From: Azolla caroliniana | Taxonomy: Eukaryota > Plantae > Polypodiophyta | Length of the DNA stretch: 64,000 nucleotides | Reading direction: 5' to 3' | Assembly (NCBI GenBank): GCA_043228905.1 | Contig: JBHGNT010000018.1 | Span: 6,448,001-6,512,000 of the forward strand | Shown here: positions 1 through 64,000 of the stretch, in pieces | How the letters are laid out: every line of letters starts with the position of its first letter | How positions within the stretch are numbered: position 1 is the stretch's first letter | Translations under genes and position numbers: made by a program | The notes under the pieces: model-generated | Told to the model about the DNA's origin: nothing | Seen by the model: only the letters and a program-made list of their open reading frames with translations | Databases searched by the model: none

Positions 1-339
1 CATCTAATGGGAGGGGGGAACAACCATCTCGGTACTACGTACTGCCATCGTATATCCACTCCAATTTCTACAACCATTGGTGTAATACACCATCGTTTTC
101 TGAAATTCAACCTCATTAAATCTGAGGCATCATTTGTTTCATCAATCCGCTCATATTGGGCCCTTAATGTAGTTATTACCCTGTGCCATATTAGCTTAAT
201 AGATTTTGCTGGAGGCTGTTTGTCTGCTGAAAATACCCTGGTACATCTTGCGGTCCAAATGTTCCATATGATAATGGGTGCTAGCAACATCCATAGATCT
301 TCAAATTTCTGCTTCTAGGCATTACTTCTAGGTGCATTG

Positions 340-740
340 TTAACATATCTACATATGGTAATATATATTTGTATACATATTCATGTTTAGTCAATATGCA
401 TGTATAAATGGGTGTAATGTATGTATATACATATTTATGGATGTAATGTTTAAATGTAGGTACATATATGCATGTATGCATGTATATGTATGTATGCCAC
501 TCTAAATTTGACTATTGTTTGCACAATATATTCTTTATTATCTCATTGAAATATCTAATATTTCATGGGCTTATGTAATTTTTTTCTATAGCATAATTGA
601 TAATATCCTTATGTAAATATATTTTTTATGCATTTGTTAATACCCTTATATATATACATTATGTATCTTAATGGTTAATTTAAACCCCTTTTGATGAACT
701 CATGTGCTATCATACAAGTTTTCATAGTGAAGCCCCCGGG
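340..740 (+). mobile_element. 3' terminal fragment of non-autonomous DNA transposon family (copy 1)
   Basis: Closely similar to 12300-12695 and to the reverse complement of 19644-19990 plus 14907-14945. Similarity ends at gtgaagcccccggg (740), the family's TIR. Left boundary approximate. Confidence 0.7.
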
Positions 741-2140
741 CAAACACTCCACTAAGGAAAAAATTTCCACTTGCTCCAATAAAGAAAATTGTCACATTAG
801 TATTCTCTTCAACTTTCAATGACATAGATATGCTTTCAGTTCATGCCTACCATCAAATACAAAAGCATTACACATATCCCAATTATGATGCAATCCCCAA
901 TACCTCAAAAATAGGAAAACGATCTCCATCTCTAATTTTGGGTCAACCTGTGTAAATCGTGCAAACACCCATTGTCAAGGCTTCAAATAACACCGTGATA
1001 AAACTTGCCAAATTTGTCTCTTTCTGTCTCTATGTTTGTTTGCCGGTCTCTTTGTTTGTATGTTTGTCTGTTCTTGGTGAAAGCCCACAATTATATTCAT
1101 AAATGTGTCTGAAATGTATGCACAAATGAGTGTGATCACCTCTACAAAGGTATATGTAAACCAATAACCATAGCATTGTAAAGCATAGATTAAACTTTAG
1201 ATATAACATCATCTTTAGGATCTTATATATTAATATATAACTAGAATTTCTTATCAACATATTAAAGGCAATGATCTCACAACGTGATTTAGCATCCATG
1301 TTCTTCTTTCATCAGTAATCGTACTTGAAGTAAACTATTGCCACTTTCTCTTTGACAAATATATACTTTCCATAAGGGGTTGTCAAGTTGCCTTTGTCAG
1401 TCATTTGCTTGAGATTGAAACGAATGGGGAAGAAATCCATTGCAACACATTATGGAATTCTAGAGGTCTAGCAGCACCTGTTCAAATTCTAGAGGTTTTG
1501 TGACATGTACTCAGATTTGGGGGATCCATGCGGTAGAGGTTCAAGTGTCGGCCATATTAGTGGGTGTAAATCATGCAATATCCACAAGCCGTGTGCTTTG
1601 TTTCTTAGAATAGATAAGATGTGTCGTGAAGATGATTATTAACAAAAGCGTGGGCATGGGCATGGGCATGGGCGTGGGGCTTGTAGGTGAAGGCTTATTA
1701 TCTCCTCAATTGAGTCGTGAAATATCCATTGGAAACAATATGGCCAGATTAGTAACCATGGTATCCATTTCCTGACCGGTAAAGCAATATGACCATTGAC
1801 TATGTCACAAATAAGACCGGATTTGAAACTATGGTATCCATTGCTTTTTTCAGACAAAGAAACCATATTGCTTTTTTGTGACAAAGAAACCATGGTTTTA
1901 AAAACCACTCGTCTGTTTTATAAGTCACAATGCTTTTGTTACAAGTCAAAAAAAAAAACCTGGAAAGAAATAGAACCACAAAAGCGCTCTAGATAAAAAT
2001 AGGAAGGCTTTTTTTTGGTGGTGTTGAATAACCACTCATCTAATCCCTAATCCCTAATCTTAGCTATGATTCACTAATCCTGCCCTTAATCATAATCATC
2101 AATCACTAACCCCTCCTCTGCAAGAGATATTTTTCTCATC

Positions 2141-2790
2141 ATGCATGTGTTTCTTGCTAACTACGGCTGTGCAGATCACCCGTTGTTCCATCTCCTTGTC
2201 TTCACAATTTGCTTCACTACTGCAATCCTTGGCATGCTGCTCTCTATCATCGGCTCCCTCAACACAAGTACCAATAGCAGTAGCATAATTAACAATAATC
2301 CTATGCCTTATAACAACCATGCCATCAATTCCAAGGTAATTAATGATGCCAACCTTCCTATGAAGCTCCCTAATCACGCTCTTATAAGAAGCTGGAATCA
2401 TCCGCCCCTTCCTCCTCCTCCTCCTCCTCATTACCAAGACAACCTAGTACAAGGCTACAGAAGCTATGGCGACAAAGCGAATTGCAAAGCGAAGCACAAT
2501 TACTCGGCGAGGATTAATGAGAAGAAGCTCACGAAGAGCCATAATCCTCGATCGACTGCGACTAGTTACGAATCTAAGAGCGGATACTTCCTTGGGGCAG
2601 TCATAGCCAACAGGGTATTCCAAGGGGACAAGTTTAGGGTTGGGCCATATGAGGTGAAGCAGTGGATCGAGTACATGATCTACGCGGGCGTGGAGCACCT
2701 CTATTGGTACGACACTGCCCACGATGACGCCGAGTCCCAGGAGCACAGCCTCGCAGGGTACATCGAATCGGGCATCCTCACATACCATAG
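2141..2790 (+). CDS. Glycosyltransferase family 92 / DUF23-like type II membrane protein, exon 1
   Basis: ATG at 2141; N-terminal hydrophobic helix (LFHLLVFTICFTTAILGMLLSII); Asn/Pro-rich stem; QWIEYMIYAGVEHLYWYD motif; GT donor at 2791 (ag|gtatgc). Confidence 0.75.
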
Positions 2791-2808
2791 GTATGCATTT
2801 CATTCATA

Positions 2809-3220
2809 CATCACATTAACCCTAAAACCTCCATAACAAGAAACATTCCCGGCTCCTAGCCGCCCTATATGCAAAACATTCCCGGCTCTTAGTCGGCCTA
2901 TATATGCAGTCGACTTAACTTGACTACAAAAAACATAATCGCGCGCCACAATGGTACACACATGATTCGATATGGCCATCTAGATCAATATCATGTCCTA
3001 TATACCAGGGTAGACATCACATTAACCCTAAAAACCTCCATAACAAAAAACATTCCCGGCTCCTAGCCGCACTATATGCAAAACATTGCCGGCTTTTAGT
3101 CGGCCTATATATGCACTCGACTTAACTTGACTACGAAAAACATAATCGCGCCGCAATGGTACACACATGATTCGACATGGCCATCTAGATCAATATCATG
3201 TCCTATATACCAGGGTAGAC
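2809..3220. repeat. ~207-bp tandem duplication in intron
   Basis: catcacattaaccctaaaa...tataccagggtagac occurs twice head-to-tail. Confidence 0.85.
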
Positions 3221-3280
3221 AAATTTATCGAATCCCCTCCTCGTAGATTGTATACACCGGAGCAACAAACAGATTGTGTG

Positions 3281-3330
3281 TTAGGGTTTAGGGTTTTAGG
3301 GTTTTAGGGAACTTAGGAGTTTTAGGGTTA
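3281..3330 (+). repeat. Degenerate telomere-like TTTAGGG tract (telo-box cluster) in intron
   Basis: ttagggtttagggttttagggttttaggg...ttttagggtta. Confidence 0.6.
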
Positions 3331-3484
3331 GAAAAATAATCCATGCATATCGGTGGTATTGGAACTTGAAAGATTTACGAAGCAGCATGCAACCTACGTG
3401 CAGTTTCTACTAGTTATTCACTCTGTTTTTTTTTAACTCTCTTCTTTAACCATAAAACACATATTCTAACCAAAATGGCATTAG

Positions 3485-4199
3485 GTTCCATGGGAGCCTA
3501 TTTGATGCTTCTGCATCCATCCCGAGAGGCTACCACTTCGAGCAAGACCAATCGTATATGCATTTCTTGAAGAACTACGCGAATGAAGCTCGGTGGGTGG
3601 TCGAGCTCGATGTGGACGAGTATCCGTTCAGCCCACGAGACCACAAGAGTTGCTTCTTGCAAAGGTTCATATGGGATTATGAGCTCCAGAATCGTCATCA
3701 CGAGCTTCTCAAGAAAAATGCCGACATCGAGAATCGAAATGCTAGTAAGTTAGAGCTACCCATCATCACTCAGATACTCATGAATTGCATGTTCTTTTTG
3801 GGAAACCCAATCCCTGGCCCCAATGAAGAAGCACAAGCTCCTCATGAAGAGGAATGGATCATCGAGAAGTACCAGCGCCGGAAGCGAGACTCAGAGGGTG
3901 CCCATCGACGGAAGCCCATCTTCCGGGCGAGCCTTGTGGCAAGTGTGCGAGAATGGGACCCGCACTGCATGACGATGGTCGAAGGTGGGGCCACAATTGT
4001 GGCGGACGAGATGCGGCTCCGCATGAACCACTATTGGGGAGCCCGTACCACCAATTTCGGCCCCGACACCCCCGAGCTTTTGTCTAGCCTCATTCCCGAC
4101 ACAAGTGTGAACACCATCTTGTCCCGCCTTAAGGCCTACACTAGGCTCCGATCATCGTGGATAGCTTCCAGCCCCCATAGCATCGACTCACATGTGTAA
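3485..4199 (+). CDS. Glycosyltransferase family 92 / DUF23-like protein, exon 2
   Basis: AG acceptor at 3483-3484 joins in frame (TYHR|FHGSLFD...QSYMHF) to ORF 3558-4199. Contains the DxD-type motif WVVELDVDEY and RMNHYWG. Spliced product is 454 aa. Confidence 0.75.
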
Positions 4200-4367
4200 G
4201 ACCGATTGAACATTTGACACCAACATATCGCGGCACCGACATCTTAAAGTCAATGCACCATCCCAACATTATATGTTTCCATGAAATAACACAAGTGTTG
4301 ATATGACCTACTCTATCTTTGACATGAGGAGAGTGTATGATCATCACCTTGGTGTCATCTTACAGAT

Positions 4368-4545
4368 GCATGTATTTTACATATAATTTTACCAAGGTGC
4401 GTTTTGGAATATTATCATTGAGGAGAAGGCATGTATTTTACATATAACTTTACCAAGGTGCGTTTTGGATTATTATCATTGAGAAGGCATGTATTTTACA
4501 TATAACTTTACCAAGGTGCGTTTTGGGATATTATCATTGAGAAGA
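4368..4545. repeat. ~58-bp tandem repeat x3
   Basis: gcatgtattttacatataa(t/c)tttaccaaggtgcgttttgg..ttatcattgagaag repeated three times. Confidence 0.85.
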
Positions 4546-4620
4546 CAAATAGGAAAAGTCATTAACTGAGTCTATGTATGTTGCATGCACCAAGATGACC
4601 AACGGGCCAATAAATCATCC

Positions 4621-5217
4621 AATACAACTAATGAGCCACTTGGTTTCCCTTTAGACGAATCATCCATTGTCTTGTAGAACTAGTTGTGTGCCCTCTTTGT
4701 CTCTCTAATACAACTAATGAGCCACTTGGTTTCCCTTTAGATGAGTCATCCATTGTCTTGTAGAACTAGTTGTGTGCCCTCTTTGTCTCTCTAATACAAC
4801 TAATGAGCCACTTGGTTTCCCTTTAGATGAGTCATCCATTGTCTTGTAGAACTAGTTGTGTGCCCTCTTTGTCTCTCTAATACAACTAATGAGCCACTTG
4901 GTTTCCCTTTAGATGAGTCATCCATTGTCTTTTAGAACTAGTTGTGTGCCCTCTTTGTCTCTCCATGTTCTCAATCCTAGAATAAAAAGAGAAGTGTTGT
5001 CAAGAAGAAGACAATCAACTTTAGATGAGTCATCCATTGTCTTGTAGAACTAGTTGTGTGCCCTCTTTGTCTCTCTAATACAACTAATGAGCCACTTGGT
5101 TTCCCTTTAGATGAGTCATCCATTGTCTTGTAGAACTAGCTGTGTGCGCTCTTTGTCTCTCCATGTTCTCAATCCTAGAATAAAAAGAGAGGTGTTGTCA
5201 AGAAGAAGACAATCAAA
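4621..5217. repeat. 86-bp minisatellite, about 6 units, with one higher-order duplication
   Basis: aatacaactaatgagccacttggtttccctttagatgagtcatccattgtcttgtagaactagttgtgtgccctctttgtctctct starts at 4621, 4707, 4793 and onward. Confidence 0.9.
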
Positions 5218-8200
5218 GGTGTGCTACGGTTGTTTTGTTGACGATTGTCGTCCCAACCTATATGTTAGTACAAATCAATCTTATAATAATGAGAAAAAAC
5301 AAGAGATTACGTTGAAGAAAGGATTTAGGGTGGTTAACCACATAGTCAACCCTCGAGTGAAGGACATGACACAAACATAAAATACCATAAGATGTTACCT
5401 TATGTTATACCTTGGTAATTGAATAACGGATCCGAAGCCTTTATATAGCCAAATACCTAGGGCTCCCAGACTCCTATATACTCAAGACAGAAGCAAGTTT
5501 TTATGCTGATAATAATTATAGGCATCATTGTGTTCTGAACTAAGCTAAAATGCTTTCTTGCATGTACCTTTTAATTTTAAAACTTTATCTAGGAGTAATT
5601 GTGCTAAATTAGCCTCCTTCATTATGAACCTTTCATGATCCTAAAACATATTAGTTCATGTGCCTATCATCTTGATCTTCCTAATGGTATCTATGTTCAT
5701 CCTGTTTTCCTAGGTAAACCGCCTCAAAGAACTTATGGGATTTAATAACTGTTTCAAAACTAAATCTGATATTAATAAAAACTAACAGTTTAGGTAGCAT
5801 TATTTAAAAATAGATGTGACTATTACAATTGTAACAATCACATTTCAAATGTATTGAAAAATATTAGAGCACCACATATTTTAGCTTGTGTACATCTAAG
5901 AATATATGTACAAGTTCATAATTTCATTCCAATATCTATTTTGTAATTTCTTACTTGTGTCTTCATCTCCTTCAAAGTTATAATTCTTAGATGGTATCAA
6001 AGCAGAGTTTTGATAAAAAACTTGAGCATTATTGTTATGCCCCTAGATTATGGGGGTCTCAAAAGCACACGAAAACACGGTTGGGACAAAGAGAATTGGG
6101 ACAGAAAGATGATTTATATTATATGAAGAGATACAAGCTTACAAGTACCCCAAGTTGGGACAAACCAAAATGAGGTTGGGATGAGTTGGGACTGAGCCAA
6201 GACTCATTCAGACAATCTCGCAAAAAGATGTTGAGGGACTAGAGCATTTCAATGGTTAGAAGAGGAGAGAGTAGAACTCAAAGGTTGAGAATGAGAAAAA
6301 TGAGGAGCAGCTCCTTGTATAGGCCAATATATGGCTGTTGGACTAACCGTTGGAATGGTTGTCCCAACCCATGGTGGTGCCCCTTTTGGGACAGGGATAG
6401 GGACAAAGACTAACTCTTTTTTAGAGTCCTAGTTTAGATTGGGATTTTGTCCCGATTGGGACAAGACAGGAGCAATACATTCACTTGGGTGCCATGGAGC
6501 TCTAGTCCAATCAAGCTCAAAACATTGTCCTAAGTTCCTTTGGTGCTTGGGTTTGCGCCTTGGTTCCTTCAAATCACCCTCGATCAAGTTGCCTTTAACT
6601 TTGCCTTTGCCTTTTCTAGGACTTCCTCCCTTCTTGGTTGAGCTTTCCCTCTTCGATCATTCTTTGATCCTTAGGTTCTTGGTCCTTCGCGTGACTCCTT
6701 CTACCTCGGGACGTGTTTGGTACTCTTGAGTCGAAATTCCTTGCTTGCCTTGGTTTGGAGACACCCGATTCCTAACCCTTGCTTGGTCTCACCCATTAAA
6801 GGTCCTTGTGTCCCTTTTTCCTCCTTTGCTCCACATTCATTAACCTTGGTTGGGACAACCCAATTCCCAACTCTTGCTTTTGGTTCTTCTAGAGCTCTTT
6901 GCTTCATTTAGGACTCGCTTCCTTGGTATTGATCGAACACACCTTCATGGACATTGCCTTCACCTGAACATGGGACTCCAACTCTTCTTCTTCCTCGATC
7001 TCAACTTGGGCTCCTGCTAAGCGAGAGGAACCCCCTTTCCGTTTGGGACATTCTCCTGCTAAGTGTGGATCTCCACACTTGAAGCAACCTCGATCATATT
7101 GGGATGTGCTTTGCGTGTTGTTTCTACTCAAGGGTTTGTATGATGTGTCCCAATTCCTAGCCTTCCTTGACTTTTCATATTCCACTTGGTCATAAGTCCT
7201 CAACCTACGTCGTATTTCCATGGGTCCTTCCTGGGACACCTCCCAATCCCGGGGGTTCCAATACATATAAAGAGGTTATATCACGTGCGTTCGCGACACC
7301 TTTTATAAACCCCTTACATGTATGTTTTTTACTATTTTAGATACCCTTCTATAAAAATACGGTTAATAAAAATACCCCTTAGTGCCAATATATATTTTGA
7401 CAACAAATCATTTTAAATGCCTTTACATAGAAGACACATGTATGTTTTATACATGTGTGTATGTATGCATATGTTGTATATATTTTATGTATGTATGTGT
7501 TATGTGTTATGTGTGTGTTCATATGTATGTATTGCATTGCATGTATGTATTGTATTCCATGTTTATTTATGTATGTATTATATTGTATGTGTGGTATATC
7601 TTAGTTGTATAACATGTGTGTATGTATCTATGTGTTATGTGTGTAGGGGCTCATGTCTATTTGCACCTAAATCATAGATATTCTTTTACTAATAAAGACT
7701 CAAGAGTTCATTATTTGGTTTGATAGTTATTCTATATTTAAACTTTATGAAATTCATCAACAATCATCATGAATACCCCATCACTATAAGAAGTTCCTTC
7801 AAATGCTCAATAACTTCTCACATCACAACATTATTTAACAAGGAAGAGATTAATATATGATTGATTCAATATGTGAAGCTTATCAAGCATATATGTGCTA
7901 CATGGGTCAAGCCACATTTACCATACATATCAATCACACTATTGGCAATACAACATCTCTTTCTAATACACCTTTTCCTTAGATTATATAGTTTGCAACA
8001 AACAAACACATGCAAAACCAACTTGCTATAATAATGACATACCTACGATTTAAATAATGTTTCAAACAAACAATAATTCATGAGATGAGAGGAAAGTAAT
8101 ATATTACAACACATGCAATGATTTATTTATCAATCTACTTCCTTTACAACAAGTAGAAATGAGGACCTTGCATTCTCCTAGCACCAAGAAAGATGAATAC

Positions 8201-8356
8201 AATGTTAGGTGATAATAAAAATCCACAGACACGGTTAATAAAGATTAAAGTGGGTGGGATTCGATGAATAAAAATCCACTTGGCTTCAGAAATGTTCCTA
8301 ATAAATGTCAACCTCCAAATCCAAAAAGTCATGAAAGGAATGAAGACCATCCATAC

Positions 8357-8660
8357 TTATAGAGAAAGCATCGCCATCATGAGATCCCCATGAGGCTTCT
8401 CAAGACCAAAAGAACTCTTCTTGCCTGTGAAATGACAATAGCAAATACACAAATTAACATGGAAAAAAAGAACATGAGATGGAATGCTACCAATGCATGT
8501 GTGCATGCATTCATACATGCATACAAATAGACACATACAAACACAACCATGCATATGCAAATACACATGCACACATATGAATATGGTAAAAAATTGATAC
8601 GATACTAAACCAATAACCCTCGAAAAGTGGTTTGGATCCTAATGGCCACAAATTCTCGCC
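8357..8660 (-). pseudogene. IQD: Captured IQ67-domain (IQD) gene fragment with intron
   Basis: Minus strand reads AIRIQTTFRGLL, then a GT..AG intron (8610-8425), then ARRVLLVLRSL. This matches the IQ67 motif (AIKIQTAFRGYL|ARRALRALKGL) and its conserved phase-0 intron. Confidence 0.6.
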
Positions 8661-8991
8661 TTCTTGTAGCTCATCCTACACATCCTTACTTGCCAAAGGA
8701 GGGCCACTACGAAGAGGTCGATCACGCTCATGGCGCCTTCTCTCTTGCTCTCTTTACTTTCTTTTCCTCTCTCTCTCTCTCTCTCTCAAACCAAAGCAAC
8801 TCACTTACTATTGATAACTCCAAAATGTAAACATACATACATCCATGTCATGAAGAAAAAACCCTTATAAATAAATTCCCAATAGTCACTTTTTCAAAGC
8901 AACTAGACTCAATAAAGTGGAAAAAGGCCGAATACAAAATGCAAACAAAAAAACATTATTTCTACTCTAATAGTTGAATTAATTTATTATA

Positions 8992-9160
8992 ATCAAACAA
9001 TGAGAATCCCATATCATCATTGCTTTCCTCTTGTTTCTCTTTTACTTCTTCCTTCTCTTCTACAATAGGAGCACCACCACTACCCCACCCCCAACCAATG
9101 CTATTGCTCCACCAGACACAAATCCGCCCCTCCTCCACCGCCAATGATTACCTGGAAGAC
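8992..9160 (-). pseudogene. RPP3: Captured C-terminal fragment of 60S acidic ribosomal P protein (P3-like)
   Basis: VFQVIIGGGGG (P3-type motif), then after a frameshift EEKEEVKEKQEESNDDMGFSLFD (conserved P-protein tail). Confidence 0.7.
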
Positions 9161-9175
9161 CAATCCAAAAACGCT

Positions 9176-9211
<36 letters not shown>

Positions 9212-9699
9212 AAGAAAGAAAGAAAGATATATTAACGTCTTCTAAGGCCAAAATTGGCCCATGAGACAAATGGTGTACAACAAAAATGGGATATTTACCC
9301 ATTCATCGAAAGTAAAAATAAAAATAAGATAAAATAGAGTTTAAGCTAAATAGTTCTAAGAAAACAACAAACATGTTCTATATAAAAAACATGTTCTACA
9401 ATGAGAATGATTCTATACTAGGCCTAATTTCATTTCCATCCAAGTCTCTCGAAGAGAAGCGGGGGGTCAAAGGGTTGCCATGATGTGGATGTGGCCCGTG
9501 GTCCCCATGTAAGAGGTACCCCAACCATAGCTTCGAGTCGGCGTAGCTCACGTTCCCTTATCTTCTTAATCTTTTCTACTCCACGTTGACTTGTGTTGAA
9601 GCCCAACATCCGAGGACGTTTGGTTGCTCTTTGTATTTCTGCTTCCTCAAGGGAGAGGCCGAGCGGCATAAGTGTATCCACATTCATCGTCTCCCCATG

Positions 9700-9983
9700 T
9701 TCCTGAAAAATTACACTAGGTACATGTTGATGAGTAGTAAAAGGGTTATGATTAACACTTTGTAATTTATCCTCCCTATGTTGTTTTAGCTCTAAGATAT
9801 ACCTACCTAGTCTCTTTACACTCGGGGTATCTAATAGTTTGGAGAGGGTGGGAGAGGGTCCTAGTATGTCTTGGTATTCCGCCCGTATCTCGGCATAAGT
9901 TGGGCACTTGCATGTGAAGTGATACTCATCCTCTATCTCTATGTGGCATAACCTACATAGCCTTTCCTCTCTAGGGACTCTCT

Positions 9984-10014
<31 letters not shown>

Positions 10015-10100
10015 CATAACCAAGTGCTAAAGATTGAAGGAATTATCAACGGATCCCTCAAGGCACTCCAAGAGCCGCCGTCGCTTCTGCCAATGAAGGT
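9700..10100 (-). mobile_element. LINE ORF2 3' fragment (C-terminal Zn-binding region)
   Basis: Minus translation REERLCRLCHIEIEDEYHFTCKCPTYAEIRAEY, typical of LINE C-termini. Boundaries approximate. Confidence 0.6.
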
Positions 10101-10187
10101 GAAGACAGCCTTAGATACAACTAAACCTTGTCTCTCTCTATCTCGTTCGTCTCTGAGAAAAAAGAAGAGAAGAAGTTAACAAACATG

Positions 10188-10219
<32 letters not shown>

Positions 10220-10223
<4 letters not shown>

Positions 10224-11805
10224 TTATGTGTATGTGAGTGTATTACATATTATATTGTATGTATTGTGTGTATGGCATGTGAGTATGTAGGGTATGTGTT
10301 ATGTGCTTATGTGTATGTTCTATGTATTGCATATGTATTGTATGTTCTATGTATGTGCATTGTATTCCATGTGTGTATGTATGTATATGTTTTGTACTTG
10401 TGCTTAAGTATGTATTGTATGTATTATATGTATAGCATGTATGTGTATGTTCTATATATGTGCATATGTATTGTATTGCATGCATATATATGTATATGTA
10501 TGTATTGATGCGTATATGCATGTTTATGTATGTACATGTTGTATTGCATTGTATTGTATTGTTTTGTTTTAATTGCATTATTGTATATATGCATTGTATG
10601 TATGGCATGTGTGCATGGGTATGTATGACATACATATTGTATTGTGTTGTATGTATGGCATGTGACTATGTATATATATGTATGTGTTGTGTGTATATGC
10701 ATGTATGTACATGTTGTATTGCATTTTATTGTATTGTATCATTTTGTATTAATTGCATTATTGTATATGTGCATTGTATGTATGGCATGTGAGCATGTGT
10801 ATGTATGTACATATGGTATTGTGTTGAATGTGTTGTATGTATGGCATGCGACTATGTATAATGTATGTATATGTTATGTGTGTGTATGTTCTATATAGGA
10901 TGTATGTATGTACATGTATGGATGTAAGTTGGTAACATTTATACAAGTATCATTGTAGGCATGTGTACCTATAACGTGTAGCAATGTATGAATGAATATA
11001 TGTATGTCCATGTACGAAGGCATATATGTGTATACATGTAATATGTAATGTATTCATGTATGTATATTTTCGGTGTATTTATCTTGTTTAGTATGTGTAT
11101 GGCTCATATATGGATGTATGTATGCAATATCAAATAATATGCATGCATACGTATATCTAATGTGTGTGTGTGTAAGTATTGTAACTTGTATGACCCTGTA
11201 TGACCTATATATATAGTGATATGTGGAATATGTATGTATGTATGTATGTATGTACCTGTATGCATATATGCATGTGTCAATGCACATGATTTAATGTGTC
11301 TGGATGTGTGTTTATAATATGTGCATAATATTATGTATATATCTAATGTATGTATGTGTATGCATATATGTATTATTATAGTGTGTATGACCATGTCTGT
11401 GTCTATGTTTGTGTATGTGGTGATATGTATGTACATATGTAATGTATGTATGTATGTACGTTTGTAAAATTTGTATATGTAACATTGTAGGCATATGTAC
11501 GTATATATGTGTAACAATCTATGAATGAATATATGTATGTACATGTATGAATGTACATGTATGAATGTACGTATGTGTATATATGTAATGTATTATTTTT
11601 GGGATATTTTCATGTCTAGTATGTGTATGGATCGTATATGAATTTATGTTTTCAATATGTACGTAATATGCAGTCATATATCCGATGTGTGTGTGTGTGT
11701 ATGTATGTATATATGTAAGTATTGTAGGTTGTATGGTTCCATATAACCTATATATATATGTATATATATATATGGCAATACGTGGAATATGTATCTACAT
11801 ATGTA

Positions 11806-11854
<49 letters not shown>

Positions 11855-12450
11855 TGTATGTATATGTATATGTATATATGTAATGCAATGTATGTATGTG
11901 TATGTAAATTTGTATATTGTGTAATATGAATGGATCATATGATATGTAATATGTAATTTTTATGCATGTATTAACATCGGTCAATACATATGGCTTATTA
12001 TAATATGTATGCATTTACATATTTGTACATATGGTAATATATATTTGTATACATATTCATGTTTAGTTAGTATGCATGTATAACTAGGTGTAATGTATGT
12101 ATATTCATATTTATGGATGTAATGTTTCAATGTAGGTACATATATGCATGTATGCATGTATATGTATGTATGCCACTCCAAATTTGTCTATTGTTTGCAC
12201 AATATATTCTTTATTATCTCATTGAAATATCTAATATTTCATGGGCTTATTATAATATGTATGTAGCATGTATGCATTTACATATTTGTATTTATGTATG
12301 TGTATGTACATATCTACATATGATAATATATATTTGTATATATATTCATGTTTAGTCAATATGCATGTATAAATGGGTGTAATGTATGTATATACATATT
12401 TATGGATATATATACATATATATGCATGTATGCATGTATATGTATGTATG
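10220..12450. repeat. Degenerate (TA/TG)-rich low-complexity satellite inside the DNA transposon
   Basis: tatg/tgta/gtat iterations; overlapping ORFs are spurious Y/V/C/M/H/T repeats. Confidence 0.9.
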
Positions 12451-14226
12451 CCACTCCAAAATTGACTATTGTTTGCACAATATATTCTTTATTATCTCAT
12501 TGAAATATCTAATATTTTTAGGGGCTTATGTAATTTTTTTCTATAGCATAATTGATAATTCCCTTACGTAAATATATTTTTTATGCATTTGTTAATACCC
12601 TTATATATATACATTTTGTATCTTAATGGTTAATTTAAACCCTTTTTGATGAACTCACGTGCTATCATACAAGTTTTCACAGTGAAGCCCTTGGGCTCCC
12701 AATCACCAACCTGCTCCACTATTTCAAGCACTTCTTCCAATGTTTCCGATTCCATCTTTGCCATCTCTCTTCGCACCGATGGTCGTAGTCAATAGAGGAA
12801 ACTGGGTAATCTATCAAAATCACCCATATTAATAATTTGAAGCATTAGTTTCCAATACTTAGAAATATAACTCTTGAGTTTCTCAATTCTTGAGTTAGAT
12901 TTCTCCATTCATCTCTCATTTGAAAAGGTTCTTTTCTAGGAATGAGATACTCCCTTATCCTTTGGTTGAAATCCTCCTAATCTTCGAACTTGGGTTCACT
13001 TCACTCCATCGATAAATACCAATTGTAGGCATCACTCTTGAGGTATCAACTAGCTACCTTCACCCATGCTCTTTGATTCAACCAACTTTGCCCCAAAAGC
13101 ACTCCACGTCGTGGATCCACTTGTTAAGCACCAAGGGATCCCTCGTCCCAACATACTCCCATGGGGGTACCGACTTGTAGCTTCCAAAATCATCTTCCTC
13201 ATTGGCCTTTTCTCTTTGGCTCCTTCTTGGTGAGCTTCTTTCCTTCGATTTCTTCATGAGGATTTCTGCCAATTTGGCCAACACAATCTTCACTATGTTC
13301 CCCCTAATCCATGGCTCCTCGATAACTTCCGATTCTGATCCAATCTACTTTCTTCATCGCTATCTCTTCCTTTGGTTGCCTTCTCTAGCTTGAGCATCAC
13401 GACTTTTCTCAATTCATGTTCTTACTCTGATACCAGATGTTATGCCCATAGATTATGGGGGTCTCAAAACCCCACAAAAACACAGTTTGGACAAAGAGAA
13501 TTGGGAAAAAAAAAGATTTATATTATTTGAAGAGATACAAGCTTACAAAAATCTCAAGTTAGGACAAACCCAAAAAAAGGTTGCGACAAGTCGAGATTGA
13601 GTTGGGATTCAACCAAGACTAGTTGGGACAACCTCCCGAAAAGATGTTGAGGGACTAGAGTGTTTCAAAGGTTACAAGAGGAGAGAGTGGAACTTAGACG
13701 TTGAGAATGAGCAAAATGAGGAGAAGCTCCTAATATAGGCCAAACTATGACCATTAGAATAAACATTGGGACTACCTGTTGGGACTAGCTCTCTCAACCC
13801 AGGGTGGTGCCCCTTTTGGGACAAGGACTAGGATTGGGACTACCTCCTTCTGCAAGTCCCAATTTAGCTTGAGATCGTGTCCTAGTTTGGACAAGATAAG
13901 GACACTACAATTATCCTCTTGAGCTATATATCTCTAAACCTCTAGTCATAATCCATGCATACTCAGAGTTATCCATAATCAATATGATGACATCTAGCAT
14001 GAAATATGTCTTTGATAAGTTACCAAAGAGAATTTTTAAAATTAGAAGTCGAAGATACAATTGGTACTGGATATTGAAAGGTTTCTTGAGGTTGTGGATG
14101 GTAGCTGAGAAGAACCAATAGACAAAACATCAAAAGCATGGAAAACATGGAGGGCTCAAGATAAAAGGGAACACTTGGAAATCCTACTACACATGGAAAA
14201 CATGGAGGGCTCAAGCAGATATTATC

Positions 14227-14906
14227 TTGAGACTCAACGCGATTGCTACAATGTGGGCAAAACTTAAAGAGATGTACGAGCCACATGATGGTACAATTAA
14301 GTTATATACATTAGGTGCACTATTCAATATGTGTGTGTTTCGAAAGAGGTACATTAGCTGTAGGAAAAGGAACATTTGTTTGATAATGGTAAATGATCAT
14401 CACATAAAAATGACAGATGTATATTATGTACTTGGAGTGACAAACCACTTATTATCAGTTGGACAAGCTACCAACAATGGGCTAACTATCCAATTTACTT
14501 AGAACCGGGCCATGATACATCTCCATAAAGACAAGAGCAAAACAATAGTATGTCCCAAGCAAGGTCACCTATATCCTCTAGCAGTGAGACAAATAGAAGC
14601 GTTGTCAATGAAGGTATGTCATAACTATAATCAAGATAATTTTTGTCTCACATACATGTGGCACTACAGGCTTGGGTACATACATATTCAAGCACCGCAA
14701 GAATCTCAAAGGAAAATATCTATAAGAGGCCTTCCAACTATAAGTTTCGAAACTATTAAGGTATGTGAAGATTGTCTCTATTCAAAAATGTCACATAAAT
14801 CATTCTCCCCAAGTCACGCAAACACTACTAAGCCACTACAACTAGTACATTCTGATCTATGCGGTTCATTTCCTATTCCATCCATGCTTGGTGCAAATAT
14901 TTCATT
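14227..14906 (+). pseudogene. Degenerate copia gag-pol remnant (host of the 6033-13909 element)
   Basis: DVYYVLGVTNHLLSVGQ, WHYRLGYI, CEDCLYSK, PLQLVHSDLCG motifs; PBS-like tggtatcaaagc at ~5992, just left of the insertion. Confidence 0.7.
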
Positions 14907-14945
14907 CCTGAGGGCTTCACTGTCAAAACTTATATGATAGCGCGT

Positions 14946-17900
14946 TGTCGCGAAAATACGACGAGGATACGTAAACTTGAGGCAGGACCCTCGGGCCTTC
15001 GACTAGAGGATATCACATTCGTGCGTTTATGTACTAAGAATTAACCGAAATAAGAAAGATTGACAAATTTCATTAACAAATAGAAAGAAAGATTACAATT
15101 AATCTCAAGATTGGGATTACAAAATGTTTAGCTAATGGAGATTGCTAGAGTAATAGATTAGAAGAATTTGAGATATGGATTCGATAGAAAATTAGTTTTT
15201 TGGCTTTGATAAGAGATTATGTTTTATGAGTTGAATAGCTTCCGTATGGAAAGTTTGGAATTATGAGTGATAACTCCCCTAAGAAAATTCGGATTCTTCC
15301 TTTTTGTCTCTCACCCATACACTTGCATGAAGGAACTTCAGTTTGCATCTCCCATCCCTTTGCATGCGTTCCACATGGCGTTTTTACTTTAGTTGCATGA
15401 TGTCTCCACTTTTTCTTTTCATGCCTTCCATATGATCTTTACTTTATGCATGCCCTCCAACTTTAGTTGCATGTGTCCACATGGCCTTTACTTTAGTCTC
15501 TTTTACTTTACTTTAATTTGCCACATGATCCTTTAATCCGTTCATCTCGATCATCGCCCATGCAATCCGTCCGTCTCGATCACCGCCGATCCAATCCATC
15601 CGCGTCCAACCCGTCCAGTTGCTGGTTCCGCTCGATCACCGGTACTGTTCGGTTGTTGGTTTTCGGTTACCAACTTCGCCCGATTGAAGGTTACCAGATA
15701 CATCTGATTTCCAACTCCATCTGATTGCCGGTTTCGCCAATTTCGATATGATTACCGGTTGGTTCTAGTTTGCTTACCGGCCGGTTCCGGTTTGGTTTTG
15801 GACCGATTTCAATTTGGTTTCCGGCTTACCAGGCGATTCCAAATTGATTTCCAGTCGGTTCCATTTTATTGCCAGTCAGTTTTTGGGAACTTGGCCACAT
15901 TCATCCATCTAGACAAAGTGGCCAAAGAGCTCTTAGCACAAATAAAAAATGAGGGATCTCAACAAATTGATTTCCGGCCGGTTCCATTTTATTGCCAATC
16001 AGTTTTTGGGAACTTGGCCACATTCATCCATCTAGACAAAGTGGCCAAAGTGCTCTTAGCACAAATAAAAAATGAGGGATCTCAATGTGCTTATATAGCC
16101 AGGGCCTTAAGTTTCCTATCTATGTGGGATAAATCATAGTTCTATTTTTCCTATATTCGCAAACTTCATGTTCACATAACTTGATACTTGTTTATCCGTT
16201 TCATGTGTAGTAAAATGCGTTGTGAAGCTCTTGAAGACATCTATCTTTCCATATCAAGCCATTAATCTAATCTAAAATAATTATTTCATTATTTTTTTTA
16301 CATAGTGTGTGAAGAAACACAGGACATTCACCCCCACCAAACCTGCAAATCCACCGATATGTGCCAATTTTGGTGAGGCTCCACTTTTGATTACTTTACT
16401 TTTTCATCGATGTACCCGAACCGCCATTGCCATCCGATCCACCATATTCTTCGTTCACTCTTTGCATTTCCATGACTAGTTGTCATGGCTCTCTTTGCTC
16501 CTCTTGAGCATAATGCTTCACGCTTTGTGCATGTGCCACCTTCATCTCGACCATCTCCTTGGTCATTGTTCACTCTTGCCTTCCTCGGGCTAATGTCATT
16601 ATTTGTATTGTCTTGGTCCTTCTCTTCCTCTTCACCACCATCTGTATCTTGGGTCTCACGTTGGTTCCCATACGCAACTACCAAAGTCTCTAGATGAAAT
16701 GTTAGGAAAGCATCTCCATGGCTTTTTACCATCACATCGTTCATATCCATCTTCGCCTCGACGTTGTTATTTGCATTGGCTTTAATCTTTGCTTCTTTGC
16801 CACTCTCCATCTCTTGGGTCTCACGTTGGCTTTTGGATGCAACTGCCCAAGTCTTCGGAACATGTGTCAAGAATTTCTCATCTTTATTGGCTTTTGCCTT
16901 TGTCATGTTGTCCATAGACATCTCCCTGGCTATCTCTTTGTCGCTCGCATTAGCTTCAACCCTTGCTTCCTTGCCACCACTGTCCTTCTCTTGAGTCTTA
17001 CATTGGTTAATGCCCAAGTCTCTCGAACGAGTGTGGAGGGATCCATACGTTTTCATAGTTTGTCTTTGTCGTGCTACAGTTAGCTGCTTCCACCTTATGG
17101 TTGTTCGCATTGGCTTTGACCTTTGTTTCTTTGCCGCCACCTTCTGTCTCTTGGGTCTTACATTGGTTAATGGCCAAGTCTCAAGAACTTTTGAGGGGAA
17201 AGTCTCTTCATGATCGTCATCTACCCTCTTCGGCTTGACATCTCCTTCTTCTTTGTATGTGTTAGCTTTGGCCTTGACTTCCTTGCCACCACCTTCCGTC
17301 TCTTGGGTCTCACGTTTGCTTTCCGACGCATCTGCCCAAGTCTCTGGAACAAGTGTGGAGAAAGTCTTGACACGGCCGTCCGCCATTGACTCGTCCATAG
17401 CGACCTCTGACTTGATGTCGTTTTTCGTGGCTATCTCCTCAATCATGTCTTGATCATGCAAGCTTTGCTCATGCTTGCACCTTCATCACTTGATGTTTCA
17501 AACATGATGTGTGTTTCGAAACATTTGCCCTTGCTTGAAGTGGCATTTGCCACCGGCAATTCATTTGTTTCATTCTTCATCGTTGTTTCTTGGCAAGACG
17601 AGAAGGCGTCTTGTTCCACACCTTCTCCCATGGTGTTGTTGTACCGAACTTGGGCCTTTGTATTGGCCGTATCATTACTCCACCTTTGTTGGGAAGTTTC
17701 TTCTTCCTTGATAACCATTTTAATCGGTTTTGGTTCCATTATAAGATTCCCTTTGGCCTTGCACCTTTAAATTCTCATATGCCTCGTTTATGAAGGCCTT
17801 TATATCGAGTACCATCAAACCTTCCCTCTTCAAGCTCTCTTCTTTAGGTGGTAGTTTGTAGTTGCTTCTTGTCCTCCTCTCACCATCCATCGTGGATTGT

Positions 17901-19643
17901 GTTGTTGCCGATAAGAATCTTGTCTTCCTCTTATCGTGTAGTCGACATTCTCTTTCCACTTTCGTCCAATCCTCGGTGAGGCCATTTGCACCATCATCAT
18001 CCTCAAGTCGGATTCCAATGGTCTTTCTTTCCTTCCTATCTATTGACTTCACAAACATTAGGACTTTATCCACCCCCACCAATCTTTGATCCCGCTCTGA
18101 GAGTTGTGCAAAGCGACACTCGAAGTCAACAAAAGCATGCATGGCACTTTGGTGGGTCTTTAATGATGATACCCATTGGCTGAACTCGTATAAATTGCAT
18201 CTCTTCGGCTCTTTGTATCTATATGCCTCCATGAGATATCCTCCTGCCGCCTTGTTTCACATCAGGTTCACCAAAGATGTTGCGAAAATACGACGAGGAT
18301 ACGTGAACTTGAGGCAGGACCCCGGGGCCTTCGACTAGAGGATATAACATTCGTGCATTTATATTTTTAACAATTAATGGAAAGAAGAAATTTAATAATT
18401 TTCATTAACAAAGGAAAAGAAATTACGATATGTCCCAAGATTGGGACTCATAAGTTTTAGGTTTACTGAGATTAATAGAAAAGAAAACTTAGGGGTTTTG
18501 AGACATATGGCTTCCGTAGAAAAAATTAGGGTTTTTGGCTTCCGTAAGGAAATTAGGGTTTATGAGAGATATGGCTTCCGTAAGGAAAATTAGGTTTTAT
18601 GACTTCCGTAAGGAAATTTCGAGTCTATGGCTTTCGTAAGGAAAATTAGGATTAGGTTATACAAGAGCTATGGCTTCCGTAAAGAAAATTAGGGTTTATG
18701 AGTGTTAGGGCTCCGTGAGATAAGGGAACCGAGAAGGAAAAGAAAAAAAATGGAGAGAGAATGAGTGTAGGAAAAAAACTGGAATATATATGGAGTTCTT
18801 TGTTGATCATAGCCTTCAATGTTACTTTGCATGTCCACTTTTAGTTGCATCCATTTTTAGTTGCATGCCTTTTTCTTTTAGTTGCATGTGACCGTCCACA
18901 TGGCCTTTACTTTAGTTTTCTTTACTTTACTTTAATTTGCCGCATGATCCAATCATCTGTCTGTCTCGATTGCGGCCCATCCAATCCGTCCGATCTACGT
19001 CCAGCCTCATCCGGTCGCCGGTTCCGTCCGGTTTCCGGTTGTCGGATCCACCCGGTCTCCTGTTGCCGAATCCATCCGGTCACTGGTTGCCGGATCTGTC
19101 TGGTCACCGGTTGCCGGATCTGTCTGGTCACCGGCTTCGTCTGGTTCGGTTCCGGTTCTGTCACCGTCCAGTTCCAGTTTGATTGCCGACCGGTTTCGGT
19201 TTGATGCTCGGTCAGTTTCGATTTGATTGCCGGCCGGTTTCAATTTGATTGCCAACCAGTTCCAGTCTGATTGCCGACCGATTCCATTTTATTGCCGACC
19301 GGTTCTAGGAACTGAGCCACATTCATCCATCTAGTCAAAGGGGCTCAAGTCCAACTATTTTCTTTGTGCTCTTGACACATAGATGAAAAATGAGGGATCT
19401 CAATCTGCTTATATAGCTGGAGCCTTAAGTTTCCTATCTATGTGGGATAAATCATAGTTCTATTTTCCCTATCTTCTCAAACTTAATGTTCACATAACTT
19501 GATACTTGTTTATCCGTTTCATGTGTAGTAAAATGCGTTGTGAAGCTCTTGAAGCTATCTATCTTTCCATATCAAGACACTAATCTAATCTAAAATAATT
19601 ATTTTATTATTTTTTTACATAGTGTGTGAAGAAACACATGACA
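14946..19643 (-). mobile_element. Non-autonomous gypsy-like LTR retroelement, tRNA-Trp primed, 4-bp TSD
   Basis: LTRs 14946-16326 and 18278-19643; PBS tggtgaacctgatgtgaa (minus, 18256-18273); PPT ggtgggggtgaa; TSD gcgt/acgt; deleted gag plus repetitive acidic ORF; no pol. Confidence 0.85.
16391..18232 (-). pseudogene. gag-like ORF fused to repetitive acidic protein (frameshifted into 3 ORFs)
   Basis: ORFs 17720-18232, 17443-17739 and 16391-17461 are homologous to ORF 41748-42752 (KVLMFVKSIDRKER, EDDDGANGLTEDW, EVAMDESMADGR). Confidence 0.65.
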
Positions 19644-20225
19644 ACGTGAGTTCATCAAATGGGGTATAAATTAACCATTGAGATACAGAATGTATATATA
19701 TAAGGGTATTAATAAATACATTTAAAATATATTTACCTAAGGGTGTTATCAATTATGCTACAGAAAAAAATTACATAAGCCCATGAAAAATTAGATATTT
19801 TGATGAGATGGTATAGAGCATATTGTGCAAACAACAGTCAAATTTGGAGTAGCATACATGCATATATACCTACATTTAAACATTACATCAATGAATATGT
19901 GTATACATACATTACACTCATTTATATATGCATAATGACTAAACATGAATATATTATGTACAAATATATATTATCATATGTAAATACGTACATACACATA
20001 CATAAATACATATATGTAAATGCATACATGCTACATACATATTATAATAAGCCATATGTATTAACACACAATAATACATGCATAAAAATTACATATTACA
20101 TATACACATACGCATTCTTACAAACATATTTTGTATATTACATGTTTCACACATATATTATTATGCACATACAAATATACATGCGAAACACAAAAAATAT
20201 AGATGCATAAATAAATTACATATTA

Positions 20226-23200
20226 GGTTGCGCTACAAAGAACGTTGTAGAAGACAAGGAAGAAGATGGTTGACACAGTACACCAGAGGAACTCTGATGC
20301 AGCGTCCCCGACAACCTCTCCACGGTGATCTATCATAGTCGTCTTCACACCGGAAGAATAAGTTATCTTGAAAACAAAGGTAAGTCATCTACACTCCTAT
20401 TCAATCGTGTGCAGGGTTATAGGATTAAGGCCGAATAGAGGAGATTTCAAAGATCTCCTCTAGGCAGCCTTTCAACATCGGATCGACAAAATAATTGATG
20501 TTCAATTCCTTGGACATGGTTTCTATCATTTAGAATTGGACACGGCCGAATCCATAGACATAATGTTAAAGGCTAATATGACTAATATTTGCAATGCAAT
20601 TGCTTGCTTTATGCCATGGCAACCGGGCTTTGACCCCGTCCAAATGTTAAGTTCCAGACATCGGCTGATTCCGATTTCCGTAGTTTTCCTAAGAATTCCT
20701 AAGGAATATATGGTTGTACTTCCATCAATCATAGCAAGAATCGGTATGGTTATTCCCCCACGTGTGGAGGCATTAGAAATGAAGATGTCAAGATACCCAT
20801 CAATTTGGATATTAGTTCCCTCAATGGAAAATTTACCGTCTTAGGTACTTTTACCATCAATTACCGGGAATTCGACGTTCATGCAAAAATTAGAATATGT
20901 AGGTGTGCCCAGACAATGCTTTTATTGTAAACAGAAAGGTCATGTATTAAAACATTGTCCAAAAGAAAAGAAGGGATTTGGATCCCAGAATGGTACAAGT
21001 AATGAACATATAGAGACTAATCATTTTAATTTGAATAAAAGTCAACAATCACATCTAGGTGAAGGAATTGAGAAAGGGAAGAATGTTTAGGCTTCCAAGG
21101 ATGATAAGGGGAAAAGTATTCAACCCTCACAAGATGAGGTGTGGAAACCAATTGCAAAACGACATGCAATACCCAATAAGAGCATAGAATCTAAGAGTGC
21201 TCATGTAAATATAAGCCATTATGAAGTCTTACAAGAATTGGATAAATCTTTGCCTCAAAATGATGTTAAGTTATGCCAAATCAGTAAGGGTTCTGAACAA
21301 TCTAGTCTTGCCGGTGGAGAAGAGACTGAATCAGTCAATAACCTCGTTATGTCTACTCAGAGTAAAACAAAAACGGTAGCAAGTAAAGAACATTTAAAAG
21401 TGTCTAATGCATCTTGATCATGTCATAGATATATAAAATGGTCATCTAGCTTGAGGGGGCTGAATGCGAACTTCATTCGCACAACCCTGATAAATTCTCT
21501 AGTAGAAAATAATTGTGATGTTGCAGTCACTAGATGGAATGCCACATGTATGGATTTGAGTTTTTGAAATTTTTGGGAGACATGGTTGATAATGGGGATG
21601 CAACAATACGAGTTCATGTTCTTTTCAGATCTATGCAATCTTTAGTAGGATTTTCCTTTCCTTTTTGTGGATATGATAAACAAACATGGGTAGCAACGGA
21701 TGTTCGATTGGCTGTTAGACAACAAACATTACATTTTGCAAAATATGCTAATTGTGACAATTTTGGGGAAGCATTATTAAGGGGACTTGAGGGAGCAACT
21801 ATGCAAATTTTGCCAGTGTCTGATGTGATGGGTCGGAGGCAGGTGGTTGTTGCCTTAGACTTTGAGATCCTTCCAAATTGTGGATATACCTATATTCATG
21901 AAGATGGGTTATCGGAAAGGCAAGTATTAGATAAAGCTCATCATCATTATAGAATGGTACGTGATGTGATACCCTTATCAGGTTTAATCAGCGGTGATCA
22001 AGATGGCAATGAGGTCACTTTGGTGCCATTAGCGAAAAACATGAAAATGGCGTCACAACAACCTAAATTTTCTTAAATGTGAGTGATGTCATGGAATGTT
22101 CAGGGGTTAGGGGGCCCCTTATATAGACGATACAAACATCGTCTCCGTCAAGAAATCAACAAATGCATAGTGGGTGGATCCCTAGATTTTCTTTTAATAC
22201 AAGAACATCATTTAAATACTTTTAGAATTTCTCGTTACGGTCCTATTCTACCTGGAAACTGGGACATGTTTTGGTCTTCCATAATAGGCAACACGGAAGT
22301 CTAAGGAGGGGTTTGTATGGCTATTTCACAAAGGTGGATGTCATCCATTATCCAAAAACAAGTGGTTATTCCGGGAAGGGCTCAATTTGTTATTATACAA
22401 GAGGAAGAGATTACATGGGGTCTTTTAAATATATATGATCCCAATACTGCATTGGCTCGGCAACAATTTTGGAAAGATTTATTAAATAAATTGCCTTCTC
22501 TTGATCATTGGTGTATTGCTGGTGATTTCAATATGCTTGAGGATCCCATCGATAGAATGGGAGGTAGCTCAATCACGATACATGGCCATGAATTAGCAAT
22601 GTGGGAACAATTGGTGTTTTCCTTACAAATGTTAGACGCTTGGCATGCTCCTTCCAGGGTTTGTACAAACACCTCTCTTTTGTTTTCAAGATTAGATAGG
22701 CGGGTAAATGGTACTAATCTAGCTCGCTTGGATAGATTTTACTTATCCAGAAAATTTCTTTCAACAATTGGTATGGTGCATATAATGCCAAGAACTACCT
22801 TTTCTGATCATGCTCCATTTATTCTTTCAGTCTCGACTCAAAAGAATAAAGAATTTTTCAATCTGAAGATTCCTGAAAATATGTTGTTAGACAATAGTTT
22901 TTCATTACATGTGATTGATTTATGGTCGCGAAAAGATGTTGGGCAAGAATTAATGACTATGCGGGTAGCTAATGGCTTACGAAGTATTTCCAAATTTTTC
23001 AGGTGTAAATCTAAGGAAAGGTTTCTTATGATGAAAGAAAAGGAGAAAAGGTCTCGTACTTCTCTTGTTTCTTTGCAACGGTTATAAGAATGTTATCCAC
23101 ACTGTACTTGGATTGCTGAGAAACTTGGGTCAGCAAAACAAGAACTTGCTGAACGATTAGGAAAGCGTGCAAAATTTCAATATCATCGTAGGACAACTAA

Positions 23201-26190
23201 TTGGACTCAAATGGGTGACAAATGTACAAATGAGTTTTTTCATGCAATGAGACCTAATTATAATGCGGTTTCAATCAAACAACTACAACATGAGAATGGG
23301 ACCATCTCATCTGACCCTCAAGTAATGAGAGAAATAGCCACACGATACTATTCTAACCTACTATCAACTGTTTCCTCTCAACGTATTCAAAGCAAATTTA
23401 TGCACAACATTTCAGCAAATTCTTCAAGAGGGTAATATGCCTTCCCAGTTTACAGAAGGATTAGTTTATCTTATCCCTAAATCAAACGATCCTTCACTTG
23501 ACATCAAGAAATGGCGACCGATTACACTACTAAATACAGTGTATAAAATTTTAGCTAAAGCAATTAGTATACGACTTAGTACCATAATACCTACAGTTAT
23601 ACATTTGACTCAAACAAGATTCATTCAAGAAAGAAGTATTTTGGATAATGTTTACACATTTTGGGAATCTGTGGCCTTGGCAGCCAAATCTAATCAAAAG
23701 TTAGTTGTTGTTATGCTTGATTTTGAGAAAGCCTATGATCGTGTTGACTGGGAATTTTTACAAGGAGTATTGACTCGCTTTGGGTTCTCAAAAGAATGGA
23801 TAAGAGGTATTTCCTCATTATATAATGCTGCACAAAGCCGAATCTTGTTGACTGGAGATTATGGTCGTTTGTTTTACATTTCTCGATCAGTTCGTCGGGG
23901 CTGTCCATTGGCTCCCTTCCTGTTTCTGTTTTTTGTTGAGGCAATGATTTCCTTTTTGAATGTTGTTGATATTGGTATATGCGGACTATGCATTCCACTC
24001 TCACATATAGAAGTAAGGGATGCTGAATTTGCAGATGACACTGCCCTATACTTGAAAGGTGATTTGGAAAATTTGCAAAAAATAGAAGTGGCCATATCCA
24101 CATTCTGTAAGGCTTCAGGTGCTTTGGTTAATTGGAACAAGTCCTTTGCATTTTGGGTGGGAGATGTTAATCCTCCGTTATGGAATCCACATCCGCAATT
24201 TCGGTGGATACCATTAGGTTTCCCAGTTCAGTACCTAGGATGTACTATAGGTATTGATCTTTCGATGGAAAATCAAGTGGCTCCCCTTCTATTGTCACTG
24301 AGGTTAAAATTGTTATTATGGAGTTCAACCAAGTTGTCTTTTACTGGTCGGATTGTAGTTGACAATCAGGTTTTATTAGCTTCAACATGGTATGTTTTGT
24401 CATGTTGGATATCCTCCAAGTCATGTATTCTGAAAATACGTAGATTGATTCATAATTTTCTATGGTTCGGCAAATCGGAAGGCAATGCTCGGTCTAAAGT
24501 AAAATGGGATATTATTACGTTACCTCGCTCTAAAGGGGGACTATGTATTATTGATCTAGTAGATCAATCAAGAGCATTATTAAGTAAGTTTCTCATTAGA
24601 GGATTTATGCCGGGGAAAGAGATATGGAAAGTACTATTGCTTGACCGCCGTTAAGATTGCTCTCCTCGATTAGGTGCCCCTTGGTCTAAGGATGTAAATT
24701 GGATATTTAGGGAAAATTTTAGAGTACCTGCAGCTAACAAGTGGGAAGACAAGTTTATTAGAACATTATTTTCAGCATGGAAACAAGTATTACCTGGTTT
24801 GCTTCGTAATAAACCTAAACCCAAACATTATCTTGAGTACCTCAAACAAAGGATAGTTTGGAATCTGTTGTTTACAACATCAGATGGTTTAGTGTTGGGT
24901 TCTAACGTTCATGGGAAGAACAAAAAGAAATCCTAGGTAGTATGCATGGTGGACAAATAATGTATCAACAAATTCAAGATGCTATGAGTAGATTCCCCAT
25001 TCCACCCAACAACTCTAACCACAGATGGGTTGGGGTTTATTCAAGATTGGAAGTACTCTTGGCTGTTAAGGGATGTTCAGATGATAAGATCTACCTATCT
25101 TTTGAGGTGGATGAAGCAAACCAATTGACACAGTCGGGGGAAATGAGGATAGATTACCCTTATGCTATTGAACACAAGATAAGAGTCATCAGATATGCTG
25201 ATCGGAAATGGTATATTGATCCAGTGATTGAGGAAATAAAGACACATTGGATGTTGTGGGTGTTGGCTACAAAACCGGTATTCAGATTAGAATGGGATCT
25301 AGTTGATTATCAGTGGACAGATCCTTTTATGGGTAACAAGTTTAATTTTTTCCAATATTCTGTACAGTTAGGAAGACATGTGCTTTTAGATATACGAGAT
25401 GTGATATGAGTTGCATTTCAATATTGGAATCAACAAGGTATTACTCCCCAATTCCTTGCAAACTTCTAGGTGGTATTATGGGCAAGAAAACGACCGCATC
25501 AAATATTGCATGTACAGTGGTTACTTGTACATCTAGCCTTGCCGGTTGGCACATGGTTGCATAGGATGGGAGTAGTTTCTACCTGTGCACAATGCCATTT
25601 ACAAATGGAAACTCAAAAACATTGCTTATGGGAATGTACTGAGTCTCAACTGATATGGCAACGTCTCCTTAGAATTTTTGCTAACTATTTCCCCCCATTG
25701 GTTTTCACTTGGGGCATGGTGGTTTGGACATCTCTTGTCCGTGATGCATTTCATTATGACACTGAATCTATGGACCATGGATTTTACACTAAACTTGGAA
25801 GTGTTCATATAGTACCATTGTTGTCATTACAGTTTATAGGAACACAAAAGGAAGTCCAACCAGTATGGGAGATATTGAGTAATACCACTATATATCACAT
25901 TTAGAAGGTTAGGTGCTCTCTTATTTTCCATCAGTTTAAAACACCACTGACTGAATTGGTTTCAAATATTTGGTTAGACATAGTTCATACTTTGAACGGA
26001 CAATGGGATGGTATTGTTGGAGATTCTGATGCTAAAATTGCTCAACGTCATGAGTTTATCACTATATGAAAAGCTACTCCGTTCATGACAGCCAACTGTG
26101 GTACTCCATACATAGACACATGCACATACATACATATATATGTATGTATATATATATACATACATATATATACATACACACACTAACACA
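20226..26190 (+). mobile_element. Near full-length degenerate L1/Tx1-like LINE
   Basis: ORF1 remnants with CFYCKQKGHVLKHC; ORF2 22083-~26060 with APE endonuclease (SWNVQGL, GDFN, RLDRFY, SDH), RT (WRPITLLN, LDFEKAYD, GCPLAP, FADD) and zf-RVT; candidate 20-bp TSD cataaataaattacatatta at 20206-20225 and 26191-26210. Confidence 0.85.
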
Positions 26191-27318
26191 CATAAATAAA
26201 TTACATATTACATATCATATAATCCATACATATTACACGATATACAAATTTACATACATTACATATATACATGCATGATGCATACATGCATTACATTACA
26301 CATACATACATACTTACATATATACATACATACATATATATATATTGCATATGTACATACATATTCCACATATCGCCATATATATATAGGTTATATGCGA
26401 CCATGCAAACTACAATACTTACATATATACATACATCGGATATATGAGTGCATATTACGTACATATTACAAACATACATCCATAAACGATCCATACAAAT
26501 ACATATGCACGTATATATGTATTTATTGTATGTATATATTGTGTTGTATGCACGAATACACACACATAACACATATACACATACACACATGCCATACAAA
26601 GAATACATACAATAAATCCACATGCACATGTAAAGAACATACATGCACACATGCACACACGCACACACAAGCCATACATACAATACATACAAGTTTACAA
26701 CACATTTAATACAATACAATATGTACATACAGAAACATACATGTATACACATGCAATACAATACATACATATGTACATAAATAGAAAATACACACATACA
26801 TAACACATACATACATAGACATATTATATATATACAATACGTAATACATACATTAGAACATACACGCACATGATATATATGTATAATACATTCAATATAT
26901 ACTTAAGTACATGTATAAAACATACACACCCATATAACCCATACATACACACACACATGATATATATGTATAATACATTCAATATATACTTAAGTACATG
27001 TATAAAACATACACACCCATATAACCCATACATACACACACACATGCAATACAATACATACATATGCACATACATAGAACACACACAAGCACATAACACA
27101 TACCATACACACAATACATACAATACAATATGTACATACACACACATGCCATACATACAATATATACAATGCAATTATACAATATGTACATTCATACATA
27201 CACACAACACATATATATATACACATGCACATATATACAACATAGACACACATATATACAACTATACACACACACATAACACATACATACATGTACATAC
27301 ACACATGCCATACATATA
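26105..27318. repeat. (CA/TA)-rich degenerate satellite (part of DNA transposon copy 3)
   Basis: Reverse complement of the 10220-11960 satellite type; includes a ~87-bp duplication near 26865-27045. Confidence 0.85.
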
Positions 27319-28104
27319 GTACATACAATAAACGTGCGGAAGCGTTCGACAAACCGGCTTAGCTGGATAGCAACAAAAGATGAGAAGAAAAGTTAACACA
27401 CATAGAGAGAGTATGCGTACACAGGAGAGGGAGAGATAGAATGTAAACTGTGTTCAAAGATACTCTCTCTCTATACAATGTGCTAGACAACACTATTTAT
27501 ACAATTCCTTAAAGGATTGACAAAAGTACAATGTACTTCAATGCTCCTACGAGCGACTGACACTAACTCCCAAACATATGCCTACATATTAGGCTGGATC
27601 CATAGGCCTCTAACGGTCTACCGGTTTCAATCCGATCCGGCTCCTGGTTCCGGATATTATCCGGACACCAATCCGGTTCTCCGTTTCGTATACTGATCCG
27701 GCTCTGGCTTATTCAGTTGATCCAGATCTGGTTGAGCTTGCTCGCTCAACAATATACATACCCACGGGCCACATGCATTGTTAGGATTTTGGTCCCTCCC
27801 GATGGGATATGAGTACCCGGCAACGGAAGACCCGGTGAGAACCGGATGATGAGTACCGGGCAATGGAAGACCCGGTGAGAACCGGATGATGAGTACCCGA
27901 CAAGGAAGACCCGGTGAGAACCTCTACCGATTTCAATCCAATCCGGCTCTTGGTTCCGGATATTATCCGGACACCGATCCGGTTATCCGTCCGGATACCG
28001 ATCCGGTTCTCCGTCTGGATACCGATCCGGTTCTCCGTCCGGATACCGATCCGGCTCTGGCTTATTCAGCTGATCCAGATCTGGTTGAGCTTGCTCGCTC
28101 AACA
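27319..28104 (-). mobile_element. Copia-type solo LTR with internal/junction duplication
   Basis: Minus strand starts tgttgagcgagcaagctcaac and ends near cttccgcacg, like LTR 62126-62536; flanked by atata; ~27617-27925 is duplicated. Confidence 0.6.
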
Positions 28105-28441
28105 ATATACATACCCACGGGCCACATGCATTGTTAGGATTTTGGTCCCTCCGGATGGGATATGAGTACCTGGCAACGGAAGACCCGATGAGAACCAGAT
28201 GATGAGTACCCGATAAGGAAGACCCGGTGAGAACCGAATGACGCAGGCCCGGTGAGAACCTCTCACCGGATGAAGGGACATATATGTAAATATGTTTTTG
28301 TTAGCCCTTGTGGCTATATTAGTAAATAGCTCGAAAGCCATATTAGTATAAATATGACCTAGGGCAAACAGAGATATAGTTTTTTTCGTTGTCATCATCA
28401 TTGTATAGAGTTATGGTGTGTAACTACTATACAGAGACAGG

Positions 28442-28475
<34 letters not shown>

Positions 28476-28520
28476 AAGAGCGAGTCTTTGCTGTAACTGG
28501 CGCCAGGCAAATATTGTGAG

Positions 28521-31500
28521 TGTTGAGAATCAAGCTCAACTTGGTCTAGTGTGTGAACTCACCTTGAGAGTGAATAGACACTCCAACGGTCAAGAGTCAC
28601 CATTATGTCACCTCTTTGTATTCTAGCATTTAGTATGAGTCATAGAGTCATATTCTATGACACATAACTTATGAGCTTTCACATTCCCCATTCTCCATGA
28701 GTCTTGTAGTTAATGAAGAGAGAGGGTGACTATATAAAGCACCCTCCTCCCACCTTGTATTGTTGTTGAGTCTTTGTCCTTTGTTAATACAATCTACCTT
28801 GTGTATACTTTGTGTCTTACTTCTCTCTCTCTCTCATACATACACAGTTCACACCTATTCCGCTACACAAGAATCATACCCAATTCTTTACATGGTATCA
28901 GAGCGATTTGGTAGCTTGATCTAGCCCACTCGCCTCATCGTGATCGTGTGTTGTGCTCCACGCCGACGACCAAGAACCGGCTCATCGTTATCGTAGCTTC
29001 GCTACATAGCTCGCATTCGAAGATAGAAGAAGAAGAACAAGAACAAAAATCGACATAATGAATACTCAAATGGGGAGCGCCATCCCTACAGAGAAGTTGG
29101 ATCGAAACAACTTCGCATCTTGGGAGTACAAGATGCACCAATACCTTGTCGGACAAGGCTATTGGAGCTACATCAAAGGAGCACATGAAGACCGACCCGC
29201 CGAAGCGGCTCCTGGATACGCGACATGGGAGCAAGCTGCAAGCCGCGTGATGTATTGCTTGGTGACATGTGTTCACGATCACATGCTCGGCTACATTCGC
29301 GAAGCCAAGACGCCAAAGGAGGCATGGGAAAATCTAAGAAAGATTTTCACAGCGAACACAACTGCAAGAAGGCTTCAACTTCGCCAAGAGTTGAACAACA
29401 TTCAACAAAGGGACATGTCCATCATGACATACACCTCGAAGATCAAGGAGCTTTGCGATTCGCTCGGCTCAATAAGCGTAAATATCGATGATGATGAGAT
29501 GGTTCAAATATGCCTCGGCGGCCTCGCACCACGGTTCGGCGCGACGCGAACCGCCGTTCTAGCATGGGAGAAACCTCCCTCCTTCTTCGAGCTCCAATCA
29601 ATGCTATTGGTCGAAGAAAACCACGTGTGTACAAGGAGCAATGAGTCGGAAGGCCACATGCTCTACACGCACTCGAACGGAGGAAGAGGATGCGGACGGT
29701 TGAGAGGCCGATTCGGCCAAGGACAAGGCGGACGAGGTCGGAACTACGATAACAACTCCCAATTACGGCCGCAAAACGGAAGCCAACGAGGAACCTTCGC
29801 AAGAAGGGGGAGCTTCCACTCTGGCCCGAGCCCTCAAAACGCAACCGAATGTGGATATTGCGGAAAGCTCGGCTACCACGAAGAAGAGTGCCGAAAGAAG
29901 ATGCGTGAATCGGCTTCCAGAAGCCGACAACTCATGAATTACGCACACAATTCCGACTACGAAGAGTATAGCGGAATGTACGGGAACAACTCCGACTACG
30001 AAGATCGTGGCAGAATGTATGCACGCAACTCCGACTGTGGCGGAATGTTCATGATGAAACATAGAGCAAACTCTATGTCGGCCTCTACCTCAACTCGTGC
30101 CCTCAATCCGGAGGACGTATGGTTTGTTGACTCCGGAGCCTCAAACCATATGACATCCCACAAAGAATGGTTTGTTGAACTTCGAGAGCCAAACCGACCT
30201 GGCTATGTTGAAACCAGAGATGACACTACGCACCCGATTCGGCACATCGGCAATGTTCTGTTCGGCGAAAGAGGTAAGCAAACATACATTAAAAATGTCT
30301 TGCATGTTCCCACCATCACGAAGAACTTAGTCTCAGTCGGCCAAATGATTGAGCAAGGGATGCAAGTACGATTCGACCAAGAAGGGTGCTTCATCGAAAA
30401 AGAAGGCCGAATCATCGCACGCGGAAGAAGAGAGGGCCGGATGTTCATTCTCGATTCACACGAGATGAAATCTGCCATGTTTGCAGAAAGCACAAAAGCC
30501 AACTCCGACATAGAGCTATGGCACAAGCGAATCGGCCACATCAATCTCAACAAACTCAAAGCAATGAAATCGAAAGGAGTAGTCATCGGACTCCCGACAT
30601 TCAAAGAGAAGGAGATTGAAGGTGTATGCGAAGCGTGCCAATTCAGCAAGCAACACCGACACCCATTCCTGAAAGAGTGGAACGTGAGCAAAGGTCTACT
30701 TGACGTAGTCCATTCCGACGTATGGGGACCAGCGTAGACGGCTACATTCGGCGGATGCTCTTCATCGATGACTTCTCCAGGCACACTTGGATCTACCCGA
30801 TGCGGCAAAAGAGCGAAGTGTTCGGACACTTCCAAACATTCAAGAATGAAGTCGAGAAAGCCATGGGCCGACATGTACGATGCCTTTGATCGGATGGCGG
30901 CAAGGAGTACTTCTCGGACGATTTCACGACGTATCTCCGAAAGGAAGGAATTCAGCGAGAATTCACTTGCCGACACACTTCGCAACAAAACGGAGTAGCT
31001 GAGCGCAAAAATCGGCACATGCTGGAAGTAGCGTGGGCCATGATGAACAAGAAGCATATGCCCAAGTCATATTGGGCCGAAGCTGCAAATATGGCCGTCT
31101 ACCTAATGAATCGATGCACAACATCCGGCGTGCACGAGGTCACTCCGCACGAAAAGTACTTCGGAAAGAAGCCGGACTTATCGCACACCCGGATATTCGG
31201 TGTGATAACGTACGTGCACATCCCCAAAGAGAAGCGTCAAAAGCTTGACCGGATGTCGCAGAATTGTATCCTTGTAGGATACTCACTGGAGCAAAAGGGG
31301 TACAAGTGCTACAACCCTTCAACTCGAAAATCTCGAGTATGTCGAGACGTCATTTTTGACGAGTCTGCATCCTGGTATGCACTAGAGACAACTCCGCATC
31401 CGACTCCGCTCGACCCAGAATCCGCCGAACAAGAGATATAGGATGAAGATCGCCTTATGCGCATGTTCGAAGAAAGTCCGATCACGACCCGACTGAGCGG

Positions 31501-33944
31501 ACCACAAGAGCCTTTGAGCGATCAAAGCCCTCATCTCTGCAAATGAAAAGCTTCGCCGATCCACCCGTGAAAAGAACCTCGTAAGCCGATTCGGCTACAA
31601 CGATTATATGGCATACCATTAAGCCTTTATGATGAAGGTAGTGACAGTAAGGGAGCCGGTAACCTTTTCCGAAGCCGCGAAGGACCCGCGATGGATCGAA
31701 GCAATGAACGAGGAGATGCAGGCACTATGAAAGAACGAGACGTGGGATCTCATTCCCACCTCACCACACAAAAAGGCGATCGGATGCAGATGGATTTACA
31801 AAGTGAAGTACAACGCCGACGCGGAAGACAATCCGTTTCGATCACTACTTCGGCTCCGATCAAATAATCTCGATCCGATTTGATTTCCGATACGACTCCC
31901 CAGGTTCCATCAACCGCTACAAAGCGTGACTCATAGAGAAAGGCTACGCACAAACGCACGGAGTTGACTAAGAGGAGACCTTTGCCCCGGTGGCAAAGAT
32001 GACGACGGTACGAACTGTACTTGCGCTTGCCGCGGCGAAAGGGTGGCACCTCCATCAAATGGACGTCAAGAACGCCTTTCTCCAAGGAGAATTAGAAGAG
32101 GAAGGTGTACATGATCTAACCACCCGACTTCAACTTGAGCACCCATTTGAAGTTGTTTGCCGACTCAAGAAGTCACTCCACAGCCTCAAGCAAGCACCGC
32201 GTGCTTGGCATTCGAAGATAACACAATATCTTCATCAAATTGGCTTCCGTATGTCAAAATCGGACAACTCCATCTACATACGAAGTGATTTCGCAAGTCC
32301 GATCGTCATCATCTTATATGTGGATGACCTAGTCATTGGAGGTGAGCATCTCGTCGAAATCAATAATGTCAAATCCCTCCTTTCCGACAAGTTCGAGATG
32401 ACGGACATGAAGGAACTCTGGGCGGAATCATGATTTCTCAACGGCACTACATCCTTAACTTGTTATACAAGTTCAGTATGGCTAAGTGCAAATCCGTGAC
32501 AACCCTGCTCAATCGTAATCTCAAACTAGATGCGAACTCCGGCACCAAAGCGTGTGAGCCGACTCAGTATCGGCAACTCATCGGGAGTCTCATGTACCTC
32601 ACGATTACTCGACCTGATCTTAGTTATCCGGTCGGTCTCCTTAGTCAATTCATGCAAACACCGCGTGAGACTCACTTGGATTGTGCTAAGCGAGTTCTAC
32701 GATACGTGAACGACACAATGGATTGCGGCATCCTCTACAAGTCGGCAATGCCAATACGCCTCGAGGGGTACACAGACGCCGATTCGGCCTGCTACAAAGC
32801 CGATAGAAGATCAACCTCCGGATTTGTTTTCTCCCTCGGCAACGGAGCAATATCTTGGAGTAGCAAGAAGAAGCCTACCATCGCTCTTTCGAGTACGGAG
32901 GCGGAATATAGGGGCGCAGCTGTAGTTGCGTGTGAAGCCGTATGGCTCAAGAGGATTTTGAAGGATCTGGGCGTACCCATCAAGGATCCGACTTCCCTTT
33001 ATTGCGACAAAATGAGCAATATCTATCTGGCTCGGAACCCGGTGTTCCACGCGCGGACAAAGCACATCGAAGTGCACTATCACCTCATCCGAGAGTGCGT
33101 TCTAGTTGGCGATGTCGACCTACAACACATTTGCACAAATCTTCAAACGCCCGACATCTTCACTAAAGCCTTACGAGCCGACAAGCTGTGGCAATTCATG
33201 ACCGATCTCGGATTGACGATCCTTGACCTGCCAACCTTGAGGGGGAGTACTGAAGACATTACGCAATAACACGTGGATTCCGCAAACCACGCACATTACC
33301 GAATAACGTGTGGATTCCGCAAGCCGCGCACACTATGCAAGAATGCGTGGATTACGCAATCACGCAACGAAGCCGCGAAGAGCTGATCTACCGCGCAAAG
33401 CCGCGAAGAAAGACGCAAGCCGAAGCACAAACTTCGCAACTACGCACAACGCAAGCTGGAGCACGGATTCCGCAACTCCGCATAAATGCGAGTCAACGCG
33501 GACTCCGGAACGCGAGTTGAAGTGGATTTCGGATACCGTCTGAAACCGAGCCGACTTGAGCTTGAGGGGGCATGTTGAGAATCAAGCTCAACTTGGTCTA
33601 GTGTGTGAACTCACCTTGAGAGTGAATAGACACTCCAATGGTCAAGAGTCACCATTATGTCACCTCTTTGTATTCTAGCATTTAGTATGAGTCATAGAAT
33701 CATATTCTATGACACATAACTTATGAGCTTTCACATTCCCCATGCTCCATGAGTCTTGTAGTTAATGAAGAGAGAGGGTGACTATATAAAGCACTCTCCT
33801 CCCACCTTGTATTGTTGTTGAGTCTTTGTCCTTTGTTAATACAATCTACCTTGTGTATACTCTGTGTCTTACTTCTCTCTCTCTCTCATACATACACAGT
33901 TCACACCTATTCCGCTACACAAGAATCATACCCGATTCTTTACA
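28521..33944 (+). mobile_element. Full-length Ty1/copia retrotransposon (disrupted gag-pol)
   Basis: Near-identical LTRs 28521-28892 and 33573-33944; TSD GTGAG; PBS tggtatcagagc at 28893 (tRNA-iMet); PPT gaggggg; domain order gag-PR-IN-RT-RH. Confidence 0.95.
29058..33269 (+). pseudogene. gag-pol: copia gag-pol polyprotein with stops and frameshifts
   Basis: CGYCGKLGYHEEEC, WFVDSGAS, LWHKRIGH, VHSDVWGP, HQMDVKNAFL, YVDD, ALSSTEAEY, RTKHIEV. Confidence 0.9.
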
Positions 33945-34448
33945 GTGAGCAAGAGGTTGTTGCCTCTGTGTTGACTTGTTGTATTCCTCTCGACATAGTG
34001 ATAGTTGGAGGTTTGTGGACTCCGGTGGTTTTTCCCATTTAGGGTTTTCCACGTAAACATACTGTGTACCCTCTCTCATATTGTTTGTGTGTATGTGTAT
34101 TCACCTCCATTCCCATTCTCGGTGTTCGTTTCGAAACGACACGATCTGAGAATCGGTTGTGGCCGCGTAATATTCTGCTTATTTCGCGTCAATCTAGTAT
34201 TAGAGCAAAACGACACGGAAAATGGAAGATTCGTTGGGAGGCATGTTCAAGAGAGAAGGAAAACAATTATCCCTAGCAAGAGTCAAGTCGAGCTTGCTAG
34301 ATGAGGAGGCACGTCGGAAAGACAAGGATACGAGCTCCAACTTCAAAGCGCTCCTTACCGAATCGAACGCGGAAGACCAAGGAACTAGAGTCCCCAGAAC
34401 CGGGAAAAGTTGGGGACATGGTCATAGTCAAGGGGAAGGCCCACTTGC

Positions 34449-35063
34449 TGTTGGGAGATAGGTCCCTCCGGATGGGAAGGGTGAGAACCGGATGAGGAGT
34501 ACCCAGCTACGGAGAACCAGATGGTGCAGACTCGGTGAGAACCGGATGAGGAGTACCCGGCTACGGAGAGCTGGATGGTGCAGACCCGGTGAGGAATGCT
34601 CACCGGATGAAGAGACATATTCGTAAATATGTTTCTGAGAGTCCATCGAGGCTATATTTGTAAATAGCCGGAAAGTCATATTAGTATAAATATGACTTAG
34701 GGCAAACTTTTAGAAAACAGTAATTGTCATTCTTGTTGGTGTAAGAAAAGAGAGAGTGCGTAACTGTGTACAGAGAGAGAGAGAGAACGAGGTCGTTGCC
34801 TCTGTTGTAACCGCCGCCTGTGGTGAAGATCGTGAGCACGAGGTTGTCGCCTCCGTGAACTCACTGTTGTACATTCTAACATAGTGTTAGTTTGTAGCCT
34901 GTGGGCTATCGTGGTTTTTCCCTTAGTTTGGGTTTTCCACGTTAAACATCCTGTGTACATTTTCCTCTCCTTTGTGTCGTGTGCTTTATTTCCGTTTTCT
35001 GTGTATGATTCTAAGCTCGGTTGTGGCCGAGCGTTGCGTAAAGGGAGCGTGCAGTTCTCGTCA
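34449..35063 (+). mobile_element. Solo LTR
   Basis: TG...CA ends; exact TSD CTTGC (34444-34448 and 35064-35068); related to the 28132/37270 LTRs. Confidence 0.85.
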
Positions 35064-38059
35064 CTTGCTTCTATAGCGGCAAGCCGGGATACTTTCAGAA
35101 GAACTGTCAGCACTTCCGAAAAGACAAGGAAACCAACAGTACCGTTTCGAAGCGCTCACCGGACCGGAACGGTAAAGACCGGAGGGGACTGGACCGGAAG
35201 GGAATGACGGCAATCGTGGCAAGTGAAGAAGAGTTGATGCTTATCACCGAGGAGAGTGAGTTGAATCTTGCCGGCGACGAGACAACATGGGTTGTCGATT
35301 CCGGAGCGTTGTTCCACCTAACCTTGGACCAGAAATGCTTCTCATCCTACACAACTGGTGAGCACGGCTGTGTCCAGATGGGGAATGAAGGGACATGCCG
35401 AATTATCAGCATAGGAGATGTGTTGACGACATCAACCGGATGCAAGCTGCTACTGAAGGATGTTTGACATTATTTGGAGGTTCGACTGAACCTAATATCA
35501 GCCGATCGGCTAGATGATGAAGGCTACACGGGTAGCATCCGGAATGGAGTCATGAAGTTCAGCAAAGGGAGGTTAATAGTGGCTCGGGCTCGGAAAGTCA
35601 ACACTCTGTACCTAATGAATGCCCGGTTATGCCGGGAAGAAGTGAACGTGGCATCCGACACTGCCGGTGAGTTGTGGCACAAGAGACTGTGTCACATGAG
35701 CGAGAAGGGGATGAGGAGGCTTGCCGATGACAGCCTCATTCCGGTGAAAGACGTGCATCTTGAGAGGTGCACCGATTGCCTGGCCGGTAAGCAAAACCGG
35801 ACCTCTTTCCGATCAAGGCCACCGATGAGACGTAATGCACCACTGGAGCTGGTGCATACCCGAACCGACTTTCGAATGACGAAAACACATCGAGGACATT
35901 CATACGTAAAGGGGTTCCAGCAGAAGAAGGGAGTGGACTTCGACGAGATATTTGCCCCGGTAGTAAAGATGACTTCCATCCGGACGGTGTTGAGCATAGT
36001 GGCAAGCATGGACCTCGAGGTAGAGCAGTTAGACGTGAAGATGGCGTTCCTCCACAGCGACCTCGAAGAGGAGATCTACATGGAGCAACCGGAGGGATTT
36101 GTAAAGAAAGGGAAGGAGCACCTAGTTTGCCAGTTGAAGAAGAGCCTCTACGGTTTGAAGCAGGCTCCTTGTCAATGGTACCGGAAGTTCGACTCCTTCA
36201 TGACGGATCAAGGATACCACAAGACGTAGGCCGATTACTGCGTGTTTGTGAAGAAGTTTGAAGGTGGAGACTTCTTGATACTCCTCTTGTACGTGGACGA
36301 GACCAAGTTGGACGAGACCATGTGAAGATACGGACGCTGAAGAAGGCTCTGAACCGGACCTTCTCAATGAAAGACTTGGGTACGGCAAGATAGATATTAG
36401 GGATGCATATCATCCGGGACCGGTCAAAGAACCAATTGTGGCTATCACAGTAGAAGTACGTGACAAAGATGCTTCAGCGGTTCAACATGTCACATGCGAA
36501 ACCGGTCGGATCGACACTCTCGACAAACTGTAGGTTATCTGGTAAGCAAAACCCGAAGACGAAGGCAGAGAAGGTGGATATAATGAAGATACCATATGCC
36601 TATGCCATCGGGAGCTTAATGTACGCAATGGTGTGTACCCGACCGGATATCGGATACGTAGTCGAAGTGGTGAGCCGGTTTATGAGCAATCCCAGCAAGG
36701 AGCACTGGAATGCGGTAAAATGGATACTCTGATACTTGAAAGGCACCTCAAATATGTGTCTCCGATTCGGCTCTGGTAAACCCCAACTTGACAGTTTCAC
36801 TGACTTGGATATGTCAGCTGATGCGGATATCAGCCAGTCAACATCGGGATATGTGATGACATATGCAGGGGGAGCTGTTTAGTGGTAGTTGAGGCTGCAG
36901 AAGACGGTTGCGTTGTCAACCACGGAGGCGGAGTACATGGGAGCTGTGGAAGCCAGCAAGGAAATATTATGGATGAAGGACGTCATTGGAGAGCTAGGGA
37001 TCCGGCGAGAGGAATACCAGCTCTACTGCGATAGTCAGAGTGCCATCCACCTTGCAAAGAACGCAGCCTACCATTCCCGGACGAAGCACATCCAGCGCAG
37101 GTACCACTAGATCCGGGAGTGAGTAGAAGATCGAGAGTTCGTGTTGACGAAGATCCACATGGAGGAGAACGGGTTGGATATCCTGACCAAAGTGTTGACA
37201 CCCGACAAGCTAGATGCATGCCGGAAGAGGATCGGATTGATGAGGCATCCCATGCTGGAAGGAGGAGTTTGTTAGGCTTTTGGTCTCTCCATATGGGATA
37301 TGAGTACTTGGCAACGGAAGACCCAATGAGAACCGGATGATGAGTACTCGGCAAGGAAGACCCGCTGAGAACCTCTCACCGGATGAAGGAACATATATGT
37401 AAATATGTTTCTATTAGCCCTTGTGGCTCTATTTGTAAATAGCCTGAAAGTCATATTAGTATAAATATGACCTAGGGCAAACAGAGATATAGTTTTTTTC
37501 GTTGTCATCATCATTGTATAGAGTTATGGTGTGTAACTACTGTACAAAGACAAAGTGAGTGAGTGAGATATATATATATATATATATATATAGAGCGAGT
37601 CTCTGTTGTAACTGCCGCTAGGCAAAGATTGTGAGCAAGAGGTTGTTGCCTCTGTGTTCACCTGTTGTATTCCTCTCGACATAGTGATAGTTGGAGTTTT
37701 GTGAACTCCCGTGGTTTTTCCCATTTAGGGTTTTCCACGTAAATATATTGTGTACCCTCTCTCATATTATCTGTGTGTACGTGTATTCACCTCCATTCCC
37801 ATTCTCAGTGTTTGATTCGAAACGACATGATCTGAGACTCGGTTGTGGCCGCATAATATTCCACTTATTTCGTGTCATGCACACATACATGCATACATAA
37901 ACACACACACACACACACATACGCTACAACGCTATTTTAAAAATGCCAATTGTTTTAAAAAGTGAGGGAAGAAAGAGGGGCAGGGGGGAAGACTACATAG
38001 ATATGTGTTGTGTTTTAGCAAAAAGTAAGGGGGGAAAAGAGGAAAATGGGGAGTGAGAG

Positions 38060-38327
38060 TGGTTTTGAACATTTAGTTAGACATAGTTCATACTTTGAAG
38101 GGTCAATGGGATGGTATACTTGGAGATTCTGAGGCTAAAATTGCTCAACAGAGTGAGTTTCTTATTATCTGGACAACTACTCCATTTTTTACATCCAATT
38201 ATGACACTCCTTATTGGCATTTTCAACCGCCGAAATGGTTGTTTCCCCCGCCAATCACATAGAGGTTTAAAATCTTGTAAATTGTTTATACTAATGATAG
38301 GATATCTTTAAAAAAAAGAAAAAAAAA
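38060..38327 (+). mobile_element. 5'-truncated L1-like LINE 3' end with poly(A)
   Basis: Similar to 25957-26060; A-rich tail 38310-38327; TSD ggggag(t/a)gagag at 38048-38059 and 38328-38339. Confidence 0.75.
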
Positions 38328-41300
38328 GGGGAGAGAGAGAGAGAGAGAGAGACTTGCTCAGGCACATGCAGATGAAGCAACGTTGTTGCAACTGGTTCTT
38401 ACAAATATGTGGAGGAGCTATGGAGGAAGAAACAGTCTGATGTCATGAGATGTCTTACTTCTACACGTAAGAAGTACCGTTGTCGTAGTGTAATTCACAC
38501 ATTACATGAAAATTCCATTTTTTGTTCCTCCAGATGGGACAAGGAGAACCGGTAAGGAGGACCTAGTAAGGAGAACCGGTGAGAACCGGATGAAGGAGGA
38601 CCCAGTAAGGAGAACCGGTGAGAACCAGATGAAGGAGGACCGGGTAAGCAGAACCGGTGAGAACCGAATGAAGGAGGAACCGAAAAGGAGGACCCGGTAA
38701 GAACCGGATCAAGCAGAACCGGCAAGAGCTGGATAAAGAAGGCCAGTGAGAGTCTCTCACCATATGAACAGACAAATTTGTAAAAAGAAGAAAAGATTGT
38801 TATATGCTTAGGGTAGAATTTGAACCTTGTACCTCCACATAGACAAACCCCAACCTTACCATTATAGTAACTCATCCTAAGTGTTCTAAATATAGATTCA
38901 ATACGTATAAGACCTTTATTTATGCCTACCTTTATTAAAAGGTAAGTCATGCATTTTTAGAATGCATGAATACTTTATTTAGAAGAAAAATATACACCAA
39001 TAAAAAATTACTCGTACACATCTAGCGAGCATGAGCACTATATTTAGGAAATAAAAGCATAATGTAAAAAGCAACTCATGCACATTTAGTGTGCATGAAC
39101 ACTTTAGAAAAAGCATGAAGCTATGCTTAGCCTCTTCCATCCTTATATAAGGAGGTGAGAAAGATGTATGGTGTTGTTGATTATTTTACAAGGATTGATC
39201 AATCTAATATATTCGTGGGATTCACGAGTTTATCATCAAAATTCCCTTTCTTACAATATAAATATTGATTAAATACACTAAACACGTGGGATTCAGAAGT
39301 TTTATTTCTTACTTCTCTTTCTACCTATTCATAACTAGCCTTATATTGTATTCTTCTTTCTCCTAGTCCAAAACCTCAGTGGTTCCCACCCAACTCACGC
39401 AACGATCCGGAGCCGAAAGGCACGACACAAGTGGTGAACCCGACGTGAAACCGGGTGGGTAGGAGATAGAAAATCAACCGGGGGCTAATAACATGATGGC
39501 GATGTTTGAGTGGATGCTACAAGAACAACGTGCGATGTCAGAGATTGCGACGGTAGCAGAGCAGCTCATGCAACGGAACGGGCAATTCAACGAGAAAGAT
39601 GTGTCGCGATACTTGCGAGATTACAAGGCGGAAATGCTATTGTGAGGGATTTTGGAAGGACTGCAAGTGACATCCTTTAACCAGGTGGCGATCGACGGGC
39701 TTCAAAGGAGTATCCACGGGATACAACAACAAAATCCGACGTGGGAGGCATTTGAAGAGGCGCTAAAGACCACGTTCGCCATCGAGGACTCCTCCAAGGC
39801 AACGAGGCGGGGATTCGAAGATTGGATGGAAACACCGGATAAGGGGATGAAGGTCCTCGATGTGTTTTCATCATTCGAAAGTCAGTTTGCGAGGTTGTCA
39901 ACGAGAGATCAAGCTATCCTCGCACTTGACAAAGTGATCATGTTCCTACGAGTTGTGGACATCCGCGACCGGAAAAATCTTGGAGTGCTTTTGGAGGACA
40001 CGACCACTGAGAGTGGCCTCACCGAAACATGGGAAAGCGTGCGGGATATCGTCGCACGATACACGAAGAGAGCGCAATGGCTTGCTAGCAAAGAAAAGAG
40101 GGTTTTAGAACCGATTCCGAAACCGAGATCCAGATTGGAAGACCATCAATCGAGGGCTCGGGAGACTACGACCTAGAAGGGAATCGATGCAACCACGATG
40201 GAGCAGTCGCTGAAAGAAATGGAGAATCTGAAAATTGCGATGGTAAAGAAGTTGGATGACCATCCCACAAGCTCAAAGTATATGGACCGTCGGTGCATAT
40301 GGTGCGATAGCACCGAACATGATCGGAGGGATTGCGACGAGCACAAGGAGGCGTTACGACGGGATCTTATCTACTACGAGGAAAATTAGATCCATTCGAT
40401 GGACTCTCAGAAGCCACTCCAACCGAACTTCCGGAAAGGCGGCATGAAGAAGGTCCTCGAGGAGGAAATAGCAGCGAAAAGAAATTATGCGACAATTGCG
40501 GGAATATGTTGTCGTAGTGTAATTCGCACACTACGTGAAAATTTGCATTTCTGGTCTCTCCGGATAGGATATGGAGTACTCGATGAGAACCGGAAGGAGG
40601 AACTGGTAAGGACCGGACTTGGTAAGGAGACCCGGTGAGAACCGGATGAAGAAGGCTGGTGAGAGTCTCTCACTGGATGAAGAGACATATTTGTAAATAG
40701 AAGAAAGTATAAAAATAAATATTATATAGAAAGGGCAAGATTCAAACCTTGCACCTCCATGTTTATAATGTAAAGCCTTACCATTACACTAACATATCAT
40801 TAGTGTTAAAAAAGTAAACGTCCCACATAGAAAGGTAAGTTCACGCTAGGATAAACATTAGTTAGAAGAAAACGCATGATAAAAGAAAAATCTACGCATG
40901 CACATGTAGCGTGCATGAACACCATAATCGATAAAAACCATCAAGTTAGAAAAAGTAGGATCACTTTAGAAAAAACATGTTAGAGAAAGCATAGAGTCTA
41001 TCTATAGAAAAAGCATGGATTGTTAAGACTCTCTCATCACTATATAAAGATGAGGAGCACAATGTAATAGGGGGGTGTGTGGAATATTTGGAAATTGGAT
41101 ATATTTCCTAAAACACCAATTAATATAATATATTCGTGGGATTCACGAATTTGGGATCAAAATTGTCTCTTACTATCTAAATATGGAATAATTAAACTAA
41201 ACTCGTGGGATTCACGAGATTCATAACTTACCTATCTTTCTACCTATTCATTACTAGCCTTATCTCATATTCTTCTTTCTCCTAGTCCAAAACCTCAGTG

Positions 41301-42841
41301 GTTACCACCTGACTCAAGCAACGATCCGGCGCCGAAAGGCACGACACAAGTGGTGAACTCGACGTGAAACCGGGTGGCAAGGAGATGGAGAATCAACAAG
41401 AGGCGATGAGCATAATGATGATGATGATTGAGTGGATGCAACAAAAACAGCGTGCGATGTCGAAGATGAAGTCGGCAGTAGAGCGGCTTGTGCAACAAAA
41501 GAAGCAATTCAACGGAAATGATGTGTCACGCTATCTTCATGACTACAAGGTGGAGATGATGAGACATGGGATACCGGAATGATTGCAAGTGATATCCTTC
41601 AGTCGGGTGGCCACGGATGAGCTACAAGAGAGAATCCACAAGATATGGCAACAAAACCCGACATGGGGGTCCTTTGAAGAAGGTTTATGAGAGGCATATG
41701 ACTATGAGAGATCGAAGGGACAAGATTGACGCGAGTTCGACAAATGGGTGGTATCGGAGAAGACTGACCGAAGTGCAACACAAGCATTCCTAGAGTTCGA
41801 GCATTGTTTTGCTCGACTCTCGGAGCGGGAACAACGATTAGTGGGGGTGGATAAATTCCTAATGTTCGTAAGATCAATTGTTCGGAAAGAAAGGATGAAC
41901 ATCGGGATCAAACTCGAAGATGATGACAGTCCAAATGGCCTTACCGAGGATTGGGCTGAAGTTGAAAGAGTATGTCGAAGATATGATAAAAGGAAGACGA
42001 GAATATTGTCGGCAACAACATGGCCTACAAGGAATGATCGATTAAGGATGAATGATGTAGCCGGCATGAAGGCCGAAATACAATATGATGGTACCACGGG
42101 AGAGAGTGTGGAACAAGACACCCTCTTGTCTTGTGAAAGAACCACGACCAAGGATAAGGTCGATGACTTGAGAGTGGCGAACACCACTTCAAGAAAGGAA
42201 GAAGGTTTCGGAATACAAGTATCCGAAACATCAGGTGAAAAAGGGGTAAGCATAATCGAAGCTTGCATGATCGAGGGAGATAAAGAGTGCGAGGCAGACT
42301 TGATTGAGGAGGTCGCCACGAAAGATGACATCGAATCGGAGGTGGCTATGGACGAATCAATGGCGGATGGCCGTATAAAGACTTTCCTAGTTCTAGAGAC
42401 TTCGGCAGTTGCGTTCGAAAGACAACATGAGACCGAAGAGATGGAAGGTGGCGGAGAGAAAACGAAGGTCGAAGCCGATGCATACGACGGAGAGATAGCT
42501 GAGAAGGTGGCTATGGGTGAAACGACGGAGAATGATAATACTGAGGATTCCTGCTCACTAATCCTAGAGACTTCGGCGGTTGTGTCCGAGAAGCAACATG
42601 AGAGCGGAGAGACGGGAGATGACAGTGAGGAAGGTAAAGTCAGAAGTCGGTTCGGATGGAAGATGATCCGTCCGAAATTCCGATCTAAACGAAAGTCGAA
42701 CTGGTCAAATCCGGTGAACACGAAGAAAGGAAAGTCAACCCAGACCGAAACCTGTTGTAGGCGAGGAAGGTCGTCAATGCGGAAGATCGAGAAGCATTCG
42801 ATTCTCGCTGGATACCTGCGTATGACAGTCTCTAGGTCGTT

Positions 42842-42887
<46 letters not shown>

Positions 42888-43086
42888 AAAAGACTCTTTA
42901 TTTCACAAAGCAACAATACAACAGCCCAACCTTACAAAAAGGTTACAAGGTCACTATATATAGTGACCGACTTAGGGCAACTACCCTTTACTAGGACCAA
43001 ATGGTCGAAACAAGGAGTGCGTAGAGATAGGCACAAGACGATTAGAGGGTGCTTAAGCTAAACAAGAGAAAGTAGGCAACATACAC

Positions 43087-43126
<40 letters not shown>

Positions 43127-43172
43127 TTTTTAATTCAAAGAGGGAGAGATGTTTTAAATTCAAAGAGGGTGG

Positions 43173-43227
43173 TGGTCTTAGGCAAACTAGTTTCGCTCAA
43201 TAGTGGAGCTCTTCAGTGCAAAGACCA
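43173..43227 (-). ncRNA. Type I hammerhead ribozyme (minimal, palindromic stem III)
   Basis: Minus strand: TGGTCTT T GCA CTGAAGA GCTC cactatt GAGC GAAA C TA G TT TGC CT AAGACCA. Shows the CUGANGA/GAAA core, 4-bp stem II, bipartite stem I (3+7 bp) and GUU cleavage triplet. Confidence 0.88.
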
Positions 43228-43246
43228 TTACAACAAGAGAATGTGA

Positions 43247-43254
43247 TTTATAAA
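43247..43254 (-). promoter_or_regulatory. Candidate TATA box just upstream of the hammerhead
   Basis: TTTATAAA ~20 nt 5' of ribozyme stem I on the RT sense strand. Confidence 0.4.
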
Positions 43255-43341
43255 GGGGTGGGAAGGAAGAGGGAGTGAGAGAAAAAGGAGTGGGGAGGAT
43301 TTGATTTGTGTAGTAGATGAGAGAGAATAGAATGTGGTGAT

Positions 43342-43394
<53 letters not shown>

Positions 43395-43498
43395 GTGTGT
43401 AGGAAAGTGATAGGGAATGAGAGAAGGGAAATTAGTATAATGATGATGGTGAGGGGAGAGTTTTTAATGTGATGAAAAAGGGGGATTTGGGATAATAT

Positions 43499-43700
43499 TA
43501 AGTGGGGGATGTGGGTGAATTATTTGAAAACTTAGTGTTAAGTGGGGGATTTGGGTGGATTGTTTGAAACTTTAGTCTTAAGTGGGGGATTTGGGTGGAT
43601 TGTTTGAAAATTTAGTCTTAAGTGGGGGATTTTGGTGGATTGTTTGAAAACTTAGTTTTAAGTGGGGGATTTTGGTGGATTTTTTGAAAACTTGGTCTTA
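43499..43700 (-). repeat. Five tandem 40-bp repeats; the first overlaps the RT C-terminus and stop codon
   Basis: agtgggggat recurs at 43501, 43541, 43581, 43621 and 43661; the unit encodes KTKFSKNPPKSPT*. Confidence 0.95.
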
Positions 43701-45526
43701 ACTAGGAGGGCATGTAAGGACTTAGATTTTGTCCAACATACGAAAGGGCGTGAGATGCTTGTAAGCTCGGGATCTAACATTAAGTCATTATAGAGATTTT
43801 TTAGAAAACTATGAATGCCTAGTTTTGGGGTATGTTTGGTGTATCTAAGTTTAAAGATTGTGGGGTTAAGGGAAGTAATAGTTTTGGGTTGATATAGGAG
43901 TGTTTTTCTAAGACTAAAAGGTATTTTCTTATAGCTTTTTAGTATAAAGGATGGAGGGTAACCACGGTTAACTAGTCTATTGAAAAAGAGTTTTTTCATT
44001 TGGTAGAAACCTAATGGGGTGCTTTCTCTAATAAGATATCTCTTCACTTCATTAGTGATAAAGTGTTGTTTCGTATGGGAAGGATGATCCGATGAAAAAG
44101 GCAAGTATTGGTATGAATTGAGAGGTTTTTGAAAACAATTAAATAAGAAAGATGAATTTTCGAGGTTGATCCATATGTCTAAAAAAGGTAGCCGAAAGGG
44201 GGAAGTTTGAATGGTAAGCTTGATGGAGTTATTTGTGTGTGAAGGGTAAAAGTCGAGATATTCTAAAAGTTGAGATTTGGTGCCTGTCCAGACCCCAAAT
44301 GCATCATCAATATAGCGGGTGAAGTAGAAGAGATGGGGGGGCGATGGTTGTAAGTTTTCGAGATATACTAAAAAGAGGCATGCATATACGACTGAAAAGT
44401 TGCTACCCATGGCCGTACCTTTTATTTGTTGGTAAACTACGTCATCGAAAGTGAGATAGTGATATTCTAAAATAAGGGCACTAAGGGTATAGATGAGATT
44501 TGTTTTCGAAGGGGAAAAGTGGGGGGTGATTAGACTACGTAGGGCTTGGAGTCCTAACTTAGGGGGGATACTAGGATAGAGAGATTCAACGTCAAACGTG
44601 AATAAGAAACTATTAGATGGTGGGTGTAGGTTTTCTAGTGATTGGATTAGTGTGTGAGAGTCTTTTAGATATTGTGGTTGGAGAAGGAGGATTGGTAAAA
44701 GTTGGTGGTGTAACCACTTTGATGTTTGTTCAAATAAGGAGTTATTATATGAACAAATGGGCCGGAAACCCATAGGTGTTTTGTGTAATTTAGGGAGGAA
44801 ATAGAGGTTGGATACTTGATATCCTTTTTTGGGTTTGTGGAGGATGAAATTAGCTTCAATTGGGGAAAGTGTACCTAAGTGGTTTGTTATTATGTTATTA
44901 AGGCGGTATAGTAACTCTTCCAAGGGGAAGTGGCTGACTCTCTTATAGGTGGTAGAATTTGAGAGGTGTTCTATGGCTTTGGTGTAGTATGTGTCTTTAT
45001 CTAGAACACATACTCCCATATTTTTATCGGCTGGGAGGATGATAATGTGTTTGTTGTGTTGGAGGCTTTTAAAGGCTCTAGAGAGGTGGTATGGGATTCT
45101 AGTGTTTATGGGTTTAGTGTTGTGTGCTATTTGGTTAAGGATGTGTTGGTGTTTTTCTATTATGGAGACTAGGGGTGGATATTCTGTGGGTGGCATCCAA
45201 CTAGGGTTAGGTAGTTTGAAGGGGTTGAGAGGAAGTGAAGGTGTATTTCTAAAAAAATGTTTTAGCTTGAGGGATCTCGAGAGGTGGGTGAATTCTTTTA
45301 GGATATTGTTGGGTGAGGGAGGTGGGGATGGTAGGATATACTTAAGGCCTAGGTTTAGCAATTGTGTTTCATTTTTAGTGAGGTTATGTTTAGAGAGGTT
45401 ATGGATTTTACTATGAATTACTTGTGTACTAGTAAGAGGTTTCCAGAAGTTGGTTCTAGGTTTTTTATTTCGGGATTTGGGGTGTGAAAGGAAGGGAAAT
45501 AGTTTCTGTTTTCCCCCAAACCACAT
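43658..45526 (-). CDS. Penelope-like reverse transcriptase (622 aa from first internal Met; frame open to the insertion boundary)
   Basis: IHNLS..LT..E..LLNLGLKY, PADKNMG, YFLPKLHK, RPICS, FDVESLYPSI, QIKGTAMGS, RYIDD, LPFLDI, YLPFSSDHP, NRGYP; no GIY-YIG. The track's first 7 codons come from the host LTR. Confidence 0.9.
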   Translation of the reverse strand: MWFGGKQKLFPFLSHPKSRNKKPRTNFWKPLTSTQVIHSKIHNLSKHNLTKNETQLLNLGLKYILPSPPPSPNNILKEFTHLSRSLKLKHFFRNTPSLPLNPFKLPNPSWMPPTEYPPLVSIIEKHQHILNQIAHNTKPINTRIPYHLSRAFKSLQHNKHIIILPADKNMGVCVLDKDTYYTKAIEHLSNSTTYKRVSHFPLEELLYRLNNIITNHLGTLSPIEANFILHKPKKGYQVSNLYFLPKLHKTPMGFRPICSYNNSLFEQTSKWLHHQLLPILLLQPQYLKDSHTLIQSLENLHPPSNSFLFTFDVESLYPSIPPKLGLQALRSLITPHFSPSKTNLIYTLSALILEYHYLTFDDVVYQQIKGTAMGSNFSVVYACLFLVYLENLQPSPPHLFYFTRYIDDAFGVWTGTKSQLLEYLDFYPSHTNNSIKLTIQTSPFRLPFLDIWINLENSSFLFNCFQKPLNSYQYLPFSSDHPSHTKQHFITNEVKRYLIRESTPLGFYQMKKLFFNRLVNRGYPPSFILKSYKKIPFSLRKTLLYQPKTITSLNPTIFKLRYTKHTPKLGIHSFLKNLYNDLMLDPELTSISRPFVCWTKSKSLHALLVKTKFSKNPPKSPT

Positions 45527-45835
45527 ATATGTGTCTTGGGTGGAGGGGGATCTATTAAGTAGGTAGAATAAACGTTTGCTAATTACATAAATGGCCAAAA
45601 CGGGATAGTGTGAATACGTCCATTATACACATGTATTCGACACTCCCCCGTAATGGGCGTATACATGGGTTATCTAAGATTACAGGTATAGACTTGGGTT
45701 CTCGGACATATCAGCTTTGTTCGAGTCGGCAGGGTCCGAAGGCAGAAGACCGAACTGGTCGGGTCGGAACAGTTGAAGCCGATCATTAAGGAACTGATGT
45801 CGGTTGTCGGGGACCATCCTGCTCTGTGTCCGGCT

Positions 45836-48800
45836 CTAACCGGACTGGTTTGTCGTTACGCCCATCTGATGCCGAAGAGACCGAAAGCGGTCTGCCGAAA
45901 GACACTTGGTCATTCCATCTGCGACATTGTCGGTTGTGGATATTTTCTCTAGACCGATTTTCCCTGAGATGACGCAGTCCCGAACGAAGTGATATCGAAC
46001 GTCGATATGTTTGGAGGCGTTGTGGTGAACCGGATTTTTCGACAAGGCAACAGCACCTTGACTGTCGCTGTAGACAACTGGAGCCGAGTCATGGTCGACT
46101 TGTCGAAACGTGTGCGCCAGCCGACCGAGCCACAAAGCTTCTTTTGCTGCGTCGGACGCAGCTACATATTCTGCTTCGGTCGTTGAGGTCGCTGTGCACT
46201 CCTGAAGTTTCGACTTCCACGAGATTGCTCCATTGCCGAATTTGAAGCAGTATCCGGTTGTTGATTTCCGACTGTCTATACAGCCGGCGAAGTCCGAGTC
46301 GGTGTAACCGACTACGCCTGAGGTTCGGTTCGGACCGAAAAGAATGCCATGGTCTTTTGTGCCAGCCAGATATCTGAACACATGCTTGACTGCGTTCCAA
46401 TGCGATCGGCCAGGATTGTGCATAAATCTGCTAACGACTCCTACGGCATGAGAAATATCAGGCCGTGTCGCGACCATCAGGTACATAAGGGAGCCGACTG
46501 CCGGTGCATACGGTACCGACTTCATATCTTCCCCCTCCGAACCGGATGTCGGGCAGTCTCGCTGAGAGAGCCGAAGATTCATGGGGAGCGGGGTTGAAGC
46601 AGATTTGGCTGATTGCATGTTGAAGCGTTCCAAGACACGTCCGATATAGTCGGTCTGAGACAAAAAAAGATGTCGTTTATCGCGATGCCGACTAATCTTC
46701 ATGCCAAGGATGTGTCGTGCCGGACCGAGGTCCTTCATAGCAAACTTCAACCGCAGTTGCCGAATGAGATCGGCAAGTTCGCCCGCGTGGCGTCCAGAAA
46801 TTAGCATGTCGTCCACGTAAATGATGAGGAAGATGGGTGATCCATCTTGAGCTGTGTTGGTGAAGAGACAATGGTCCTCATCGCTTTTGGAGAAGCCGAT
46901 CGATTGGATGAAGTCGTCGAACTTCTTGTACCATTGTCGGGGTGCCTGTTTGAGGCCGTATAGACTCTTCCTGAGTCGGCAGACTAGATGTTCTTGGCCA
47001 GTTGCCACGAAGCCTTTTGGCTGCTCCATATAAATTTCCTCCTCGAGATCACCATGGAGGAAGGCTGTTTTGACATCTAGCTGAATCAGCTCCAAGTTGT
47101 CGGCTGCCACTACGCCGAGAAGAAAGCGAAGGGTTGTCATTTTCACCACTGGTGAAAAAATCTCGTCGAAGTCGACGCCATATTCTTGTCGGAAGCCCTT
47201 CGCAACTAATCTGGCCTTGTACTTTGGGGTGGTCGAATCAGACGTCTCTTTTAGTCGATAAACCCACTTGCAAGGAAGAGCACGTCGGTTCCTAGGTAAT
47301 TCGACCAGATCCCAAGTCTTGTTTGCCCGAATGGAGTGCATTTCCGACTCCATCGCCAGATGCCAGGTGGCGGAATCGACAGATGTCGATGCTTCTTCGT
47401 AAGACGTCGGTTCGCCGGCGTCGGTGAAGAAAATTCCAGGAGAATACCTCTCCGGAGGTTGCGACAGTCTCTCGGATCGTCGAGGTATGATTGGACTGGT
47501 CGCATCGGGTATCGAGGTCGGATGGTCCGAAAGCGGATTGTTCTGCTGTGCCGAGTCGGAGTTGTCCGAGTCGGTAGTGTAAGGTTCAGCTACCCGTGAA
47601 GCTGACCGTGTGTTGAGAGCGGGGCCTTCTTGAAGGGTCGGCACATCGGAAAATGTTACCCTTCGGACTTCGATCGGTTTTTCGACTGATGGATTCATAG
47701 CCGACTCGTTGAACACAACGTCCGAACTTCGGACGATTTGTGTGCGTTCGGGATCCCAGAGTCGGTATCCCATTTCGCCGTCTGATCCATATCCAAGGAA
47801 AATGCATTTCCTGGACCGAGGTGCAAGTTTTCGGCGATCATCTTTCGGAATAAGGGCGTACGCCTCGCATCCGAAGATCCTCAGCTTGTCGTAATTCGGC
47901 TTACTGCCGATCCATAGTTCCTGAGGAATTTGAAGTCCTAGAGGTCTACTTGGCGACATATTTATTATGTGTACTGCCGTGAGTAGAGCCTCTGCCCAGA
48001 AGCCATCCGACAGTCGGGAGTGTTGGAGCATGGAAACTATCCGTTCTTGGATTGTCCGATTCATTCGTTCTGCAATCCCGTTTTGCTCCGGACTGTGTGG
48101 TGCCGTAAATTCACGTCGGATGCCGCGTTGTCGGCAGAATTTGACGAATTCGTCGGATTTGAACTCTCCCCCATTGTCGGTCCGAAAGCATTTCAGTTTT
48201 CGGTCGGTTTGATTTTCTACCATAGCGAGCCAATCGGAGAAGATCGAGAAGACACGATCTTTGGTGCGAATCGGATAAGCCCACACCTTTCGAGTCGAAT
48301 CGTCAATAAAACTGACGAAGTAAGAGGCACCGCCAAGAGACTGATGAGGCATTGGGCCACAGACGTCCGAGTGGACTAAATCGAGAGGTCTCGTTTCTCT
48401 TGGTGCTGATGTCGGGTGTGATGCGGCTGCTTGTTTGCCATACTGGCAATGCTCGCAGAATTGATGGTCGGAGAAGGAGAGTTTGGGGATGTATCCGGCT
48501 CTGGATAGGTGCGTGATGCCGGCCTTGCTGAGGTGTCCTAGTCTTCGGTGCCATAGTGATGACACAGGAATATCCACCAAGAACAGGTTACCCTCTCTGA
48601 GCGTAACATGTAACGGATACAGGGAGTGTATCTTGGGTCCTCTAGCAAGCAGGAGGTTCCCCCTGTGGAGTGTCCACCCTCCCGAGGAAAAACCGGCACG
48701 AATGCCGTCTTCATCTAGTTGTCCGACTGAGATCAATGGCCTTGAGAGCTCGGGTACATGTCGGACATTGTGGAGTACAAGTGTAGAGCCACCTGCAAGG

Positions 48801-49852
48801 TTGAGCTCTACTGTGCCGATTCCGATGATGTCACAGTGTTGTGAGTTGCCGACTCGAACTGAGTCGGAGTGACGGATCGTATATTGCCGAAATTGGGATC
48901 GATGAGGAGTCACGTGAAATGACGCGCCCGAATCCAAGAGCCACGTGCTCGATTCTTCAGTCGTGAGCAGAACTTCTGATCCGACTGGATTTTCGATTGA
49001 TAGTATATTCGGGTCGTCCGGTAGTACATCAGCTGAGAAGCTGACGTAATTGATCTCCTCATGCCGGCCACTCTTCTTGTTGTTCTTGTTCTTGAGTGCG
49101 CGGCAGTCGGCTTTGATGTGTCCGGGTTTCTTGCAGTAGTTGCAGATTCGGTTATCCCGTGACTGGCTCCGTCTTCGCTGATTGTTCGGCGGTCGTGAGG
49201 AATCTCTTCCTCGTATGTTCGATCGGTCTGTCGAACCTTGTACTACGTAAGCGTCGTCTGTTGAGTCTTTGGCGAAAGACTTTCTCCGAGCTGCTTCGGT
49301 CAGGATTGCGCTCGTGACTTCGGAGTATTTAACAGCCGTGGTTGACGCGTTGCACACGGTTGTGACGAAAGTTTCCCATGATGAGGGAAGGCTGCTCATG
49401 AGTATCATTGCTCTGAGTTCATCCTCGATTGCCATCCCCTGTGACGAGATTTGGGAGCTTATGCTTTCGTACTCGTTGAGGTGTGCTTGAACCGAATCGG
49501 ATTCTTTCATCCGCAAGTTGTAGAGGCGCCGGATCAGAAACATCTTTGTTGCGGCGACCTTCTTTTCGTAAGTGTCCGACAGTGTTTTCCACAGTTCAAA
49601 TGCTGTCGTACACGATTGCACCGTAAAGTATACCGATTCCGATAGGTGCATCCGAATCGTGGCGCGGACGATTCTGTCCAGCTTCTGCCACTCAATTGGT
49701 TTGTATCCTTCTGGAGGTTCTTCATTTTCGATGGGATCGATTTGCCCCTTGACTATGAGATAGTCCTGCATTTGCTCCTTCCAGAAGTTAAAGTTCGATC
49801 CATCGAACTTTCGTAGACTCATTTCTGACGAGCCGGATGTTGATGCCATCAA
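45836..49852 (-). CDS. gag-pol: Uninterrupted copia gag-pol polyprotein (1338 aa)
   Basis: CNYCKKPGHIKADC, WLLDSGAS, LWHRRLGH, VHSDVCGP, RTDNGGEF, QNGIAER, QLDVKTAFL, YVDD, STTEAEY, KHIDVRYHF. Confidence 0.97.
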   Translation of the reverse strand: MMASTSGSSEMSLRKFDGSNFNFWKEQMQDYLIVKGQIDPIENEEPPEGYKPIEWQKLDRIVRATIRMHLSESVYFTVQSCTTAFELWKTLSDTYEKKVAATKMFLIRRLYNLRMKESDSVQAHLNEYESISSQISSQGMAIEDELRAMILMSSLPSSWETFVTTVCNASTTAVKYSEVTSAILTEAARRKSFAKDSTDDAYVVQGSTDRSNIRGRDSSRPPNNQRRRSQSRDNRICNYCKKPGHIKADCRALKNKNNKKSGRHEEINYVSFSADVLPDDPNILSIENPVGSEVLLTTEESSTWLLDSGASFHVTPHRSQFRQYTIRHSDSVRVGNSQHCDIIGIGTVELNLAGGSTLVLHNVRHVPELSRPLISVGQLDEDGIRAGFSSGGWTLHRGNLLLARGPKIHSLYPLHVTLREGNLFLVDIPVSSLWHRRLGHLSKAGITHLSRAGYIPKLSFSDHQFCEHCQYGKQAAASHPTSAPRETRPLDLVHSDVCGPMPHQSLGGASYFVSFIDDSTRKVWAYPIRTKDRVFSIFSDWLAMVENQTDRKLKCFRTDNGGEFKSDEFVKFCRQRGIRREFTAPHSPEQNGIAERMNRTIQERIVSMLQHSRLSDGFWAEALLTAVHIINMSPSRPLGLQIPQELWIGSKPNYDKLRIFGCEAYALIPKDDRRKLAPRSRKCIFLGYGSDGEMGYRLWDPERTQIVRSSDVVFNESAMNPSVEKPIEVRRVTFSDVPTLQEGPALNTRSASRVAEPYTTDSDNSDSAQQNNPLSDHPTSIPDATSPIIPRRSERLSQPPERYSPGIFFTDAGEPTSYEEASTSVDSATWHLAMESEMHSIRANKTWDLVELPRNRRALPCKWVYRLKETSDSTTPKYKARLVAKGFRQEYGVDFDEIFSPVVKMTTLRFLLGVVAADNLELIQLDVKTAFLHGDLEEEIYMEQPKGFVATGQEHLVCRLRKSLYGLKQAPRQWYKKFDDFIQSIGFSKSDEDHCLFTNTAQDGSPIFLIIYVDDMLISGRHAGELADLIRQLRLKFAMKDLGPARHILGMKISRHRDKRHLFLSQTDYIGRVLERFNMQSAKSASTPLPMNLRLSQRDCPTSGSEGEDMKSVPYAPAVGSLMYLMVATRPDISHAVGVVSRFMHNPGRSHWNAVKHVFRYLAGTKDHGILFGPNRTSGVVGYTDSDFAGCIDSRKSTTGYCFKFGNGAISWKSKLQECTATSTTEAEYVAASDAAKEALWLGRLAHTFRQVDHDSAPVVYSDSQGAVALSKNPVHHNASKHIDVRYHFVRDCVISGKIGLEKISTTDNVADGMTKCLSADRFRSLRHQMGVTTNQSG

Positions 49853-50524
49853 ATTGGGTTTCGGTTGACGAAGCTCGGTTCGGAGTTGACTACGAGCCTT
49901 GTTGGAGTGCAGCCGGTTGGCTCACCCGATATCGTTCTAGTCGGATTTGAACCCGAGTCGGTTCGGCTTCGGAACTTGCTCGAATTGACTCCGGTAACTT
50001 GAGGGACAGAACCGACTGGTCTTCCCGAATGTCGCCGAGTCGGAGTGAGCCCGGTTCGCTTCGGATATATATGCCGAATACCGATTATTGAAACCGATTA
50101 TCTGGACCGATTCGGCTTCGGTTGACTGCAGCGATGAGAGAGACGGATCCGACTGATCCTCCCGAATGTCGATCAGCCAGATGAAGCACGAATTTGGGTT
50201 GTTGTCAGAGTTGCACAAGGGGATTTCACCTCGAGCGGTTACGATCACAGGGGACAGAGTACAACCTGCTGGCTTACTCCAAGCAAGGGGATCTAACGCG
50301 ATGAGGTGCAAACCTCGTTTTTGTTCTTCTTCTCTCTTTCTTCGAATGACGCGAATACTGTGCAGGCCGTGTTGAGGTGAAGAACCGAATGCTGTGCAGG
50401 CGGTGATGACGGCCGAACCTTGCTCTGATACCAGATGTTGTAGGCGAGGAAGGTCGTCAATGCGGAAGATCGAGAAGCATTCGATTCTCGCTGGATACCT
50501 GCGTATGACAGTCTCTAGGTCGTT

Positions 50525-50555
<31 letters not shown>

Positions 50556-52080
50556 CACACACACACACACAAAAGACTCTTTATTTCACAAAGCAACAAT
50601 ACAACAGCCCAACCTTACAAAAAGGTTACAAGGTCACTATATATAGTGACCGACTTAGGGCAACTACCCTTTATGCTAATTACATAAATGGCCAAAACGG
50701 GATAGTGTGAATACGTCCATTATACACATGTATTCGACAAAACCGATGGGTCGAACCCGAACCGGAAGGGGGCCGACTCAATCGAAACCAATCAACCGAG
50801 TCCGATTTGGCCGAATACGAATCCGATCGGAAGCCGATCTAGCTGAAAACTGATCAGACAAGACCGATCCGGAAAGAAGGTAATCCGACTCAACTGGAGG
50901 TCGAAGCAATCAAGACCGGTGAACACGAGGAAGACGCCAAACAGGCACACTACCACAGACGACAAGGGCCAAGCGGATTTGAAGGGTGTTACCAAGGATG
51001 AGATCTCGACAAAGGAGGGTTATAACATGAAGATTGTCAACTCTAACATGAGATTATACGACAAAGGTGAACAAAGTGGGAAGCATGGCACATGCACAAG
51101 ACAAGAAGGGTTATATGATCAAGAGGATCACAAGGAGCCATGACAACCGGCCATAGTAATGCAAAGAGAGAACAAAGAATATGGTGGATTGGATGACGAC
51201 AATGGTTCGGGTGGAAAATATTAGAGATCTAGGTACTAAAGTAAGCTTAAGATAAGGATAAACTAATGATAGATAGAAAGGAGAAAGAGAAAGAAGGGTG
51301 CCGATCCACCCGACCACCCCCGAGCGAAGGGATCGAGACGGACTCGAGCCTCGATCGGCGTCCCATACCACCGCCGTGGCGTCGAGTCGTACCTGGTGCT
51401 GGCACGCTCACTACAAGAGTTGACCCACCACAAGAGTAGAGTCTCGATGTAGTCAAAAGATGATCAAATGAGGGTAGCTAGGCCTCTTATTTATAGCGAT
51501 ACCCAAGGCCCCTAGGCAAGTTCACACTTGACCTAATGGGTTGTCTCAATCTCGAGGATTAAAAGTAATCCTCCCTTTCTTTACACTTTCGTTTAACCCT
51601 CACACTTATCCACGTGTATAGAATACTACGGTAAATTCTCACCACGGGATATTAAATGGTCATGCCCGTAACAGAAAGAATGGATGTGCTCAAAATGGAG
51701 AGACAAAGTCGTCATAACAAGAGAAACGAAGGGGATTGCGAGTAAAAGAGAAATACGAGAGCCGGCAACGGGTAACCGGGTGGAACAAGCAACAGAAAAC
51801 CGAAAACTGGACGGAGTCGACAACTGAACAGAACCGGAAACCGGGCGGAGCCGACTACCAAGCACGACCGGCGACGAAACCAACCGGGCGGAGACCGGAC
51901 GGACAAGACTAACAATCAACAAAAGCTTCGGCACATACTAGAGGATGTGCGGGTTTGGAGGGGGCAAGTGTCATAGTGTAATTCGCACACTACATGAAAA
52001 AATGCATTTCTGGTCTCTCCGGATAGGATATGGAGTACCCGGTGAGAACCGGAAGGACGAACCGGTAAGGATCGGACCTA

Positions 52081-52575
52081 GTATCGAGTTCCTGTTTCAA
52101 GTTTACGTTTTGTACAGGAACTCGATAGGCCGTATCGAGTTCCTGTTTCAAGTTTACGTTTTGTACAGGAACTCGATATGCCGTATCGAGTTCCTGTTTC
52201 AAGTTAATGTTTTGTATAGGAACTCGATATGCCGTATCGAGTTCTTGCTTAAAGTTTGTGTTTTAAACAGGAACTCGATACGGCGTATGGAATTCCTGTA
52301 TTATGTTCGTGTTTTATACAGGAACTCATTACCCTGTATAAAACAAAACTTTATACAGGAACTCATTACCCTGTATAAAACAAAACTTTATACAGGAACT
52401 CGATACGGCGTATCGAGTTCCTATTTAAAACACAAACTTTTAACAGGAACTTGATACGATGTATCGAGTTCTTGTATAAAACCTAAACTTCAAACAGAAA
52501 CTCAATACGCCGTATCGAGTTCCTATATAAAGTTTGTATTTTATACAGGAACTCAATACGGCGTATCCAGTTCTT
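52081..52575. repeat. Array of ~33-bp palindromes at ~51-bp period
   Basis: acaggaactcgata(c/t)g(g/c)cgtatcgagttcctgt separated by ~18-nt AT-rich linkers; about 8 palindromes plus half-units. Confidence 0.9.
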
Positions 52576-53499
52576 GAGTGCTAAAACATATTTACAAAAA
52601 TGTCCACAGTGTCAGAGGCCTACTTGGAGTCTTGGTGCTCGATTTTCTTTGAAGACATGGTGATCTTGTCAAAGTTTAGGCAGAGATCACGCTTTCGTGT
52701 TTCGTGCTCTGTGTGCTCTGTTTGGTTTATGTGCTCTTGTGCTTTGTGTGATTGAAATATGACGAGGTCTTCCTATTTATAGGGATTTACTTCAGTGGTT
52801 AAAGTAACCACAGACACCTTAACCAGGGTTGGCAAGCTTGAGGTTAGTTAGTTAGTAACCATAGTCACTTTAACTAGAGTTACTTATGATTGCATCAATG
52901 ATTACAAAGTCAAACTAACATATTGATGATTATTTTATAGTCAAAATAACATACAATGACTTTGAAGTTTAGGAAGGAACAATGATAGAGGTTCATGAAT
53001 GAACCAATGATTGATTACTCAAAGCAACATTTTTATGACTCTTAATTACTTTGTATTAAAGATGTGGGCATGAATGAACCAATGATTGAAAAGTCTTATA
53101 TTTAAAATGGTTGGCATGAATGAACCAATGACTGAGAAGTTCTATATTAAATATGGGTGCCATTAATTAACCAATGATTTTAACTTTAATCCAACATATA
53201 TATGGCTTTGTAATGATTGTAATTATATTTTACTTGATTTAACTTTATACAGACTAGTTTAAGTAATTATTAATATGTTGATTACAATTATTATATTAAA
53301 AATAATATCTTTATGTATTGTATTAATATATTATTAAATAATATAGATATTATATTGAGGGAGCTTCTGTTTAGAGAGGACTATATGTTTAGAGAGGAGC
53401 TTATCAGTTTTTTATGTTAGCCTAAGCACATAACTTAAAGAGCTCTATGTGGACCTTAAGCCATGAGTGAAGATTCACTGTTCTCGATTGAAGAATATT

Positions 53500-56230
53500 G
53501 TTTGTCATCAGATTCCTCGTTTTCTACCGAAGAGTATTGTTTGTCGACAGGTTTTTTATTGAGGAATATTGTCTGTCGACAGACTCACCATATTCTATCG
53601 AAGAGTATTGTCTGAGCTCATCTTCACCTATAACGAATGTGAATAATGACACATGTGAAGAGTTCTCTATTGAAGAATACAATATTAATAAAGATACGGA
53701 GAATGAAGGTAGTGCCAATGAAACATCGAATATCATGGGTGATGGTCACAACAAAGAATTGGATAGTAACAATGTTACACCAACTTCAATGCAGGAAGAG
53801 AAATCCGAAAGCATTATCCATATTAGAAGAATCCCACAAAGAATTTGTCTGGCTAGATTTAACTTGGTGACATCAGATAAATAGATTGGATTGGATGTCA
53901 AAAAAATATGTTGTGCCCGTGGTTGTATGTCTATGATTGGAAAATCAAAGTTGTGAGAATTAAGGTGATACTATTTTTCGATGACTGGTGATGAGCAAGA
54001 CACTTACCTCGGGTCACATATGCAACTAGTGTCTGACAAATGTACGGGGATCAAAGTATCATTCGAGTATTATATCTTCCATGCACAACAGATATGTAGA
54101 GTTGCATTTAAAATTTTGTTATGTGTTAGTAACATGTGGCTACATAGAGTACAACAACGTCTACTTAGCGGGGATCAGATGCTCAATTGTAAAGAGGTTC
54201 CAAGTATGAAAGGTGCAACATGCTATTGGTTGGATGAAAAATTAGTTTCAGTTAAATTGTGAAGTAATGCCCACTACAAGTAGGATACACCTCTCTGATA
54301 ATTACACACGTTGAGAATTTTATGATGTCTATCGATCTGATATGGTGGGGTCACGTAATAACTCTGTCACATATAGCCAATTCACAAGATTATGGAGAGC
54401 TCAGTTTTCAAATGTTATCATTCCACGTAAAGTACGCATGGGGTATTGCTCCATTTGTGCAAATCTTAAAAGTTTGGCTAAAGGTGCAAAGACATCAATG
54501 GAAAAGGATATGAGTAAGAAGTTACTACAAGAGCACCGTGAAGCACAATCATTAGAAATGAAAGAAGGAGATGCATCATAGAGAGAAGTGTTTGAAGAGG
54601 CCCGAACAATACATGTGCTTAATGATAGATGGCATGGACTAGAAGAAGACGTGATTGCCGCATATGCGGAGGCTCCCCAAAGATGTCAATGATGAGTGCC
54701 TTATTCAAATGCACTTGGTGGGATGCTTGGCTTATAATAGGTCAGTTGGACCTCACGTCTTCATTACATATCCCAATGTTCACAATGACCCTAACCTAAT
54801 AGTTACAGTGATTCACCGAGTTTTGATGTCTTGGGGCCAATCTTTCCCCCCTGTTCTATACATTCAATTGGACAATATTGCTAGAGAGAACAAAAATTCA
54901 ACTGTGCTTGGCTATCTAAGTATATTGATCAACCAAGGATTGTTTAGAAAAGGGAAAGTCCATTTTCTTTTGGTTGGCCACACACATGATCATATAGATC
55001 AGATGTTTACCACATTCTCCAAACAATTGTCTCGGCATGATGCTTTCACATTACCTAAACTATTTGATGTCATTTGTGATGCATATACACCATGCCCAAA
55101 AGTGTTACACTTGAAGGAGGTATATGACTTTAAGAGATATATATCAGATGGGGGTGTTGGGAATGTTAAAGTGCTCGCCTAGTTAAACAATATAAGCTTC
55201 AATCACATTTTTATGATAAAGAAAAATGAAATAAGTGGTTCTATGCTTTTGTATGCTAAACAATATTCATCTTCTACAACATGGGAACCTGAAGGTGGTT
55301 GCCAGTTACTACTTTATATGCCGAGTACAATTGTCCACGGATCTAAGCAAATGCCAATTGAGAAGAAAGGACAGTTGCATAGTGACTTGGTATCGGAACA
55401 AAAACGATTATGGTTGCAAGCCTTAGAAGAAAAAAGAAAGCATGTTGAGGCCGCCAAGAAATATGCCGCACAACAAGACACGTCATGGTGGGATGTATTT
55501 TATAGTGATTAGAAAGGAATTATAGACAATTGTGTATTTGGTGATAATTGGAATTTGGAAACGCCATTCACATGGTCGCTGCAACATGATGGTGTAAATA
55601 AAACTCCAGAGCAACCAACAAATGCGATTAATGACAGTTTGGTCCATCCACAACAAAGAGACATTTATGTGGGACCAAGGATGACCAAAGCAGCCGAAGC
55701 TAGATGGCAAGGCAATTTGCAAGAGCTCACGACGGGGATGTTGATTGCAACACCGGCTGATGAGAACTCACATGGCCACCAATTTTGGGTTGGTAAAATT
55801 CTAGAAGTGCTAATGCATTAAATAGAAAACACGATCAAGTCTATAAACGTTCATTGGTACAACAGTAGAAGTGCAAATGCTTTTACAGGTAAGTATACAT
55901 TGGAGATGATTGAATGCCCAGCAACAAGGGGAGGTAGGAAGAGGAAGCGAAACATTCGTAATACCTCGACCCTTGATATCTCTAATGTGGATATCATTGT
56001 GTACGACTTTGCGCTTACAAAAGCCGGACGATTAAGGAAGTCAACAATAGATATAATAAAAGAAAAATTACCAAGTCTACAAGGTGGCTCAAGTCAAAGG
56101 CAAACGAGATCTGCTACATATAATCTAGAGTCAAACCATTTGGTTTATGACGAAGATAATGCACTGATTGGTACATCCGAGGATGCCGAGGAGGAATCAT
56201 CATTGTATATTAGTTATAGTAGTTATAGTA
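53500..56230 (+). pseudogene. Degenerate DNA transposase, Sola-like/DUF7869-type
   Basis: ICCARGC, GYCSICANL, MIDGMD, YIQLDNIARENKN, FLLVGHTHDHIDQMF motifs across frameshifted ORFs; C-terminal FWVGKI..VHWY. Superfamily assignment is from memory of motifs. Confidence 0.65.
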
Positions 56231-59200
56231 GTAATCATCATTATTTGATCGGAGCTGAAGTAGTGATTGAAACGGATTGTCTTCCGATACTCGGGATGAT
56301 GCGGTGTTGTACTATACCGGATGTGGCTATGCTAAGGTGGATTGCATATGTTAAGTCACTTAATCCAGAGGTACGACACATCTTCGGAAAAGACAACGCG
56401 GTAGCGGATATGCTATCAAGGGCGCGGTTCGGAGACGACATAACCGAATCCGATAATGAAGAAGTTTCCGAAAACTACTTTGCTTCGGAGCACATATGCC
56501 GAGTAAACGTAATCTGAGAATTCCGAGAAGAAGAATACGAGGGGGAAAGCTTGATGATCGGGAAGGTGCTACAAGAGATTCAGGAATCATCGGACGATAA
56601 AGAGAAGAGAGCTGAGATCCGAAGGAAGAAGAGGCAAGTCCAAAAGTTCTTCTTGAAAAATGGATTAATATGGAGGGAGCCGAAAAGACCGGATGGCATA
56701 CCACTTCGGGTAGTCGGGACGAAAGAGCAACAAAATCGGATAATGTCCGAGTTTCACGGATCCGATTGGGTTGGACATCGAGAGACATGGGCAAAGTTTG
56801 TGCAAATCAAACAAAAATATTGGTGGAAGAATATGTACAAAGATATAACGGAGTTCATGGAAAGCTGCGAGAAGTGTCAAATCTATTCCGGAGTTCGACA
56901 CCAAGATGAGCAACATTGATGACATTCTCACCGTCAATCAACTTCAAATGGATGGTTGACATTGTAGCCCTGCCAACCGGGATTGGACAAAAGAAGTACT
57001 TGGTGTTAGCTCGGGAAGATCTCAGAAATCAAGTAGAAGGTCGAGCGCTACGAAGGAAAACGTGTTCTGCGGTATGCCAATTTCTTTTGGAGGAGGTGTC
57101 TTGCAGGTACGAGTGCGTAGGACAAGTGATTGTAGATTGGGGAGAACTCAACTCTGATAAAGCTAGGGAATTCTTCACCAAACATAGAGTTTGGTTAACA
57201 CTAACAACGGCATACAATCCGGAGGCCAACGAGAAAATCGAATGAGGACATAGTCCGATCGTCAAAGCACTTGCCAAAGAATGCGACGGAAGGGTGAAGG
57301 ATTGGCCGTAGATGCTCCCGTATGCAATATGGGTGGATCGGACGACGCATAGCTCTGTAACCGGTTATATGCCTACTGAACTTATGACCAGACAGGCACC
57401 GATAATGCCAACGGAAACCGCAATTGCAACATGGACAGTTCTACCGTGGAAGGAAGAGATCAGCCGGGAAGAACTACTAGCGGTTCGGATACGACAACTG
57501 GAGGGAAGACCAGGAGACATAGCGGAAGCAACACGCCGACAACAAGAAGTGCGATTCCGGAACAAAAGCCGATTCGACACAAAACATCGACTACGACCGC
57601 GGAAGATTGAAGAAGGTGATTGGGTGATTGTCTATGACAGTAGTTTGGATCATCAACATACAACGATACAGAAGTTCGCGAAAAGGTGGTTCCGTCCATA
57701 CGAGGTTCAGAAAGTTTTCGACAACGGAACTTACCAACTATGCGAGTTGGATGGAACGATACTACGAGTGCCTATCGCGGGGAAATGGGTGAAGATTTTT
57801 AAGAAGTGGACAGACGGTGAACCTTATGTGAGCTTAGACTAGACCGACAACGAGGAGTAATCAGACAAAGCTCGTGGTGATGCAGAAAGCGAAGAAAGTG
57901 GTCCACAATTGATAGTTTATATAAGGGAGCAACTGGGAAGTGCTACAGATGAAGACGAACAACAGGTATCGGGAACTTCGGCACATACCAGAGGATGTGC
58001 GAGTTTGATGGGGGCGAGTGTCATAGTGTAATTCGCACACTACGTGAAAATTGCATTTTTTGTTCCTCCGGATGGGACAAGGAGGAACCGGTAAGGAGAA
58101 CTGGTGAGAACCGGATGAAGGAGGACCCGGTAAGGAGAACCAGATGAAGGAGGAACCGACAAGGAGGACCTGGTAAGGAGACCCAGTAAGAAGCGGATCA
58201 AGCAAAACCAGCAAGAGCCGAATAAAGAAGACTGGTGAGAGTCTCTCACCGGATGAAGAGACAAATTTGTAAAAAGAAGAAACGATTGTTACATGCATAG
58301 GGCAAGATTCGAACCCTGTACCTCCACGTAGTGTTCTAAATTGTACTAACTTATCCTAAGTGTTCTAAATATAGATGTAATACGTATAAGACCTTTATTT
58401 ACACCTACCTTTATTAAAAGGTAAGTCATGCATTTTTAGAATGCATGAATACTTTATTTATAAGAAAAATGCACACCAATAAAAAATTACTCGTGCACAT
58501 CTAGCGAACATGAGCAGTATATTTAGGAAATAAAAGCATAGTGTAAAAAGCAACTCATGCACATTTAGTGTGCATGAACACTTTAGGAAAAGCATGAAGC
58601 TATGCTTAGCCTCTTCCATCCTTATATAAGGAGGGGAGAAAGATCTATTGTGTTGTTGATTATTTAACAAGGATTGATCAATCTAATATATTCATGGAAT
58701 TCACGAGTTTATCATCAAAATTCTCTTTCTTACAATCTAAATATTGATTAAATACACTGAACACGTGGGATTCACAAGTTTTATTTCTTACTTCTCTTTC
58801 TACCTATTCATAACTAGCCTTATCTTGTATTCTTCTTTCTCCTAGTCCAAAACCTCAGTGGTCCCCACTAGACTCACGTAACGATCCGGAGCCGAAAGGC
58901 ACGATACCGTGAACTTTGAGGGAAAGGTCACTATAACCATAAGTGGAGGCCTTCGATTCGTGGTACATGGAAGTGCAATAATATGTTGTCCCTTCACCCA
59001 TATCGTTGATGAAGTTAGTGTGTTTGTACTCAAATTGATCTATGATGAATTTGTTCTCTTGAGAATTGAATGGATTTCTTTGTTTTTTGTCTTAAATTTA
59101 GTTGTTACCTTGCAAATTTTGTTAATAAATGATGATGAGTTTTGGAAAAGAGAGAGAGAGAGAGAGATGGATAGAATATATTATTGTCTGCGGAGGTCAA

Positions 59201-59559
59201 ATATGGCCTACGAGACGAAAAGTATTACATTTCACGTGATACATGTGAAAGTGAGTAGCGACTCTCGATGTTCAGGAACTTTACCAATGAATGTTGCAAT
59301 CGAGAGTGCACATTGTGGTTGTGAGAGGATTTCATGATTGGGCTCGATCGAAGAGATGTGGAAAGCATGGTCAAGTATGATCAAAGGCAGAGCATTGTAC
59401 CGAAGTGTGATACTCAGACTCGCGAACTTGTTTAGGGTAGAGTGTGGATAACTGACCATTCTCATCACGTGTGCCCCAATGCCCTGTGTCACATCTTAAT
59501 GCATGTGAGCTAAGTTGCATGGAAGCAATGGTTCAAATGGTAGATAACGAGATGGGCTC

Positions 59560-62125
59560 TAACATGTATCAATGTGTACGGTTTTCCCGTTCTGCAAAGA
59601 ATATGGTTTTGTAGTTAGGTGCCACATGTGTAGTATAATGTGTGAAGCGTGAGCCTCCACATTTGTCCCATGTCATGATACATTGGTGTTGCAAAAAAGC
59701 CTCATTTATAGAGGAATCTAGTGATGCATCATGACAGAAGTGTCTCGCATCCCATCTACCAAACCATTTTTCTATATCTTGCATCCAACCGGAACACAAA
59801 ATTTTGCTTTTATCACCATCTTTTGGATCTTTTTGCTTGCTTCCCATGCAATTCTAGGAAGTCGATGTGAGGGACTTTTTTGAACCTTAAGCATGTATTC
59901 AACAACCCTTTCCATGGCCATGATCTCTATGGGAAGCAATTCCGTCTCAAGGAGGAGGGTGTAGGGCGTTTGTTTCTTAACTTGTAGAAACTTTGTAAGA
60001 AAATGTTTTTGGACATTTTCAAACTCTTTCCACATAGATTTAGGGATGCTACCACCCCATACTTCCACCCCATAGAGAAGAACCAGTCTCGCCAAAGTGT
60101 CGAAAAGATATTTCTTGAGGACCCAACACTTACTATATCCAAGATTGCATGTGTTCTCAAATGCATAGTATGCTTGCTTACCCGCTTCTAAGTGGCATTT
60201 AGCACATTCATTCCATCTATGATTTGAAGGAACTTCAAGGCCAAGATATTCGAAGTTTTCCACACATTCAAGTGGCTCATTGTTGTACATAATGCATGAT
60301 TTATCTATTTTTAGGCTCTTCACAAGCATAATGTTTGTTTTAGAGCTATTGACACTTAATTTAGTAGGCATGCAAATTGTTTCCAATGCCTTCATAAGCT
60401 TTTGCGCATCACCTGCATATAGCAAAAACATAAAATCCCACCATTCCCAATAGCAACTTCTTCAACACATTCTTCCTTTGCAAACTTGGTAACCATTTCT
60501 TCCAATTCATCAAAGCATAGAACAAATAGTGTTGATGAGAGTGGGCATCCTTGTTTAACACCAATAGTGCTATTGAAAAAATCTGAAAGTCTATCTATCA
60601 TACACACACAACATATAACCTTCTCATAAATTCGGGAAATTGCACAGATATATTTACTTGGCACCTCAAGTTCTTCCATTCACCTCTAAAGATGCTCACG
60701 ATATACCACATCAAAAGCTTTCTTGAAGTCTACAAAGCAACAATATAAACCTTTACCTCTAAGGTGACATTCCTCCATTAATACTCGAAGGGTGACAAGG
60801 TGATCAATGGTGCTATGGTGTTTTTGAAAGCCAGCTTGTCTATAAGCTCTCTTACCATTTTTTTCAACCCATACACTTATCTTTGATTCCATTATACATC
60901 CAAATAGTTTTTCCATTAATCAGCCAACCATGATGGTTCGATAGTTGTTTACATTATTTACATCTCCACCTTTATGTAAAGGTTTGATCCAATTTGTAGT
61001 CCAATTATACGGAATACCATGTTGCAATGCATCATTGAACATATCACTTATCCATATATGTGCTTCCTTTCCCGTCCATTTAAAATTGTATTCATTTAAA
61101 ATTGCTTGCCTTTCGAGAGGCCAATTTCTTAAGTCCTAATATGCATATATCTTCAATTGTAAAGAAGGGAGACATATGTGAAAGAGAACCATAACACATC
61201 ATCTTTCTGAAAAGAGATAATTCATATAAATTCTTACAATGCATAGACAAGTCGTGAATAGTTAAGTCACCATAACTCTCAACACGTTTCCCCTTTAGAT
61301 TTCCCCAAAATTTAGCACATGTATGTGCTTTCTCTTGCCTTTAGATAAATTGTTGAGTAACTTCCCACATTCTTCTCTTTCTTTGAATAAGCCTTTTATA
61401 CTCATGCAAATGCTTTTGGTAATTCTCTTTATCCTTAACTACATCCAAAAAAATAAGGCACTTTCGAGCTTCATGATATTCTTTATCAAACCATTTTTTC
61501 CTAAGTTTCTTGGTGCATTTCCAAGATGTGCGGTTGGTCGAAAAACATTTGTTTGTACAATAGAGAATGAATTTCTTGAAAGCTTCCCATTTGCATTCTA
61601 GTGTGGCACCATGTTGTATCTTTGTCATTTGTAGCATATCGTCAACCATCTTGGAATACATGGGCACTCACTTAAGATTTATGCTCAAGTGAGGTTGTTT
61701 ATTATCTTCAATAGCTTTCGCACAATCAAACCTATGCATACATTTGAGATCAATACATAAAGGCTTATGATCAGATTCCAGTGTCCATTCAGCAAGTGAG
61801 AATTTATGTATACGATCCAAAATACCCTCAGAAAGTAGCACATATTCAATCACACTATTTCCTTGTGTTTTGTACATGTAAAACCATTAGCGTTGGGTCA
61901 TAAGGAAATACTATTGGCAATAAGCAATCCGGTACTATTGCACATTTGTAGGAGTAATTTCCCAAATTGGTCCGGATCTTTTTCATTGCTAGAAGAGCGG
62001 CTAGACATTTGCATATCCTCTTGCATACTTGAGCTATGTGGCATGAAAGATTCCTGTGAATCAAGTTGGAAACTTCTTGTACGAGCATTCATGTTACCAA
62101 AGACAATAACTTCCCCTTTGGATTT
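59560..62125 (-). mobile_element. Degenerate LINE (non-L1, RTE/L2-like ORF2), interrupted at 62126
   Basis: SVIEYVL..SDHKPL endonuclease end; QAGFQKHHSTIDH, FVDFKKAFD, GVKQGCPLS, LLYAGD, FEYLGL, LLYGVEVWG. Confidence 0.8.
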
Positions 62126-64000
62126 TGTTGAGAGACAAGCTCAACATCGGCCGGATCGGCTGAAGAAGCCGAGGACCGGATCGGTTGGGATCGATCGGTT
62201 AGGCCGAGTGCGTAAATCAAGAGGCCATTAGGAAAGATTTTCCGTGAGGAATATATTTGGGAGTTAGTGTAGGAGCTCTTAATGAGCATTGAAGTACTGT
62301 CAGTACTTCTGTCAGTCCTTCTAGGACTTGTATAAAAGTGTTCATTGAACACACATATGTATAGAGTGGTGAGTAGAGATTGAGTAATTTTTTGTTGAAT
62401 ATAGTTCTTGTGTTTTCTCTCTCACACTCTCTCTGTCTCTCCCGCGTATACTGCGTAAGCTCAAGCTCTCCATTAAACCTGAGTTTTCTTACTTCTGTTC
62501 GGTCTTCATACTTGCTTCCGCACGCTACTTTTTACATGGTATCAGAGCGCGAGGGTTGAGAACCTCTCTGCAGCCGACATAGCTTGACGAAGAAGAACAA
62601 GAAGAACGATGGATAGAGGCATGGCGAGCTCGCTTCCAACAGAGAAGCTCGACAGAACCAACTACGCGTCTTGGTGATACAAGATGCAACAGTACCTGCT
62701 CGGGCATGTCTACTGGAGTTATGTCGAAGGAGCTAATGACGCAGCACCCGAATCGACACACAGAGACTTCCTGTCGTGGGAGCAATCGGCGAGCAGGGTA
62801 TTATACTGCCTCACGTCGTGTGTGGGCGAACAACTATTGAGCTATGTTCGGGATGCAAAGATGCCGAAGGGTGCGTGGGAAAATCTGAAGAAGATTTTCG
62901 CCGTGAGCACCACAGCTAGGAAGCTTCAGCTCTGACAGGAGTTGAGCAACCTAAGACAACGCGACTTGTCGGTGGCGGACTATACCTCGAAGATCAAGGA
63001 TATCTACGACTCCCTCGCCTCCATAGAGGTGAACATCGAGGAGAGCAAGATGATCCAGATCTGTCTCGGAGGTTTGGTGTCGAAGTTCGGAGCGTTCCGA
63101 ACGGCTGTGTGTACCCGGGAGAATACGCCGTCCTTTTTCGACTTACAGTCAATGCTCCTGGTAGAGGAGAACCACGCAGGTGTGTCTACAAGCACGCACA
63201 CCGACAACAGAATGTTGTACACGGAGGGAGATAGGCCCCGTGGACTTGGAGGACGAGGCGAGTCGGCGCGCAATGGAGGCGGCCAACGAGATCAAGGAAG
63301 AAGGCACCGAAGTGATGTCGACAGCAACTCTGGACCCTCCGGAAACAGGGGGAGTCGAAGCGATGAGAACCAGCAAGGGAAGGCCATCGCGGAGTGCTGG
63401 TACTGTGGCAAGAAAGGCCATAGGGAAAGTGAGTGCTGGAAGAAGCGTGCCAATTCGGAGAGAACCGGTTCCGGAAACGGCTCCAGGCATACCGACAAGG
63501 GAAATTTGCAGCGATCGCACTATGCCGAAAACTCCGGGAGAGCCGGAGAAGGGTCTACCTTCGTGACGAGACACGGAGCAAACTCAATGAAACAGACCAC
63601 CCCGAGATCGGACGAGGTGTGGTACGTAGACTCCGGCGCGGAGCCATAAGGAGTGGTTCTCGTACCTTGAAAAACCGATACAACTTGGAGTAGTCGCAAC
63701 TGGAGACAACACTCCGCATCCGATCGCGAATGTAGGAGAAGTTCCCCTTAGCCATGTTGGGCAGAAAGGGAAACTCATGAACGTGTTGCACGTCCCAACA
63801 ATCACGAAGAACTTGGTCTCGGTTGGACAGATCGTCGACCAAAGAATGGAGGTTTGGTTTACACACCTCGGGTGCTTCATTGAGGAAGAAGGCCATGTGA
63901 TTGCGCAAGGGCGCAGAGACGGGAGGATGTTCATCCTTGACTCCACTGACGACGGCACCGCAATGTTCGCGAAGGGACAAAAATCCGAGTGGGACATCGA
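62126..64000 (+). mobile_element. Ty1/copia retrotransposon, 5' part (runs off window)
   Basis: LTR 62126-62536; PBS tggtatcagagc at 62537; disrupted gag (CWYCGKKGHRESEC) and protease (WYVDSGA) similar to the 28521 element. Confidence 0.9.

Follow-up and report, generated by a model that had tools for sequence, protein, structure and literature searches.

A 64,000-nucleotide stretch of contig JBHGNT010000018.1 from the fern Azolla caroliniana (positions 6,448,001 to 6,512,000; hereafter the window) carries a copy of a Penelope-like element (PLE) that is both 5'-truncated and endonuclease-less (EN-less). It belongs to a family whose full units contain two ORFs, and it was probably inserted by reverse transcriptase (RT) priming at a pre-existing DNA break. 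The first-pass annotation of the window had offered two readings of this copy, either an EN-less PLE that is active in a land plant and inserts internally or a truncated Chlamys-like element that had lost its N-terminal EN. The first is supported by the analysis below.

The insert is 2,586 bp long. In the LTR alignment it splits the left LTR of a copia retrotransposon (42753-42990 and 45577-45642), and the other LTR is uninterrupted, so the earlier placement of the PLE in one copia LTR is correct (Table 1). From the LTR layout, the site is read as U3 of the copia 3' LTR. U3 is copied into both LTRs during copia replication. Because a single LTR carries the insert, the PLE arrived after copia integration. 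The same observation rules out that the PLE was picked up while the copia was being reverse-transcribed, as a U3 site would give an insert in both LTRs. Without the insert the LTRs measure 304 bp each and differ at six positions, all G/C and all within an AG microsatellite. The copy had been called very young. It is likely young, with an age that rests on 304 bp of LTR and is thus of limited resolution. The empty site can be read from the sister LTR: target bases were neither gained nor lost, there is no TSD, and the PLE has microhomology with the target at both junctions, 5 nt at the 5' one and 3 nt at the 3' one. The empty-site joint (42990-45577) is present in three of four sequencing runs, which by itself is no polymorphism call, and one sequencing-run contig extends 197 letters beyond 45581. 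The 64-kb window contains no telomere repeat pair and no further pieces of the copy's PLE family.

Table 1. Features of the PLE copy and its host retrotransposon, in window coordinates.
Feature	Position	Strand	Remarks
Host copia LTR retrotransposon	42753..50739	-	1361-aa frame intact (45836-49921); 5' LTR 50436-50739; 3' LTR interrupted; 5-bp TSD
5'-truncated EN-less PLE copy	42991..45576 (42988-45581 with microhomologies)	-	From LTR alignment, match to L001 and empty-site joint
5-nt microhomology, 5' junction	45577..45581	-	About 55 nt past the family's slippery site, about 8 nt 3' of its hairpin
ORF2 (RT) remnant	43658..45576	-	DKN motif, RT core, thumb, no GIY-YIG; open from junction to stop at 43658
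5 x 40-bp array	43498..43701	-	Overlaps ORF end; 5.1 copies, 92% matches; family-specific 3' repeat
TATA box of pseudo-LTR	43247..43252	-	Position conserved in 34 of 50 cores; putative function
Type I hammerhead, palindromic stem III (dimer type)	43173..43227	-	Predicted cleavage after 43185
Tail (5' UTR of next unit), CT-rich	42991..43184	-	Same sequence ahead of ORF1 ATG in L004, L019 and L021
Conserved CGCACTCC motif (from 43021) and 4-bp hairpin (43006-42995)	42995..43021	-	Directly before the copies' end point
3-nt microhomology, 3' junction	42988..42990	-	Sequencing-run contig begins at 42988

The missing part of the element was recovered from 69 related loci. A single assembly series supplied 64 of these, so the loci are not independent, and they may belong to a host other than that of the window. 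L001 belongs to the same family as the window copy (97.9% match over 45581-42988), and L002-L004 form a 93% sister family. Full units, found at four loci, are 4,723-6,118 bp long and are arranged as TATA box, hammerhead, a CT-rich UTR of ~200 nt, ORF1, RT and 3' repeats, after which the TATA-hammerhead-tail segment appears anew. The family has the pLTR with its partial tandem layout, the 5' truncation and the 3' tail that characterize PLEs. ORF1 encodes ~725-900 aa of helical and low-complexity protein, with a conserved domain that is predicted to fold into three long helices. A fold search with this domain gave no match at E<=0.001 and returned generic helical bundles alone, ORF1 has nothing above cut-off in Pfam, and a search with the domain found only three close relatives. 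An ORF1-related stretch is also found ahead of the RT in two Closterium proteins. The DNA ahead of the RT start is long enough to be judged in 47 cases. In 38 of them a frame in -1 relation lies upstream, and all 38 contain an in-frame slippery heptamer, which is A_AAA_AAC in 36. The hairpin that follows the slip site is conserved (86% paired), with weak covariation (118 of 500 shuffles reach 2 pairs). A pseudoknot at this site was considered and is unsupported. Neither the two-ORF layout nor a telomere-attached sister family (see below) figured in the first-pass annotation.

The window copy begins past both the slip site and the hairpin, and therefore it cannot be autonomous. Its RT frame, previously described as intact, is open throughout and nevertheless falls short of a complete gene, since the copy has no ORF1, promoter or frameshift site. 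The first ATG of the remnant, at 45526 (622 aa), is probably not a natural start.

A GIY-YIG profile was built from 18 relatives and run on 266 stored proteins and on 426 six-frame translations of the window and the loci. It matches 24 of the 266 proteins, every one of them C-terminally, and none of the 38 proteins with an identity of at least 37%. No match was found in the 426 translations (best E 0.37), in agreement with the earlier observation that the RT frame stops after the thumb without a GIY-YIG. The C-terminal GIY-YIG characteristic of Penelope/Poseidon, Neptune, Nematis and Hydra is absent, as the ORF stops after the thumb region. None of the 69 fetched loci is EN-positive (EN+), and a search for longer proteins (30 matches) gave no N-terminal EN. 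The upstream GIY-YIG that the first-pass annotation had suggested looking for in longer copies was likewise not found; the upstream part is ORF1, a non-nuclease.

These results bear on the reading of the copy as a 5'-truncated Chlamys/Naiad element. The copy is indeed 5'-truncated and the residue after DK is not G. The sequence missing from it turns out to be a helical ORF1 without GIY-YIG or CxC, followed by the -1 frameshift signal. An N-terminal GIY-YIG, CxC, the IFD and hammerhead status are given as diagnostic traits for Naiad/Chlamys in PMC8557442. CxC was found in none of eight ORF1 sequences and nowhere ahead of DK in the RT, the IFD between RT3 and RT4 is absent (the distance is 58 aa, and 60 aa in a relative with a C-terminal EN), and the hammerhead is of the canonical kind. 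The N-terminal domain with CxC and CxCX1-8C, a trait of PLE-X, is absent as well, and the start of PLE-X1_sMoe is by eye unlike ORF1. Because CxC and the IFD are lacking and the hammerhead is canonical, both Naiad/Chlamys and PLE-X, as PMC8557442 defines them, are excluded. Full-length units without GIY-YIG refute a lost N-terminal nuclease, barring an intron-split nuclease exon outside the tail-to-tail unit, and we assign this reading next to no probability.

The RT itself was placed by fold and by phylogeny. A Pfam scan of the frame gave no match, a PDB sequence search gave nothing significant, the viral contigs searched held no relatives of the element, and a protein atlas search led to generic PLE clusters. 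The AlphaFold model of the frame (pTM 0.77) retrieves TERT structures at Foldseek ranks 1-12, with R2 at rank 13 and L1 at rank 14. The PLE-type RT proposed earlier is upheld by this ranking and by a tree that groups it with PLEs; the RT is closer to telomerase than to LINE or LTR RTs, R2 and L1 ranking below TERT. The closest homologues are mostly 580-640 aa long, and those with names come from Cryptomeria, Selaginella, Ginkgo and Closterium. In a 52-row RT tree, the window protein falls in a 34-row clade (support 100/98) with Selaginella (P0025), Ginkgo and Cryptomeria proteins; EN+ rows lie outside it, and C-terminal EN+ PLEs are its nearest outgroup. The phylogeny advised in the first-pass annotation is realized in part by this tree, in which Coprina, Athena, Chlamys, Poseidon and TERT have no labelled rows. 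Compared by eye, motifs RT3 and RT4 nearly equal those of the 'Selagine1' row in Fig. S1 of PMC8557442, which we infer to be Sm1. The RT is under purifying selection, with nine synonymous and one nonsynonymous changes between the window copy and L001 and a dN/dS of about 0.2 against L002-L004. The sequence comparisons point to a land-plant, Selaginella-type PLE lineage, probably of the Coprina group, a clade that is not represented by name in the tree.

Several RNA signals lie in the 3' part of the copy. The TATA box reported in the first-pass annotation is located 36 nt upstream of the hammerhead core; over 50 cores found by regular expression, a TATA box stands at -36 to -39 in 34 and at -51 to -54 in eight, and eight have none. 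It is likely the promoter of the downstream tandem unit. The hammerhead has no match in an Rfam scan and is unremarkable when the window motif is folded alone (z -1.57), yet its identity is supported by sequence covariation. Over 21 related motifs 96.7% of cells pair and two-sided changes occur in eight of ten pairs; none of 500 shuffles reaches 96.7%, a test that relatedness of the motifs inflates, and slid controls reach 24-40%. Stem III is a 6-nt palindrome in all 21 motifs, in five variants, and the type fits the dimer-type hammerhead ribozyme described in PMC4209133. The previously noted 40-bp array was recovered as well, and its core motif CCCCACTT recurs in some sister families. A second signal consists of an invariant CGCACTCC and then a covarying 4-bp hairpin (two-sided changes in three of four pairs), 53-57 nt ahead of the ORF1 ATG. 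Motif and hairpin together are likely the signal for RT initiation.

Many copies stop shortly after this second signal. Twelve 3' ends map ~20-50 nt past the CGCACTCC motif or its variant, hereafter the start window. Ten of them join non-telomeric DNA (the window copy, L001, L003, L009, L030, L033, L044, L049, L052 and L060) and two (L031 and L063) run into perfect (CCCTAAA)n at a contig end. In this tabulation of insertion sites, which had been recommended, most junctions are non-telomeric. Some further 3' ends, such as those of L004, L007 and L020, fall outside the start window or could not be placed. Non-telomeric sequence on both flanks was found at 14 loci, where exact TSD-like matches are at chance level (mean 3.64 against 3.60) and one-mismatch matches slightly exceed it (6.7 against 5.5 in the null). 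These flanks may be chimeric, having been assembled from short reads of multi-copy elements, and the window copy alone has an empty site known on both sides.

Telomeric attachment is concentrated in a few loci. At least three perfect telomere units occur in only three of 70 sequences, L031, L063 and L032, the last being a 5'-truncated copy whose 5' end is capped by telomere repeats. L031 and L032 belong with L026 and L027 to one family, here called family F, which has a 15-nt telomere match between the hairpin and the ATG. L026 and L027 match the telomere over 15 nt within the start window, nine loci from other families over 3-5 nt, and the full-length family nearest to the window's has no match there. 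Family F and L063 show the two telomeric traits of Coprina, a telomere stretch in reverse complement and a junction with telomere repeats; the window copy and its family show neither and are for that reason treated as a variant of Coprina and not as a canonical member. In L049, whose end point is uncertain, a terminal telomere-like unit stands next to a non-telomeric flank. As telomeric and non-telomeric rows are also interspersed on the RT tree, the telomere patch is no strict predictor of target, and the same interspersion is compatible with telomeric/internal switches in either direction and in varying number. It could be argued that most copies of the family are telomeric or subtelomeric, as in known Coprina elements, with the window copy a rare stray and the other non-telomeric flanks chimeras or eroded ends. 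Family F and L063 do adjoin perfect telomere repeats at contig ends. The weight of the junctions is on the other side, with ten of the 12 placed 3' ends non-telomeric, 14 loci non-telomeric on both sides and no telomere match in the start window of the closest full-length family. The flank of L001 is a high-depth repeat, and among the loose ends listed, the seven behind the family's 3' end (L001 3848-3851) are mixed and include no telomeric one. We regard a mainly telomeric family as very improbable.

Priming of the RT at a pre-existing break would explain the window copy as follows. A tandem unit would be transcribed from the pseudo-LTR, and RT would be made as an ORF1-RT fusion through -1 frameshifting. 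The RT would then start inside the RNA, ~20-50 nt past the CGCAC motif, from a 3'-OH of the chromosome with which it pairs over a few bases. Synthesis would have stalled just ahead of the frameshift hairpin, and the other end would have been joined through the 5-nt microhomology. In families whose start window matches the telomere the same step would take place on telomere overhangs, and elsewhere at an arbitrary break. Internal initiation that yields a tail has been described in vitro for an EN+ PLE, at a site lacking homology with the cut DNA (PMC11167929). Since that site is non-homologous and the 3' junction of L001 has an apparent microhomology of ~1 nt only, base pairing at the start may be dispensable. 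Pairing with telomeres via a reverse-complement stretch is the model put forward for EN-less PLEs (PMC6431247; PMC13159263).

Two other routes to such an insertion have to be weighed. The copy could be a repair filler, with host end-joining catching either free cDNA or a stretch of DNA copied off a second element of the family, and with no RT priming at the target. Microhomology at both ends, the lack of a TSD and the loci that end outside the start window fit this. Copying of DNA would not give twelve 3' ends at 20-50 nt past one motif in families that are ~40% identical, whereas capture of free cDNA stays compatible with them; overall we consider repair filling unlikely. Alternatively, a nuclease borrowed in trans from an EN+ PLE, a LINE or another host source may have nicked the target for ordinary target-primed reverse transcription. 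C-terminal EN+ PLEs are the nearest outgroup and could be such a source, but the window site has no TSD, exact TSD-like matches at the 14 loci do not exceed chance, and EN+ is found in 0/38 of the closest relatives and 0/69 of the loci. A borrowed nuclease is on this evidence quite unlikely, and break priming is the reading that we carry forward.

Both Selaginella and conifers have EN-less PLEs (PMC9033089), and EN-less PLEs with two ORFs and a length of 4-6 kb have been described too (PMC6431247). Among the closest known systems are the EN-minus telomeric PLEs of Selaginella moellendorffii (Coprina group; Repbase Sm1/Sm2) and the EN(-) PLEs of conifers. A Selaginella protein and proteins of Ginkgo and Cryptomeria share the RT clade of the window element, and like its family these PLEs have no EN and have a type I hammerhead in the pLTR (PMC4209133). 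The window family differs from them in that it has no telomere-matching repeats and sits at an internal site. Coprina-1_Alen of Ascochyta lentis resembles the window's lineage in its two ORFs, with coil and disorder in ORF1 and DKN, RT and thumb in ORF2, in its ~4.5 kb length and in its flanking direct repeats. All 13 of 13 fungal copies lie at chromosome ends, and a frameshift signal is not part of the description consulted (PMC13159263). The Athena/Terminon elements of rotifers are EN-less, with a coiled-coil ORF1 that is optionally set off by a frameshift, as in the window lineage; they include 5'-truncated copies capped by telomere repeats, comparable to L032, and a reverse-complement telomere stretch 3' of the hammerhead, comparable to family F (PMC8557442; PMC6431247). 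They differ in belonging to a rotifer clade, in reaching 40 kb and in having the repeats right after the ribozyme (PMC8557442; PMC6431247). The patch of family F, unlike that of Athena, lies ~200-500 nt downstream of the ribozyme, after the second conserved motif. Of the frameshift/pseudoknot trait of Athena ORF1, a slippery site with -1 overlap is present here and the hairpin is conserved, without support for a pseudoknot. PLE-X of Chara and Selaginella is an EN-less plant PLE with a hammerhead and non-telomeric insertion, either genome-wide or in 28S rDNA, by a mechanism that its authors call open (PMC8557442). PLE-X is a group inside Chlamys and carries CxC motifs (PMC8557442), whereas the window element has neither CxC nor the IFD; its lineage therefore appears to be a case independent of PLE-X.

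According to PMC8557442, chromosome ends are in general the only location of EN-less PLEs, and the way in which exceptions integrate with no nuclease of their own is described there as open. Our literature search found no paper on fern PLEs or on sister families of which some are telomeric and others internal; a 2017 study and Lin et al. 2016 may cover two ORFs or internal conifer copies. A tentative scenario, which we hold to be possible rather than probable, is that a telomere-attaching plant lineage spread internally without a nuclease by losing a telomere-matching patch of ~15 nt at its RT start site. The patch would then act as a switch between telomeric and internal sister families living side by side, and the element's own cDNA would heal arbitrary breaks. 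Judged from sequence, a land plant would appear to harbor active two-ORF, frameshifting PLEs that annotation leaves as unnamed proteins. The sister families, ~63% identical in RT and with or without a telomere-matching start patch, together with the mapped start window and one base-exact empty site, make end-priming and break-priming by telomerase's closest relatives testable against each other.

The telomere-like hexamer AACCCT encodes the Asn-Pro repeats of ORF1, the non-nuclease frame upstream of the RT in full PLE units, in excess of the expectation from codon use in the related loci L004, L005, L016, L019, L026 and L029. In L026, it is found at 43 of the 68 Asn-Pro positions (18 expected), and in L004 at 9 of 12 (2.2 expected). 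Tandem duplication alone could explain this excess. A degenerate telomere-like array also lies within the tail of one PLE family, in L025, where it is bordered by a duplicated stretch of ~14 bp; the related locus L044 is without this array.

The palindromic hammerhead type is shared by the window PLE, its relatives and also L065 and L067-L069, distant EN-less PLEs (27% identity) from other metagenomes. In the window, the intact young copia whose LTR is split by the PLE is itself inserted into a decayed gag-like frame that belongs to a different LTR element. Sequence of this copia's LTR is very abundant in the sequencing runs. The L004 PLE copy is ~700 bp from a frame coding for a homeodomain and is therefore the neighbour of a host gene, provided that the contig is not chimeric.

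Coordinates of features in the window and in related PLE loci
Sequence	Positions	Feature
Window	~41390-42752	Decayed gag-like frame
Window	42753-50739	Copia
Window	52081-52576	Large imperfect palindrome made up of two 51-bp tandem arrays, inverted relative to each other
L004	6356-7060	Homeodomain frame
L025	4085-4258	Degenerate telomere-like array
L026	1-64	Long inverted repeat
L031	1-64	Long inverted repeat
L027	1-250	Inverted L063-type piece

L026, L027 and L031 belong to family F, the telomere-attached sister family. The inverted repeat upstream of ORF1 in L026 and L031 lies at the contig start and may be a MITE or may stem from the assembly. In L027, an inverted piece of the telomeric, L063-type family adjoins a 5'-truncated family F copy, and this junction suggests mixed arrays or template switches between the families.

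What the first reader, a model, noticed from the sequence alone, without database searches (positions are those of the whole stretch)
43173..43227. Type I hammerhead ribozyme with palindromic stem III, predicted to cleave as a dimer
Seen: complete core (CUGAAGA, GAAA, GUU), stem II GCUC/GAGC, and stem I GCA/UGC extended by UGGUCUU/AAGACCA. It is on the RT sense strand ~430 nt past the stop. Stem III is only AC-UA-GU, within the palindrome AACUAGUU. Established: PLE pseudo-LTRs carry minimal hammerheads with palindromic stem III that work as dimers. Inference: it processes tandem or multimeric element transcripts, possibly into circular RNAs.
Basis: partly seen in the sequence, partly recalled or inferred. 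Interest (0 to 1): 0.85.

Follow-up and report, generated by a model that had tools for sequence, protein, structure and literature searches.

The report
Dimer hammerhead in plant Penelope retroelement
This is a real, family-wide conserved hammerhead motif at the end of a plant jumping gene that lacks a DNA-cutting enzyme; it likely cuts its RNA only when two copies pair, a kind already known from a spikemoss, and one related copy starts exactly at the predicted cut.

Summary
Observation confirmed: a type I hammerhead on the minus strand, 431 nt past the stop of an intact 622-aa Penelope-like (PLE) reverse transcriptase with no endonuclease. 49 of 70 related loci carry it, always on the RT sense strand. 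The four bases inside helix III are palindromic in all 51 true hits, in five spellings (CUAG, CAUG, UGCA, CCGG, CGCG), which supports the double-hammerhead model. Full relatives are ~5-kb head-to-tail units (ORF1 + RT), grouping with Selaginella, Ginkgo and Cryptomeria RTs. The window copy is a lone, 5'-truncated insertion into the 3' LTR of a young copia, with microhomologies and no target duplication, so it has no partner in cis. Additions: a TATA box 36-39 nt before the core; 3' ends that cluster 175-445 nt past the cut site, after a conserved motif and hairpin, never at the cut; one genomic copy whose 5' end lies exactly at the predicted cut (43184); a telomere-joined sister subfamily. Cleavage, expression and circles are untested. 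New member of a known kind; useful for testing what PLE hammerheads do in vivo.

The parts
43173..43227 (-). Type I hammerhead motif; C3 at 43216; predicted cut between 43185 (U17) and 43184
43185..43192 (-). Palindrome AACUAGUU; ACUAGU (43191-43186) is predicted to form a 6-bp helix III between two copies
43247..43254 (-). TATA-like box (TTTATAAA) at conserved spacing upstream of the core; likely pseudo-LTR promoter
   Evidence: (36 of 51 at 36-39 nt, 8 more at 51-53 nt; background 25 of 1672 windows)
42995..43021 (-). Conserved CGCACUCCUUG motif (43021-43011) and 4-bp hairpin GACC-AUUU-GGUC (43006-42995), just before the clustered 3' ends; likely start signal for reverse transcription
43658..45526 (-). 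Intact 622-aa PLE reverse transcriptase ORF (ATG at 45526), DKN motif, YIDD; no GIY-YIG, no CxC, no insertion in fingers
42988..45581 (-). Whole PLE insertion (42991-45576 plus microhomologies of 3 nt at the 3' end and 5 nt at the 5' end); 5'-truncated 55 nt before the RT ATG, ORF1 missing
43493..43706 (-). 40-bp tandem repeats overlapping the RT stop codon
   Evidence: (family D14)
42753..42990 (-). Host copia 3' LTR, distal 238-nt piece
45577..45642 (-). Host copia 3' LTR, proximal 66-nt piece; polypurine tract follows at about 45643-45650
45836..49852 (-). Host copia gag-pol ORF, 1338 aa
50436..50739 (-). Host copia 5' LTR, uninterrupted; target duplication AAACC at 42748-42752 and 50740-50744

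Best explanation
The motif is a conserved type I hammerhead in the pseudo-LTR of an endonuclease-less, two-ORF Penelope-like retroelement of a land plant, and it likely cleaves only as a double hammerhead, in which two copies pair through the ACUAGU palindrome. Shown: motif, conservation, compensatory palindrome, tandem ~5-kb units, junction positions. Inferred: transcription starts about 6-10 nt before the core, from the TATA box of an upstream pseudo-LTR; the RNA carries a hammerhead at each end; pairing of the two cuts after GUU, which would set the RNA's 5' end (one copy begins exactly there). The downstream site mostly stays uncut or is re-ligated, because copying starts internally about 175-200 nt further on (in this subfamily), after the CGCACUCCU motif and hairpin. 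The RT would prime on a free DNA end: a telomere in one subfamily, a chromosomal break with 3-5 nt microhomology in the window's. The window copy is a 5'-truncated dead end with one hammerhead, which could cut only with a partner RNA in trans.
For: Conservation: 52 descriptor hits on the sense strand and none on the antisense strand of 70 loci plus the window stretch; 51 have a palindromic 4-mer (CTAG 28, CATG 8, TGCA 7, CCGG 4, CGCG 4); the exception (L035) has no stems. In 29 distinct copies the central pair is UA 17, GC 6, AU 4, CG 2, 100% complementary; 7 of 9 pairs show two-sided changes, and slid controls fall to 28-44% paired. Energies: double-hammerhead fold -33.2 kcal/mol against 2 x -13.9 for monomers without helix III; a 1-bp helix III costs about 5.7 kcal/mol; 22 of 32 distinct copies form the 6-bp intermolecular helix in the cofold minimum. 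Tandems: 8 loci read RT end, hammerhead, RT start in one contig, and L050 has two hammerheads 5139 nt apart. One contig in each of two runs leaves the element exactly after 43184 into near-identical foreign sequence, probably one locus. 3' ends: 9 of 24 junctions lie 29-52 nt after the motif. Precedent: PMC4209133 (dimer model, Selaginella hammerheads), PMC7229834 (axolotl motifs cleave better as dimers), PMC11167929 (internal initiation in a PLE).
Against: No cleavage or expression data. The monomer and dimer minimum-energy folds both pair part of the core, so the active fold is not the predicted minimum; 10 of 32 copies do not form the intermolecular helix in the cofold minimum. In a 5-kb RNA the two copies are far apart. 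0 of 24 5' junctions and 0 of 24 3' junctions in the loci fall at the cut; L004 begins 11 nt upstream of it and a run-X7 contig 10 nt upstream, so many templates were uncut or re-joined. The exact-site copy is one event. Loci are collapsed assemblies from related samples (28 distinct cores among 52 hits), so counts overstate independence; the five palindromes need at least four changes. PMC11167929 found hammerhead cleavage dispensable for insertion in vitro, dependent on protein, and no RNA-seq reads ending at the site. No loop I-loop II tertiary contact was identified.
Confidence: 0.72

Rival explanations
1. It cleaves as a monomer with help from the element's protein or a host chaperone, and the palindrome is incidental or secondary.
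For: The Anolis PLE hammerhead is protein-assisted (PMC11167929, passages). Two copies 5 kb apart may rarely meet. Stems I and II form in the monomer.
Against: A 2-nt loop cannot close; all 51 true copies keep a self-complementary loop in four dinucleotide spellings, which a monomer would not need.
Confidence: 0.1
2. Double cleavage releases a unit-length RNA that is circularised, and reverse transcription around the circle makes more-than-unit copies that rebuild the promoter. This is a stronger version of the best explanation, not exclusive of it.
For: Copies run through the cut site in both directions: 3' ends lie beyond it, and 5' ends lie at -11 (L004), about -120 (L017/L019), -313 (L050) and -317 (L005), upstream of the inferred start site. 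Head-to-tail tandems are common. Proposed in PMC4209133.
Against: Read-through transcripts of tandem arrays give the same junctions. If transcription starts inside stem I, the upstream copy lacks most of the strand needed to cut the downstream site. No RNA evidence.
Confidence: 0.3
3. The motif is kept as a dimerisation or RT-binding structure, and cleavage is slow or irrelevant to retrotransposition.
For: Most insertions derive from templates intact across the site. Catalytic mutants did not affect insertion in vitro for another PLE (PMC11167929); Naiads thrive without canonical hammerheads (PMC8557442).
Against: All catalytic core bases are invariant across RTs down to 27% identity, while position 7 and H17 vary as catalysis allows; one copy starts exactly at the cut.
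Confidence: 0.13
4. Chance motif or assembly artefact.
For: Rfam score far below cut-off; a loose descriptor hits 9.5% of window mimics. No listed contig spans the filled junction.
Against: 49 loci carry it at the same place and strand; four runs hold near-identical sequence; L001 differs from the window copy at 18 positions over about 2.56 kb, plus repeat-length gaps.
Confidence: 0.02

Closest known systems
Endonuclease-deficient PLEs of Selaginella moellendorffii (Coprina Sm1/Sm2) with canonical type I hammerheads (PMC4209133; clade names from PMC13159263)
   Same: Land-plant PLE RT without GIY-YIG; type I hammerhead in the pseudo-LTR; a Selaginella protein (P0024, 38% identical) sits in the same clade, support 99; a sister subfamily is joined to CCCTAAA arrays.
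   Different: The paper gives canonical helix I as 6 bp with tertiary-contact bases; here the proximal helix I is 3-5 bp followed by an internal loop, and no contact was identified. The window's subfamily has no telomere complement at its 3' end and sits at internal sites. Two ORFs (also reported for fungal Coprina-1_Alen). I could not see the Selaginella motif's sequence (figure), nor confirm that P0024 is Sm1 or Sm2.
Dimer-dependent type I hammerheads of animal PLEs and non-LTR retrozymes (PMC4209133, PMC7229834)
   Same: 1-2 bp helix III with palindromic loop; tandem context.
   Different: Here the repeat unit is ~5 kb and autonomous, not 170-400 nt and non-coding.
PLE-X of Selaginella and Chara (PMC8557442)
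   Same: Plant, endonuclease-less, canonical hammerhead, non-telomeric insertion.
   Different: PLE-X proteins carry the CxC motif and belong with Chlamys (insertion in fingers); this RT has neither and shows no rDNA targeting in the flanks seen.
Poseidon PAc of Anolis (PMC11167929)
   Same: Reverse transcription starting internally at a defined RNA site; hammerhead in the pseudo-LTR.
   Different: PAc has a GIY-YIG endonuclease and one ORF that overlaps the hammerhead.
Athena/Terminons of rotifers (PMC6431247)
   Same: ORF1 plus RT, no endonuclease, head-to-tail arrays, 3' hammerhead with reverse-complement telomeric repeat (sister subfamily).
   Different: There the telomeric stretch is immediately downstream of the hammerhead; here it is about 430 nt downstream (L027, L028, L031) or absent.

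Membership tests
Type I hammerhead ribozyme | Core C3-U4-G5-A6-N7-G8-A9, G12-A13-A14, A15.1-U16.1, H17 | tested here: met
   invariant in 29 of 29 aligned copies
Type I hammerhead ribozyme | Helices I and II with covariation; helix I open | tested here: met
   helix I 97.7% and helix II 93.1% paired, 5 of 6 pairs with two-sided changes
Type I hammerhead ribozyme | Rfam gathering score | tested here: not met
   HH9 15.2 bits against 52; that model has a longer helix I and III
Type I hammerhead ribozyme | Self-cleavage | not testable with these tools
   indirect only: one genomic 5' junction at 43184
Type I hammerhead ribozyme | Loop I-loop II tertiary contact | tested here: inconclusive
   loop II is variable in the alignment; no contact identified by eye
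Dimer-dependent (double) hammerhead | Helix III too short to close, palindromic | tested here: met
   51 of 51 true hits, five spellings
Dimer-dependent (double) hammerhead | Second copy on the same transcript | tested here: inconclusive
   not met for the window copy; met at DNA level for relatives in tandem
Penelope-like element | PLE-type RT (DKN motif, RT core, thumb), pseudo-LTR, tandem copies, 5' truncation | tested here: met
EN-minus PLE, Coprina group | No GIY-YIG endonuclease | tested here: met
   ORF ends after the thumb; no GIY motif or Pfam hit; close homologues 602-636 aa without PF01541
EN-minus PLE, Coprina group | RT falls in the Coprina clade | tested here: inconclusive
   groups with Selaginella, Ginkgo and Cryptomeria proteins, apart from all 17 rows labelled GIY-YIG, but no named Coprina reference was in the tree; FastTree supports only
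EN-minus PLE, Coprina group | Telomere association through a reverse-complement telomeric stretch at the 3' end | tested here: inconclusive
   met for L031 (3' end) and L033 (5' cap); not met for the window copy, with no telomeric repeat in 64 kb
PLE-X / Chlamys / Naiad | CxC motif and insertion in fingers | tested here: not met
   no CxC; motif A to B' spacing 58 aa
Dryad (EN+ PLE of conifers) | C-terminal GIY-YIG | tested here: not met
Plant LTR retrozyme | Type III hammerhead in both LTRs of a non-coding element | tested here: not met
   type I; absent from the copia 5' LTR; part of an RT-coding insert

The most novel reading that the evidence does not exclude
A widespread land-plant lineage of Coprina-like elements has shifted from telomeres to patching internal DNA breaks without any endonuclease. 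Its pseudo-LTR works as a TATA-hammerhead-priming-hairpin cassette, in which transcription starts inside stem I, so that the double hammerhead cuts asymmetrically: it trims the capped 5' end but spares the 3' end that holds the reverse-transcription start. Genomic copies beginning exactly at the cut would be in vivo footprints of PLE hammerhead cleavage.
Probability: 0.3. Interest if true: 0.68.

Novelty: new member of a known kind. Interest (0 to 1): 0.42.

Why it matters
What PLE hammerheads do in vivo is open: PMC8557442 calls it unclear, and PMC11167929 found cleavage dispensable in vitro with no reads at the site. This family is young (intact ORFs, near-identical copies, inserted into a copia with identical LTRs) and offers natural compensatory palindromes, a mappable promoter, clustered ends, and telomeric and non-telomeric sister subfamilies. 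That makes the dimer, circle and asymmetric-cut models directly testable. The motif itself would not surprise a specialist.

Tried and rejected
Rfam at gathering score found nothing. Pfam here found nothing in the RT or in ORF1, although homologues carry precomputed PF00078/PF28514/PF26215. No whole genome was held, so no genome-wide copy census. Viral contigs: no relative. Sequencing runs: no RNA holder listed; the one guessed-RNA run laid gave nothing; neither bears on expression. No listed contig spans the filled copia/PLE junction in the runs laid; a hole proves nothing. Host lineage: the copia search gave nothing above 60% identity, so 'land plant' is all I show; 'fern' comes only from an earlier unchecked note. 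ORF1 homologue search gave 4 unnamed proteins; the Atlas gave DUF8422 clusters at 0.82-0.83, a lead only. First pair count had the structure off by one column and is discarded in favour. The maximum-likelihood tree did not finish; FastTree was used. Rejected: that the RT is a captured extra gene of the copia (the insert splits one LTR only); that the ORF is 646 aa (the first 24 codons are LTR and 5' UTR); that 42753-43081 is the LTR. Papers not held: Gladyshev and Arkhipova 2007, Arkhipova 2017, Lin 2016; they may already describe internal insertions, ORF1 or end signals of plant EN-minus PLEs.

Full report
Observation. The minus strand at 43227-43173 holds a complete hammerhead core with stem II GCUC/GAGC, stem I GCA/UGC, an internal loop, a 7-bp extension, and only AC-UA-GU as helix III. 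It lies 431 nt after the stop of an ORF at 43658. Rfam gives no gathering-score match in the window and a weak HH9 match (15.2 bits, E 1.4) locally. One descriptor hit exists in the window; mimic sequences give 0.105 loose hits on average and 0 of 200 with the palindrome.

The element. The ORF starts at ATG 45526 and encodes 622 aa, the length of its closest homologue (93% identical). It has the DKN motif and YIDD, no CxC, no GIY-YIG, and 58 residues between motifs A and B'. In a FastTree of 93 rows (proteins of at least 440 aa except P0083, 16 locus RTs and the window's), it sits in a 40-row clade, support 99, with a Selaginella, a Ginkgo and four Cryptomeria proteins and none of the 17 rows labelled GIY-YIG. 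No named Coprina sequence was available, so the clade name is inferred. The host is a land plant; its lineage was not resolved.

Insertion site. The element occupies 42991-45576 inside the 3' LTR of a copia on the same strand. The two LTR pieces (238 + 66 nt) equal the 304-nt 5' LTR except for 6 positions in a microsatellite, and the copia has the target duplication AAACC. Other runs show the empty joint 42990 to 45577 (expected from any intact LTR of the family). There is no duplication or deletion at the PLE site; there are 3 nt of microhomology at the 3' end and 5 nt at the 5' end, which is cut off 55 nt before the ATG. No telomeric repeat occurs in the 64 kb. I infer a very recent, endonuclease-independent insertion at a break.

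Relatives. 70 loci were fetched. A descriptor found 52 sense-strand hits and no antisense hit; 50 loci had a hit, one of them (L035) without stems; 20 loci had none, most of them short or cut downstream, some truncated (L004, L009) or degenerate (L038). The cut site lies 144-1094 nt after the RT. Full units carry an upstream ORF1 of about 750-900 aa with Asn-Pro repeats and are about 5 kb (L003 repeats at 4976 nt). Eight loci show RT, hammerhead, next RT in tandem, and L050 has two hammerheads around ORF1 and RT. These contigs are collapsed repeats from related samples: 28 distinct cores.

Dimer evidence. All 51 true hits have a palindromic 4-mer in helix III, in five spellings. In 29 distinct aligned copies the core is invariant, 96.9% of cells pair, 7 of 9 pairs change on both sides, and the central pair is UA, GC, AU or CG and never unpaired (the shuffle control ignores relatedness, the slid control gives 28-44%). 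For the window copy the double-hammerhead fold scores -33.2 kcal/mol against -27.8 for two monomers without helix III; 22 of 32 distinct copies form the 6-bp intermolecular helix in their cofold minimum, 10 do not; the minima also pair part of the core.

Promoter and ends. TATAWA starts 36-39 nt before C3 in 36 of 51 copies and 51-53 nt before it in 8 more, against 25 of 1672 background windows. With the usual spacing of about 30 nt (recalled), transcription would start 6-10 nt before the core, inside the 5' strand of stem I. A TATA box in a pLTR was noted for rotifer Penelopes (PMC3846280, passages). A CGCACUCCU motif and a small hairpin precede ORF1 in the closer subfamilies. Of 24 3' junctions that I picked, none is at the cut and 9 lie 29-52 nt after the motif (L046 read, L038 through L013); the rest lie in a microsatellite, in ORF1, or in or just after the RT. 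In three runs 3, 2 and 12 contigs run on before 42988 with low agreement, as many different flanks would. Of 24 5' junctions none is at the cut; L004 is at -11. In the runs, one contig each in X5 and X7 leaves the element exactly after 43184 into near-identical foreign sequence with no homology to the element: a copy whose 5' end is the predicted cleavage product end, probably one locus. Five distinct non-repeat places of this kind were listed in about 330 nt, five more rows were not shown, so an exact hit by chance is about 1.5-3% (my estimate).

Telomeres. In one subfamily (63-65% identical RT) the stretch after the hairpin reads CTAAACCCTAAACCC; L031 continues from it into a CCCTAAA array and L033 is capped by one at its 5' end. 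The window's subfamily lacks that stretch, and the 3' flanks of the window, L001, L003, L024, L032, L037, L038, L046 and L060 are not telomeric, though short contigs could still be subtelomeric.

Mechanism. Most likely the RNA from an upstream pseudo-LTR carries two hammerheads that pair through the palindrome and cut after GUU. The upstream cut would set the 5' end. The downstream site is mostly uncut or re-joined, as copying starts past it at the hairpin. The RT primes on a telomere or a break. Circles remain possible but are not needed, as tandem read-through explains the same junctions. The window copy lacks ORF1 and a partner.

What is known. PMC4209133 (parts 1-2 of 4 read, supplement text searched, figures not seen) reports canonical type I hammerheads in Selaginella EN-minus PLEs and proposes dimers and circles. 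PMC8557442 (passages, section 9) describes Coprina, Athena and PLE-X. PMC9033089 (passages) lists EN-minus PLEs in Selaginella, pine and spruce. PMC13159263 (passages) gives a two-ORF Coprina. PMC11167929, PMC6431247, PMC7229834 (passages) and bioRxiv 10.64898/2026.07.22.740005 (part 1 of 5) supply the other comparisons. Nine paper searches showed no description of this family, but three key papers were not held and the Craig supplements were not read, so I do not claim it is unpublished. Two unchecked notes on the same genome reach similar readings; I had the motif and break reading before seeing them, and they are not independent support.

Verdict. Real, conserved, correctly read in outline; a new member of a known kind, interest 0.42.

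Noticed in passing
window 42753-50739: Young copia with LTRs identical outside a microsatellite, target duplication AAACC and an open 1338-aa ORF, nested in an older LTR-element remnant.
   Followed up: yes
window 45577/42990: The PLE sits in sense orientation 66 nt into the copia 3' LTR, upstream of the LTR's TATA-like box, so probably in U3. A further round of copia transposition would copy the hammerhead-bearing insert into both LTRs, a possible route to ribozyme-bearing LTR elements. Speculation.
   Followed up: no
L002-L031, ORF1: ORF1 Asn-Pro repeats are encoded by (CCCTAA)n, the complement of TTAGGG; the 3' junction of L013 falls at the end of such a run. Function unknown.
   Followed up: partly
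L064-L067: GC-rich relatives with only 27% RT identity keep the same layout, with a CGCG palindrome, an extra U before stem II and no TATAWA box.
   Followed up: partly
L004 995-996 and 5664: A copy running from 11 nt before the cut site to just after the RT stop, inserted right before what looks by eye like a homeobox gene (recalled motif; the one fragment scanned gave no Pfam hit).
   Followed up: partly
L004 and run X7 at 43194-43195: Two independent 5' junctions at the 3' foot of stem II, as if reverse transcription stalls at that hairpin.
   Followed up: no
window 28521-33872: Second copia with 98% identical LTRs.
   Followed up: no
window 21534-25409: LINE remnant with endonuclease and RT ORFs.
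   Followed up: no
window 54655-55182: ORF with DUF7869, E 1e-46.
   Followed up: no
window 52058-52617: 51-bp tandem repeat whose units also match in inverted orientation.
   Followed up: no
window 43126-43170: A short duplication just downstream of the hammerhead, absent from L001.
   Followed up: no
L061 1-1456: Self-inverted RT sequence, like the inverted 5'-truncated copies described for PLEs.
   Followed up: no
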